In this document: piece by piece, positions 1-64,000 of the stretch
How the letters are laid out: each line of letters begins with the position of its first letter
Position numbering within the stretch: position 1 is the stretch's first letter
Assembly: GCA_050084985.1 (NCBI GenBank)
Contig: JBITNC010000001.1
Location: forward strand, 103,044,001 to 103,108,000
DNA length: 64,000 nucleotides
Direction: 5' to 3'
Origin: Nageia nagi
Taxonomy: Eukaryota > Plantae > Pinophyta
Translations under genes and position numbers: made by a program
The notes under the pieces: model-generated
Told to the model about the DNA's origin: nothing
Databases searched by the model: none
The model's input: only the letters and a program-made list of their open reading frames with translations

Positions 1-1885
1 ATTAATCCCTTAGAAGCCCAACATTCCATTGTGGGGTCCCATAATAACTTAAAAAACGTTTTTTGCACATGTTGAAATAAATTAGTAATATTTATGACAT
101 TATTATGTGACTTTTTTTTTTAAAAAAACATATCACTTAAATACTTTAGCATTTCACTAAAATACCTCTAAAACACTTCTAGATGTATTAAAACACGACT
201 AAGTTGTCCAAGAGGAGGGATGTTCCACCCATGAAAAAACTTATTCAACACTTAAACAAAAAGATATAATATTTACAAAGTTTATCAAAATTTGGGAGAT
301 TACATGATACTTGGATGAATGATCTCCTTGCCACTTGTGTGCTCTCTTATCAAATTTAGCACCCAAGTGTGGTTGTAGATGAATTTTGTGATTGTTATCG
401 CTTCTTCAACCACATTTCTAATGCATGTGAGCCTACTAATGTACTATAGGATACGATCAATGCAATGGGTTTCACATAGGCCCCAAAATATGGTGGGGTA
501 GTTCTACTCTAGAGGTTTTCTTGCAACCACATATATTACAATGTTGTCCATCACTACTTGGACAACATTCTCCATACCCACTTCCAACACCACCTCCTTA
601 GGCAAGTTGTAAATCAATTGTGTATTTTTATATAATGTGATGTGTTAACCGAATTCAAGAAGACCATTAATCCACTTGAAGCCACCATGAAGTTGATGTG
701 TGTGCAATTCCTCACATCTGCCCACCTGTCTAACAAAATATTGCATCCATGTTTGTGTCAACCCTTTCCTTGCTCAAGGGCACATGTGTTGGCAATTACC
801 TCCTCAAGCAAAGGTCTGTTGAAATCCTTTGTGGTATGAAGCTTCATCCCTCTTCCAACAACGGAATACTATTGCCATGGCATCCTAGTAAGGACTATTT
901 GTAACATTAAAAGGAATGTTGCAATAGTGCCAAATATTTGTAGCTGTTGTTTGCATTGCTTTGATCTTCTATTTCCCCCATGTTGTTCTATCAGGGAAGG
1001 TTGTGTCTCTTTATGAGAAACAAAAAACATTGGATTTGTAATATCACTTGTTGAAAATCGAACATGTGAGCCAAACATAGACACTTCTTGTGATCCTGAT
1101 TCATAAATCTTCCAGTAATCATCCAAGCTCCCCCCAAGCCTTGCTCCAACTGTAATCTTGGTATTTTTCCATTCTGACTTTTGTTTTGATTTTGAAGCAA
1201 TTAAGGCTTGAATCTCATGAGTGATCTTAGGAGGCACAACATCACAAAGTCCTATATCAATCAGGTATCCTTGCAAGATGGAATTTAAGTCTATTGATAC
1301 CACCCTTGTAATGTTTTTTTTTGCAATAGTTGCAAAAAATTTGGTTTGGAAGATCACCCATTTGTGTATGCTTCCAAGCAAGATTCTTCCCTTTGGGTGC
1401 ACTTGAATAGCCCTCATTTGCAAATGCCATTTGCAAAGTGCAAAAAAAACCCATTTGAAGGAAAGAAAAACCCTAACCCTATTTTTTTTAACAAATTTTA
1501 AAAAATCAAAAATAAAAAAATACCCATTTGAAGTATGGGCATTGGCATTAAAAAAAATTGTTTAGTGAAAATAAATAAATAAAAAAAAACTACCTCTTCA
1601 AATGCTCAATGAAAATAAAAAAACTCATGGATGAATCACAAAATCTCGTGAAATCTACGATGAAAAGTTTGAAATCCATGATGAAGCTCCTCAAATATGG
1701 TGAACCTTTAAATCCTCCATGAATAAGACTGTCTTTTTCCTGCGTCTTTTCCTCTCGATGGTTGTTGAGATGTCTAGTTTTCAGACAAGTTACCTATTGG
1801 AAATTCATCGAAACTCGACAGTGAGTTACTTGGTCAAGCAAAAATGCATGAGTTTTCGTGTTTACTCACAAGTTTTCCATCATTG
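1..1885 (-). mobile_element. hAT DNA transposon, 5' part (continues left of window)
   Basis: Contains a decayed hAT transposase. Candidate terminus CAATGATGGAAAACT (reverse complement ending 1885) with ACTC/GAGT subterminal motifs at ~1790-1880. LINE sequence begins immediately after 1885. The other end and the TSD are not visible. Confidence 0.7.
250..1454 (-). pseudogene. hAT transposase pseudogene (BED zinc finger + DUF659/RNase H-like core)
   Basis: ORF 1257-1454 gives AWKHTQM...IFCNYCKK..GGINRLKFHLA (BED finger). Downstream frames give GCNILLDRWAD...HINFMV, EVGMENVVQVVMDN and FWGLCETHCID. Frameshifts and stops are present. Confidence 0.88.
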
Positions 1886-2291
1886 GTTAAAGTAGTCTCA
1901 TGCAATTCCCCAATGGATAGAAGATGATCACAAGTTACTTTTAGGTGATTTGGAACCTTGGTTGGGACTATTCATGCACATATCTAATGTAGCTTGACAA
2001 TCTTTAGTGAATGGCTCAATTATAAAAACTTGTTTATAATGATCAACAAACTTGGAAAAAATATCAGATTGTTCTATGAAGTGAATATTATCCGTTATTA
2101 GATTATGTATTTGGGTGGAATTAATTTGAGTTCAAACTCTTGAAAAAATTGGTTAATGACTTTGTCCCCAATCCACAACTAGTGCATTCAATCTCAAACT
2201 TGAGCTTCTCAAGCTAGAGTCGATTGTTGCCATATAGTTTCATTGAAAGGATTCTTTTTTGACTCTTGAGAGAGCTTAGCATGCTCTCGAG
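1886..2291 (-). pseudogene. LINE ORF2 fragment (endonuclease-RT linker), left part
   Basis: Minus strand reads DIFSKFVDHYKQVF ... LLSIGELHETTLT, typical of the L1 linker just before RT. It is collinear with the endonuclease part at 17800-18830 across the TCGAG TSD. Confidence 0.65.
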
Positions 2292-2308
2292 TGTTAACTA
2301 TGCAACAT

Positions 2309-3504
2309 TGTAAGGATCCAAAACACAACTCAAGTGCAATTAAACCCAAAAGCACAAGTATGCACCCAACGTCTGTCTAGAAGATTAATTACAAGCATAC
2401 AAACCCTCAATATGCCAACATTAGGGTTAGGGCACTAAATACAAGCTTAATCAACATACAAATGCCAACGTCTGGCCCATACATACACATACATGCAAAA
2501 GTAAGCCAATAATGCCAATAGACAAGTATGCACAACACGAATATGAGATCCAAGTGCCCAATGATTGTATAGAAGATATGAATGTCAAAGCAATATAATA
2601 TTGAGCTCCCAAAGTTGGACGTTGGCCTTCAAGGAGCCAACTAGGGCACGTCGTGTATCCTCAATGCTGGACGAACAAGTAGAACCATGGGACAACCTCG
2701 CTCCCTCAGATCTTGAATCCTTTCCACCAAAGGAGCCCTACTCTGAACCTGGTGGCCAACTGAATGACAGAAGCTCAACCTCGGAATACCACCGAATGGG
2801 AAAGGGTGCTACACCAATGCCGTAGATAATTAGGATCACTCAGCTTGATAGTTTTCCTATATGCTGCACCTAGGGGATTGCTTAGTGCCGTTAAGACTAG
2901 TGTCCACAGGACAGTATCAATAAGATAATAGTATAATCAGGTATATCCAACAATGAGGCTCCAATGCCTCTTTATACACTCAACTTTGTTTGGATCTCAC
3001 CGAGGAGTCATCACTCGACTTTTTAATCCCAACGTTAGCCTCCTGGGGGCCCAGAATGCCCAACATGGGTGCTTAGGGGTCAAGCATGCCAACGTGGGGG
3101 CTTGGAGTGCCATAAATGCCAATGTGGGGTCTAAGAGTGTTACGCATGCCCAACGTGGGTCTGGGAGCCATACGTGGGGTCTAGTTGTCATAATGGGCCA
3201 ACGTGGGGGTCTAGGAGTTTCCCAAAGGTTGGCGCATGTATATACAAGTGCTCATCCATCCACTTAAGTGTAAAACAAATCTTGGAATTCCTACAATCAA
3301 GATCGGGATCTCCAAGTATAATAAAACACCTAATCTATGCTTGGGAGGAGACGTCCCACTTGGGGCTCACAGTGGGGTCTATTGACGCATTAAGTCTTCT
3401 ATCCTAAGTAATAATGTGGAATTACAATGCAATAATAAAATATATTACAAGAGGAATCCGTTGGATTCCACAATTCATTACAATCATGCAAGGGAGATGT
3501 CACA
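2309..3504 (-). mobile_element. Solo LTR (~1.2 kb), inverted relative to the copy at 5241
   Basis: TGTAAG...GTCACA termini; TSD AACAT/AACAC (2304-2308, 3505-3509). Reverse-complement homology to 5241-6424. Strand is relative only. Confidence 0.85.
3030..3235. repeat. ~30-bp tandem repeat rich in CAACGTGG inside the solo LTR
   Basis: Units ending ATGCC start at 3061, 3091, 3121 and 3151 (e.g. aacgtgggggcttggagtgccataaatgcc). Confidence 0.75.
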
Positions 3505-4070
3505 AACACTCCCCCTAATTATGTGAAATTTAGGGGCCCACTATTAGAAAATAGGAGTGGAGACTTGAGTATGATTCGGGGAGTGAACTATGCTTCCATA
3601 CATAAATATGCAAATGTAATGGCTAGATAACCCGAAGTGCAACTTTAAGTGTGCACTCAAAAGAAGTTACGAAGGTGAATTCCTTAAAAGGGAAAAGTAG
3701 GAAGTGCAACAAATCAAAGAAGGCAGTTCAAACCATACCCCCAGACCTTGATGGAAAGCAACATGAAAATTGTGAGCATCAGTTCAAAGCTTTGAGCTAA
3801 AATTGCAAGGTGCTTACAATAGATGAAAGAATGCTTGCTAGAGTTACCAACAAATTCGAGCAAAATTTCACCAAGTATGGAGGTCCAAAACAATGGTTGT
3901 GTGGTTGGGCAAGGATTGAAGTTCAACTATCAAAAATGATGCGACCATGCACCTAAGACCGTTCATTGCTCTTCTCTAGGAGGTTGCTTGCATGTGGGAT
4001 GAATGGCAAGGAAGCGCTTATTAATACCCCCCATCATACTGAAATTGGACTAAGTCCTTAGCCTTTGTCA

Positions 4071-6990
4071 CCTGGTTGCATGCCCCCAACAAGATACAAT
4101 CTTAATTTTTTGGGAAGGTAAGACCAAGAGGAGAAGTTGGTGTCCGGGCAGGAAATTGAACCTACCACTCCATTTTGCATTTGAGCTACAAGTGGCATCA
4201 TTGGAACATTTGCATGCTGAACAAGGGGTAGTAAATTCGTTTATAAATACCCTTTCATGTTCTTTAAAATGACCAAGTCCCTAGCCTTTTCAACATGGTT
4301 TCATGTTTTCAGAAAGATACACTCCTGAAATTCCAAAAGGGTGCGACCAACAACATAATAGGTTTCCGACAAATTTTGGGCCAAAATTTGGCTAAGGAAC
4401 ATGGGCCTTTCCCTAGCTTGGTCACATGGTCTTCACAAGATGCCTTTGTAACTTCTCATTTAGGTGTGACCAAGAGGAAGAAGATAGGAAAAATGGCAGA
4501 TTTTTGTTAAAATATAGTGAAATTTTTGGTGGTGGCATGATCCCAAAAGGATACTTTCCTAACTATTTTCAACAATGCGACCATCCATGGGGCCTCTTTG
4601 AACCAAAATTGGCTAAGTATGGAGCTAGTTCTCTCCTTTAGGGCTTGGTCACATGTCGTGCCAAAGATACAATTGTAACATTTAAGAGAGGTGTGACCAC
4701 CCTCTTGGGCCTGCATGGATCAAATTGATACTTGGCATAACCACAAGGTGGTGATACATCATTGGGCCCTCATCTTGGCCTCTGAATTATGGACAATTGG
4801 CATGGAAAATCACTATAAAAGGGGGTTTTCCCCTTATTCTTGTTTTGTTTAGTTAATTGACCTAGCACAACATTCCCATTTTTGGTCGCACCCTCCTAAA
4901 AGAATTGGCTATGTGTGAAGTCTAAATGCCTATGAACCTGGTTGCATGTTCCAAGAAAGTTAATTTTGCATCATTCTTAAAGGATGCAACCACCCTTGTG
5001 AGGCTCATTTTTCATCTAAGTGTGGGATGTAGCCCTCCATCCTTGGTCGCATGTTTTGAGAAGGATACATTTGTGAAGTTTTGGAGAGATTCGACCACCT
5101 TATTTTGCATGCACATGGTGAAGATTTGATACTTGTAAGGGAGTCACCCCTCCATCCATTGACTCCATGCCACCTAGCAGTCAACCAAGTTATAAAAGGG
5201 GGACTTAGCTCATTTTTTTTCAAACGTTTCTCTCCCTAAGTGTGACGTCCCTGTTGCATTATTGTATTTATATATGGAATCCAACAGATTCCCTATTGTA
5301 TTATATTTAATTACTTAATTGTGTTTTAAGTTAGTACTTGGGATAGAAGATTTAATGGGTCATTGGACCCCACTATGAGTCCTAAGTGGGACGTCTCCCT
5401 CCCAAATGTAGATTAGGTGTTGTAATGTACTTGGAGATCCCGATACATGATTGTGGGAATCCCAAGGTTTGTTTAACACTTAGTATATGGATGAGCACTT
5501 AAAAGGCCCCAACGTTGAGATTGGGAGCACTTGTACACATGCGCTAGCCTTGGGGAGACTTCTAGACCTCCACGTTGGCCCATGAAACCCACGTTGCCCC
5601 CTTAGATGCCCACACATGCCTCCTAGACCCATGTATGCATTCCTGGATCCACGTGGAGCATAGGGGAGGCCTAGATACCTACATTGGACCTGAAATGACT
5701 CCTAGGTGCCAACGTTGGGGCTTGAGGGGACTGGGTGATGACATTGAGGTGCAATCCAGATCCAAGAAAGCTATATTAGCCCTTGGAGCCTCATTTTTTG
5801 GATATACTGAATATTTATAATTGCTTATACCGTTCGAAGGACAAGAGTCTTAGTGCTGTGCTAAGCAAGATCCCTAGGTGCAACATTTAGGAGGATTAGC
5901 AGGTTGGGATCCTGTTAGTCTACGACTTTGGTGTAGCACCGTAGCCCATTCGGTGGTATTCCGAGGTTGAGCTTCTACCTTTAGTGGTCACCAGGGTTTG
6001 AGAAGGGCTCCTTTGGTGGAGAGGAATCAGATTTTGAGGGAGCAAGATTGTCCCACTCACCATCTGTTTGTCCAACAAAGAGAGACATACATCATGCCCT
6101 AGTTGGCACCTTGGAGGCCAACGTACAACTCTAGGGGCTTGGTATTGTATATGCATAATTTCTATATCATATATATGGCCGTTGGGCATTTGGATCTCAT
6201 GTTATATTGTGTATTTGTCCATTATTGCAACGTTGTGGTATTATTGTCCATTTGTGCATATTGTAGCCAAACACTGGCATTGTGAGGTGTTGTTCATTGT
6301 TATCTACCATTCTTGGCCAAATGTTGACAATCTTGTATTGTTTTTGCTTTGAATTGATGCCCTAGTTCAAACGTTGGAGTATACTTGCATGTTTGTGGCT
6401 TAATATTGCATTTAGGCTTTTACACTAAGGCTGGTCGCATGGTTCTTCAAAGTTACTATCCCATCTCCAAGGTGCGACCAAGTCATAACCTTTGCACGGA
6501 GAAAAATGACACTTGTTTGTTAGCCACTTTTTCATCCCATGATGAAATGACACATGTCCCCATTCAAACTATAAATGCATGTGCACTTGGTCTCATTTTG
6601 CATTAATCATTCTCTCCAAGGGTGGTTGCATGGTTTTCAAGAGATAATTTTGCATCATTTAAAGAACTTGCACCCACTAAACTGGGGGAACTAAGACAAG
6701 TTTTGAGCTAAGTCCTTGTCTCTATTGCCTAGTCGCATATGTTCCAAAAGTCACATTTGTAACTTTGTCTTAAGATGCCCCCACCCCCCCATATGAGCAT
6801 AAAGGAATTAAGATTTTAATTAAGTAGGGGCCCACACTTGGTCGTTGCTTGCATGGAGATACGACTCCAACTTTTTTGCATAGTCATCACCTTTGTGTCC
6901 AACCCACCTCATGTGCGTTTGTCTAAGTCTTGTGAGTCCATCATCTTGCATTAACCAAAGATACCAAGATTACATCCAACTTTGGTGCGA
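4071..6990 (+). repeat. Array of degenerate ~55-bp palindromic repeats (GGTCGCATG...GTGCGACC) in unit A, split by the solo LTR 5241-6424
   Basis: Units near 4071, 4295, 4417, 4530, 4644, 4938, 5042, 6431, 6621 and 6729. Example at 6431: ctggtcgcatggttcttcaaagttactatcccatctccaaggtgcgaccaag. Confidence 0.8.
5241..6424 (+). mobile_element. Solo LTR (~1.2 kb)
   Basis: TGTGAC...TTTACA termini; perfect TSD CTAAG (5236-5240, 6425-6429); homologous to 2309-3504. Confidence 0.9.
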
Positions 6991-7389
6991 CCAAGGCAAT
7001 TGTGTATTATCCAAACCTCCATGCATTAATTGGGTCCCACAAGGTGACAAGGAAGACGTTTTGAATTTGCATTTAAGGCTCAAGGTGCATGTTTTAAGTC
7101 ATTGCATTCTTTTAAGGACCCAAGGGGAGGTCGACCACCTTCTCCACTAAAACCATTGTGTTTAGAGATTCATGTATTAATGCATCATGTAAGTGCCCTA
7201 AGACACACAAAAATTGAAATAAAAAATGTAGGGCATATGGGTTTGCCAAGCATAATTGACCCCACTTTTTCCACTTTGTTAGTGTCAGCACGTTCGTGAC
7301 CTTGTCTACCCTAAGTTGCTTGCACCACCCCCACTGTGTTTGCCAGTCAGTTAGGTTGTACACTACTCTGTTTGTTTTGCAGGTTCGAG

Positions 7390-10150
7390 ATGTCGAAGAT
7401 TAATTCTAAACTCAGGTTACAAAGAACTCCAATTGGGCAAATTGTCTAAACCTAGTTTGACAGAATTCGCCAAGGAGAATCCTTAGGACCCCTTGAGATA
7501 AGAAAAATTTAAAAATAACATCTCCAACATTTGAGATAACTACTGGTCTCTTACAGATCCAAGTCAAACATTGCATTCTATTGGCAAATTGGAGAGGACT
7601 CAGATGCTTAATGGGATAATTTGCATGTTGGGTCTGGCCATCGCCACCTTGTTTCCATTTGCAGCGTCATTTCCCGAGCTATGTTGTGAAGTGGGGAGGT
7701 ACTCCAATTTCGAGGATCAATCCCTTTATGATGTCAATGGTATCAAAATCCTCGATTTTTCTACTGAGGGCATTGAGGAAGCCTTCAAATGGAGAAATGA
7801 ATGGGTCGTTTACATAGAGGACTCCTTAGACTATTATCATAAATTCCACCGGGCCGGAGATCTCATCAGAGATTGGCTTGAAAATGAAAGTAAAGAGTTC
7901 TTCGGGAACAAATCGATAAATGCAAAAAGGCAACATTTCTACCCTACCATTTCCAAGATCATCAGTATGTTACAAGGCTCATAGGCAAAGAGGACAATGT
8001 GAACTCTTGGGAGATAAAGAGAGGTACCAAAACAAAAGGGAAGAGAGAGAGAGATCTAAGACATACACCAGGTTTTGGCGCTTGAGGGAAGAATTGAACA
8101 AAGAATCCAAACTCTGAGTAACCCTCTTGTGACTACCAATGAGAGATCCACCTCCTCTTCAAGGGTGAGAAGACACCAAGGGTGAATAGGAGAGAATGCT
8201 ACTTTGGGTGGCTCCGGGCCACAAATTCATTTTGTGGTTCCAGAGATTGTGAAAGACGTCCAAGTTATGGCAAAAATGGGATACTTGGATTTCCCTCTCC
8301 AACAACTCAATGATGCGACTCTAAAGAGCATCCCCATAATGCCCATAGTTGTTGTAAGACCAGAGCATCCCTTGGCCATCCCAAGTCTCTTGACCCCTAC
8401 GTAAGATTGGTTAGAAATGGAGATTCCTGAGCAAGTTGGAGTGGAATTCTAGATGGACGATGAAAACGTTGCCAAAACTCTTGTTGCAAACCAACCAGCA
8501 TAGCCTGACTCACCTCACCACTCCTCATCTAGCTCCTCTTCTGGCTTCGAGATGTCCTTTGAGTTCTCCAGTTCTTCTAAGTCCAGTTCAAATGAAGAGC
8601 GAGAAGGTAGCTCATAAAGAGAACATGAGGATGAGGATGACGATGACTTGCATATTGGCTCCCAAGATACACAAATTGTGAATGTGGAAGGGGAATCCGA
8701 TACTATGCTCGGTGTAGCACCACCATGATCAATGTTAGTGAGACAAGCCCCTTCCTCCGAATCCACCACTCCACGTAGGAAAAAAGAGGTCACCACTTTG
8801 ATAGGAGGCTCACAAAGCAACGCCCAACAAACCCTTGACTCCGGGAAAGACAGTCCCTATGTCGGTAGGGAATGGAGGAGATGAGGAAGATAAGGGTGAA
8901 AATGAGGAACAAAACTTGAGCATGGCAGCTAGAAGCCCTTGAAAATCTAGGAAAAACCAACAAAGGCCCAGAACCAGCTGTTGAGGAGATTCCAAGAGAG
9001 CTCGGCTCCACAAATATTGACACCACTTTGGCCAATATTGTGTTAAATGGTGGTCCCCATAAGCATTAGGATTTCAATAAATTGACGCAATCATCAAGAA
9101 TTTGCAAATGAGCTTGAGAATGGGAAATGCCTTTGAAGATTTCCCCAATCGAAGAGCTTGAGACCTTTGTCTCCATGAAAAGGGACTTGGTGACCATCAA
9201 CAGGTGTTATTCAAAGTAGAAACGTTCGCAAGATTTGCAAGATGTGTGAGTCCACACTGAGGATTATAAATTCAAAAAAATTGGATGAGTCGGATAGAAG
9301 CATACCATTAACTATAATGTGGATGAGATTGTGAACCAAGGGATTGAAAAAGAGTAGAAGATTAAGGAATTGAAAGAGAGCTCACCGACAAGAACAAGTT
9401 GGTGAAGGAGATTGAAGATGCCAAAATGTCCATTGAAGACATCAAGCTGCAGGCCTCCTTGAACATTGGCGTAACTTCAACGAAGGAATCCCTGGTGAGT
9501 GAAATAATGAGGATTGTCAATGAGCTTTCCCTTCGGATTGTTGCTCTCATGGATGAGGAAAAAGCAGAAGAGAACATGATTGTCACAATATCCCAATTAT
9601 TAGAGTCGATGCAGAATCATGAGCAGACCATGCAAAACTTGAGGAGGATGTCTATGAGATAGGCGGACCAGTTACAATATTGCCAGGAGTTTGCTTATCA
9701 CCTATGCTAGCTGAGATATGTAGAATGCGAATGCGCTAAGCTGATTAAGGCGAGGGTGGACCTGTTGATAACCCTAACCTTTTAGATGGGTCAATTTATC
9801 CAACCAGTTAGGTTTGTTAACGAAGATGGGAGCGAAAGGAAGGTCGAGCTCATAACCCACGAAGTCCAGAACACTGTCAGGGAACTTCTCTTCATTAAGG
9901 ATGTGAACCTGTTGAAAGCAGGGAAGCATATTGAAAATCAATAATAGTTGGCCATTTGGAAGTTTAGATGGAATGCACCTCTTGCTACATCTTGGATTTC
10001 CACATTAGGATGGATGAAGATCTGCCAGGTGCGCTTGCAGGAGGGTTTTCCATGGTGAAGGTTGTCATCGAGGATAACTCATAGGATTCCAGAGGAAGTT
10101 TTCCTCGTTGCACAAGGTGGAATTACCAATGCATACTGGAAAAGTGCATA
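7390..10150 (+). pseudogene. Decayed long ORF of unit A (unknown protein: conserved N-domain, acidic linker, coiled-coil C-terminus)
   Basis: ATG at 7390 follows an acceptor-like ttgttttgcag. Fragments 7571-7984 and 9399-9662 align with the unit B ORF (LYDVNGIKILDFSTEGIEEAFKWR vs LRDTEGNVIVNFSPTRIEAAFGWR; YCQEFAYH vs YCHEFTYH). Stops and frameshifts present; 3' end approximate. Confidence 0.75.
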
Positions 10151-10501
10151 TTTTATTAATTGGATATGATCTTTTCAAAAGATATAATATTTTATTGATA
10201 TGACTTTATTTGACTTGCGCTGTGATGGATGAGTTTTTGCTTCCATAGCCACAAGAAACTTTGATGTGACAATGATGTGGTGTATGGGCGTTATTCTGTA
10301 GCCGTAGTTTTATCATGTATGTGTTGTGCCTACACAACACCTTGCAAAATTTTTGCATTTTGAGGACCCTCAAAATAAAAAGAAAAAATGCATGAAAGTA
10401 ATAGTTGTCAAAGGGAATGCATGCATTTTTGTGTAGTCTCAAGAAACATGTTAAAACTGCACTTTCATGGTCAATTCAAGTCAGAATTGTGCATTTTTCC
10501 G

Positions 10502-11823
10502 CAGTCGCATGTTTTCGAGTGAGTACGTTTGCACACCTCTCGAACGGTGCAACCAACTTCATGCTGCATTTTCATACTCATCACTTGCATTTTCATTCTT
10601 AGAATTGCACTTTTGAGGTCCCTCATGCTACAAAAATTTGTCTCCCTCATTGCATTTCATGTTTGAAGTCATTTTGGTCAAAATGCAAGGCAAAAAAACC
10701 ATGTTTTCAGCTTGTTGCATGTTTTCAGGTGAGTGCTTTTTCACCCACCCAAAATGGTGTGACCAAGTTGAAGTCCCTCATACTTAGCATATTTTTGGGA
10801 AAGATTGTTGCATGTTTTCAAATGAGTGCTTTTGCACCCATCCGGAACCGTGCGACCAAGGAGGAAGTCTCTCATACTTAGTCATTTTTGAGGCCATCAA
10901 AGCTTGTCGCATGCTTTCGAACGAGTTGTTTTGCATTGTACTCAATCCATGGGACTAGGAAGAAAAAGGACTTAGCCGTTTTTTGGGCAACCAAGGCTAG
11001 TCGCATGCTTTCAAGTGAGTGCTTTTGCACCCAACTCAAAATGTGTGACTAGATGCATTTGACCCGGAAGGCTATAAAAGAGAAGTCAGCCTCAGTATTT
11101 CAGTTTGCAAATTTGTCTAGAGCATTGTGTGGAGTCAAGGGAGAAAAAGCACTCCCTTCAAAATGTGCGACCTATGTCAAACTTGCATTTTCCAAGTCAT
11201 TTTTGGAATTTTTGGTCTTGGGAAGCAGGCCAGATGCTAGGCGCAAGGATCAAGGTGCATGCTTTTGCACCATTTCAAAATGGTGCGACTAGGAATTGAG
11301 CTTCAGTATCGACTTGGAATTTGGCTAATTGTCTAAAAGCCTAGTCGCATGCTTTTCATTATATGCTTTTGCACTCCGTTAAAACCATGTGCCTCTATTT
11401 TGGCTTCGTCATTTGACCCCTAGTTTGACCAACCCGAAGATGACATGTGGTAGTTCAGAATGTTTTAAATATCACACCACCCCTTAGTCATTTTAATCAC
11501 TTGATTTCAAATTTACCACACTTTCCCCCAATTGCACCATTTCTAATGCATGCTTTTGCACTCATCTAAAACAATGCGCTAGGGAGAAATAAGGTGTTTA
11601 ATGGGATGCTGTGCATCTAGTTAGCTTTTTCTTGGCTAAGGCATTTCAGTGAAGTCCCAAGCCTAGGCACATGGTTTTAGACACATGCTTTTTCACTCAT
11701 CAAGATCCATGTGCCCAGGATTGAGGTGAAGAATTATGCTCCAAAATTCAACTAAGTGATCCCAGGCCCAGTCGCATACTTTTCAAGTTGTGCTCAAGCA
11801 CTCATTCAAAATTGTGCACCCAG
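10502..11823 (+). repeat. Array of degenerate ~55-bp palindromic repeats in unit B
   Basis: Units near 10502, 10711, 10804, 10902, 10996, 11255 (partial), 11340, 11660 and 11767. Consensus about GTCGCATGYTTTCAAGTGAGTGCTTTTGCACCCA...GTGCGACYAG; ~95-bp period in the core. Confidence 0.82.
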
Positions 11824-11926
11824 AATTGCAAGGTAAAATTGGTCAATTGTGAGACACTAGGAGTTGAAATGAGAAGAAGACAAGTGGCAAGCATGTACCC
11901 TGCCATGCATTCACCCTCCATGCATC

Positions 11927-11940
11927 TCATATAAAGGGGA
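11927..11940 (+). promoter_or_regulatory. Putative TATA box of the unit B ORF
   Basis: ATATAAAGGGG lies between the palindrome array and the ATG at 12065. Similar TATAAAAGGGG motifs occur in unit A at ~4815 and ~5191. Confidence 0.5.
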
Positions 11941-12064
11941 AACAACTATCATTCAGTGTGTTGGACGTCCTACAACCCAAATCTGCACGTCTGACTCTAC
12001 CTTGCTGCATTTTTCACGTCCAGATTTGTCCTTAGGTTTTCTTGGGGTATTTAAACATTTTTGC

Positions 12065-15000
12065 ATGGCTTCCAGTGTCAAACCACCTCCATCAAGGACC
12101 AAGAAAATTCAAGGCCAGTTATTTGAGAGACATGTGACCAAAAGTCAGATGACTCAGCTTTCGAAAGAAAAACCTGATTGGATTTTAGGAGAGAGAGAGA
12201 GAGACTAGAGCTCCTTGAAGCCAAATTCAAGGGAAGATACATCTTTGTTGGTGATACAGACTGGGGAAACTTAGACCCCATCTAGACATTAGCCTGCGCA
12301 GCCTCCATTAGTAAGGAGGACTTATCGGAAGAGCTCATCCACACGTGGCTTGTTCAATGCCACTATGATGCCTTTTGCATTACCTTTTTTTGACTTGAGC
12401 TGTGAGGTGGCTAGGAAATGTGAATATTACAAGAGTCTTACGGGACACAGAGGGAAATGTAATCGTAAATTTCTCCCCTACTAGAATTGAAGCAGCCTTT
12501 GGCTGGAGAAGATATGGGGACGATTACACGTTGGCACACTTTGAAGAATTCCATGATTCAATGCCCCGGCTCGAGGACTACATTCAGCTTTGGTTGTTGG
12601 AAGATTACCAAAATCTTCAAGGTCAGAGGTCGATTATCGCTCGTAGAGAGGAGTTCTTGCTTGTTGTAGCCAAGTTGATCACTCTCTTATCGAGGGTTAC
12701 TGGTCAGAAAAACGATGCTAAGTACAGGAGCGAGTTCACGGGCTTCATTGTAGCTATCAGCTCGGGGAGAGCTATCCAATGGGCTAGGGTAATTAGTGAT
12801 GCCCTACGCCACCAATTAGCCTACTTTGGCTCCTCGAAGAGATTCTATATGAACTCTTATCTTTTATACCTGTTACTACATGGCAAGGTTAGATCCAAGG
12901 AGTTGGTTGACGAAAGATATTTAGGGCAAAAGAACACCCTCGTGTGGCGAGCTTATCCAAAGTGGTGGTACCAGAACAAGTTCCAACATTTCCGTGAAAG
13001 GAATGATCATTGGGAGTATGATATCTACAAAAAACATCAAAGGGGAGTCCGTGGTAAAGAGGATTTTTGATGCAGCTGTCCAAGCTATCAATGTACATTC
13101 AGATTTCTTTCTGCATAATGTTGACCATACATTCATGAGAGTGTATGGCTCAGAGGAGTGACCCCTCCTCCTACCAAGATATGCTAGTGACAGGATGATC
13201 CTGATGGAGTTTGCTAGACAACGTTTGTTCTTGAAGGAGAAAGTTTGGAAGAAGAAGAATGCAACCATCAATTTGCCTATCTCAATAGCAAAATATGTGT
13301 GTCAAACGTGGGTTGAGGCAACCAATATGAAGAAGCTGCAACAATATGCCTTTTCCAAGGAGGTGGCTGCGAGAAACTATGATCCTTGGGGTATAATTGC
13401 ACATTTCTATGACATTGCATTCCACAAACCTATTGCGTTTTTGCATAAGTCTTTGGGGAATGTGGAAAAATATTGGAATGTGCAGGATGAAGAGGAGATT
13501 GCAAGGATAGATGCTCTTCTGAGCAAGAAAAAAGCTCCCCTCCAAGAGGAAAAACCACCTCAGAGACCCCGAACCACAAAGCCTAGATCTAAAGAGGTCT
13601 CTCTTAGGATCAAGTCGTCTCCTTCCCCTATTCGTATTGCATCTCTACCAGGAAAGACGTTCTTGCTTCCTGTTGGAAAGAGGAAAGAGGTTCTGAGGGA
13701 ACATATTATGGGTCCCAACAAGTGCAATGTAGTGGTGGTTGATCTCAAGGACACTGGTTATCACGCTCTCCCCTCGAACGTGCTAGACAATGTAGTGGAT
13801 GAGGCTTGTGCCAGTGATTCACCCACCAAAGCAATCCCTTCCAGACTCACTCATTCTCTTGGATGCAAGGAGAAAGTTCCCCCTTTGCAACCAAGTTCCA
13901 CTTCTTCGAGTCTGGCCATATAGTGGAAGATTCCAAAGAAGAATTAGAAACCCATGGTGGAAGAGAAGAAGAAGAAGAAGAAGATGATGATGATGCTACC
14001 CCTGTCCCTGAGCAAGAGGATGTAGCTATACGTGCTTCTGCACTCGATGAGACGGAGTTCGAAACTCTCTCGGATGATAATGAGATAGTGGACGTTGGAA
14101 CATATGATGATGACATCCAAATCGTTGGAGAGAAGTGTGCTAGAGAGATGGTTGCCTCCAAACCTTCTCCTGTTGAGCATAGGATGAAGTCCCCTTCCTC
14201 TTCGTATAAATCCTCCACAAAGAGGATGAGCCATGAGAGATCTCCCCAGCCACAGAATAAAGGCATATCTATAGGCGGTAATTGAAGAGATGAGGAAGAT
14301 GTAGGAGAGATTGAGGAACAAAAGAAGAGAAGGCAGGAAGAGCACCAAGGCAAGGAGATCGTTGTAGTTCAGACCACCAACGAAAGAGGTCAAGAAGATT
14401 GACAGAGGAAGATTGTTGGTTCAAAGATTTCCTCCTCAACCAGCAACCGAGCATCCGGATCTTGACCTAGATGCCTGCCTTAGAACCCTTAGCATGAGCA
14501 CAACTCATGATGAAGATATAGACCAGGATCTGCGCTTCGAAGATGAGGAAGAAGAGCTTTCAGATGGTGAGAAAATTTGAAGGGTTGACATGTTTGTTTC
14601 CACTTCTCGAAATGAATCCATCAGCCATTGCTATTCGAAGGAGAAACACCCTTAGAGAGTAGAGGATTGTGTCATTGAGACATTCAAGATGCCTGTGAAG
14701 CTAGGATTGATAGCCCTTAAACACAGTCACCCAGAATGCTATAGTCATGGAGCAAGAATGCTATGAAGCTAAGAAGGAGGTAAAGAGATTAAAAAGGAAA
14801 ATCATCAAGGAGTTCCAGAAAGTCAGTACCACCCCCTTAGATCTGTAAAAGCAGACCTCCTACCATGAGGGATGGGAAGTGATGGAGCAGCTAAAGAAGG
14901 AAGTGATGGAGGTTATTGAGAGATTGTCTTCTCGAATTTACAAGCTCCTCTCTAAAGGTGTGGAAATCAGGGACCTCAAGATGCAAATCTCAACACACCT

Positions 15001-15533
15001 TAGTACGTTGGATAGCCATCTTCCCAACGTCTCCCATCTGCAACATATTTATGCTGACAATCTCGAGATGCTAGTCTACTGCCATGAGTTCACTTATCAT
15101 CAGGATTGTTTGAACCATGCACTTGAAAAATGCAATGCAGCCCTGAAAATCATAATCCCCTTGAGAAAGGAGGTCGAGGAACAAATGAGTGAATAGCAGC
15201 TCAAGTTCCAAGGGGATGACAACAATGTGAGAAAGGAGGAGGTGGTGCTGGTAGAGGCTCAGAATCTAATATCGGAGCATCTTGATGTCTACGATCTCAG
15301 CTTGCTGAAGGAAGGGCATCCCATCATCCATGAGAGACAGATGGTCATCTAGAGACACCAGATGCAAGCTACATTGAAGAAGATGGAAGACTACTTTCGG
15401 AAGAATGGTAGCACCGTTGGCATGATTTCCAGGGGTGTACAAAAGACTAGCATTCTTGGAAGAGACCATTGAGCCGTACAATCTCACCGACGAGGAGTGG
15501 AACTTTGCCAGTATCGGATCAGATTTGGCCTAG
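12065..15533 (+). pseudogene. Decayed long ORF (~1150 codons) of unit B, unknown protein
   Basis: Starts MASSVKPPPSR. Fragments 12402-13070 (WARVISDALRHQL...FYMNSYLLYLLL), 13195-13923, 13863-14285 (acidic) and 14879-15196 (coiled-coil-like). No gag, PR, RT, RH or INT motifs. Confidence 0.8.
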
Positions 15534-17799
15534 GTCTAATCCACCTGCAGATTCTATCTGTGGTTTCTTTTCTTTTGTTAAATGCATATTTGATGATGGT
15601 TGTTAGATTAGACTTTACTTCACTTGATTTGACTGGTGTAGGGATGAGGTTTTACTCTCGCCAGATCGAATCAATCAGACTTATTTATGGCTCTGACCGG
15701 TGCAGGGATGAGGTTTTGCTCCCATCGGTTCAGATGTTAGACTTCTTTATTGCACATCTGATTTACTTTTGAGTAGCTTAGAAGTAGGTTAAATGCATGT
15801 TAGTTGTGGCATTTATGTTTTGTCAGACTTTTAAGTGCCACTTACATCGATTCATGTAGGTAATATGATTTTGTTTTGATATGTGTGTTGCGTGTGTGCA
15901 CATCATATTGGATTTGATGCCTTTAGGGCAATGCTTTTAGTGGCCTATTTATACCCCATCTTGGCCATTTAGAAGGGGATTTTAGCATTTGGGATATTTG
16001 CATTGGAGGAATTTTGCAATTTTGCACTTGGAATACTGCATGATATTACGCATTGTTGTATATGTGAGACTTTGCACTTACTAGAAATATTGCATATTGA
16101 AGAACTTGCATTTTGGGATGCTAGCTACAAGCTTTTATATGTGCAAGAATTTTGTTCATCATTGAATATCATTATGAATGTATTTCTTTTGAGGAATGAG
16201 ATTATAAAGTTTATACTGTGAAGGATGTCATTTGTGGGATCATGCATATACGAGTAACTTTACTTTTGGGGTTGTATACTGAATATTCATTGAAGTAGTT
16301 TGAGTTTTCTTTGCATGGTTTGCATATAAGTGGATGTATTTTGAGGCTTATAGCTTGTCTTTATATCATTCGGTTAGGTTCTTGCACTCATGCCCTCACT
16401 TTATTCATTTCCCCACCGAGTTTTCCACCAAGACCCTACAGCTTCTTGCTCTCGTCTGGTAGTGATTTGAGCATATTTTGCTATTTGCTACTCGACTTGA
16501 TAGTGAGTGTACCGAGACATTGCATCACTAGTGATATCTTCATAAGTTCACCCTTCCTTGTATTCCTTTGCATTTATCCCTTTGTTTTGTCCCTGCATTT
16601 GTGATCTTTCTTCGCTTTCGTTCACATTTGTAGTCTTTACTTATTGTGGAAAGGAACTCTAGCGTGGTATTTCCCTTGTATACGGTTTACAATATGCATC
16701 TCTGACTACTGAGCCTTAAAGACCATATTCCATGTGAGCGCTTGGGGTAACCAGTCCTTTCAGGCAGAAACAAGTAACGCTGTTTCCTCCAAATCTTGTG
16801 CATGTTTTGGACTAGTAAAGAAAAACATACCAACAATATATTAGTTTTGTTGATGGTTTTTGCTTTGATAGTATTAGGGTTTGTTTTTGCTGTTTTAGGG
16901 CAACATTGCCATTAATGCTAGGGTAACTCTTCATTTAATGAAGTTGTCAGACATTATGTTATAAGTACCCTAGTTGGGTCATTTTGTAGGAGATGTGTTT
17001 TTTGGGGAGAAGTTTTGGAGTTGAAGCTTCCAATTGCATGCATTGTTTCATCATTTTGGGAAGTTCTAATATTAATGCAAGTGATGCCTTTTCATTTCAT
17101 GGGATTCTGGATTTGCTACATAGCATGCTTGGTATGCTATTAGTTATTTGTATGTTTACGAGCATTTTCTATGAAAGTTCAGCACTTTAGGAAAAGCAAG
17201 TTGAATATCTTTCTTAAGCATATAAATAGCCGTTTCTCAAATTTGTATAAAGTTGTATTTTGGGATCCTTCACTCTTATGTCATTTGATTAGAAATTTTC
17301 ATTGGGAAGATAAATGAATGTTTCACTTCACCCATTGTCCACCTTGACTACTGCCCTGTGCTCTTGCCTAGAAGCGATTTGGACCTGGTAGTTCTCTTCC
17401 TTGCTTGATAATCCACATGAATATTCTTAATAAATCTGAGAGATAATTGCACAACGGTGATAAGCCATCACATATCCATCCCATCACTCTCCAATTCCAT
17501 CGATTGATCAGTCCCATCCTCACACTTTCTGCTTTTACATAATGTCACAAGAACACTAGTGGTAAAGAGCCCAATAGGTCCGTAGAAATTGTGAGTTAAT
17601 TACCTCGAGCACATCCTCACTTGAGCCATCTTGTGATAAAAAGCGAAACACACAATCATCAAACCACCATTACTCATCATTTGACATATCACAAAATAAA
17701 CTTTGGGGTTAGAGTCCTTTCAAGTGGGGGTAGGTACCGCTACCTCACCTTTGTGGTGTTGTTTCCCACGGGGGGGGCGGGAAGAAACTCACGTCAACA

Positions 17800-18830
17800 T
17801 CGAGTTAAGGCTAAATTAGACTATTTTTGAAATTTGGCAAATTTAGCACCATATGATTGCAAAAGAATTGGTAGTTCTTTGAAGGGCCTCCTTCTACCAA
17901 AATATCCATTCTCCTCTCCAACAGGCCAAGGAACCAGGTTCTATACTTGCTGAATATGTTTTATTGTAGGAGGGTATAACAAAAAAGAGGTATTCATGAT
18001 AAACCTAGACCTAGAAGGTTGTGGGTAATTAAGATCCCATAGAATTTCAAACTGCATGGGAGTAATGATCAAAAAGGAAAAACAGAACCTCGCAATGGAA
18101 ATACTGGAATAGATAATTCAGGACTGAAATCAAATTGGGGCTGGCTGGAAAGCATAGCTCTACCAAGTCTCTTTTCTACTAATTTCTCTATCGAAAATTT
18201 GATCAAGCATTGCAAACAACGGAGTTGCATTGATGCTTTTGTAACTGAAGAATCAGGGTCAAAGAGGCCAAGGGTTTGCTTGAAAAAACACCATGCCTCC
18301 CTCTCTCTTATAAACTAGTGTTAAGAAAGTGATTCAATCTTAACCTACTGCAATTCCACTATGTTAAAATCACCACATATAATCCATGTTGCAAGGGGAA
18401 TATTTTCTATTAACCATCTCTAAAGCTTGCAAGATTCATCAACAGCATATCTACATACTCCTTCAAATCATAAGATAAGTCAATTTCAATTCATACATAC
18501 TGCGGAGATCAGAGTAAAATTGTGGCTACTCATGGTAAATAAACCTGCCTAAGGGCCTAGCTAAATGCTCTATAAATGGTCACAAAGGCAATGGTAAACC
18601 AGGTAATTCTATGCGTATTGGAATTTTGAAGGCAGAAAAATCAGAAACAATAAGGTTTTTTGCTCAACGGAAAAAAACAAGCGAGGAACTATGGATATAC
18701 CAAGGACCATGGTTAACAATAGTATCTCAATGCTCAGGAATGGTAAAATGAAAAAAAAAAAACTTGATCAAATTTTGTGCTGCATTTAATTTAATCCTGT
18801 GGGAATCCCAAGTGGAATTAGCTCAAGCAC
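17800..18830 (-). pseudogene. LINE ORF2 AP-endonuclease domain fragment
   Basis: Minus strand gives PLATWIICGDFNIVE, KRLGRAM (RLDR motif) and FDHYS (SDH motif) in the expected order. Confidence 0.8.
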
Positions 18831-19333
18831 ACACATTATCTTTAGAAGAGATTCAACCAATATAGTAACCTATTAGGGTAAAACTCTCAAGCCAAACACA
18901 TGCATTTTCAAATTCTTAAACAAGAAGCACAATGTCTCATATAGTATCAGTACCAAATTGAGCTTTGGGGGTTGCTATAACCGAAATAGCAGCCTCCTCC
19001 AAAGAGGCAATGATAAAAAACTGCCTTCATGCCGTGTATATTATTAATGCAAAGATAAATTTTATTCTTTTCTCAGAACATCACGCCTGTTTACATTGTG
19101 TAACTTTAGCATTGTTTATATGCATTGTATTAGGAAAATAAATTCTGATATCATCTTGAACTGTTCGCTAGTATGGGTTCCTAGCATCAGAAGTGCCAGT
19201 TGTATCCATGAATCTTTTAGTTAAAAATCTAATGCAGCAAGCGGTATTGATTTTTTTTTTACGAGTTAATGAGAATTCTTTAAATAAACACTCTTTCAGT
19301 TCTTGATGATTTGAAATTGCTTTTCATGTCTAG

Positions 19334-19405
19334 GCAAAAGCAATGAAAGAGCAGGCTCAACTACGGGAAGAAATGAATTATCAGTTTAGATTGGGTAATT
19401 ACGAG
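19334..19405 (+). CDS. Penultimate coding exon of an At5g53800-like 'nucleic acid-binding protein' gene
   Basis: ag|GCA...GAG|gt, 72 bp, AKAMKEQAQLREEMNYQFRLGNYE. Matches the conserved C-terminus I recall for this plant family (recall, not a search). Confidence 0.8.
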
Positions 19406-19494
19406 GTACGGTCCTTTCCTGGAAGAATGTACTTCTTTTCCGGTTACCAACAGTGGGTAACCATTTTATTTTTATTCTTCATGTCTGATATCAG

Positions 19495-19542
19495 GCTGCT
19501 GCTGCAATTCAAAAGAGGTTGGATCCTGATGCACCAGCATGA
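19495..19542 (+). CDS. Last coding exon of the same gene
   Basis: Follows an 89-bp GT-AG intron (19406-19494) and encodes AAAAIQKRLDPDAPA* in frame. AATAAA at ~19782. Confidence 0.82.
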   Translation, partial: AAAAIQKRLDPDAPA

Positions 19543-20942
19543 ATACATCATGAGGACTTAAAAATGCAAGATGTTCAGAATGCCTGATGATCGATGACTT
19601 AAAAATCCATCATCGTTTGTAAGCTTGTCAAACATTGATTGATGTATTAGCATTTTTTTCATGAAAGATATGCATTGTTTATCATCATCGATCTTATAAA
19701 GGAGGTAGATTGCAACTGTCAGATAGTATTGTTCTCTGTATTCACTCTGGTTGCTCATTCAAGCACATAATAGCTGTCAATAATAAAGTTAGAGACATTT
19801 GCTTTTCCTCCTCAATGAATTATTTTGCATTCTATTTCATTCAACATTTGATCTGGTGTTTTCTGTTCTCTCTGATGTATTCGCTTTGTAAGATTAAGTA
19901 TTAACAAAGGAGAATCAGAGATCACATCATTGGCACTTGATTGGTGACATATAGTGAGGACATGGTAATTTCAGTTCTCTTGCACAATAATTTGACGCTC
20001 ATTTACAATGCTCTTGCAGAAAAGCACATTGGTTTTTTGTCATACAATGGCCATTCACAATATCTTCATTAATTTTCTATGGTATCCACTCATCTGTCTG
20101 CTCAACGGATGAGCGAAGTTTCTTTTCTATATGCCCAAATCATTAGAAATTCGATCAAAGATCTGCTAGTATTAATCTATGTTTTAGATAGCCTTGGTTT
20201 GTCATTCGTATTTTGAGCATATAAACTGAAACACGTGTTTGTATTTATTTGGGCACAAATATCCATTAATACATTTCATCTTTGGGCATGTGATTCTGAT
20301 ATTAACCTTCTGTTAGTAATGGAGAGTTTGAATCATTAATACTGATTTTTCTTTGGAGCCCTTGTATTTAAGTGTTTTAATCCGATGTGTGAAAGAAAAG
20401 GAGTCAACAACCTAAACTTATGTATTCATATGGATCACAACTTGTGGGAAGTGTTGAATGGGAGTAGCTAGGATAAGAAATGTATCTGGGACTTTTCAAA
20501 TGTATTATGTTATAAGGTGAAGGAATTTTTGTGTGTCGCTTCCCCTAAACCTCAAATCTATGCTGTAGATTTCAAACAAGATCATTTTATTTTAATATTA
20601 TTGAATTTTCAACATCCGATAAAGTAGTATTGGCTGAGTTACTATAAAATTGGGGTCTTACACCCAATTCGCGTCATAAGCTGCAAATTGGTGAACTGTT
20701 AGAGGATTTTTATGAGCAATTGGAAAATTAGGCACTACCTAACACTTCAATTTTCAACTCATACTGATCCGTTTTGAGAAAGTTATTGCATTTTTGCAAT
20801 TTCCTTTTATCAAGAAAAAAACACAATTCAATCAAGCTTTTGGTGGAAGTGTTCTGTTATAGCAATTTTGGGTTTATTTTGAATAATCTTTTGAGAGTTT
20901 GAAATCAAGTGGGTTATTCACCAAATTCTTTTGGGATATGAG

Positions 20943-21625
20943 CAAGGTTCCATAGTGAGTTGGGAGCGATGGAGCATATGGAGCGCGCTTCGGAAGTCCA
21001 AAGCGGCAAAGGGTCATTTTTAGGGAGTGGTTCTGATTCGGTAGGAGGAGCGGCTAGTAGAAAATCCTTAGCATTTTTAGATGTTTTCATGTTCATTGTT
21101 TCTAATTCATTTTTACTATCAAATATGAATTTAAATTACAAAACATAATGATAATATCATAATATTAATTAAGTATGAATCTGGCAAAAATGAGAAATCA
21201 AAACAAACCATAATGTCATTAAATCACAAACAAGTATGAATCACTTTAGTAGTTAGTACATAATGTCATAATATCAAAATGAGTCATAATATCATACTAG
21301 CAAAATGCCAAAGACGGAAAATAGCAAAACCATAACCATCAAGTATCCAACTATGGTTTTTATTTTAAGTTTTGACCCTTTTTTTTAAAAAAAATCATGT
21401 GCAATTTTTTTTAGTGTTGTCGGAGCTTTTCAACCGCTACGGAGCGCTCGGAGCTTCTTAGCCGCTGTCGGAGCTTCGTAGATGCTCTAGAGCTGCTTTG
21501 GGAGTGGCTAGCTGCTTCAGAGGCGCTCTGAACGGTAGGAGCCTGGTTCGATCCGCTATGGCCAATATGGAGTGTTGAGAGCCGCTCAGACGCTCTGGAT
21601 CGGCCGGAACGACTAGAGAACATCG
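20943..21625. mobile_element. Putative non-autonomous hAT-like element (MITE-like)
   Basis: Imperfect TIRs CAAGGTTCCATAGT / CGATGTTCTCTAGT(rc). GC-rich ends with clustered GGAGC/GAGCG motifs and an AT-rich middle. No TSD match found. Confidence 0.45.
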
Positions 21626-21765
21626 TCCAGCTATATATTTTAACAGAAGCATAATAATTTAAAAATATTTGGTTTGTTTTGAAGAAAATTTTGAGAAACT
21701 TTAAATGAAGGGTTTATTCTCTAAATTTTGAGTAGTAAATTTTTTTTTTCTTGGTTTCTAATAAA

Positions 21766-22075
21766 TGGTATCATGGATCATGAGAAAAAAAGTTATGATG
21801 AATATGATCTTGAAAAATTAGCTCATTTTATTTGGTCAATATTGGAGAATCTACATAAATTACAAATTAAAAGATTTGATGTTAATGATCCTTTTCATTG
21901 GATAAACAAGATTGAAACATAATTAGAATTTTATGTGCCAAAAAGGATAAGGGTTCATGTAGCAGCAAAATATTTAAGAAACAAAATTTGATAAGTGAAA
22001 AAATGTATAGTAAGTTGAAATGTCGAAAGTTTGTGGATATGGTCATTGAAAAATACGAGTCAAATAAATGATAAT
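21766..22075 (+). pseudogene. Ty3/Gypsy gag fragment
   Basis: RFDVNDPFHWINKIET*LEFYVPKRIRVHVAAKYL resembles the retrotransposon gag N-terminus; cut by the hAT insertion. Confidence 0.6.
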
Positions 22076-22850
22076 CTTAATTCCCATGTTTACAATTTGA
22101 TGAATAAGTGCCAAATTCAACGAATTTGACTAATTTTCATCTAAGCCATATTTACCTTCAAAAAATGCAATGTACTGCATCTTTATCTAGCAAAAAATAG
22201 GGACGAATTCAAGTACAATCAAATGCCAAATATGTCGAATAAACACACAAAAAACACAACTTTGATTGATCAACTCACAAAAATTGCAGGTATGAATATT
22301 CAACATTTAAATGCCAAAAAAGGCAAAAAGAGGCAAGAAAAGCCTCACCATAGAAGTAGAATGAGTGTTTTCACTTAACAGCTTGCGTACATGTTGAACT
22401 TATCATACTTGGCGATTAAACGTGTTAAGAACGACAAAAAAGGGTAAATGTGGCATGTATTCATCAACTCCACATAACCAAAACATGTTTTTTTGTTGAA
22501 CCATTGCATGTATACCCCAAATTTGCCAAACTTGGCTATTAGACGTCTAAAAAAGATGCAAAAAAGGCCAAAATTAGGACAAGTTCGTTGTGTGATAACT
22601 CCAATGTGGGATAAAGTGAAATAACTCTTCAAAAGTGACTCAAACTTTATTCATTTGGATCATTTATTATTTGTAGGCTTGGTATAAGCAAATTGTTGTG
22701 ATTTAGAGGTCTGAAATCACATTGTTGGAGGTTGAATTTCAAATTGGAGAACTTTGAGGGGACAATTGTGACTCCATTTTAGATTTTCCACTATGAGAGA
22801 AGATTGTTGGAGCTTGGAGGCCCTATTTCCAAATGTTCTTCATTTTCAAG

Positions 22851-24285
22851 ATGCCTAAGGAGTTGGATGAATTCTGGTAATATATGACACCATTGGAGGG
22901 CGTTGCAGGAAATTCAACATATCTCAAATGTAACCTTTGTGGAAAGGGATTCTGGAGAACAATTACAAGATTCAAAGGGTGTCTTTTTCAAATACCAAGG
23001 AAAGATGTGGAAAGTTGCCTAGTTGCAAGTCCAAATCTTGCCTTGGAGGTAGTAAGAGCCACAAATTCGATAACAAAGAAAAGAAGTAGGAGATAAGCAT
23101 TTTGAATGGATCTAGGGATGAGTTCTTATACAAGTGCAAGCTAAGCTACTTAAGGGATTGAAATTCCTTCCTACTTTGAGTCATAGATAAATCCTAGAGC
23201 CCAACTATGTATTACTATTATCTTACAAAAGAATGAGAAGAAACATGCAAACTTGATACTAGCCAAACTAATTTATTATGAAAGAGTTTTAATTAGCATT
23301 ACAGTGAGCCCTTTATGACTACCAACGTTCGGTACAACTTATGCGGTCAGGGTTGGCTACATGGTGCCCACTCATTTAGAAATGCAAGGGCCTCTTATGT
23401 AGGATCTAAAGTAGGAGTGCATGGAGAGGTATATATTAGATTTAATTATTAATTATTATTTTTTAAATATTTCTTTTCTTGTAGTTTTTAAATTGCATTT
23501 TTAGTTGCATTTTAAATTTAAGTTATTTTATTTTTATTTTGTTTTCTTTTTGTTTTAGATTGGTTGACATTTGAAATTCTTGGAAGTTATTGGGTTCAAC
23601 TATATTATCTGATGGGTGGACAAAGAATAAGGGTACAACCTTAATTAATTTACTAGCATATTCCAAACAAGGCACAATATTCTTGAGATCCATGGATGCA
23701 TCCACTCAAACAATGGTTCAAATATGTTATGTAACCTATTAGACCAATTTGTGAAGGACGTAGGGGTGGAACACGTTGTCCAAGTGGTCACGAACAATGT
23801 TGATAATTATGTTTCAGTTGGTAACAAGCTTATAGATAGACATTGCTCCATTTATTGGACTCCATGTGCTTGTCATTACAATGATCTTCTTCTGGAGGAT
23901 AGGAAAATTGGCTTGGGTGAAAGAGGTGGTTGACTAAGCAAGGGCAATCACCAAGTTCATTTATAATAAATTCATCATTCTTAGCATGATGAGGAGATAC
24001 ACCAACAATATGGAGTTGTTGTGCTTAGGAGTTACATGTTTTGCCTTCAATTTCATCTCTCTTCAATCAATATTTAGGTTCATGCATGAGATTTGTACAA
24101 ATGTTCGTTTCTAGAGAGTGGAGTGCTTCCCCCATGAGCACAAGGCCAAAGGGCTAGGTGATGGTTTCTTTGATAGGAAAGGATGATGATCAACACAGTT
24201 TGTGCAATGATTGGGTCACTTGTACGAGTCCTTTGTTTACTTGATGGTGATAGGCCTACTATGAGCTACTTGCATGAGGCCAAGA
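22851..24285 (+). pseudogene. hAT transposase, N-terminal part (BED finger, DUF659), intron 23429-23558
   Basis: LKCNLCGK...ITRFK; GSTILSDGWT; VGVEHVVQVVTNN; YWTPCACH; LDGDRPTMSYLHEAK. Confidence 0.9.
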
Positions 24286-25499
24286 AAAATTATTATATTG
24301 AGGTCAGGATCATGACCCTTGGGATCTTGATACCCATGATCTTGATACCCGTGATGCTGACCCTTGAGATCCCAATCATCTCGGCTTCCTCCCTAGCCAT
24401 TTCACCTCTTTTCCTCTCATAGCACAATGACATCCATAGTATTAGGAGCTGCGATCCTGGTCTTTGAAGTGTTCATATGCCCTCCATCTTATCCACATTG
24501 TGACCGCCATCGTTCCCCCTTCAAGGTATGCCTTCGAATCTCTCGTTTGGTTTTTTTTCAGGTAAAAAATAGTTGTTATAGAGTCTAGTTTTACCCATGA
24601 AAATTGCTTCTACTTAAATTTTATAGGGCCTTTTTAGAATATACTTCTACTTTATCTATTTATTTTACCTTTTGATTAGTCTCCTAATTTGATTAAGACA
24701 TATTATAATTACTATGGGTAGTAGAAAACTTGAAATGTATGCCCCTACTATAACATTCCTATTTCACCAAGTTTGGAGTTCTTATGATAAACGTTCTCAA
24801 ACAATATTTGATTAAATCAAATGGTAAATTATGATGCAATTGAATTTTGAAGACGAATAAGAAGATAAATAGTTGTTAAAAGGGAGACTTTTATGTTAAT
24901 AATATATTTTGTAACCTTTTCCCCTTATAAATTATAAAGTGAAGGGTAAGGAGGTAATGTTTAATCATTACAGTCAAGTCATAAACAAAATTTTTGAGTC
25001 CATTTCTAAGGAGAGTCGATAAAACTCTTAGAGAGAAATAGGGAGTAATGTTATTTAAGTGAGAGCATAAGCTATTTGTTATTTTATTCCATGTTAGTAT
25101 TGGACATGGGAATCATTGTAAACCTATGAGAGATTGAGATTGAGGGTATAGAGATAGTACAAGTGCATATTGCTAAAGATAGGAGCACATTCAAGAGAAC
25201 TTTACTTAAGGTAATTATGGAGGTGATATTATTCTTGTAAGAGCAATATTAGAGAGACTTTTGGAGGAAGGATAAAATTGTGTTATCTTCACCATATAAT
25301 TAAAGAGATTTTGTTGCTACAGATATATGAGGAAGCTAAAAATTTGTTTTCACTTTATTTACTTCACAAGATTAAAATTTCATCTCAATGACCCTAGTGG
25401 ATAGACTAAAAATAATATCACAACATCCCAATTTCAAACTATCAACAAAACGTGAAGGGAATGCTAGTAAAAAATATATAACATAATTGTATTTAATTT

Positions 25500-26898
25500 A
25501 GAAAATTCAAATAATTCATTGTTTAAGCTTACCTTTATTTTTCAATCTGTTGTACTGTCTACATCCTCTCTTTTTTTGCAATGCATCTATAATCATCTCA
25601 TGGTCATTTGACGAAAGGGTCCACAACACTATTCAAAGGCCTCTCTTTATATATGAATGGTTTGATATTTGTTGCCAATATCAAATGCGAGTAATGTACA
25701 ATCTTTTTACTTATTTCATAATCTTCGAATGCAAGCAAACCAGCTACTTATCTAGTAATATATTTTCGTAACCATGTGCCAACAACCACAACAAAAGTTG
25801 TTGGATATAACCATGATTTATCCATCATTATCAAAATTTGGAAAATATGACAAATAGTCTAAAGAAATATCTAGAGAGTAGATAATAAGCTCGCTTGAGA
25901 AACACATATATACGAACTTGTTGGATAAAGAAATCCATCATCATCACATCGAAGTTGAGTTAACTTAAGTTTTTTCTCAACACATCAAGCTAGCCAATAC
26001 CCTATTCCCTTTTCATTCCCTTTAGGTGCAACAATGACATACACATGTCCTGCAACAATATTTATAAGTGTTCAATGTATAAAATTAACATAATTTATAT
26101 ATTAAAATCATGTGTACATTTTCAAGAATATAAATAAATTGAATTTACAAATTACCTTCTTCTACAAGGTTTGAAATACGATCATAGTCCTCTGATACAA
26201 ATAATTCATCTTCAATTATTGTTTCTTGTTGATCATCATGGGCTTGTAAAGGTGTCAAAGATATTTGTTTCTATTCCTCAACCTATTTTGTATTTCCACA
26301 TGATTATGAATAACCTACAATACAAGTCTTACAAAAACATGTAAGCTCATTTATACATATAGTCCAAGTGCTTGCTTTTGAACTCTTAAATGAATGCCGC
26401 TTTGTTGATCCATTGATTGTATCACAATCAAGACGATTCATAATAATATCTTCTTCAACTAACCAAAAGTATTTTTTGAATTGTAGAATTCTCACTTGAT
26501 CTTGTAGATAATGTTGTACTACACCATTCCAAAATATCACGGGCATCTTTAAATTTACTTATATCACCAAATTTTAGTTGCTCTCTAGCAAGAGCTTTTT
26601 TAACACATGCACTTGCTTTATCGTGTTCTCCTTTACCATGTCCTGCTTTAATAAAACTCCATATATGTTTAATGTTTTTTTCTTTATGAACCCTACTTAG
26701 CCAATAAAACATTCATGAATTTTTAAACTGTCCCGTATAATTATATGACCATATGAAATGTTTTGCCATCTAAATTCTTCTTTCATCCAAATTATTGTAA
26801 AATACCTTAAAACAATATTGGACAAACTTTGATGAGTGTAATCGATTATCACTTACATAGAAATGGTACTCCTTCAAAACGCTTTTGTTATCTTCAGT
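25500..26898 (-). pseudogene. Sola2-like DDD/E transposase, C-terminal part
   Basis: YHFYVSDNRLHS..FVQYC, HFIWSYNYTGQFKN, HIWSFIKAGHGKGEHDKASACVK, TCFCKTC. Confidence 0.72.
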
Positions 26899-26903
26899 AC
26901 TAT

Positions 26904-27631
26904 TGTAGATGCTTAAAAATGAGTTAGTTTTTATTTAATAAATCATATTTAGACTCATTAAATGATTAATTAACAATAATACATAAATCAAGATAAAGTG
27001 CTATTATATTGCAATACCATGTGTTAGGACCAATGCAATATCATAAACCATGGGTTTTATTTTAAATTGTCTTGAATATAGAAAATATTATTGTTATTGC
27101 TATGCGTAAGCTTTCACTCCGTTTTTTTTCTTGCAGGTTATAAATACAGGAGGTGATGTTTGACATCCCTATCGGATCTCTCTGATAGGTGGTTTTCCTA
27201 AATATCAAACTTATGATATCTCTTGATGCCACCTATCTTGAGAAATTTGTTATACTCTTTGAGCTCTATTATCTCTCTTTTGTGCGCGACACGAAACATC
27301 AAGTTCCATGCAGCCAGCAACGTACCATTGCCACATAGCCTTTTAGATCAGGAGGTCCAAATTTCAGGGAATGAATTGTGGTTCCATTCTAGAGAATATT
27401 TATTACGAGCTCATCTAAAGTCTGATCGCAATCCTATGAAGATTCATTGTTATTCTTATTTGAGGATTGTACATAAATCGACTACTTGCTTCACTTTGTA
27501 TTAGGTTTATATGTTTTATGTATATTTGTTGTATATATGATATTGAGCTTATCATTGTACAAATCATTGTATTTGTAGATCATTTATTTATTTGTGTATT
27601 TATTCATTAATTACACATTTTTGAGTCTACA
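26904..27631 (+). repeat. 5' LTR
   Basis: TGTAGATGC...GAGTCTACA; direct repeat of 35176-35897. Confidence 0.92.
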
Positions 27632-27851
27632 TTTTGGTGAATTTGACATTCTTACACACCTAGTTCTTCACCTAGGGCATCCTTATTAAAAAGTCATGAA
27701 TCCATTTTCATTGTTATTTGTCCCTCTACTTGAAGCTCTTTGAATAATAGCTAGAGAAAATGATAAAACTAGGGTTTGTTCTACTTATGTTTCAAAAATG
27801 GATTTAAACATAGAACAACCTAAGGTCTCTAAAAAAAGGTTAATTTCAATG

Positions 27852-28485
27852 ATATCCGAAGAAGTGTTAGGCATAACCCTGACTTACCTCTACAAGAACA
27901 CCCTAATAACCTTGATGTTTGTAGTGATTATGAATCTAGAAGTTCTAGCAAGAAAGTTGATATTATTGGTGAAACTTTTCATAGATTTGATATAAATATT
28001 GAACATATGTAAGTTTGAATAGTCATGAAGATGCTTCTAATGATAATGTTGAAATTGAACAATTAGATAGAATTCCTAATCGTATTAACCTATTCAAGAA
28101 TTGCTATCTGATAGAGAAAAGTTAGAATATTTCCTTACTCATAATGCTGAAACTGTTAGGCATATCCAAAGAAGTGTTAGGCATAACCTTGACTTACCTC
28201 TACAAGAACCTCACCCTAATAACCTTGATGTTTGTAGTGATTATGAATCTACAAGTTCTAGCAAGAAAATTGATATTACTGGTGAAACTCCTCATAGATT
28301 TGATATAAATATTGAACATTTTGAATTTGAATATGAAAGTTTGAATAGTCATGAAGATGCTTCTGATGATAATGCTGAAATTGAGCAATTAGATAGAATT
28401 CCTAGCCGTATTTGATCTATTCAAGAATTACTATCTGATAGAGAAAAGTTAGAATATTTCCTTACTCATAATGTTGAAACTATTA
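27852..28485 (+). repeat. ~310-325-bp tandem duplication in the extra ORF upstream of gag
   Basis: atatccNaagaagtgttaggcataacc...ttccttactcataatg occurs at ~27852 and ~28162. Confidence 0.9.
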
Positions 28486-29001
28486 TTGATATTCTAACAA
28501 ATTATGAGCTACTAGAAGAGAACTTTGTAGCTTCGCAATTGTCGGATAGTTTGTTTTCTTATGAGCATGCAAGCTCACCAAGATGAAGAGTTTCTACTAT
28601 TAATACAGACATCGCTAACATCGTGTCATCTTGTGAAAACGTTGCCACCGACGTGAATGAAGTTGAAATAAAATCTACTTCTAAGGACAACGATGATGTT
28701 TCAAAACCCCTAAGCGAAGTAGTTGTTGAGAACGATGGTGAGGAAAGTGAAGATGAAAATTATGACTACTTGATTCTCAAACTTGATCACTTTAAAAAAG
28801 GTACGCTTCCTAAAGGTTAGGATATTGTACAAGATGATCGTGATGCTCAGCTTCAAATACAAATTGCAAATATTATTTATGATGCTTATAAGAAAAATCT
28901 TGATTGGTCATTAAAAGAGCATAATATTAAAATTGAGTTCTTTCATAATATTTAAGACACTATCCCCTTTCATTTGGAGCCTTATACACAACAACTAGTG
29001 T

Positions 29002-30230
29002 GTGATGAAATTATTTGATAAATTGGAACATGAACGAGTAAATAGAATTGGACCTTTTCTTGTGCTTAAAGAGAATGAACTTACAAATGCAAGGGTTCCA
29101 CCTCAAACCCCTCCACCAACCCCAATAGATAATATACCTGTGGTTTCAAACCCAACTGAGGAAAGGATAAATAAATTGGAAATGGAATTGCTTAATGATA
29201 ACACTGATGATTTCTTGTTTTGCTTAAAATGTCCTTTGATTGATAGAATTATGTGTAAAGTGCTCAATGAGAAAAATAGTATTAAATTTACAAAATTTGA
29301 TAGCTTGCAAGATCCTAGGATGCATGTTATAAAATTTCAAGAAGCAACTATGGAATATATGGATGATAGAGATTTGCTTGCTAAATTGTTTTCACATAGT
29401 TTGAAAGATGATGCATTGAAATGGTACTTTCTTCTTCTTGAAAAAAGTATTGATAGATATGAGAATTTGATTCATCAATTTTTGCAAAATTTTAAATACA
29501 ATATCACTGAAAAGGTTCACTATAAAGATTTGTGTAAGATTAAGCAATTACCTAACCAATTTTTGGCTGATTTTGTAAAAAAATAGAAAGAAACTACTAA
29601 CAAGATTACAATGCCTGAACAAGATTTGGAAGATACATTTGCTAATGCATTATTGCCTATGTATAAGCTATTGGTTATCTCTAATTGTGATATGAGATTG
29701 GGAGAAATGATGAATGTTTTGTTTAAAAAGAGACTTGTATTAAAAACTTATATGCTATGCGTAGTAACAAACTTCAAACATATGATAAGAAGCTAAATAC
29801 TCATGAAAAAAATAAGAAATACGAAGTGAATAATGTTGACAACAATTGTAAAACTCAAACATATAACAAGAAAAAATTTGAAAGAAATAATAAACCTCAA
29901 AGGAAATTTATAGAGTTGACAGATACTGCTAATAATATTTTTAATGTGTTGTTGAAAGAACTTATTGAGCTTCTACCTATTGTTGAACCTAAATTTTCTC
30001 ATGGTATGCTTAAAATTTTTCGATGAGGAATTTTGCAATTATCATAGGGTGTACCTGGACATTTAATAAGAAATTGCAGGACTCTAAGACATCTTATTCA
30101 AGATTTCATTGACAAGAGAGCAATTAAGATGGATGACAACACTAGTGTAGATGATGGACCTGTGCACCCTAATAACGAATAATTAAGGGTGTTCACAAAT
30201 CCCTTACCTCCTTCACAACCAAGAGGTTGC
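29002..30230 (+). pseudogene. gag: gag (Ogre/Tat type), decayed
   Basis: KFDSLQDPRMHV...LFSHSLKDDALKWY; Cys-His motif FCNYHRV..GHLIRNCRTLRHLIQDFID. Confidence 0.88.
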
Positions 30231-31249
30231 ATTGGAAATGGTAAGTACTTCACATGGTTTGAATTATTATTTCACTCATAAACATGGCTGCGAAAACAAC
30301 AATTCAAAGAATGATGGAAAAGACATAAAATTCAACAATGCTAACGACATGCACCACTATTCATATGCTACCCAGGACATGGAAAAAGCGAAACCAAAGG
30401 TACCTATTTTAATTCTTACCTCTGCAAAATATGTTTGGGTTGCAGAAATATCCTAGGTATGAAAAATTATTGCTTAAAGTATAAAAATTGCATCTATAGT
30501 GTACATTAGGTAGGATGTTTTTATTTTCGGCCATTGTGAATTGTTGTTCTTTGTATGCATGAGTTTATTGATTTATTCAATTCATGATTTAGGCTTTCAC
30601 TATTTCTTCAAAATTTCGTTGTTTGACTTAGAACCCACATCGTTGAAAGCTTACCCACCTATTTTTACGCCATTAACAATGTGGTTTTCTTGGAATAGAA
30701 TAAAAACGAATAGTATTTCATTAATGCTTTCCATATTTTTGACTCATTAAAATGATTAAAAACATAAATTTGATGTTGTTCACTAGAAAAAAAACTTGAC
30801 TTTGTTTATTGTTGTATCGTTTGGTACCTTAGAACCTAGCTAGGAGGTTCGCTTATTGCTTTAGTTATTGATTGAGAATTGTAAGTGTTTAATTATTAGA
30901 TATTGCATGAATATATATTGAAATGTATTATTTGGATTCATCGATGCTTAAGCATTGCATATATGATCTTTTACTAATGGGTTCATTGCTTATTATTTAA
31001 AAATTGTACTTTGAGTTTACATGTTTTATTAAACACATTGTGCAACAATGATACTGAACCATTCACATTCATTCATAAAGCAAGTAAAATAAACCAAACA
31101 CATTTTTACACAAAGTTGAGCCCAAATAGATTTTATATAATTATATAAAAAATGAATCATATATTGTACAACATGGGGTGGCTCCAAGTCTACAACCTAG
31201 CTACTAATGAGCACTACTCCCATTGCTAGCAGTATCTCTTGTTCTCTAC

Positions 31250-33310
31250 CTAACTCGATAGCTACTACTGTTAGTCCTTGATAAAGATACTCCACCTGAA
31301 ACAACACTAGTGTTTGATCCTTTGCGCTGCCATGAGAGCTTTGGCTCTCTCATATTTACCCCGAAGGGTGGCTATCTCCCCCTCCTTCCTCTTGATATGG
31401 TCCATGAGGCTTTGTATGAAAGCCCACTGCTCGTTTGGTGGAGGCATGTCCACTCTCTCCTGAAGTCTCTTCACAAATTGCTCTAATGTACCAATCTGTG
31501 CATCTCGTGCTGCAATTGTGGCCTGTAGGACTGCCATCTATGCCTTGAGAGAATTTAGCCTCTCATTCTTTGCCTCTAAGGCCACCATGCATGTCTTTTC
31601 TTCTCCTCTAAATAATGTCTACATTGTTAGACCACTAGTCATGTATGAAATTGCAAAATGACATATATGATTAGCTTTTTACTTAGTGCTACCAATGTTA
31701 CAGCCTCTCCTAGTGCTACTAATCCTAGTGTTACCGCTTTTCCATCCTTCTGCATGGGTATATCATGCATTAGATTGTTCACCTAGTAGGGGTCATTCTT
31801 GGAGGAATCCTTGCTTGTTGCAACATCCTCCTCCTCCTCATCCTTGTCCATGCCCAAATCGGTAGTACAAACTCCTCTTCGCCATGTGGCATATCCTCTA
31901 ACAACTCCCAATGCCATGGAGACATTGGGTGTCGCATCATGTACCCTTGACTCCTCCCATGTGAGCCTCCAAGCTGGGATAACCTATGATCTTGCAAGTG
32001 TGTCTCTCTCCACCATATATTGATGGTAGCATATGGGAACTGGTAGGATTTCTTGCTAGATCCCAAATTATCTTAGAACTCGGTGGGGGTGGTATGGCTC
32101 CACCAACTTCTTGCTAGTCTAGAGGAAGCACTTCTGATGAACCCAAGCAAGCTAATGGGCATCTCATTATCCCATACGAAGTTGGCATAGGAGACCCATA
32201 CCAGGTCTGCATGTAAGTCGTAAATCTCTCTCCTTATCGCCTCTAAGGAGTGGGGGTATCTATACAATCTTGCCCTTGACACCCAACATGTTAGGGAAAT
32301 ATCTCTTAGGTCCTCTCAACCCCTTTATATCCCAACCAACCCGATGACTGTGATCTTCTCATAGGCCCAAACCTAGAGAAGATCCGCATGGGAAATTGTA
32401 ACATTGAACTTGTCAATGCTCACAAAATTGTACAAATCTCTATATAGCTGTGCCAAGACTAATGGTGCCCATGCAAATTGTGTGCCCCTCACACATATCT
32501 CCTGAACCACCTAAGCTAATCCAAGTGGGAAGGATGAGCTTCTTTGTTTTGGACATAGATATGTCTAGATAATCGGAACAATGTGGAGCCATAGATGCCT
32601 TCCTAGTTGTGTAAACTGACGTACCTTTGCTAGCCTTGCTGCTCGATGATCCCAATCATGGTCAACCTTGCCAGTTAGCCACAATGCTAATTGTTCTCGA
32701 ATGTTGTTATCTGCCACCTTCGTCTGGTGGACCAATCTCCCTCTGATAGGTATAACCCATATCCCGTATATGTCTAGTAATGTGACTATCATTTCACCTT
32801 GGGGCAAGTGAAATGTGTTGCAATTGAGATCCTAGTGCCTTGCTAGCACTATCAACAATGGAAGATCCTACTGGATATGACCAAAAATTGGTAGGTACGC
32901 TAGCCGACACCGAGTGAGGATGTCATCCTCCTAGTTTGACCATTGCCATGTTTGTGCCTTCTCTAACGTTGCTATGGACATGGGCCTTCTCCTAATCAAA
33001 ACCTTGCTGTGAGTAGCAAAAATTTATGTATTAAAAATCACATTGCAAGATTGGAATAACGTGTAGAAAAAAATTGAACACAAATCTAAATCAAATTAAG
33101 GGCTTAAACTAAACATTTCAATGACATACTGTATTGTCAAATGGAAGTGTGCGAAGATACTCTATAATATGTCCCTTCCATCTGGTCACGGGATGCCTAA
33201 TCCCCCTCCAGTCATTGTTTGCCATGTGGAATAGTTTAAAAGGTGAATGAGAGACTCAAATACCTAGCAGGGTCAGTCATACAGGTCAGAAGATGAGTTA
33301 CTCCATGTGC
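31250..33310 (-). pseudogene. Plant mobile domain (PMD, aminotransferase-like) gene, antisense within the retrotransposon
   Basis: NTFHLPQGEMIVTLLDI...PIRG, FAWAPLVLAQLYRDL, VWAYEKI; coiled-coil tail 31307-31537; probable intron ~33008-33129. Confidence 0.85.
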
Positions 33311-35175
33311 TACGCTAAGTCAAAATCGTTTGAATCCATCGAAGCAGACCAAGAAAGCGAGAGGAGAAAACAAGAAAGAAACAAAAGTCAACCCCTTGCT
33401 TTTATATTCCTCTTTTTCCTGTAAATATTTGGCCTTGTAAAAATATTACTTTGCGTGTTTATTGTGTTTGAAATTATTTTACATGACTATGGTCGCTTTT
33501 TTCAAAAATAAATTTTGCTGCTTTCACATTACCAGCGGCATGTTCTTCAAATTGGTCATTTGTCCGATGCCCAACACTTCCAAATGGGAAAATCACGCCT
33601 TTTCCTTCACCATAATGAATATTGGATGGCTCATTGTTTGATTATTTTCTTTAAAATTTGTCTATAGTAAATGGACGCCGCCAATGGCGTAGTTTCTGTC
33701 AAATTGATAGAAATTCTAAATGCGATACTTTAATCATTCTTATCATATATTTTTTTAAACGATTATTTTGAATGTTGGATCATTGCAAATGCTAAAATTT
33801 AATTGCTAAAGATCAATTTAATTTAAATTGTACAATAATTTTTCATATCTGAAATTGTTCATGATTCACATTTTCTATATAGTTAAAAATTCATGATTTA
33901 TTGTTAATTGGATGCACCATTTTTTTTAAAATAAAATCATCCATTAAAGCGCCATCAATGGCATGGAAACGATATAATTAAGTGTGTTCTCAAATGATTA
34001 TTATGATTGCATAGTATTGCAAGTTCAAAATGATGAAGTTTTTGATTTTACAAGCAATTTATGGACTCATTGATTACATAGTCAAATGTTGCTAATTCAT
34101 GATGTACCTTGAAAATGTTATGACAAATTGTGTTACTATTTTCAATCTAAATTGATGCAAAATGATATGGATGTTCGTCAATTGAATATCTTTTAAATTG
34201 TTTTTACCAAATATGGAAAAATGTATGCCGCCATTAGCATGCAATTACTACAAATCTTTTGCAAATAAGGCATGTTGACATTTTACTTAATATTTGCTCA
34301 TTGTGATAAATTCTTTGTGCATATGCAATGTTTTATGGATAAGGATCAAAATTGTTGAAGACATGATTGTACAATTTTAGGCACACCACGTTGCCAACGA
34401 CGTGTATTCACTTTGAAAATTTATGCAAATTGAAGTATTGAAATTCAAGTCTACTAAATGTTTGAATATTTGATACATTTACAAAAATTGAATGCTATTG
34501 TTCATTGTTCTACTAACAAATGTTTTCAAAGTCATGGTCACTCCATGAGCAACATCTCTTATCAATTGCAGGATTATTTCAAGCTTGAGTTATTAAAAGT
34601 TCTCATCAGCTTGATAATCATCATTTTTTCAAACTTGAGTTATTAAAAGTTCTCATCAGCTTGGTCTTTATAGACTATAAGTTGTTTGTCACACTAGTTT
34701 ATACATTGGGGATATTACACACCTGGGGCATTAATGAGGACCTCATACGCTTGCTCTTCATAGATTATGAGTTGTATGTCATAGTATTCTATTTATCATA
34801 ATTTATATAGCTATGAGTCGCATCAACCATATTGACAAAATACATATTATATTTATTTTATCCTTGTTTTTTATATTGCTTAATATTTAATGGATGTGAT
34901 CTATGCAAGTATATGTTGTTTTGTTCTGCAAGCATTATTTGGGTGAGTAGGATTGGCATAGAACACTCACCTTATAGAGGGACTCCAATTTTGGTTTGGT
35001 CACCTCACGCAACATGAGCTAGGGGAAACCAATACTAAAAGGAGGCAAACAACATACCATACTCGACATGTTGATCGAAACAGGGAAGTTCGCTTTACTA
35101 TTGAATTTTTTTTCTCTAAACTTCTTTGGACTATGCAATCAATGCTTTTCATTACATATCTAAAGAAAGGAAAAA

Positions 35176-35897
35176 TGTAGAAGCTTAAAAATAATTTATT
35201 ATTTATTTAATAAATCATATTTAAACTCATTAAATGATTAATTGGTAATAATATATAAATCAAGATAAAGTTATATTATATTGCAATACCATGTGCTAGG
35301 ACCAATGCAATATCATAAACCATGAGTTATATTTTAAATTATTTTGAATATAGAAAAGATTATTGTTACTGCTGAGTCAGCTTTCACTCCGTTTTTGTTC
35401 CTTGCAGGTTATAAATATGAGAGGTGAAGGTTAACATCTCTATCAAATCTCTCTGATAGGTGGTTGTCCCAAATATCAAATTTACGGTATCTCTTGACGC
35501 CACCTATCTTGAGAAATTAGTTATACTCTCTAAGTTCTGTTATCTCTCCTTTATACATGACACATCAAGTTTTATGTAGCTAGTGATGTACCATTGCCAT
35601 GCAACCAACGATGTGTGCCTTTTAGATTGGGAGGTCATGATTTTAGGGAACGAATTGTGGCTCCATTCTAGAAAATATTTATTACAATCTCATCTAAAGT
35701 ACGATCGTAATCATCTAAAGATTCATTGTTATTCAACTTTGAGGATTGTACACAAACTGACTACTTGCCTCACTCTATATCAGGTTTATATGTTTCATGT
35801 ATATTTGATATAGAGCTTATCATTGCATATCATTGTATTTGTAGACCATTTGTTTATTTGTGTATTCATTTATTAATTACATATTTTTGAGTCTATA
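35176..35897 (+). repeat. 3' LTR
   Basis: TGTAGAAGC...GAGTCTATA followed by TSD ACTAT. Confidence 0.92.
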
Positions 35898-35902
35898 ACT
35901 AT

Positions 35903-37129
35903 CATCTGCATGTCTATATACAATATGATTGAAAATGACAATTTGAACTAAATTATAATATTAAGATTGAATTTCTTCTTGTGGTTTAAAAGCATAATTT
36001 TTGGCAAAGTCAACAACTGATAATATAGTTCCAACTAAAAATGTGTTTCTACATTGATGAAATTGACTATCAAACCATCTAGCATTTTGAGAGTGTTTCA
36101 CATATTTTGGTAGATACTTTGTCTTAAAATCATCCATGAATGTATGCACTTTGATGCTTTTAGTGATCAAATCAACATGCTTTCTAGTTTTTCCATCTTT
36201 CAAATTATACTCGACATTTTTGATATTCCAACATTCACATTTTGTTTTCCAAATTCATGCATACAATCTCCTAGTAATGAAAAGTTCTGACATCTATCAC
36301 ATTGTCTTGTAATATATGCATTTGAATAAAATGATTGCTCATGAGGAGGTGGAAAAATCAAACTTGCTATAAACTCCTTGATGGTTTCAGGGGTATATGA
36401 ATACCATATTATTGCCTCAAATCATCAATATGCAACTTCCCACATATGTTTCAAAAAGCATCATAATAATATCGAAATTGCATATGAGTTTTGCAACATG
36501 TTACTCTTTCCTTATTAATTTTGACATACTAAAGTTTGCATTTCTCAAATGATCTTTGACTTATTTCAATATTAAAAGGTTGTAACACTCCCTCTTATAC
36601 AAATTGTTGATACAATTAAGTTTGAGTCATATCTACTAGGTGTTTTGGATGAGATTCACGACCTTTTGACCTAGGTTTTAATTTCAAAACATCTCTAGAA
36701 TATGGTGATACCCTTATTCTATCATGCCATTTTTTTTTCATTTATAACCTTGATCTTGTTAGTCAATTTCATGTCATACCTTGGGAGTTTACCACTATAA
36801 CTCCAACATTGGTTGATTGGATCACTTTCAATACTTTGTTTTCTCTTTACAACCCTTTTCATAGTTTTAAAAATCACATTAAACAATTCACTAACCTTTA
36901 TTTTATTTGAGGTTGTTTGAATTACTAAAGCATTTGTTATAGCTCATCGTGCTACATTTTTATCTTTAGATCTACTCTTTTTTCCAATAGAACTAATGAC
37001 ATTGTAAACAATAGACACAACTTGTTAAAGGGGTTCATCTTCCTTGTTTGATTTCACATTAACTCCTAAAGTTTTTCTTACCTTTCTCATTTTTTTCATT
37101 CTCATTAATTGCGACATGAGTTGACATTG
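35903..37129 (-). pseudogene. Sola2-like transposase, middle part
   Basis: QRSFEKCK..YVK...RVTCCKTH; SVVDFAKNYAFKPQEEIQS. Continues ...RHADDS|TEDNK across the ACTAT TSD. Confidence 0.75.
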
Positions 37130-40100
37130 TGTAACGACCCACCCAATTTCACTATTAAGACTCGAGAATTATCGAAGATTCAAATGAAATTAAATTTGAA
37201 TTATGCTATGTGATGATAAATTTTAAATAGCGATAGATTTTATTTATGTTGGTTTGATGTTGGCTTTGAGATGTTTTGACATAGGTCACATGTTAAATTG
37301 ATATGGAAAGGAAAATATGAAAAAGATCTAAGGAACCAAGGGTGAATTGGTGATAGGAATGGAAGGGTAAGAGTGAGGAACTGATTGATGTTGGTTCGCT
37401 AACAAAAACCCTAATGACTATTATAGATCATATAGTTGCATTGCATAATTAGGAAGTATGATTTTTGATTTCAATGATGAATGTGTGTGTGTGCATTAAT
37501 GAATTTACCATGCAGGATGAAAGGATCATTGTAGGTAAAATGATTGTTAAAATTTTGCAATATATTTTTGAAACTATTTTGAAAAGGGTAAGGAATATTC
37601 TCTTCTTTTGAATTTAAATGTTTACTTATAGTTGTTAATAAAATAGGATGAGATTTAAAAAATGATAGTTAAAAAGGACTAATGTCATTTTGTGGATGTT
37701 ATAAGGTATTTTGGTAGTTTATGAAAATAATTCAGATATGGCCTTACTTATTTTGTTTTCTTATGTTAGATTTGGAAAATAATTAACCTTAATTTATCAA
37801 TTAATATAAAAAAATCTAAAATATTTAATACCACTACACTTATCAACAACTTTAATGAGACCTACTACAAAAATTATTGAAAGGATGAGTAGATGTTTAT
37901 TTGGACATATTTGAGCCTCCTTGACTATAAATAAGATAGGAACTTTAGGAGAATTCATTACTTTTTTCATTTTTCAGTAGCTTTGGTTTAAGAGCCCATG
38001 GAGAAAATAAACCTCTTCCCTCTCTCAAGCTTAGGTTTTATCATTTTATTTTATATTTTAATGCTATGGATTCATATAGTATTATTAATAAATTTTGAAA
38101 GGAAAAAATGCTTAATGTAGGAGTATGAATATGGTATTATATATAAATGTTCTTAAAAGGCTTTTGATGAAGAGATGTGTTATTTGTCTTATTTGGATAT
38201 ATGCATATGAAGCTTGTTCCTAGATAAAGGGGGTGTAATTTATTAATCTCTTTTTAGAGTGTACTATTTAGGAAACATTGGAGTACATTAGTTGTGTGAT
38301 GAGACATCATATTGTAGTTTGGTTGAAATGATTATCCCACTCCATAATTGCTCTCAGGAATCTACTTGTCTTGGGAGTCTTCCTTTATCCTTATTTTTCT
38401 CTCTTCAATCTTTTTCCCTTTTGTAATAATATCTAGATAATTACATTCCATGAGATTAAATTTGTTTGTGTGTAGTATGCAAGCATTGCAATTCATGAAA
38501 TATTGTTTGAATTATGTATTTTTATAAACCATTCCCAAGCTTTGTATATTCTTCCACATTCGACATACATGGCTATTTGGGCACTCACAACCATAATATT
38601 TAATTTATAACTATTTTCAACTAGTCTTTGATGAGTCTCCTTACCTTCATTGAGAGCTTCTCTGATGGCATATGCTGGAAAAGTGTTGGCAAAGGTTTCA
38701 GAGTTTGGATTCACTTTTGAGCATTGCATGCTCTTTCAAAAAACCTATTTTGTGCTTATCCTATCATCATTGTAGTCTATGAACTAGTTTGCAACATGCC
38801 TAACAAATCCCGAGCCTTGTGTTATCTCATGTTTTGCTTTCATAGCCACAATATACGATGAGAAACCATTTTCAACTACATTTTGATAGATTTCCATACC
38901 ACCTTCTCAAGCTCCCATGATGGCACATGTCGAAAAAATGTTGACAATGATTTCAGAGTCTAGATTTATGCCTAACCTTTGCATCCTCTTAAATACCTCT
39001 AAACCTTCTTATAAAACCTATATTGTGTGATTAAGGCATTCAAAACCATAATATACAATAAGAAACCATTTCAACTACTCTTTGATGGATCTCCATACCT
39101 TCTTCTCAAGTTCTTACAATGGTACATGTCGAAAGAATGCTGGAAAACATTATAGAGTTTGGCTTTACATTTGATAGATGCATTGGCTTAAACACCTCTA
39201 TAATCCATTTTGAAAACCATTATTGTATCTAATCTACCATCATCATGCTATTGAATGATCATTTACACCTTGAGGAGGCATTTCTCTATCCCTTATCATA
39301 CGATTCCTCTCTCTTTGCATCTCATTAGCACTTACATTATGAGACTCGCATGGGAGCTTTAAGACACTTTGTGGTTACACACTATCTTGCTAAAGGAGGA
39401 TGGAATAGATTCTATGGCACAACATCATGTTATTAATGAGTGATGTTGAGGAATTTGATGGTGACCATGATATCATTAATCCTAATTATCTTCTATCAAC
39501 AGTGAGTACCTAGTGGAGTTCTATGATATAATGCTTATTGTAGGATGTTATAATAATGTGCAATAAGAGGGATATTAAGGTTAAATGAAATTTATATGAT
39601 GAAATATTAATTGAATAGATATTATGGTGTGCATATATTTCATTAAATTATATAAAAATTAAAATGGTAACAAAATTAACCTTGGAAGATAGTACAATGT
39701 GGTCATGTGTATTGATTTGATCTTAAGATTTTATTTTTATCATATGACCAAGGAAGAGAGGTAGCCCTAGAAAAAAGCATAAAATCTAATTGAGATCTAT
39801 AAAAGGATTTTTAAATGAATGAAAATAATGTAGATAACATTATTTGCATCATGGTCAAATATGAAATGGGATTGTCCTGATCCTTAAACTCCAATCCTTT
39901 CCTATCATCTTGATCCTTGGAAAGAAGCTCGAAGATGAAGAATCTACACCAAAGAGAAGATGCGTTGCAGACTCTTTAGATCATTTGATGTATTTACCAT
40001 ATTTAAATTTGTAAGGAACCCTCTTGTAAATGATAAGGGTTATCCTCATTTATGTACTTAAATATTATCATTTTATGGAATGCAAGTTGGGTAAGGTTTT

Positions 40101-41878
40101 GATTAAATGGGTTTTGTAATTAGACCTCTTAATACTAAAGTAAGAAATCCAAATATAATGGAGGTAGTTAATGTGAAATGTGAATTAATATAGATTTAAG
40201 GGAACAATTAAATGATCAACCATAGTATCCTTACAATGCAAAAAATTATGAACAACTTTGGATTCCTAGTCTTTAATTATGATTAAAAGTAGATATTGAT
40301 ACATCTTAGTAATATTATAAGGGATTAAAGTTAAATTAACTATATAGGTTGCTATTAAACCTAATTGTTTGTATAGGGAATAAGAATTTAATACTTGGTA
40401 AATTAAAACCTAACAAGGTAACCCTAATGTCCTTAGGACACACAAATATGGTTCTCTTTGAGGAAGAAAGGGTTGTTGAATCTTAAAAATTATCAAATCT
40501 CAATAGGAATCGAGATTGAATCAAATGGGATTAGTTTTAAATAGTGAGTTAATTGGCAAAAGAAAATCTTGTATTAATAATGGTGATAATCTTGTATTAA
40601 TAATGGTGATATTACTAAGGTTTATCAATCAATCCTAGAGGTGTATCAAATCACAAATACAAATTGACCTTAGAGTATAATATATAAGAGATAAAAGTGA
40701 AAGATAAACTCGACAACAACCTAGATGAAAGAGTAACCCTATAGGAATCAATTTGAACAAAAAGGGAACTTTTGGATGAATTAAGCAATGAATATGATGT
40801 TAAATATTCAGGCTAAATGAAAATCCAAAAGAATATACCTTGAGTAAGGACCACTTCACATTGCACTTTCTTTATAGAAGTAGTGGACTTTAATGTCATC
40901 TCAAGGCATGTTACTAAATACTAGTATGAGAACTTTTATAAAGTAGTATTAATTACGCAATACCATGCATATGTACTTCCAAATATCTTATGTCACTTCC
41001 TAACTAATTTATTTTGAGTCTTCTTGCATACGCTTTGCTTATTAATTTTAAACATGAAGTATGATTTGTTTTAATAGCTCATGCATAGTATGAACATGGA
41101 ACTTAGATTCCTATTAATTGATTTGGGATCAGTTATTTTAAGTTTGTTAGGTCATGGATGATTTTTATTTTATAGTCTTGCTTAAAATTAATTATACTAT
41201 ACAAATCACTCAAGGGTATTGCTTCGATACCCATGGCTCCATAAGATATGGGCACATGGATGTCGGATTCCATGGTAAGCTTAACCAATAAATATAGGAA
41301 GGCTATTGTCTCATATTCTCGATAGTGTGTCAAATGAGAATAATAGTTGATAAAAATATGGTTAATGGGTGAAGGTAATTTAGTAGTCATAGTACTTGCA
41401 GTTTAGCACATAAGAGTATGTTGACTGTTCCATAAGTGATGATGTTATCCGATCATAAGAAAGTTTCTTAGAATAAACTATCTGGTCTTATGAGTTAGAG
41501 GGTTATCATTGGGTGAGGATACGTAACCTAGTGGATATGTGTTCTCTTGGGTGATATGGCCCCGAGTAGGAAACCACTACATTGTGTCCAAAATGGTTGC
41601 TAAACATTTCATGAAGTGAAAATGGTGGGGTCACATATGAGACATGTCCTCAATGGGATGAGCATTGTGGAGTGAACACCATAAGAGATTTAATTAGGGT
41701 TGGATAATCCAAACTTTACCCAATATTTTCATGTGGGTTCTGACTAGATAGTAGCATTGACAAGCTCATGTGGATCGCCTTGATCCATTTCTATATCTTT
41801 TGAGTGTTTAAATTAATAAAAAAAATTAGGTTTAAAATTTTAGGGTTTTGGATGTCAAGAATAGGTGGATGCATTACA
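37130..41878 (+). mobile_element. Large solo LTR (4.75 kb), family C copy 1, with PPR cargo
   Basis: TGTAACGACCC...GGATGCATTACA; TSD CATTG/CATGG; CTATAAATA at ~37925. Homologous to 51126-55621 and 61395 onward. Confidence 0.88.
38470..39250 (-). pseudogene. Captured PLS-type PPR gene fragment inside the LTR
   Basis: MQCSKVNPNSETFANTFPAYA..EALNEGKETHQRLVE...VVSAQIAMYVECGRIYKAWEWF...NNIS; further decayed repeats follow. Confidence 0.85.
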
Positions 41879-42357
41879 CATGGAACTCCTAAATATTTAT
41901 CTTTGAAATATTTCTTATGTATATTACTTGCAATTGTTCTTATATGTCTTTGAGGTATAAACCTATCTTCGAGAAACTTATGTAAGATATTATCTTCCAT
42001 TAAAAAAATGTTATCATTATCTTTCAAAGGTGGATATGAAGACACACCTAATGGATTCATTTCAAAAGGTGGATTGGAAGACATACACGATGGATTTGTA
42101 TTGATAAGTGGATCCAAAGCTTCTACAATCATAGTATCCTCTTCCACATGTGCATCATATACATTCATTTCTTGAATGTTCTCCTCCTTAATATTCTTTG
42201 GATCAATTGTTGCAAAACTTGATGCTTTCACATCCCTCAATTGTCTCAAATATGCTCTTCTCTCTCTTTTTTACTATGCATCCTTCTCTTTATATGCTTA
42301 TTATTATTTAGGAGTAAAGTTCCTTGAATCTTTCCTTGACATTTTTTTGATCCCATG
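41879..42357 (-). pseudogene. Sola2-like transposase, N-terminal part
   Basis: ORF 41791-42249 and upstream MGSKKMSRK. Joins ...YLGVPC|QLMSQLMR across the CATTG/CATGG TSD. Confidence 0.6.
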
Positions 42358-43347
42358 ACCTCCTTTCAAAATTAATGTTGCTTCGAAATTATTATAATTG
42401 TAAAAAATGAAAAAAAGTTGCAAAAAGAAGAGAAAATTGCAGAATTAGGTTGCATAAGTCTGTACAAGATTGTTGGATATAATAAAAAATAAAAAATACT
42501 TTTATATGAATATTTTATTATATATGGTTCGGGATCCTAACCCTTAGGATCCTGGTCTTCAAATTCAAATTTTCACCTACCTTTTTTCCTTGTTTTTAGG
42601 CTCAGAAATAGCTTCGATGACCCACCCGTTTGCTTTGGAATTGCAACTTCAAGGTTCTAATAATGGAAATGGGATTTTCCAACTTCAAGAATGCATTTGA
42701 TGAAGCTAGATGAGAGAGTGGAGATTTCAAATATTCTCTTTGTTTTACAATTGGATTAGATTTAGTATTTTTAATATAATTTGCAATGAAAGAGGGTCCA
42801 TAAAATTTAAAAAGTAGGGTTTCATAATTATTTAATAGTTTTTTATGTTTTGGAAATTATGAAAAAAATTCCACTATGCATTTAATTCTCTACAACATTT
42901 TTTTTAAAAAATGATAGGTTTAGGTCAAATTATGCTTGAGGGACACTATCAATTTTTGAAATGATAATTGGGGCCAATAAAATATTAATAAAAAAATTAC
43001 AAAAAAATATCCTCCATAATATTTAATGTCTTAGGTATCAATTTATAAAAGGATTTAGCACAATATTAAAATTTAGGTCCAATTATGTGTGAAGGACATG
43101 ATGGGGTATAGTCTCCAAATTGAATTTTTTAAAGAGTGGGGTTTGAACATGTCTGTTGGAAATTTATTTCTATTATTTGGGTATTGGAATAAATTACATA
43201 TTTGAAAATTAGACTTTGAGTACTACATTTTTACCTAATTAACTTTCTTCATGATTCAAACTCTAAGTGGTTCAAATTTTGAGATCAATTGTGACAAAAT
43301 GTGAAAATCAAGGAAAACACTCACTTTTTGGGCCAAAAGTGGGACTC

Positions 43348-44400
43348 AACTTCTTGCAATTACCCATGATGATGATAATGAGTTTGGTGACAAATACAAC
43401 ATCCACTGGGACCTCATTGATCAACGATGGTGCAATATGTTGTACCATCCTATTAATGGAGCAGGGACCATCTTGAACCCTAGCTTGTTCTTTGCATTAA
43501 ACTCTTAGTATATGACTGATAAAGAGGATAACATAATGCAAATCTATTATAATGAGTAATTCCAACACTTGTACTAAAATATTCAAGGACCTTTATAAGT
43601 ACAATAAATCAAGAGGGCTCTTTGGTTTTTATGCTGCTAAATAGTCATATTTTTTGCTCCCTGCATGTGAGGAAAGTTCAAAGTTCATTATGTTATTTTT
43701 TTATAGTTTATAATTTTAAGTTTATACATTTATACCTTTACCAATTTAATGTTTTATGATTTTATTCATTACTTTGTATTTTAGAAATATGGTGGATGAA
43801 ATTTTGGGGTAAGGTACCTAATTTACAAAGATTTTTTGTTAACATCCGTAGTCAAACATGTAGCACTTCAAGATGTGAGCGTAATTAGAGTGCATTTGTA
43901 AAAATACAGTCTAAGAAGCACAACAAGTTAGCATATTGATTCATTTATATTTTTATTCTTTTCAACTTTTAATATTCAATGGACATTTCTTACATATTTC
44001 TCATTATGATAAAATTTGCTTAATGTTATTAGGTTGACAACATAATGCTTGAATGATATTGTGTATATCTATGTCAAGCTATGATTGTATGTGACATAAA
44101 TCCAAAAGAAGGATGATGATGAGCCTATTTAATTTTCTTCCATTGATCCCTCATTTAGTGATGCACCACCATGTGACATGGTGGAAGATCAATAAGACTA
44201 GTAACATGAAAATTTTCAACCTGAATGGCTTGAATTGGAGGAAGAGATAGATACAATTGTAGGTATGGTGGAGAAGGATGTGACATTAGTTTCCACTATG
44301 CAGTTTAAGGATCATGATCCCCATCCATTTTCTCATGTTATGGACTTTGGTGTTGGACCTCAACCCAAGTTTGAGATTGACCCTAACATTGAGACTAAGC
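43348..44400 (+). pseudogene. hAT transposase, C-terminal part (dimerisation domain)
   Basis: HWDLIDQRWCNMLYHPINGAGTILNP; WWMKFWGKVPNLQ...SQTCSTSRCERN; LNDIVY; two short GT-AG introns. Confidence 0.85.
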
Positions 44401-45328
44401 TCGATGATGACAAGTCACTTGTTTGGTAGAAATGATAGAGGCCCAGGTTACACTAGTATTGTATGATTTCCTCCTTGTATTAATACTACTATGAGAGCAC
44501 CTTCTCATGCTACACCTACTAGTAGAGTAGGTGGAAATGGTACTAGTGGTTGATTGACTAGTATAAGGGCTAGAGCCTTGAGCCATCCACATTGATGCTT
44601 TGATTCTTAACATTGTATTTAGTTATTTAGTATTTTTTGGTACTTGGCACTTAGTTGTAGTATGAGATAGTACACTTATGATGTATGAATTTAGTAGACA
44701 TTTGACATACATTTGTACATGACTTTTATTTTCATATATCAATGTTATGATTTATGAACATGAATAACAATCTACTATCATTTCTTTAAATATTATGTCA
44801 TAAATATTTTGGTAGATGATATGGCCCATGTGAGAATGATTAAATTATTATTGAAAATTAGATAAGCATATTCTATAGAAAAATATAAAAAATTTGTTGT
44901 TTTTTTAATATACCACATATTTTTCTTGAATTTACCATCTTTTTTCATATTTGATCCAAATTTGCAATTTTTTTGTGAAAATGTTTTTCAAAATTTTCCA
45001 TTTCTTTCTTCAATTTTTATTTTTTTCATAAATTTTAGTCAAATTTGATATATCATGTGCCACAAAATTTTCCTTGTATTTACCAAATTTTTTTTCAAGT
45101 TTTTGTCAAATTTTAGAATTTGGCCTTAAGGTCGTATTTTCTAAATGTCATATTTGTAAACTATGTTTAATTCCTATTTTGATTTGGGTATCAATATAAT
45201 TAGAGATGATGATAGAAAAGATAGTGAAAGAAGTTTAAAGGAAGAGTAAAAAGGGAAAAAATGAACGATGAGACTTTCGCTTAAGGTAATTCAATATTGT
45301 TGGTTTGATGATGCATAGAAAAAGATGG

Positions 45329-45948
45329 TGTAGACCCAAAATAATGCATATAATTGTTTATGAGGGTTAATTAATGCCCTATTGGTCTACTTGTTTCTTA
45401 TTGTTGCATATATCTAAAATATGAAAATAAAAAATAACAAAAAGATTCTTGTGTTTGATTAGATCGCATGTTCATTCCATCAAGAGAAACATACATGAAA
45501 GACAAGCATACATTCATTCAATTGCATGCCATTGGTATCTTATATTAGGTATGCTGCTAGTAGCTTAAAATAAGCAATATAACAGATGCAATAAAGAATG
45601 TAACAATGAGTGAATAAAAGAATCATCAGATAGCAAACATAAGATATAACTTACAAATAATATTTTCACATACCAGAGTGATGTATCATGTGCTAGAATC
45701 TTTCAAGGATCCTCCTCATATTCGTTTGCCTGTGACCTCCTCCAGAGATGATCTCCTCCTTTGGTTGCTTTTGATTTTATTTTATAACAACGCTTCTATT
45801 ACAAGATTTGACCCCTAGATTATAATATAATGGTCCATTACATGAATTACATAGTTTTGGGTATTTTCAATGCCTTTTTACATAATACATCATTGAGGCT
45901 CTAAAATGAATTATTTAATAAATAATAGTTCATTTTTAGGCATCTACA
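45329..45948 (-). mobile_element. Solo LTR (620 bp) related to the LTRs at 26904/35176
   Basis: TGTAGAC...CATCTACA; perfect TSD GATGG. Reverse complement starts TGTAGATGCCTAAAAATGA, like 26904. Confidence 0.88.
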
Positions 45949-46497
45949 GATGGAGTTAATATTTCTATAGTTCCTATGATCAATGAAAGACCTCATTAAA
46001 CCTTGCAAAAATGTCTACAAGCTCAATCTAAGAATATTGGATAGATGGATATTTATAGTGATAAGATTTAATTATTTCCAAATTTAAAATTCAATTTGAA
46101 TAGATATATAATGCATTCAAATTTTTATGCTTGTAAAACAAAAGATATTAATGTTCTTCTTTGTGAAAAATGGTTAGAAATGTTTGGAACTATCATTCTC
46201 AATATACATAAAAATTCTATGGATATTTAGAATAAGAAAATGAGGACTACATTATATGGTATTTCTAAGAAGCAATACAAATCAAGATTAAGAAGAAAAT
46301 AAAAGTAATGAAGAGGATCATGATAACAAATAGATAATTTCGTAAGAAGACAAATAAAATGAAAAAGAGGAGGATGATGATTCCAACGAAAGAAATTTAT
46401 CCAATCATATGAGGGGAGTTGGAGAAATAAGTGGGTGTTACAACTTTCAAGTTGAAAAAGGGAGGCCCTAGGTTCAAATATCTCTCCATTTACATGT

Positions 46498-47964
46498 TGT
46501 AGATATACAAAATTCAATCGATGATTTCTAACTAGTCTAGATGTATCTAGGTGCAACTCTCAAGTGACTTTAATTAAAGAGAACCCCATACACACAAAAT
46601 TTAATTCTATGGTTTCCCTCCCCTAAAAGAGGTAGCTTCCAACAAAAAAAAAGAATAAATTTGGATGAAGATAAAGAAAATGAATATGGTGATAGAAAAT
46701 AAAGAAATACAAATTAAAAAAAAGAAAAAAAGGGGGGAAAAAGAAAAAGAAGAGTATACGATATAGAAAAAAAGAAAAAATAGAGACATCTTAAGAAGGA
46801 TTAAGGGATATTTAACTCTAAATCTACTCAAGATTCAAAATAAAACAAGATCAAAAATCAAAGCCTACTTGTAATTCACAAGTAAATTGATATCCGTATC
46901 ATAATGCAAGGTAAAAGATATGGATACAAAAGGGAGAGAATTAAAGGATATTTGATAATATGTACATTCAACATCTATGGACCAAGAAACCTAAGATGCA
47001 ACAATTATGGATACTCAAGGCAATGTCAGAGTAATTATAGTTACCCAAAATATAAATGGATATGTAGACAAACAAACATATTTTATATAAATAATAAATA
47101 TAATTATTTATCTATGGAGTAAAAATAAAAATATGACTAACAAATATACACTTAAGTAGTGCAATATGATAATTCTCAACAAGTTAAAACACGTAAGATC
47201 TACAAACAAAGTAACACGATCCTACATTTAACATGTATATATTTTTGAAACAATAAATATGATACTTAATGATGCAGTTGTTTGATGACTTCTAACTCTT
47301 TAGATTTAGATACCAAGTCCTTTCTAAGATTCACATAAAAACTCGATAGTTTCAAGGGGATTAATGCTTGTATTAGATTTTGTAGCGTAAGGATCAAACT
47401 CAAAAATGATCAAGATCCTCCTTGTTTTTTAGAAACCTATATCAAAATTGAAATGAAAGAAGAGCTTAAAATATGCATGAAATACCTATCATAAAAGACA
47501 TGAAGGATACCAAGGTGTTGGTGGTTGAGAACAACAACATGGAACATTTCAAAAAGTTGATCAAGGTTAGCCTTATTTTAGGTATTTCTTGAGTTGTAGA
47601 AATTGCAGGAGTTATTTGGTGAGTTTAAATTCCTTACCCTTTGGTTAAAACTCTTTGATTATGCCTAAAATTGATTTGTTTGGCATAAAATTCTCTACAA
47701 TCTACCTCAATGATTTGTAATGAATTCTTTAGTGTTTTAAATTTTCAATAATGATCCTTAGTTCAAAATATTGGTGAAGAGGGGGAGCTTAAGCCTTTCC
47801 AAAGAGAGAACTTGATTATAAACAAAATTAATGATTTAAAATGAACATGCTATCTTCTTTTATACCTTGAAAAATAAATAAAAGAAGAGCATGCCAGTCA
47901 AACTTGTATTGGAATTAGGATAGTATTTATTGAATAAACAAATAATCAAAATTAAGTGTCTACA
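46498..47964 (-). mobile_element. Probable LTR of another Gypsy-like element; non-coding internal region continues to ~49380
   Basis: TGTAGATA...GTGTCTACA termini. No TSD at the right end, consistent with an attached internal region. Confidence 0.45.
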
Positions 47965-50900
47965 ATTTGCACTGTATGGAGATGTAGTGGCAAGAACCTA
48001 GACTACATTTCCAAAGTAAGGAAAGAAAAATATTACCACTTTTGAAGATAATTGAAAAGATGATGATCTTGATGAATATCATGAGTTTGAACTTTCACAT
48101 TTTTAATGTTTCTTAATGCCCCTTTTTGCTTTGAATTACTTGTGAACCTTGTGTGAATGAATGATTCAAAGAAAAAATAAACCTCCAAAAAAATGGAGAA
48201 AAGGTCTTGCAAGGTGATTAGGTATTTGGGGGGGTTTGTGCTTGTCCTAACCTTCATGGGGGATATTAGATAATATTGATAGTGACCCCTTATTAGTGAA
48301 CAAAATAAAAATAAATATGAACATCAAATACATGATTAACTATTTAATATACATGAAAGATGATAATCATAATATACCATAAAAAAAATGATGATCATAA
48401 TGAACTAAAGAAACATGCATTATAAGGCATGAGCATGAAAAAAATATCTACTAATCATGAATAATCATAGTAATCATAAATCAAAATGACAAGCTAGAAG
48501 AGAACATATACTCCATAGATTCATGATGGTCTCAATGATATCACCATGCAATGAATGCATGGAGAATCTTTTTGTTGTCATAATCACTATCTATGTGAGT
48601 ATATGAAAATGATTTAAATATGAAATGCTTATCAAATATTCGAATATGCTTTCATAATTGGATTGCCATGATGGGTATTTTAATGTCCTAATGGAAAAAA
48701 TGGATAAAAAATTATAAAATTCTTGAAATAACTTGAAAATATTGATATGGATAAAATTAATTATGATATTATGAAATTAAATTATTTTATTAAACAATTT
48801 TTACAAGAAAAACTTAATATATTTTATTTTTACTTTTTCCAATTTTTGAGTTTTCAAAAAGTTATCAGATTCAGAAGCTCAAATAAAGGTATCTTAGATG
48901 GTTTTTTTTTTAATTTTTTCTTTTGCATCCTATTCTTGAAATACAACCAATAAATAAGATGAAAAAAATAAAAAAATGAGGGAAGATAGGCATATTATGA
49001 GAGCCTTCCAAGATACCCTTATGGATAAGTCAAATGCTTGACCTAAAGCTTATATATCTTTCTTTATTTTTCTCCTTTTTATCCAATTATTTCTCTCCTT
49101 AGTTTTTTTAAAAGTATTCAACATTTATCAAACTAATTTCTAAAATTTCCTTGAATTTTAGAAAATTTTAGGAAAAAAATGATCTTTTTGACTTTAAAAT
49201 TTCTTATTTTGACATAAAAATGTCCAAAATGACCTCATGAAGTTGTGAGACAAGTCTTGATCTTTTCCTAAAGTTGATATTATTTGAAATCAGGTTCAAA
49301 TTAAATTATTCTTTTATTGCTGTAGGTCAAGGTCTATCATATTCCTATGCTTGGAAACCTCCACACTTTCCTCAATGAACTATTGGTTTTGTATCCTAAT
49401 TATTTGGTTAAGTGTCAAAAATAGCTATATGTTCCATAATCAGTACACCCATGCTTGACCAGTAGAAATAGTTGATTGGCTAGTGATCGATTGGACTTGA
49501 TTGATCAATTGACTAGCATTGATCAACATGATGATGATCAATTAAAAAAAATCAATCTAATGGTGATCAATTGCAAAATAGAGGCATAAATTATCTAAAT
49601 TTAATGCTTGATCTTGACCTTAGGTAAATTTAGTCTTGAGATCTAATGGTTACATATAATGATATTTTTCTATATAATTCTAAGCCCTCTAGTAGAGAGG
49701 TAGAATGAGAGAAAAGGAATAATTTGTAGAAATATTTGTAAGAGAAACTATATGAGATATTGTGTGAAAATCTTGTAAATTTAGAGAGGAAATTAGAATG
49801 GTTTGGTTGTAGGTTTATTCCCATCCTAGCATGGACTTATATAATACCAAGGACTGAATATTTCTCCATGGATGTAGCCCAAATTGGGTGAACCACATTA
49901 TATTTATTTTTCTCTCATATTGTGTATTTGTTTGCTAATAATATTTTTGCAATTATATTATAAGTTGAATTTCTCTAATTTATTTTTATATAATATATCC
50001 TAATAACTAGTATTAAAGCTTGGGTTTGGGTACTCGATAAAAAGGAGGGTTTCTTGTTCGAATTGGAGTAATGGCATAAGAAGGAATGTTTAGGGTTGAA
50101 CAGTTTAATGGATAAAATTTTTAACTTTGGAATATCTCTATGGAGGACTACATGTATCAGAAGGATCTTTATCTATAATTGGGTGGAAAAATAAATAAGT
50201 TGATGACTAGGTTAGATGAAGAATGGGAACTTCTAGATATAAAGGCATTGGAAACAATATGACTATCCATGGAAGCCATAATGTCCTTTAATATTTAAAA
50301 TGAAAAGTCATACAAATATCTCATGGTTAAATTTTCCAATTTATATAAAAAATACAAGATTCAAATAAGGTATTTATTATGAAGCATTTATTTAATAAGT
50401 AGATGTTAGAATATGAGTCTATTACTAATCACTGAAATGAGTTTAATATAATTACTAATAAGTTGAAATCTATTGACATAGTCTTTGATAATGAGATTAG
50501 ACCTCTTTTGATCTTGTGTTCATTTCTAGAAAGATGGAATGGCTTGGTTATGGCTATGATCAATTTTATCTTAGATTCCAATAATCTAAAGTTTGATTAT
50601 ATTGTTGGTGTTATCCTTAGTGAGGACATGCGATGGAAAAGCACAAGTGAGACATCCAGTAATATTTCAACTATTGAGAACATGGGGAGATGAAGGGAGA
50701 GATGAAAGAGTCCAAATCATGGGAAATAAGATAAAGGTAGATCCAAATCCAGAGGAAATGGTAAACTAGAATATTAGTATTATGGGAACAAAGGGTATTT
50801 GAAAAAGGATTATTGATCTCAAAAGGGAGATGACAAATACAATAATTATTAGGAAGAAAATATTGTAGGTGATGTGTCACAAAATGATTTGATTCTATAT

Positions 50901-51125
50901 TTAGGTAAGAATTTTAATTATTGTGTAATTGATTTCAAAGCTTCTTTTTATGATACATCCCATAGAAAATACTTTTTAGATTATGGTTAAGGTGATTTTG
51001 GAAAATTATTAATAGAAAATAAACAACCATGAAATATTGTTGGAATAGGAAAGATTATGATAAAATCACATAATGGAACTTAGTGGTTTCTCAAAGAGGA
51101 AAGATATTCTTAGTTTGGAGAGAAT

Positions 51126-54100
51126 TATAATGACTCACCCAATTGCACTATTAAGACTCGAGTACCATTGAGGTCCTAATGAGATTCAATTTGAATTAAG
51201 CTAGATGATGATAAGTTTTGATTAATAATATGTTTTATTTATGTTGGTTTGATGCTAGTTTCAAGATGTTTTAGCACAAGTCATAGGTTAAACTAATATG
51301 AAAAGTGTGGAAAAGACCCAAGGAATCAAGGGTGAATTGGTGACAGGAATGGAAGGGTAAGAGTGAGAAAATTATTGACATTGGTTCATTGACAAACCCT
51401 AATGACCATTGTAGATCATGTAGTTGCATGGTAGAAAAATTAGCCATGAATATATGTTTATGGATGTGTATAGATTAACAATTATCTTGCAAATTGAGGT
51501 GACCATCATAGGTAATATGTGTGGTTGATTTCTTATTATGAATTTTTATAATTTATATTCAAAAAGGGAGGGCAAGGAATATTCTCTTTATTGGAATTCA
51601 AATTTTTACTTAGAGTTTTTAGTAAATTAAAGTGAAAATTAAAACAAGAAAAGTTAGAAAGGACTAAGGTCACCTTATGATGTTACAAAATATTTAATGG
51701 TTGATGAAAATAATTAAGTAATGACCCTATTTATTTTTGTTTCCTTGTGTTAGATATGGAAAATAGTTAGCACAACATTAGTAGTTAATAAAAAAGGTTC
51801 CAAGGTATTAACATACTTTTCAATCATCAATAACTTTAATCAAACCTACCTCAAAAATTATTGAATGCATGAGGAGATGTCCATTTGGACACACTTGAAC
51901 CTCCTTGGCTATAAATAGAAGGATGGAACATTAGAAAAAAAATACCTACCTATCTCTTATTATTTCATTCTTTTTATTTTTCAGCTTTGGGTAGAAAGTT
52001 ATGTCAAGAAAAGAAGTCTTTCTCCCTCTCCAAGTTTAGGTGCATTCTTTTGCATTTCTAAAATGTCTAGTTAAAGTAGTCCTATTTTGATGTTATTTAA
52101 TGAGTTGTATGAGAAGTATTATTTGATAAAATTTCATATAATTAATTTTTGATAGAGGTTTTGTACCATTTGAAGGGACATTAAATATATTTCTTGACAT
52201 GTTGCATGTGAAGGTTGGTACCTTATCTTTTCTTTAAAAAGTAATGGAGTGGGATCCTATTAGTTTTTTCCCTTTTTATTTAAATTGATGGGAAGTCTTG
52301 AGTACAAATATGTTATGTATTTTAATATATTGATGAGCTTAGTCAATTAATTCTCTTATGTTGGCTCTACTCCCTATTATATGTTTTTTCACATTTTACA
52401 TTACTTAAGATTCAAAGCCACATTAATTGATGTAAAACCATTTCAACTATTATTTGATAATACCCCTTACCTTTTTCGCATGTTTTCTCAATTGTATACA
52501 CTAGAAGAATGTTGGTAAAAGATTTAGAGTTTGAATTAGTCCTGAGCATCACCCCTTTTTAGATAACTCATTTTTGTGTGTATCTTGCCATCATTGTAAT
52601 CCATGGATCTACTTGCATCACACCTTTTGTCAAACAATTTATGATCTTAGTATATTCTCCCACATTTTGTATTCATAGTTATTTAGGTATTCTCAACCAC
52701 AATATATGATGTGAGACCATTTTCAACTACACCTTGATAGATATCCTTCTTTTCAAACTTCCATGATGGTATATGCTGGAAAAATGTTGATAGAGGTTTC
52801 AACGTTTGATGTTTACTCTTGCGTATTGCATTTGTCTTGAAATCTTCAATGCTTTGTCATATAACCCATTTTGTGTGTGACCTACTGTCATTTGTAATAT
52901 AGGATATTAGTTGTCAAATGATTCTCAAAGACCTATGTGATCCTTACATAATAAGCATTTGCAACCATAATAATAGATGATAAATCATTTCAACTACTCT
53001 TTGATGGTTCTCCATACATTCTTTGTGCACTTCTTCGATAGCACATCTTAGAATGCACTGATAAAGATCTCTAAGTTTGGTTTGATAGTAGCATTGTTTT
53101 TCTTTTATTTTCTACAAGAGTTGTATACACTTTTATGCTTTAGAAGATAATGCTATTTCATTCCACCTACATAGTCAAGTTGAATCATCATGCAATCCTT
53201 TAAGATCTCTATTGTATTTGATAAAATAGTTTCAAGAAACCATGATTTTTTTTTTTAATTTTGAAAATATCAAATTAGTCCAATGGTTTATCTTTTAAGA
53301 TAATATAGAATAATTAAAGCTTATTTTTAATAAATACACCTTCATCATAATAAAACTAATAAGGATGTTATTTGGTATTAAAATCATTAATATTTTGATA
53401 ATGTGATATGAATGAATTCATTTAAATAATGAGAGAATAGTTGTTAAAATAAAAAAAAATAAAAATTAATGAGAGAGTACATCTAGCTTATAGTCAATGA
53501 TTAAATTTTTCTTTTGATAATTGTATGATGAGATTAAGAACTAATGATATATATAGCATGATAAAATGGATAGAATAAGGTTCATATGTATCAATTTGCC
53601 TCCATATGGTGACCAAGGAAGGGAGGTAGGTCTAGAGAAGGTCAAAAACATCTTGAGGTCTGTAGGAATAGTTTGCATGATATTTTATATAATTCATATT
53701 GTATCATGGTCATATAAAGAAAATGGATTGTCCTAATCCTCAAACTCTTCACCTCCTTAGTACTCGACCCCATCTACCTTGACCCTTGGAAAGAAGCTCA
53801 ACAAAATATGATGAAGAATCAACAAAGATTTATTGAAGATCTATGGAGGTGTTTCCATAGCAAGGTAAAGATATCTTTATGAATAATTTATTTTGGCATG
53901 ACTTGTAAATAGGACCTAATTATGCTTTAATGAGCTTAAAATCCTATTTGTATCTTAAAATCATTTGTAATTATTGTTACTCCCTTGGTATTAACTTGTG
54001 TTTGTAATATTTAATAAAAACTAGTTTCATGAAATTTCATTAATGGATGGATGGTTTTAAGAGATTCTTAAGTTGAGACTCTATAGTTAATAATTAGATG

Positions 54101-55621
54101 TATCTTATTAATTCAATGTCTCTCTTTCTCTAAATTTGTTCGAAACATTGATGGATGCATGTTGTAATTAAATAGAGTTATACAATACTATCAAGTTTTC
54201 ATGACATCTAAACATAGTATGTGACTATAACATGATCATTTGATTTAATAGAAATAAAAAAATATTTTTGATCAAGTGTGTTTATAAAGATATCTAAATT
54301 TAGGAGATCGATAGGGTCATTAACCCTAATAAACCACAATGAATTGAAAAAGATCCCAACTTAGAATTATAGTTCCAAATTAAGGTTTGGAATAAATTAG
54401 GAAATGTTAGGGATCCTTGGGATCAAAATGGGAATGAATGGGATCAATTGGGAACTCATGGGATAGTTTGAAATCCTATTGGAACACTTGGAAATAATTG
54501 GATAGTAAAACAAAGAAAAAGGATTAACATGAAATGAAGGCTAAGAAAGAAAAACACTAAAGAATCAATTCGACCAAAAAGAAACTTTTGGAAGTATTTG
54601 ATACTAAATATGGTGTGAAATATTCATTAGTTGAACCATCCTTGCTAAATGACATTCCAAAAGAATATTGCTTGATGTATTGACCACTTTGCACCACACT
54701 CCCTTTATAGCATTAGCTAACTTTAGTGTCATCTCAAGGCACTTTACCAAATAATAGTATGAGAACTTTTATAAAGTGGTATAAATTACACATTACCATG
54801 AGTATGAGATATTTGTAAATCTACAGATGTTTTTTAGATTCTTAAATAAATTATTTTGAGCCTTCCTACATAGGATATGTTATCATTAGGATATGGGTGG
54901 TTTTTACTTTATAACTTTACTTAAAATTAATTAGAGTATACAAACCAATTGAGGGTATCATTTCAATACCCATGGATCCCCAATATATGGGCATGGGGAT
55001 GCTAAATTCCATGGTGAGCCTAGCTAATAGATATGGGCAAGCTAGTGTCTCATATACTTGATAGGGTGTCAGATGAGGATAGCAATTGATAAAACTATAG
55101 TTATTGAGTGAAGGTAATTTAGTAGTCATACTACTTCTAGTTAAGTACATACGAGTATAACATCTATTCCATAGGCAATGACATTTCTTGATCATAAAGA
55201 AGTTTGCCTAATATAAACTATCTAATTTTGTGAGTTAGAGGGTTATCATTGGGTGAGGATGTGTAACCTAGTGGATGTAAATTCTCTTAGGTGATATGGG
55301 CCCCGAATAGGAAACCACTACACCATGTCCAAAATATCTACTACACATTTCATGAAGTGGAAATAGTGGGTCACATTTAAGGCATCTCCTCAAGGGAATG
55401 AGCATTGTGGAGTGAAAACTAGAAGAGTTTTAATCAGGGATGGATAATTTGAAATTTGTCCAATTTTGCCATGTGGGTGATGGCTAGCTAGCAGCATTGA
55501 CAAGCTCATGTGGATCACTAAATCCATTACTATATCTTTTGAGTGTTTACATTAATTATAAAAAAATTAGGTTTGAAATTTAGGTTTTTGGATGTATAAA
55601 AAAAGAAGTGGATGTGTTACA
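51126..55621 (+). mobile_element. Large solo LTR (4.5 kb), family C copy 2, with PPR cargo
   Basis: TATAATGACTCACCC...GGATGTGTTACA; TSD AGAAT/ATAAT; long homology to 37130-41878. Confidence 0.88.
52420..53090 (-). pseudogene. Captured PPR fragment in family C copy 2
   Basis: Blocks such as ccattttcaactac...gatagat...ccatgatgg and atttcaactactctttgatgg are shared with 38865-39130. Confidence 0.75.
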
Positions 55622-58600
55622 ATAATTCTAATTTCAATAGGGGATATGGATAATGAGGGTTATATAGTTGCATTCAATAATAATTCTATGATAGTAGTAA
55701 AATAAAATATGGTTGGTACATTGTATTTGCTTATTGGTACATTTATTACTCTATGGATTTAACTTATAAAGGTTAGGATGCAACATTGTGGCATCATATG
55801 CTTGGGAACATGAGTGAGAAAGGGTTATAGATTATTCATTCAAGAAATTTATTACCAAACTTGAAGAATGTTAATTTGGGCTTTGTGAGCACTATGTATA
55901 TGAAAAAAAAGAGTTAGATTTCTCATAGCTAGGAAAGAATTAAAGTAGAGAGGTAAGTTATCACTTGTGCATATGAATGTATGGGGTAAAAATCATGTAT
56001 CTTCTCTTGGTGTCTCTTCTTATTATGTTACTTTCATAGATGATGCAACTAGAAAAAATTGGGTTTATTACATTCAAATAAAATATAATATATTTGATAG
56101 CTTTAAGAAATAGAAATCCTTGGTCAATAATGAGACATAAAAAAAGATAAAAGTATCTTAGATCTTATACTGAAGGTGATTTTCACAAGGAATTTAAAAG
56201 TTGTTGTTCATCAAATGATATCCAAAGAGTGAAGATAGTTCTAATAACATCATATATATAATGGTGTATTAGAAAGGATGAACATAATAGTCATGGAGCA
56301 TGCAAGGTCTATGAGATTGCATGTAGGGTTTCATTTACAATTTTGGGTTAATGTTGTTGATAATATTATTTACTTAATAAACAAAGGATCTTCAAGTGCA
56401 TTGGATGGTGGTATTCCAAAAGAGGCATGGATAGGTAAAACTATTAATTATTCATTTATAAAACCTTTTAGATATGAAGCTTTTATTCATGTTGATAAAG
56501 AAAATAAAAGAGGCTTGATAAAAATTTCAAGAAGCTTATTTTTATTATGGATTTGATGAATTAGGATACAGGTTTTGGGATCATAAAGACCATAAAATAA
56601 TTAGGATTAAATATGTGGTATTCAATGAAATAGCTATGTATAAAGATAGGTTGCAAGAAAAGAAAGAAGGAAAAAAAGAATCAAAGTACATAGTACTTGA
56701 TGAGATTACTAAAAAGTAAATACGAAAGGTACATGGAAATCTTCAACAATAAGAACTAAAAAATCCAGTAAGTGATGTTAGAAGATCTAAAAGGGTAAGT
56801 AGACCCCTTGATCGTTATTACCCCATACTTCATTATGTTTTGTATATTGATGCTAGTGAACAAAAAATATTTTAGGAAGTAATGTAGGTTAAAAATAGGA
56901 TAAAGCAAAAGCAAGGCATGGATGAGGATATTAAATCCATGTTACAAAACCAAACTTTGAATTTGGTTAATTTTTCTATAAGAAATATAACATTACAAAA
57001 CAAATGGGTATATAGGGTGAAGGAGGAATTTGGAGGAAATAATTAGTACAAGGCTAGAATTATGGTAAAGGGATTTGCACAAAAGAAAGGTATTGATTTT
57101 GAAGAAATATTTTCTCTTGTTATTAAAATAAATTCAATTTGAACTATCATAAGTATAGTAGAAATAGAAGATTTAAATCTTGAACAATTAGATGTAAAGA
57201 TATTTTTTCTCCATGTTGATTTGGAAGAGGAGATCTACATGGATCAACCAAAAGGTTATGAAGTAAAGGGTAAGGAGAAATTTGTATGTAGGTTGAAGAA
57301 GATCTTGTATGGCCTCAAGAAAGCTCCAAGGAAACGGTATTTGAAATTTGATAGTCTTATGATGGAATAAGGTTATATGAGATATCATTTAGACCATTGT
57401 GTTTACTTCAATAAACTATATAATGATGGCTATATTATCTTATTATTGTATGTAGATGATATGCTTGTTGTAGGGCCCAACATGTAGGATATAAATGTAA
57501 TAGAAAAGAAGTTGGAAAATTCTTTTACAATGAAGGATTTGGGTAAAGCAAAAAACATTCTTGGCATGAGAATTAATAGAGATTGGAAAAATCACAAGTT
57601 ATTGTTATCTCAAAGGGAGTATATTGAGAAGGTGTTGAAAAGGTTCAATATGAAGGATGCAAAACTTGTAATTACACCTTTGGTCAAACATTTCAAACTA
57701 AGGACATTTATACCAAGGCATAACCAAAAATAGACCACATGGCTAAAGTTCCTTATTCATTTATAGTTGGTAGTTTGACATATGCAATGGTTTATACAAG
57801 ACCAAATATTTCCCATGCAGTGGGAGTTGTAAGAAGGTTTATGAATAATCTAGGTAAACAACATTGGGAAGTAGCGAAGTGTATTCTCAGGTATTTGAGA
57901 GTTACAAGTACTCATGATTTATATTTTCATAGTTCCAACACTAATTTACAAGGATATACTAATTTATATATGGAAGGAGATATTGATAGTGTGATTAGAA
58001 CCATTTGTTATGTTTTCACTATTGGAAAAATAACAATGAGATGGATTTTAAAGCTACAAGTTGTTGGAATTTCAACAAAATTGGAGGAGTATGTTGCTAT
58101 TAAAATACCTAGCAAGGAAATAATTTAGTTATAAACATTGATGAAGGAATTGGAAAAAGAGTTGAAGAACAACATATTATGAAATAATAGTTAAAGTTAT
58201 TCATCTTACAAAGACCTTAGTATTTCATTCAAGAATGAAGAATATATAGTTTAGTTACCATTTCATAGGATCAATATTGGAAGATGGATAATTGAATATG
58301 GGAAAGATATATACTAACCATAATCTTGTAAATATGTTGATAAAGGTAGTAACCAAGGATAATTTGAGTTTTAAATCATGAGGATAAAAGGTGAGAACTA
58401 TTAAATTCAAATACAAAGGAGTTTTAATAGATAAATATCTAAATGAAAGATTCAATTTTGGAGCTTGATTATTTGGCTAACGGTAAAAAATAACTCTTTG
58501 TTTCATAATCAATATATATAGTTCTGACCAGTAGAAATATTTGATTGGTTAGTGAATGATTAAGCTTGATCAATCGATCAATCAATAATTATTGGCCTAA

Positions 58601-58970
58601 TGATGACCAATCCAAAAAAACCAAGTCAATCTAATGGTGATCGATCACAAACCAAAGGCAAAAAGCATCTAGATTTATTTCTCAAACTTAACCTTTGGTA
58701 AATTTAGGCTTCGTATTTGATGGTAACAAGTAATGAAATTTTTCTATATAAATGTAAATCCTCTAATAGAGAGGTAAAATAAGAGAAATGGAAGAGTTCA
58801 TAGAAATAATTGTAAGAGAGATTATTTGAGATATTGTATTAAAATATTGTAAATTTAGAGAGTAAATTACAATGATGTGGTTGTAGGTTTGTTCCCTTCA
58901 TGGCTTAGACTGATATAACATCCATGATTCAGTATTTTTCCATATATGTAGACCACATTGGATGAACCCC

Positions 58971-58972
<2 letters not shown>

Positions 58973-59027
<55 letters not shown>
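58973..59027. repeat. (TA)n microsatellite
   Basis: Seen directly, at the junction of two Copia LTRs. Confidence 0.95.
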
Positions 59028-61394
59028 TTCCTCTTATCTTTAGAAGGAGATGAATCCTTTTGCACCCAAGATCACCTTGGAGTAATCATCATATTTTAAA
59101 ATAAAACTCAAGAATAATATTAATAATACAATATCATACACACACGAGTGAAAAATATATATAGTGGTTCCTCTTAACAAGAGAGTAATCCATTCTAATC
59201 TAAATCTTATTAATTCTCAAAAGCACACTCTTATAATGCAACACTAGCACTCTTTCCTTCTATCCTTCTACACACCAAGAGCATTACAATGCTTTCTACA
59301 AGAGTGAAGAATGCTTGAGGGAGGCCCTTAATTTATAGGAAAAAGTACCACTTTGACTGATCCTTTTACCCAAGGGGAACACCAAATACCTAAGGATAAA
59401 AAGATTCTCAAGTGGGATGAGTATAGGATAAGTTTTAATATTTAATTCACTAAATACTTAAAATGTATTTAGGAATACTTTTAAGTATTTAGTGGATTAA
59501 ATAAATATTTACAGAGAAGAGATATTATTATTTAGATACCTTTTAAATAATAATTTATACAATAGTATATTATTTACTTCCCCTTAATGCAATATTGGGG
59601 TAGAGAGAAAAGAAGATAGAAAGAGAGTGTAAGAGAGTTCTTCTCCATATGAAATACAATCAGAGATGAAAACATGACATATCAAGAAGTGGTAAGATCT
59701 AGACACAGCTCAACTACATAACTATTTGAACAAATGGTTTACAATACAATTATAAACCATAAATAGTTTCAATGTACAAATTGTAGTTATTCAATAACAT
59801 GTTGATATGATAAGCCTCCATGAGCCTACATACCTAAAGTAAGTAACCTACAATATCTAGAAGAAACTTGCAAGATACAAAAAACTCATAAACTTGATCA
59901 ATTAGATGCATCATATATACATTCATATCAATATAAGATAAATTAATCAAATAATGCCATCTATAAATTGATCAAATAGTGCACTATAATTCTTCACAAA
60001 GATGTCAAAAAAACCTATAATCACCTATTGTATAAAAAAATGTGTTAATCATAATAGAACATATGAAAACTTATGTTTGAAATATGCACATACTAGTTTC
60101 TCATATATGGAAAACTAAATAGTGCTTATAATATTTTATTATATTATCTTAAAGTCTAAAAAAAAATTTCTTTACACATGGAGAACTAAGTATAAAAGTG
60201 TACACTCAAAAATGAAGTAAAGTGCATAAAAAGTTCCTCACATGGAGAATTAAGTATAAAAGTGTACACAGAAAGATGAAGTAAAGTGCATAAAAAAGTT
60301 CCTCACACATGGAGAACTATGTATAAAAGTGTACACACATATGAAGTAAAGTGTACAAACAAGTTCCTCATACATGGAGAACTAAGTATAGTAGTGAACA
60401 TATAAAGATCAACACTATCCAATAAAAAATCTTCTAAGAGATGAAGTTATCATCACAAACATGAATTCAAAAAGAATTCAAACTTTACTCCTCTTGAGGA
60501 AAAATTCATCAATTCAATAGACTCTATAATATTGCAAAAATGAGCTTATGATAAAAGTTGGGTGAATAAATCAACAGAGTTAAAGCTAGATGGAAAATAC
60601 TAAAGTTGCAAAGTGCCATCTAGAAATTTATACCTGATAAACTGAGCTTGGATTTTAACATGTTTTATTATATGATAGTAAATATGATTCTTAACTAAAG
60701 CATTGGTTGATTAATTATTTAAGGAAATATAAGTAATAATTTACTATTCAAACCCAATTTCCTTCAGAATATTCCTGAGCCAAATAACATCCAAGGTTGC
60801 AACTATCATAGCTCTATATTATGCCATTGCCTCTATGGTAGATAGAGTGATGATAGGATGCTTTTTGTAATATCAATAGATAACACCTAAACCAATGCTG
60901 AACACATAAGCATAATTGAATTTCTTATCATATTGCTCAACCCCATAGTTAGAATATGAGAATCCTAAAAGAACAAAGGAAGGTAACTTGGTTAATTTGA
61001 AATTAATATCCTTAGTGCTTACAATATACTTTAAGATCTTCTTAGCTATAGGAAAATGATCAACATAATATTTTTGCATAAACCTTGCCATTAGATTAGT
61101 TGTATAGGCATTATCTAACCAGAATATACTTATATAAAGAAGAATGTTAATAAACTATCTGTATGTTCTAGAATCTACCAACTAGGAGTTAGAATCAATC
61201 TCTAGCTTGATTCTTGGAGATATTAGGATAGCCAAAGGTTTGCACTCATCCATTTCAAAATTTTATAAAATATTTGAGATGTATTTGGATTGATTAAGGT
61301 AGGTAAAATCCTTATATTGATACACTTGCATACCAAGGTAGTAATATAAGATACTAAGATTAATCATCTCATATTCTAACTTAAGCTTGGATAC
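59028..61394 (-). mobile_element. Second Ty1/Copia element, 3' part (RT/RNase H, 3' UTR, PPT, 3' LTR ~59028-59576)
   Basis: RT/RH remnants 60540-61394 (ARFMQK...AKKILKYI; KHVKIQAQFIR; DLFTQ); PPT AAGGGGAAG (rc of ~59577-59585). Cut by family C copy 3. Confidence 0.8.
60174..60400. repeat. ~65-bp tandem repeat (3.5 copies) in the Copia 3' UTR
   Basis: acatggagaactaagtataaaagtgtacac...atgaagtaaagtgcataaaaagttcctc units at ~60176, 60240, 60307 and 60372. Confidence 0.9.
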
Positions 61395-64000
61395 TGTAAC
61401 AACCCACCCAATTGCATTTTTTTAAAACTTGAATACCATCGATAATTTGAATGTGATGAAGATTATTTATGTTATGAAATGAGTAATTATGAGTGTATAT
61501 ATGTATTATTTATATCGATTTGATACTAGCTTTGAGATTTTATGACACATGTTATAGGTTGACTCAAGATGGGAAGTCAAGTTAGAGACCCAAGGCACCA
61601 AGGATGAGTTGGTTATGAGAATAAATTGGTAAGAGTGAGAAAATGATTGGTGTTGATTTTCTTCCATCCATGATGAACTTCATAGATTATATAGATGCAT
61701 ATCACAATTATTACACATAATATTTGATTTCGATATTATATGTTTATGTGTACACTAATAAGTTTACCTTGCAGGATGAAGTGGTCACCACAAGTAAATA
61801 TGCATGTTAAAATATGATATGCATGATTAATTTTGAATGATACAAGGAATATCCCAATTATTTGAATTTGAATTTTTCACCTAAAAATCTTAGTAAATTT
61901 GGATGAAAATAAAATTTAGGGTTAAAAGGATTATTTATCATGTTTTAAAGGTTACAAGGTTATTTTGGGATTTTGTGAAAATAATGGAGAAAGGATACCC
62001 ACACAATTTGTTTCCTTATGTTAGGTGCGTAAAATAATTGGAGATATTTTGTAACCTAATATAAAGGGTCCAAATTATTTTGTATAATGAAATACTTGCA
62101 AACAAAATTATTTGAGACCTACCACAAAAAAATAAAATGCCTACACCTTCCAAACAAAACAATGTGAGATGGATGACTAGACATATTTTTTGGATATATT
62201 ATAGCAACCCTTGGCTATAAATACTTGGGAACCCTAAAGAAAAAGATCATCTTTCACTTTAGTGTGCTTTGGGTCCCGTAAAACAAGGAGTCCATCTTTT
62301 CGTCCATAGCTCATATGCATTTCTAGCAATTTAACCCTAATACTAAAAGCTTAGTAAAAAATCTTAATTTTTTTTGAATATTTTTAGATTATCTAAAGAT
62401 ATGAAGTGTTTATGTATAAATTAATAAGGTTTTGGACTATTTTAATTTTACATTAAGTAAGAGAAATAGTAATAAGAGTACGCATGTTATTTAAAATTTC
62501 TTGTTTATCTTGAAGTAACCTTCATGCTTTGTATCTGAAATCATTCCCATCTAAATTTAGATCATAGATCTGAACTAGACGACTGATGTTAGAGAGAACC
62601 TTCCTATAACATTTCAGAAATAATATATCAATCCTAGAGGCCCATGCAAAAACTAGAATGAAGGTCATTTATTTGAATAACTACTCGCTACTCCTTGAAA
62701 AATGGATCTGCGCAACACATATTCTACTTCCATCGTGCGAGGCCCCTTGTTTAACCATATAGTTTAGAAAGTTATTTCGTTGGCTCATACGCATGACTCT
62801 GGTACGTGAGACATAGTTATCACTTAATCCTCTATCGTATGTCTTGAGGTAAAGCTTTTCGAAGCAACATTAGGAAGTCTGAATCATGGCCAAAGCAAGA
62901 TAGTCACTCCACAATGTGACATACAATAATATGGATGTAGTGTTATAGTTGAGCACGCTATCTAATGTAAAATGAATATCTTGGTTGGTATTTTTTCTTG
63001 GCGAGCGCATTATGCCATAGTACTAAGGCTATAAGAATGGAAGGTAAATAGCTCTAAAAATTTATTTAAGCATATTCCGAAGTGGGATTAAATTATTTAG
63101 AATAAATTTTTACCATGAGTTTTGTTGAGATAGAATGAAAAGATTATTGAGGACTAAACTATGTTGAGATGCTTTTTTACGGATTTATGAAACACTATTA
63201 GGGATGAACTATAGTAGAGTATGGTTTACACGATAGCATTAAGGGTAAACAATGTTAAATTAATGATTAACACTATTTTAAGGATAAACCTTGTGGATCA
63301 ATGAAGTTAATACTACTATTTGAGGAGAAAACCATTTGTAATTATTTATTTGATTAATAGTACTAGTTTGAATGGAAATCTATGCTAAAGGTTGTGTATG
63401 ATTAATTAATTGCACTATCTTAAGATGAGTTGGATGCATGTGATCAATTAAATTGTGATTTTACCCCAAGACCAAGGAAGGGAGGTAGTTCTAGAGAGAA
63501 CATAAAACCTCCTGAGGTCCATAGATAGGATATTTAAATTGTTGAAATGAATTATGATGCATTTAGAATAATATGCATTTTGGTCAAGAAAAATTAGTTG
63601 TCTTGATCCTCAATACTCATAAACCTTTCTTAGTATCCATATCCAATGGACCTTGGATCCTTGGAGGAGCATGAAAGTGAGGAGAACAAGTAGCTACACC
63701 AAGAGGACATATATGTATTGAAGACCTTTTAGATTAAACCTTGACAAAGCTATTATGTAAATACTCTTATTAATTGTAAGGGAACCCTCTTGTAATTAAA
63801 TGTTCCATATATTGTAATATATAAATAGGGTTACCCTAACTCATTGTAATTTAGTGCCACGAGGTAATAATTTGGACATGGAATGATACCATTACATATT
63901 AATGTTTGAAATTTGATGTAATTAAAAGAGAGTTCTCATAGTATCCATATGTAACTTATTAATGATAATTCAAAACATGTATTTGACATATCTCATCCTA
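61395..64000 (+). mobile_element. Family C LTR copy 3 (runs off window), non-PPR cargo
   Basis: Starts TGTAACAACCCACCCAATTGC. Shares blocks with copies 1 and 2 (ggtaagagtgag, GGCTATAAATA ~62215, accaaggaagggaggtag ~63470). Confidence 0.85.

Follow-up and report, generated by a model that had tools for sequence, protein, structure and literature searches.

Two related mobile units, A and B, each with LTR-type TG..CA ends and a long ORF preceded by an array of paired sites, were identified in the window, i.e., the whole 64-kb stretch of DNA that was analyzed. With a probability of about 0.65, both are solo LTRs from a Ty3 element of the OTA type, one in which the array, a promoter, the ORF and a tail all lie in U3. 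It is about equally probable that complete elements carry the ORF within their repeated LTR, and the Ogre/Tat/Athila-type Ty3 lineage can be proposed with slightly more confidence. The window is plant DNA packed with decayed retroelements, and the Atlas neighbors of the A and B ORFs are Streptophyta; the host is presumably a gymnosperm. The GC content is 26-33% over most of its length and 36-46% across 1-19 kb. Solo LTRs of up to 4.75 kb are common within it, two further big ones being located at 37130-41878 (4,749 bp) and 51126-55621 (4,496 bp), with target site duplications (TSDs) matching at 4/5 positions. The units, their flanks and the elements nested in unit A are as follows.

2292-17799, plus strand: unit A, TGTT..AACA, likely solo LTR, 6,599 bp net of three nested inserts.
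2287-2291, unstranded: left copy of the unit A TSD, TCGAG, an exact match to 17800-17804.
17800-17804, unstranded: right copy of the unit A TSD, TCGAG.
10322-16835, plus strand: unit B, TGTTG..CAACA, likely solo LTR, 6,514 bp, within the unit A 3' tail, flanks GTATG/ATATA.
2309-3504, unstranded: nested 1.2-kb solo LTR of a Met-PBS family unrelated to A and B, flanks AACAT/AACAC.
5241-6424, unstranded: second solo LTR of the Met-PBS family, in the opposite orientation, flanks CTAAG/CTAAG.
17805-18700, resuming to the left of unit A at about 1700-2286, minus strand: putative decayed LINE ORF2, endonuclease side, named by its motifs.

The coordinates, ends and flanks of A and B proposed in an earlier note on this DNA were reproduced. 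That note had assigned 5-bp TSDs to both units; the duplication is exact in A (5/5, TCGAG; chance 0.0016), but the flanks of B match at only 3/5 positions, with two G/A transitions (chance 0.13, or 0.02 when counting transitions only). Both units have TG..CA termini with a short inverted repeat. Neither terminal inverted repeats (TIRs) longer than about 5 bp nor a transposase ORF were found in A or B, and a DNA transposon with TIRs was discarded on the first of these results. Chance ends were ruled out by the TSD together with the boundary seen in the reads (see below). The sequence split by unit A, which we take to be a minus-strand LINE ORF2 as previously suggested, reads so by its motifs, but Pfam and PDB searches gave this identity no support. 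The two Met-PBS-family inserts in unit A (1.19 kb each, TG..CA) are ordinary solo LTRs, since a complete element of their family, with PBS, PPT and 1.5-kb LTRs that are 92.2% identical, is present at 9425-15474 of L004, one of the four metagenome loci with a B-type ORF (L001-L004) among 173 candidate stretches.

In agreement with the earlier note, no internal direct LTRs were detected in A or B, nor a PBS core behind a CA in either unit, nor a PPT before the start of either; PBS, PPT, gag and pol are all missing inside or adjoining them. The score of an end-to-end direct repeat was reached in 5/200 shuffles for A and 17/200 for B, with diffuse alignments; with no such repeat, the units are not two-LTR elements. 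The coding regions and 3' tails are these.

7390-10080 (end approximate), plus strand: unit A ORF, pseudogene, about 0.8 kb absent near 7985-8050.
12065-15533, plus strand: unit B ORF, pseudogene of about 1,155 codons, with an N-terminal domain, an acidic low-complexity middle and a conserved C-terminal region.
15534-16835, plus strand: unit B 3' tail, T-rich, with a TATA-like site at 16203, candidate promoter of genomic RNA.
16741-16835, plus strand: U5-like end of unit B, whose homolog in L004 is the LTR end before the PBS; sharp family boundary at 16835.
16841-17799, plus strand: unit A 3' tail, TATAAATAG at 17221, last ~150 bp U5-like.

The homology of A and B was borne out by their proteins, both N-terminal (35% over 88 aa, E 1e-11) and C-terminal (27% over 198 aa, E 1e-19), by their 3' tails (0/200 shuffles) and by the same 50-bp motif span; blastn of A against B gave no match. 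The terminal motifs that the units had been said to share are present, but alone they are weak: the score was reached in 7/200 shuffles at the 3' end (3' 200 bp) and in 102/200 at the 5' end, a comparison that left out the first 17 bp of unit A because an insert separates them. In the profile comparison A matches positions 11-195 and then nothing, and B continues to 409, which supports the internal deletion suspected near 8005. The ~0.8 kb that unit A lacks is the middle of the N-terminal domain, and A was therefore once about 7.4 kb long. Its ORF starts at the ATG at 7390, which is preceded by an acceptor-like pyrimidine tract. Many stops and frameshifts were found in both ORFs. Since both are pseudogenes, these copies are not working transcription units, which corrects the description of each solo LTR body as a complete transcription unit; the idea that a gene remains after recombination holds for the layout, although neither of the two copies is intact. 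The dN/dS values against the open frame of L001 were 0.12 for B in the window, 0.10 for L002, 0.11 for L003 and 0.14 for L004. These low values (0.10-0.14) indicate that the ORF was under purifying selection while the family spread. A host gene captured once was ruled out by the high copy number and the selection among copies.

The array previously noticed upstream of each ORF is present, and its geometry could now be defined: each array unit consists of two inverted GTCGCA-type half-sites that span exactly 50 bp.

4074-5100, plus strand: unit A array, first part, six 50-bp-span units (4298-5095) and one decayed unit at 4074.
6430-7040, plus strand: unit A array, second part, with a 50-bp unit at 6625, one 45-bp unit and lone half-sites; TATA-like site at 6570.
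10504-11820, plus strand: unit B array, eight units with the same 50-bp inverted pair; TATA-like sites nearby at 11073 and 11930.

Allowing one mismatch, there are 7 of the 50-bp units in A and 8 in B, and none in both ORFs and the unit B tail; strict 50-bp-span pairs do not occur in 44 kb of the remaining window. The shuffle control gave a mean of at most 0.02 and a maximum of 1 in 500, figures that overstate the significance because the motif was picked by eye, but this choice cannot account for the same 50-bp span in two otherwise unalignable units. The motif is common to very divergent families, and the array is confined to the non-coding DNA of the element, like the targets of VANC proteins. 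TATA-like sites are located ahead of the ORFs at 6570 (A) and 11930 (B), with a second set roughly 580-630 bp short of the 3' ends, at 17221 (A) and 16203 (B), a pattern that would fit an ORF promoter plus a U3/R promoter.

The copies of the family were analyzed using four sequencing runs, all in the form of contigs, which contain 7-9% of the words; no RNA run was among the matching runs listed. The contigs aligned to 10100-17950 (mostly B) numbered 6,034, 10,746, 5,218 and 2,537 per run, and the B family is abundant. Depth at 16835 falls from 157-1003 to at most 12, and the loose ends beyond it are diverse. L003 ends at the same base as unit B and then continues as coding sequence of a related ORF, so that this copy is also nested; its identity to B is 84% over the tail and 68% over the ORF. 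Among the four loci the 3' end is visible in one only and the 5' end in none. No PBS core was found behind the B end in the 13 "behind" rows among the 21/32 rows listed, an insensitive test. Three contigs with a depth of 20-87 seem to pass the unit B end by 6-16 letters; they were left out of account, since the mean depth of a contig cannot prove a multi-copy overhang. The diverse flanks of the copies with a visible end, none with a PBS, the abundance of the family (2,537-10,746 contigs per run) and the purifying selection on the ORF would also suit single-unit non-autonomous elements moved whole, in trans, by an integrase or integrase-like transposase. This origin is nonetheless quite improbable: the units lack a PBS, a PPT and any terminal redundancy that reverse transcription could use, TIRs do not extend beyond about 5 bp, and the ends of the units show homology to an LTR end that adjoins a PBS. 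We know of no whole-unit trans pathway of this kind in plants.

The PBS-flanked end belongs to L004. On its minus strand, a CCAACA end is followed after five bases by a PBS, which we take to be of the tRNA-Asn type, and then by 3.2 kb with a presumably protease-like ORF, so called on its DTG motif pattern. Pfam and PDB searches gave no match for this ORF, which has one unnamed homolog. Alignment to the LTR end before the PBS covers the terminal 95 bp in B and about 150 bp in A (0/200 shuffles each). Two direct repeats, 91.2% identical and with a B-like start, flank the PBS region and bear a 48-bp variant of the array unit. Their start is homologous to one further feature of unit B.

10322-10372, plus strand: terminal motif at the 5' end of unit B; both L004 direct repeats begin with a homologous sequence (0/200 shuffles each).

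For the start of unit A, the score against the two repeats was reached in 15/200 and 24/200 shuffles. The simplest reading would be that the L004 repeats are an LTR pair whose start, array and end are of the B type. Against it, another element lies within the middle of the first repeat, so that no ORF is visible there; a T-run, and not a PPT, precedes the second; and the 173-bp stretch ahead of the PBS may itself be a separate short LTR. Judged by alignment, the 3' end of A and B is a U5-type end whichever reading of L004 holds. The solo-LTR interpretation, already favored in the earlier note, gains from the homology of the A and B 3' ends and the B 5' end to these PBS-flanked repeats and from the large solo LTRs common in the window, but no ORF-bearing copy of the A/B family was seen in a pair around gag-pol or next to a PBS or PPT.

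The short piece of L004 bears on a different origin, in which A and B arose from ordinary OTA elements by deletion or recombination, with array and extra ORF (eORF) internal, the 3' 170 bp a short LTR and the 5' end a remnant of another LTR. The 173-bp piece has its own TGTTGG start, where the homology to a second copy begins, and unit A aligns to its positions 16-173. However, when this piece was compared with the 5' ends of the units the score was reached in 190/200 and 101/200 shuffles, and the second short piece, which has no PPT or TSD, is as expected for the tail of a longer LTR. Across the last 500 bp of B the read depth rises several-fold, an excess also expected from a better-conserved tail, as in L003 (84% versus 68% over the ORF). 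In Retand, arrays and eORFs are normally placed between pol and the 3' LTR, according to the accessible portion of PMC11963269. Against this origin, the ends of A or B form no direct repeat by the shuffles given above, no PPT lies ahead of the last 170 bp, and two families that are about 30% identical in protein would both have had to undergo one and the same rearrangement, leaving clean att ends and a TSD. We consider it unlikely.

Solo LTRs of an OTA-type element would be consistent with much that is known about this group. A and B share with OTA Ty3 elements (TatII/TatIII of gymnosperms, Athila, Ogre, Retand) the TG..CA ends, the 5-bp TSD and long non-coding regions with repeat arrays, and possibly an accessory ORF of the PMD, Transposase_28 or Athila-ORF type; the PBS of OTA elements is of a non-Met type (Asp, Asn, Arg or Lys), and the relative in L004 has a putative Asn-type PBS. 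In the accessible portion of the table in Neumann 2019 (PMC6317226), the Asn PBS is restricted to Athila, TatII and Retand. A and B differ in that a single TG and a single CA, 6.5-7.4 kb from each other, enclose the ORF, its promoter and the array. As far as the available text of the same source goes, OTA eORFs are placed 5' or 3' of the polyprotein, LTRs reach about 5 kb, and gymnosperm TatII elements, with sizes to 18.1 kb, have eORFs in 5'F (23%) and 3'F (26%) positions (PMC6317226). These near-equal shares would fit ORFs in both LTRs. Extra ORFs and arrays are placed in the internal region in the portions available of Vicient and Casacuberta 2020 (PMC7264820) and a Retand survey (PMC11963269). 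Retrosat2/RIRE3/RIRE8 and LARD-type elements also have multi-kb LTRs, many solo LTRs and an extra ORF. In the accessible parts of the sources, Retrosat2 has 3.2-kb LTRs and 2.6 solo LTRs per complete element (PMC3485330) and is placed in the Tekay lineage (Neumann 2019 table, PMC6317226); in contrast to A and B, its ORF0 lies upstream of gag-pol and was searched apart from the LTR (PMC3485330). Outside plants, a precedent by analogy is sag in the U3 of MMTV, a mammalian retrovirus in which the function is immune, and no homology is implied. The MMTV LTR and ORF are much shorter than those of A and B. According to the available part of PMC9412291, the sag/naf ORF has its own promoter in U3 and each LTR carries the gene. 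No ORF-bearing LTR is described in the accessible portions of PMC3762812, PMC2633040, PMC13477047 and PMC11656987, and a term search of PMC11539532 gave no match. The literature, at the level of titles and abstract openings, yielded no plant LTR containing a gene; Repbase and subscription journals lie outside this scope, and the per-element table of Neumann 2019 could already list such elements. The feature is real, and an extra gene inside a plant LTR is what would be new if ORF-bearing pairs occur.

The protein belongs to a wide distant family of 101 representatives (clusters at 50% identity), and relatives of the unit B protein at 62-75% identity were found in 11/196 candidates. The Pfam cut-off was passed by none of 9 A/B ORF pieces, 5 homologs and 51/101 representatives, and PF10536, PF04195 and PF03078 gave no match to the A/B ORF at that cut-off. 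Atlas leads for this ORF scored below 0.9, the PDB search by sequence returned a single row (E 0.58), Foldseek against PDB and BFVD gave nothing at E<=0.001, and a word search for longer proteins with the unit B domain found 0/867 candidates, which is weak evidence. No relatives were found in GTDB genomes and phages, and viral contigs had 0 protein relatives and 0 matches to the 3'-end pattern. Three viral-contig matches to the array pattern were dismissed as chance (GC 59-68%, without DNA or profile similarity). The predicted fold of the N-terminal domain had VANC21 (structure 9lnk) as the top match for two different family members, spanning the whole domain (195-235 residues, compared with at most 103 for any other among the matches listed) at a sequence identity of 6-10%. 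This moderate match, which adds to what was previously said of the protein, points to a predicted VANC/PMD-like fold.

VANDAL21, the element that encodes VANC21, resembles A and B in this predicted fold and in having a short motif repeated in its non-coding DNA. VANDAL elements are Mutator-like DNA transposons, whereas A and B have LTR-type ends and a 5-bp TSD; the VANDAL21 motifs are 9-bp, in one orientation and family-specific (Hosaka 2017, PMC5735166), whereas the putative binding sites in A and B are inverted pairs with a fixed 50-bp span common to divergent families. The chances are about even that the protein binds the array DNA; an anti-silencing role, drawn by analogy, is a tentative proposal. 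A and B could be giant LTRs and the protein a structural or RNA-handling accessory or a transcription activator, with the array bound by host factors or integrase, a substantial possibility short of an even chance. The VANC21 match is only moderate, the array motif is common to very divergent families, and the eORFs of Athila, Ogre and Retand have no proven function in the accessible portions of PMC6317226, PMC7264820 and PMC11963269. On the other hand, VANC21 is the top match for two family members with the whole domain covered, structural likeness of PMD and DUF1985 domains has been reported, and the array is found only in non-coding DNA, as VANC targets are.

Under the proposed anti-silencing mechanism, the array and the upstream TATA box would drive the ORF, and transcription of the genomic RNA would begin at the second TATA, located about 600 bp from the 3' end. 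With its VANC21/PMD-like N-terminal domain the protein would recognize the inverted half-sites at their 50-bp spacing, and binding would keep the LTRs of the family open to transcription in the face of host silencing, which is what VANC does for VANDAL transposons. A full element (giant LTR-PBS-internal region-giant LTR) would integrate with a 5-bp duplication; LTR-LTR recombination would then delete the inside, leaving a single LTR plus its gene. Until it decayed, this gene could still act in trans. In its broadest form, which we consider somewhat unlikely, the proposal is that a plant retrotransposon lineage moved a whole anti-silencing module (a DNA-binding protein of 1,150 residues with a VANC/PMD fold, plus its array of fixed-span inverted sites) into a 6.5-7.4-kb LTR, so that LTR-LTR recombination, the main deletion route of the host, would seed self-regulating trans-acting gene cassettes and not inert solo LTRs.

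Solo-LTR formation is usually seen as stripping coding capacity, a rule that a gene-bearing LTR would break, if true; each element would have two copies of the gene, and one would be left after deletion. One annotation pipeline needs an LTR pair within 15 kb, as described in the available part of PMC13477047. Because pipelines limit LTR spacing and length, gene-LTR elements, solo copies included, would escape detection or be annotated as host genes, a concern that applies to giant plant genomes, and the 50-bp unit is a ready probe. The fold match suggests, for the first time, a function that can be tested in this widespread but unnamed protein family (101 clusters), and the finding bears on the role of the extra ORFs of plant retrotransposons and on the persistence of elements in heavily methylated genomes.

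The window contains three copies of one giant TG..CA unit, different from units A and B, the decayed ORF-bearing TG..CA units (B nested in A's 3′ tail) that are likely solo LTRs. It also contains a complete-looking two-LTR element and the end of a host gene.

37130-41878: giant TG..CA unit, copy 1, 4.75 kb, target-site duplication (TSD) 4/5
51126-55621: giant TG..CA unit, copy 2, 4.5 kb, TSD 4/5
From 61395: giant TG..CA unit, copy 3, partial
26904-35897: two-LTR element, 9.0 kb, TSD ACTAT
19334-19405 and 19495-19542, plus strand: final two host-gene exons, AG/GT borders, stop in the second

The giant units have an internal 199-bp repeat, no ORF of at least 100 codons was found inside them, and they are probably Tekay-like solo LTRs. 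A 65/131-bp tandem repeat lies at 60159-60429. The LTRs of the 9.0-kb element (~725 bp each) share 83% identity, and a purine run precedes the second. Pfam identified a PF03732 gag domain inside it (28999-29586, E 6e-7), and no pol was seen. Its GC-richer minus-strand stretch at ~31200-33000 may be an antisense extra ORF.

The decayed LINE and the nest formed by unit A and its inserts are located upstream of the host-gene exons, possibly inside a long intron. The 24-residue piece encoded by the first of these exons had no Pfam match.

Further features were located in the B-family 3′ tail and in L003 and L004, two of the four metagenome loci holding B-type ORFs.

Window 15941-15953, L003 4524-4536, L004 18675-18688: TATA-like motif, minus strand
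L004 4516-4688 and 19204-19395, minus strand: two TGTTGG-starting pieces, 76% identical
L004 1293-4515, minus strand: internal region behind the primer binding site (PBS)

The TATA-like motif is conserved in all three tails and is possibly an antisense promoter. Both L004 pieces include the A/B-type 3′ motif, and 4516-4688 has an extended inverted repeat at its flanks and is followed by the PBS; the pieces may represent a short LTR or else the tail of a long one. The internal region apparently includes two protease-like segments in tandem and no reverse transcriptase (RT); the element seems non-autonomous.

Members of the A/B group have repeatedly inserted into one another, with three cases observed: unit B inside unit A's tail, the L003 copy within a related ORF (L003 5515-5721), and the L004 relative, the minus-strand element with this PBS, within a B-type promoter (L004 8467). 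These repeated insertions hint at self-targeting or local clustering of the group.
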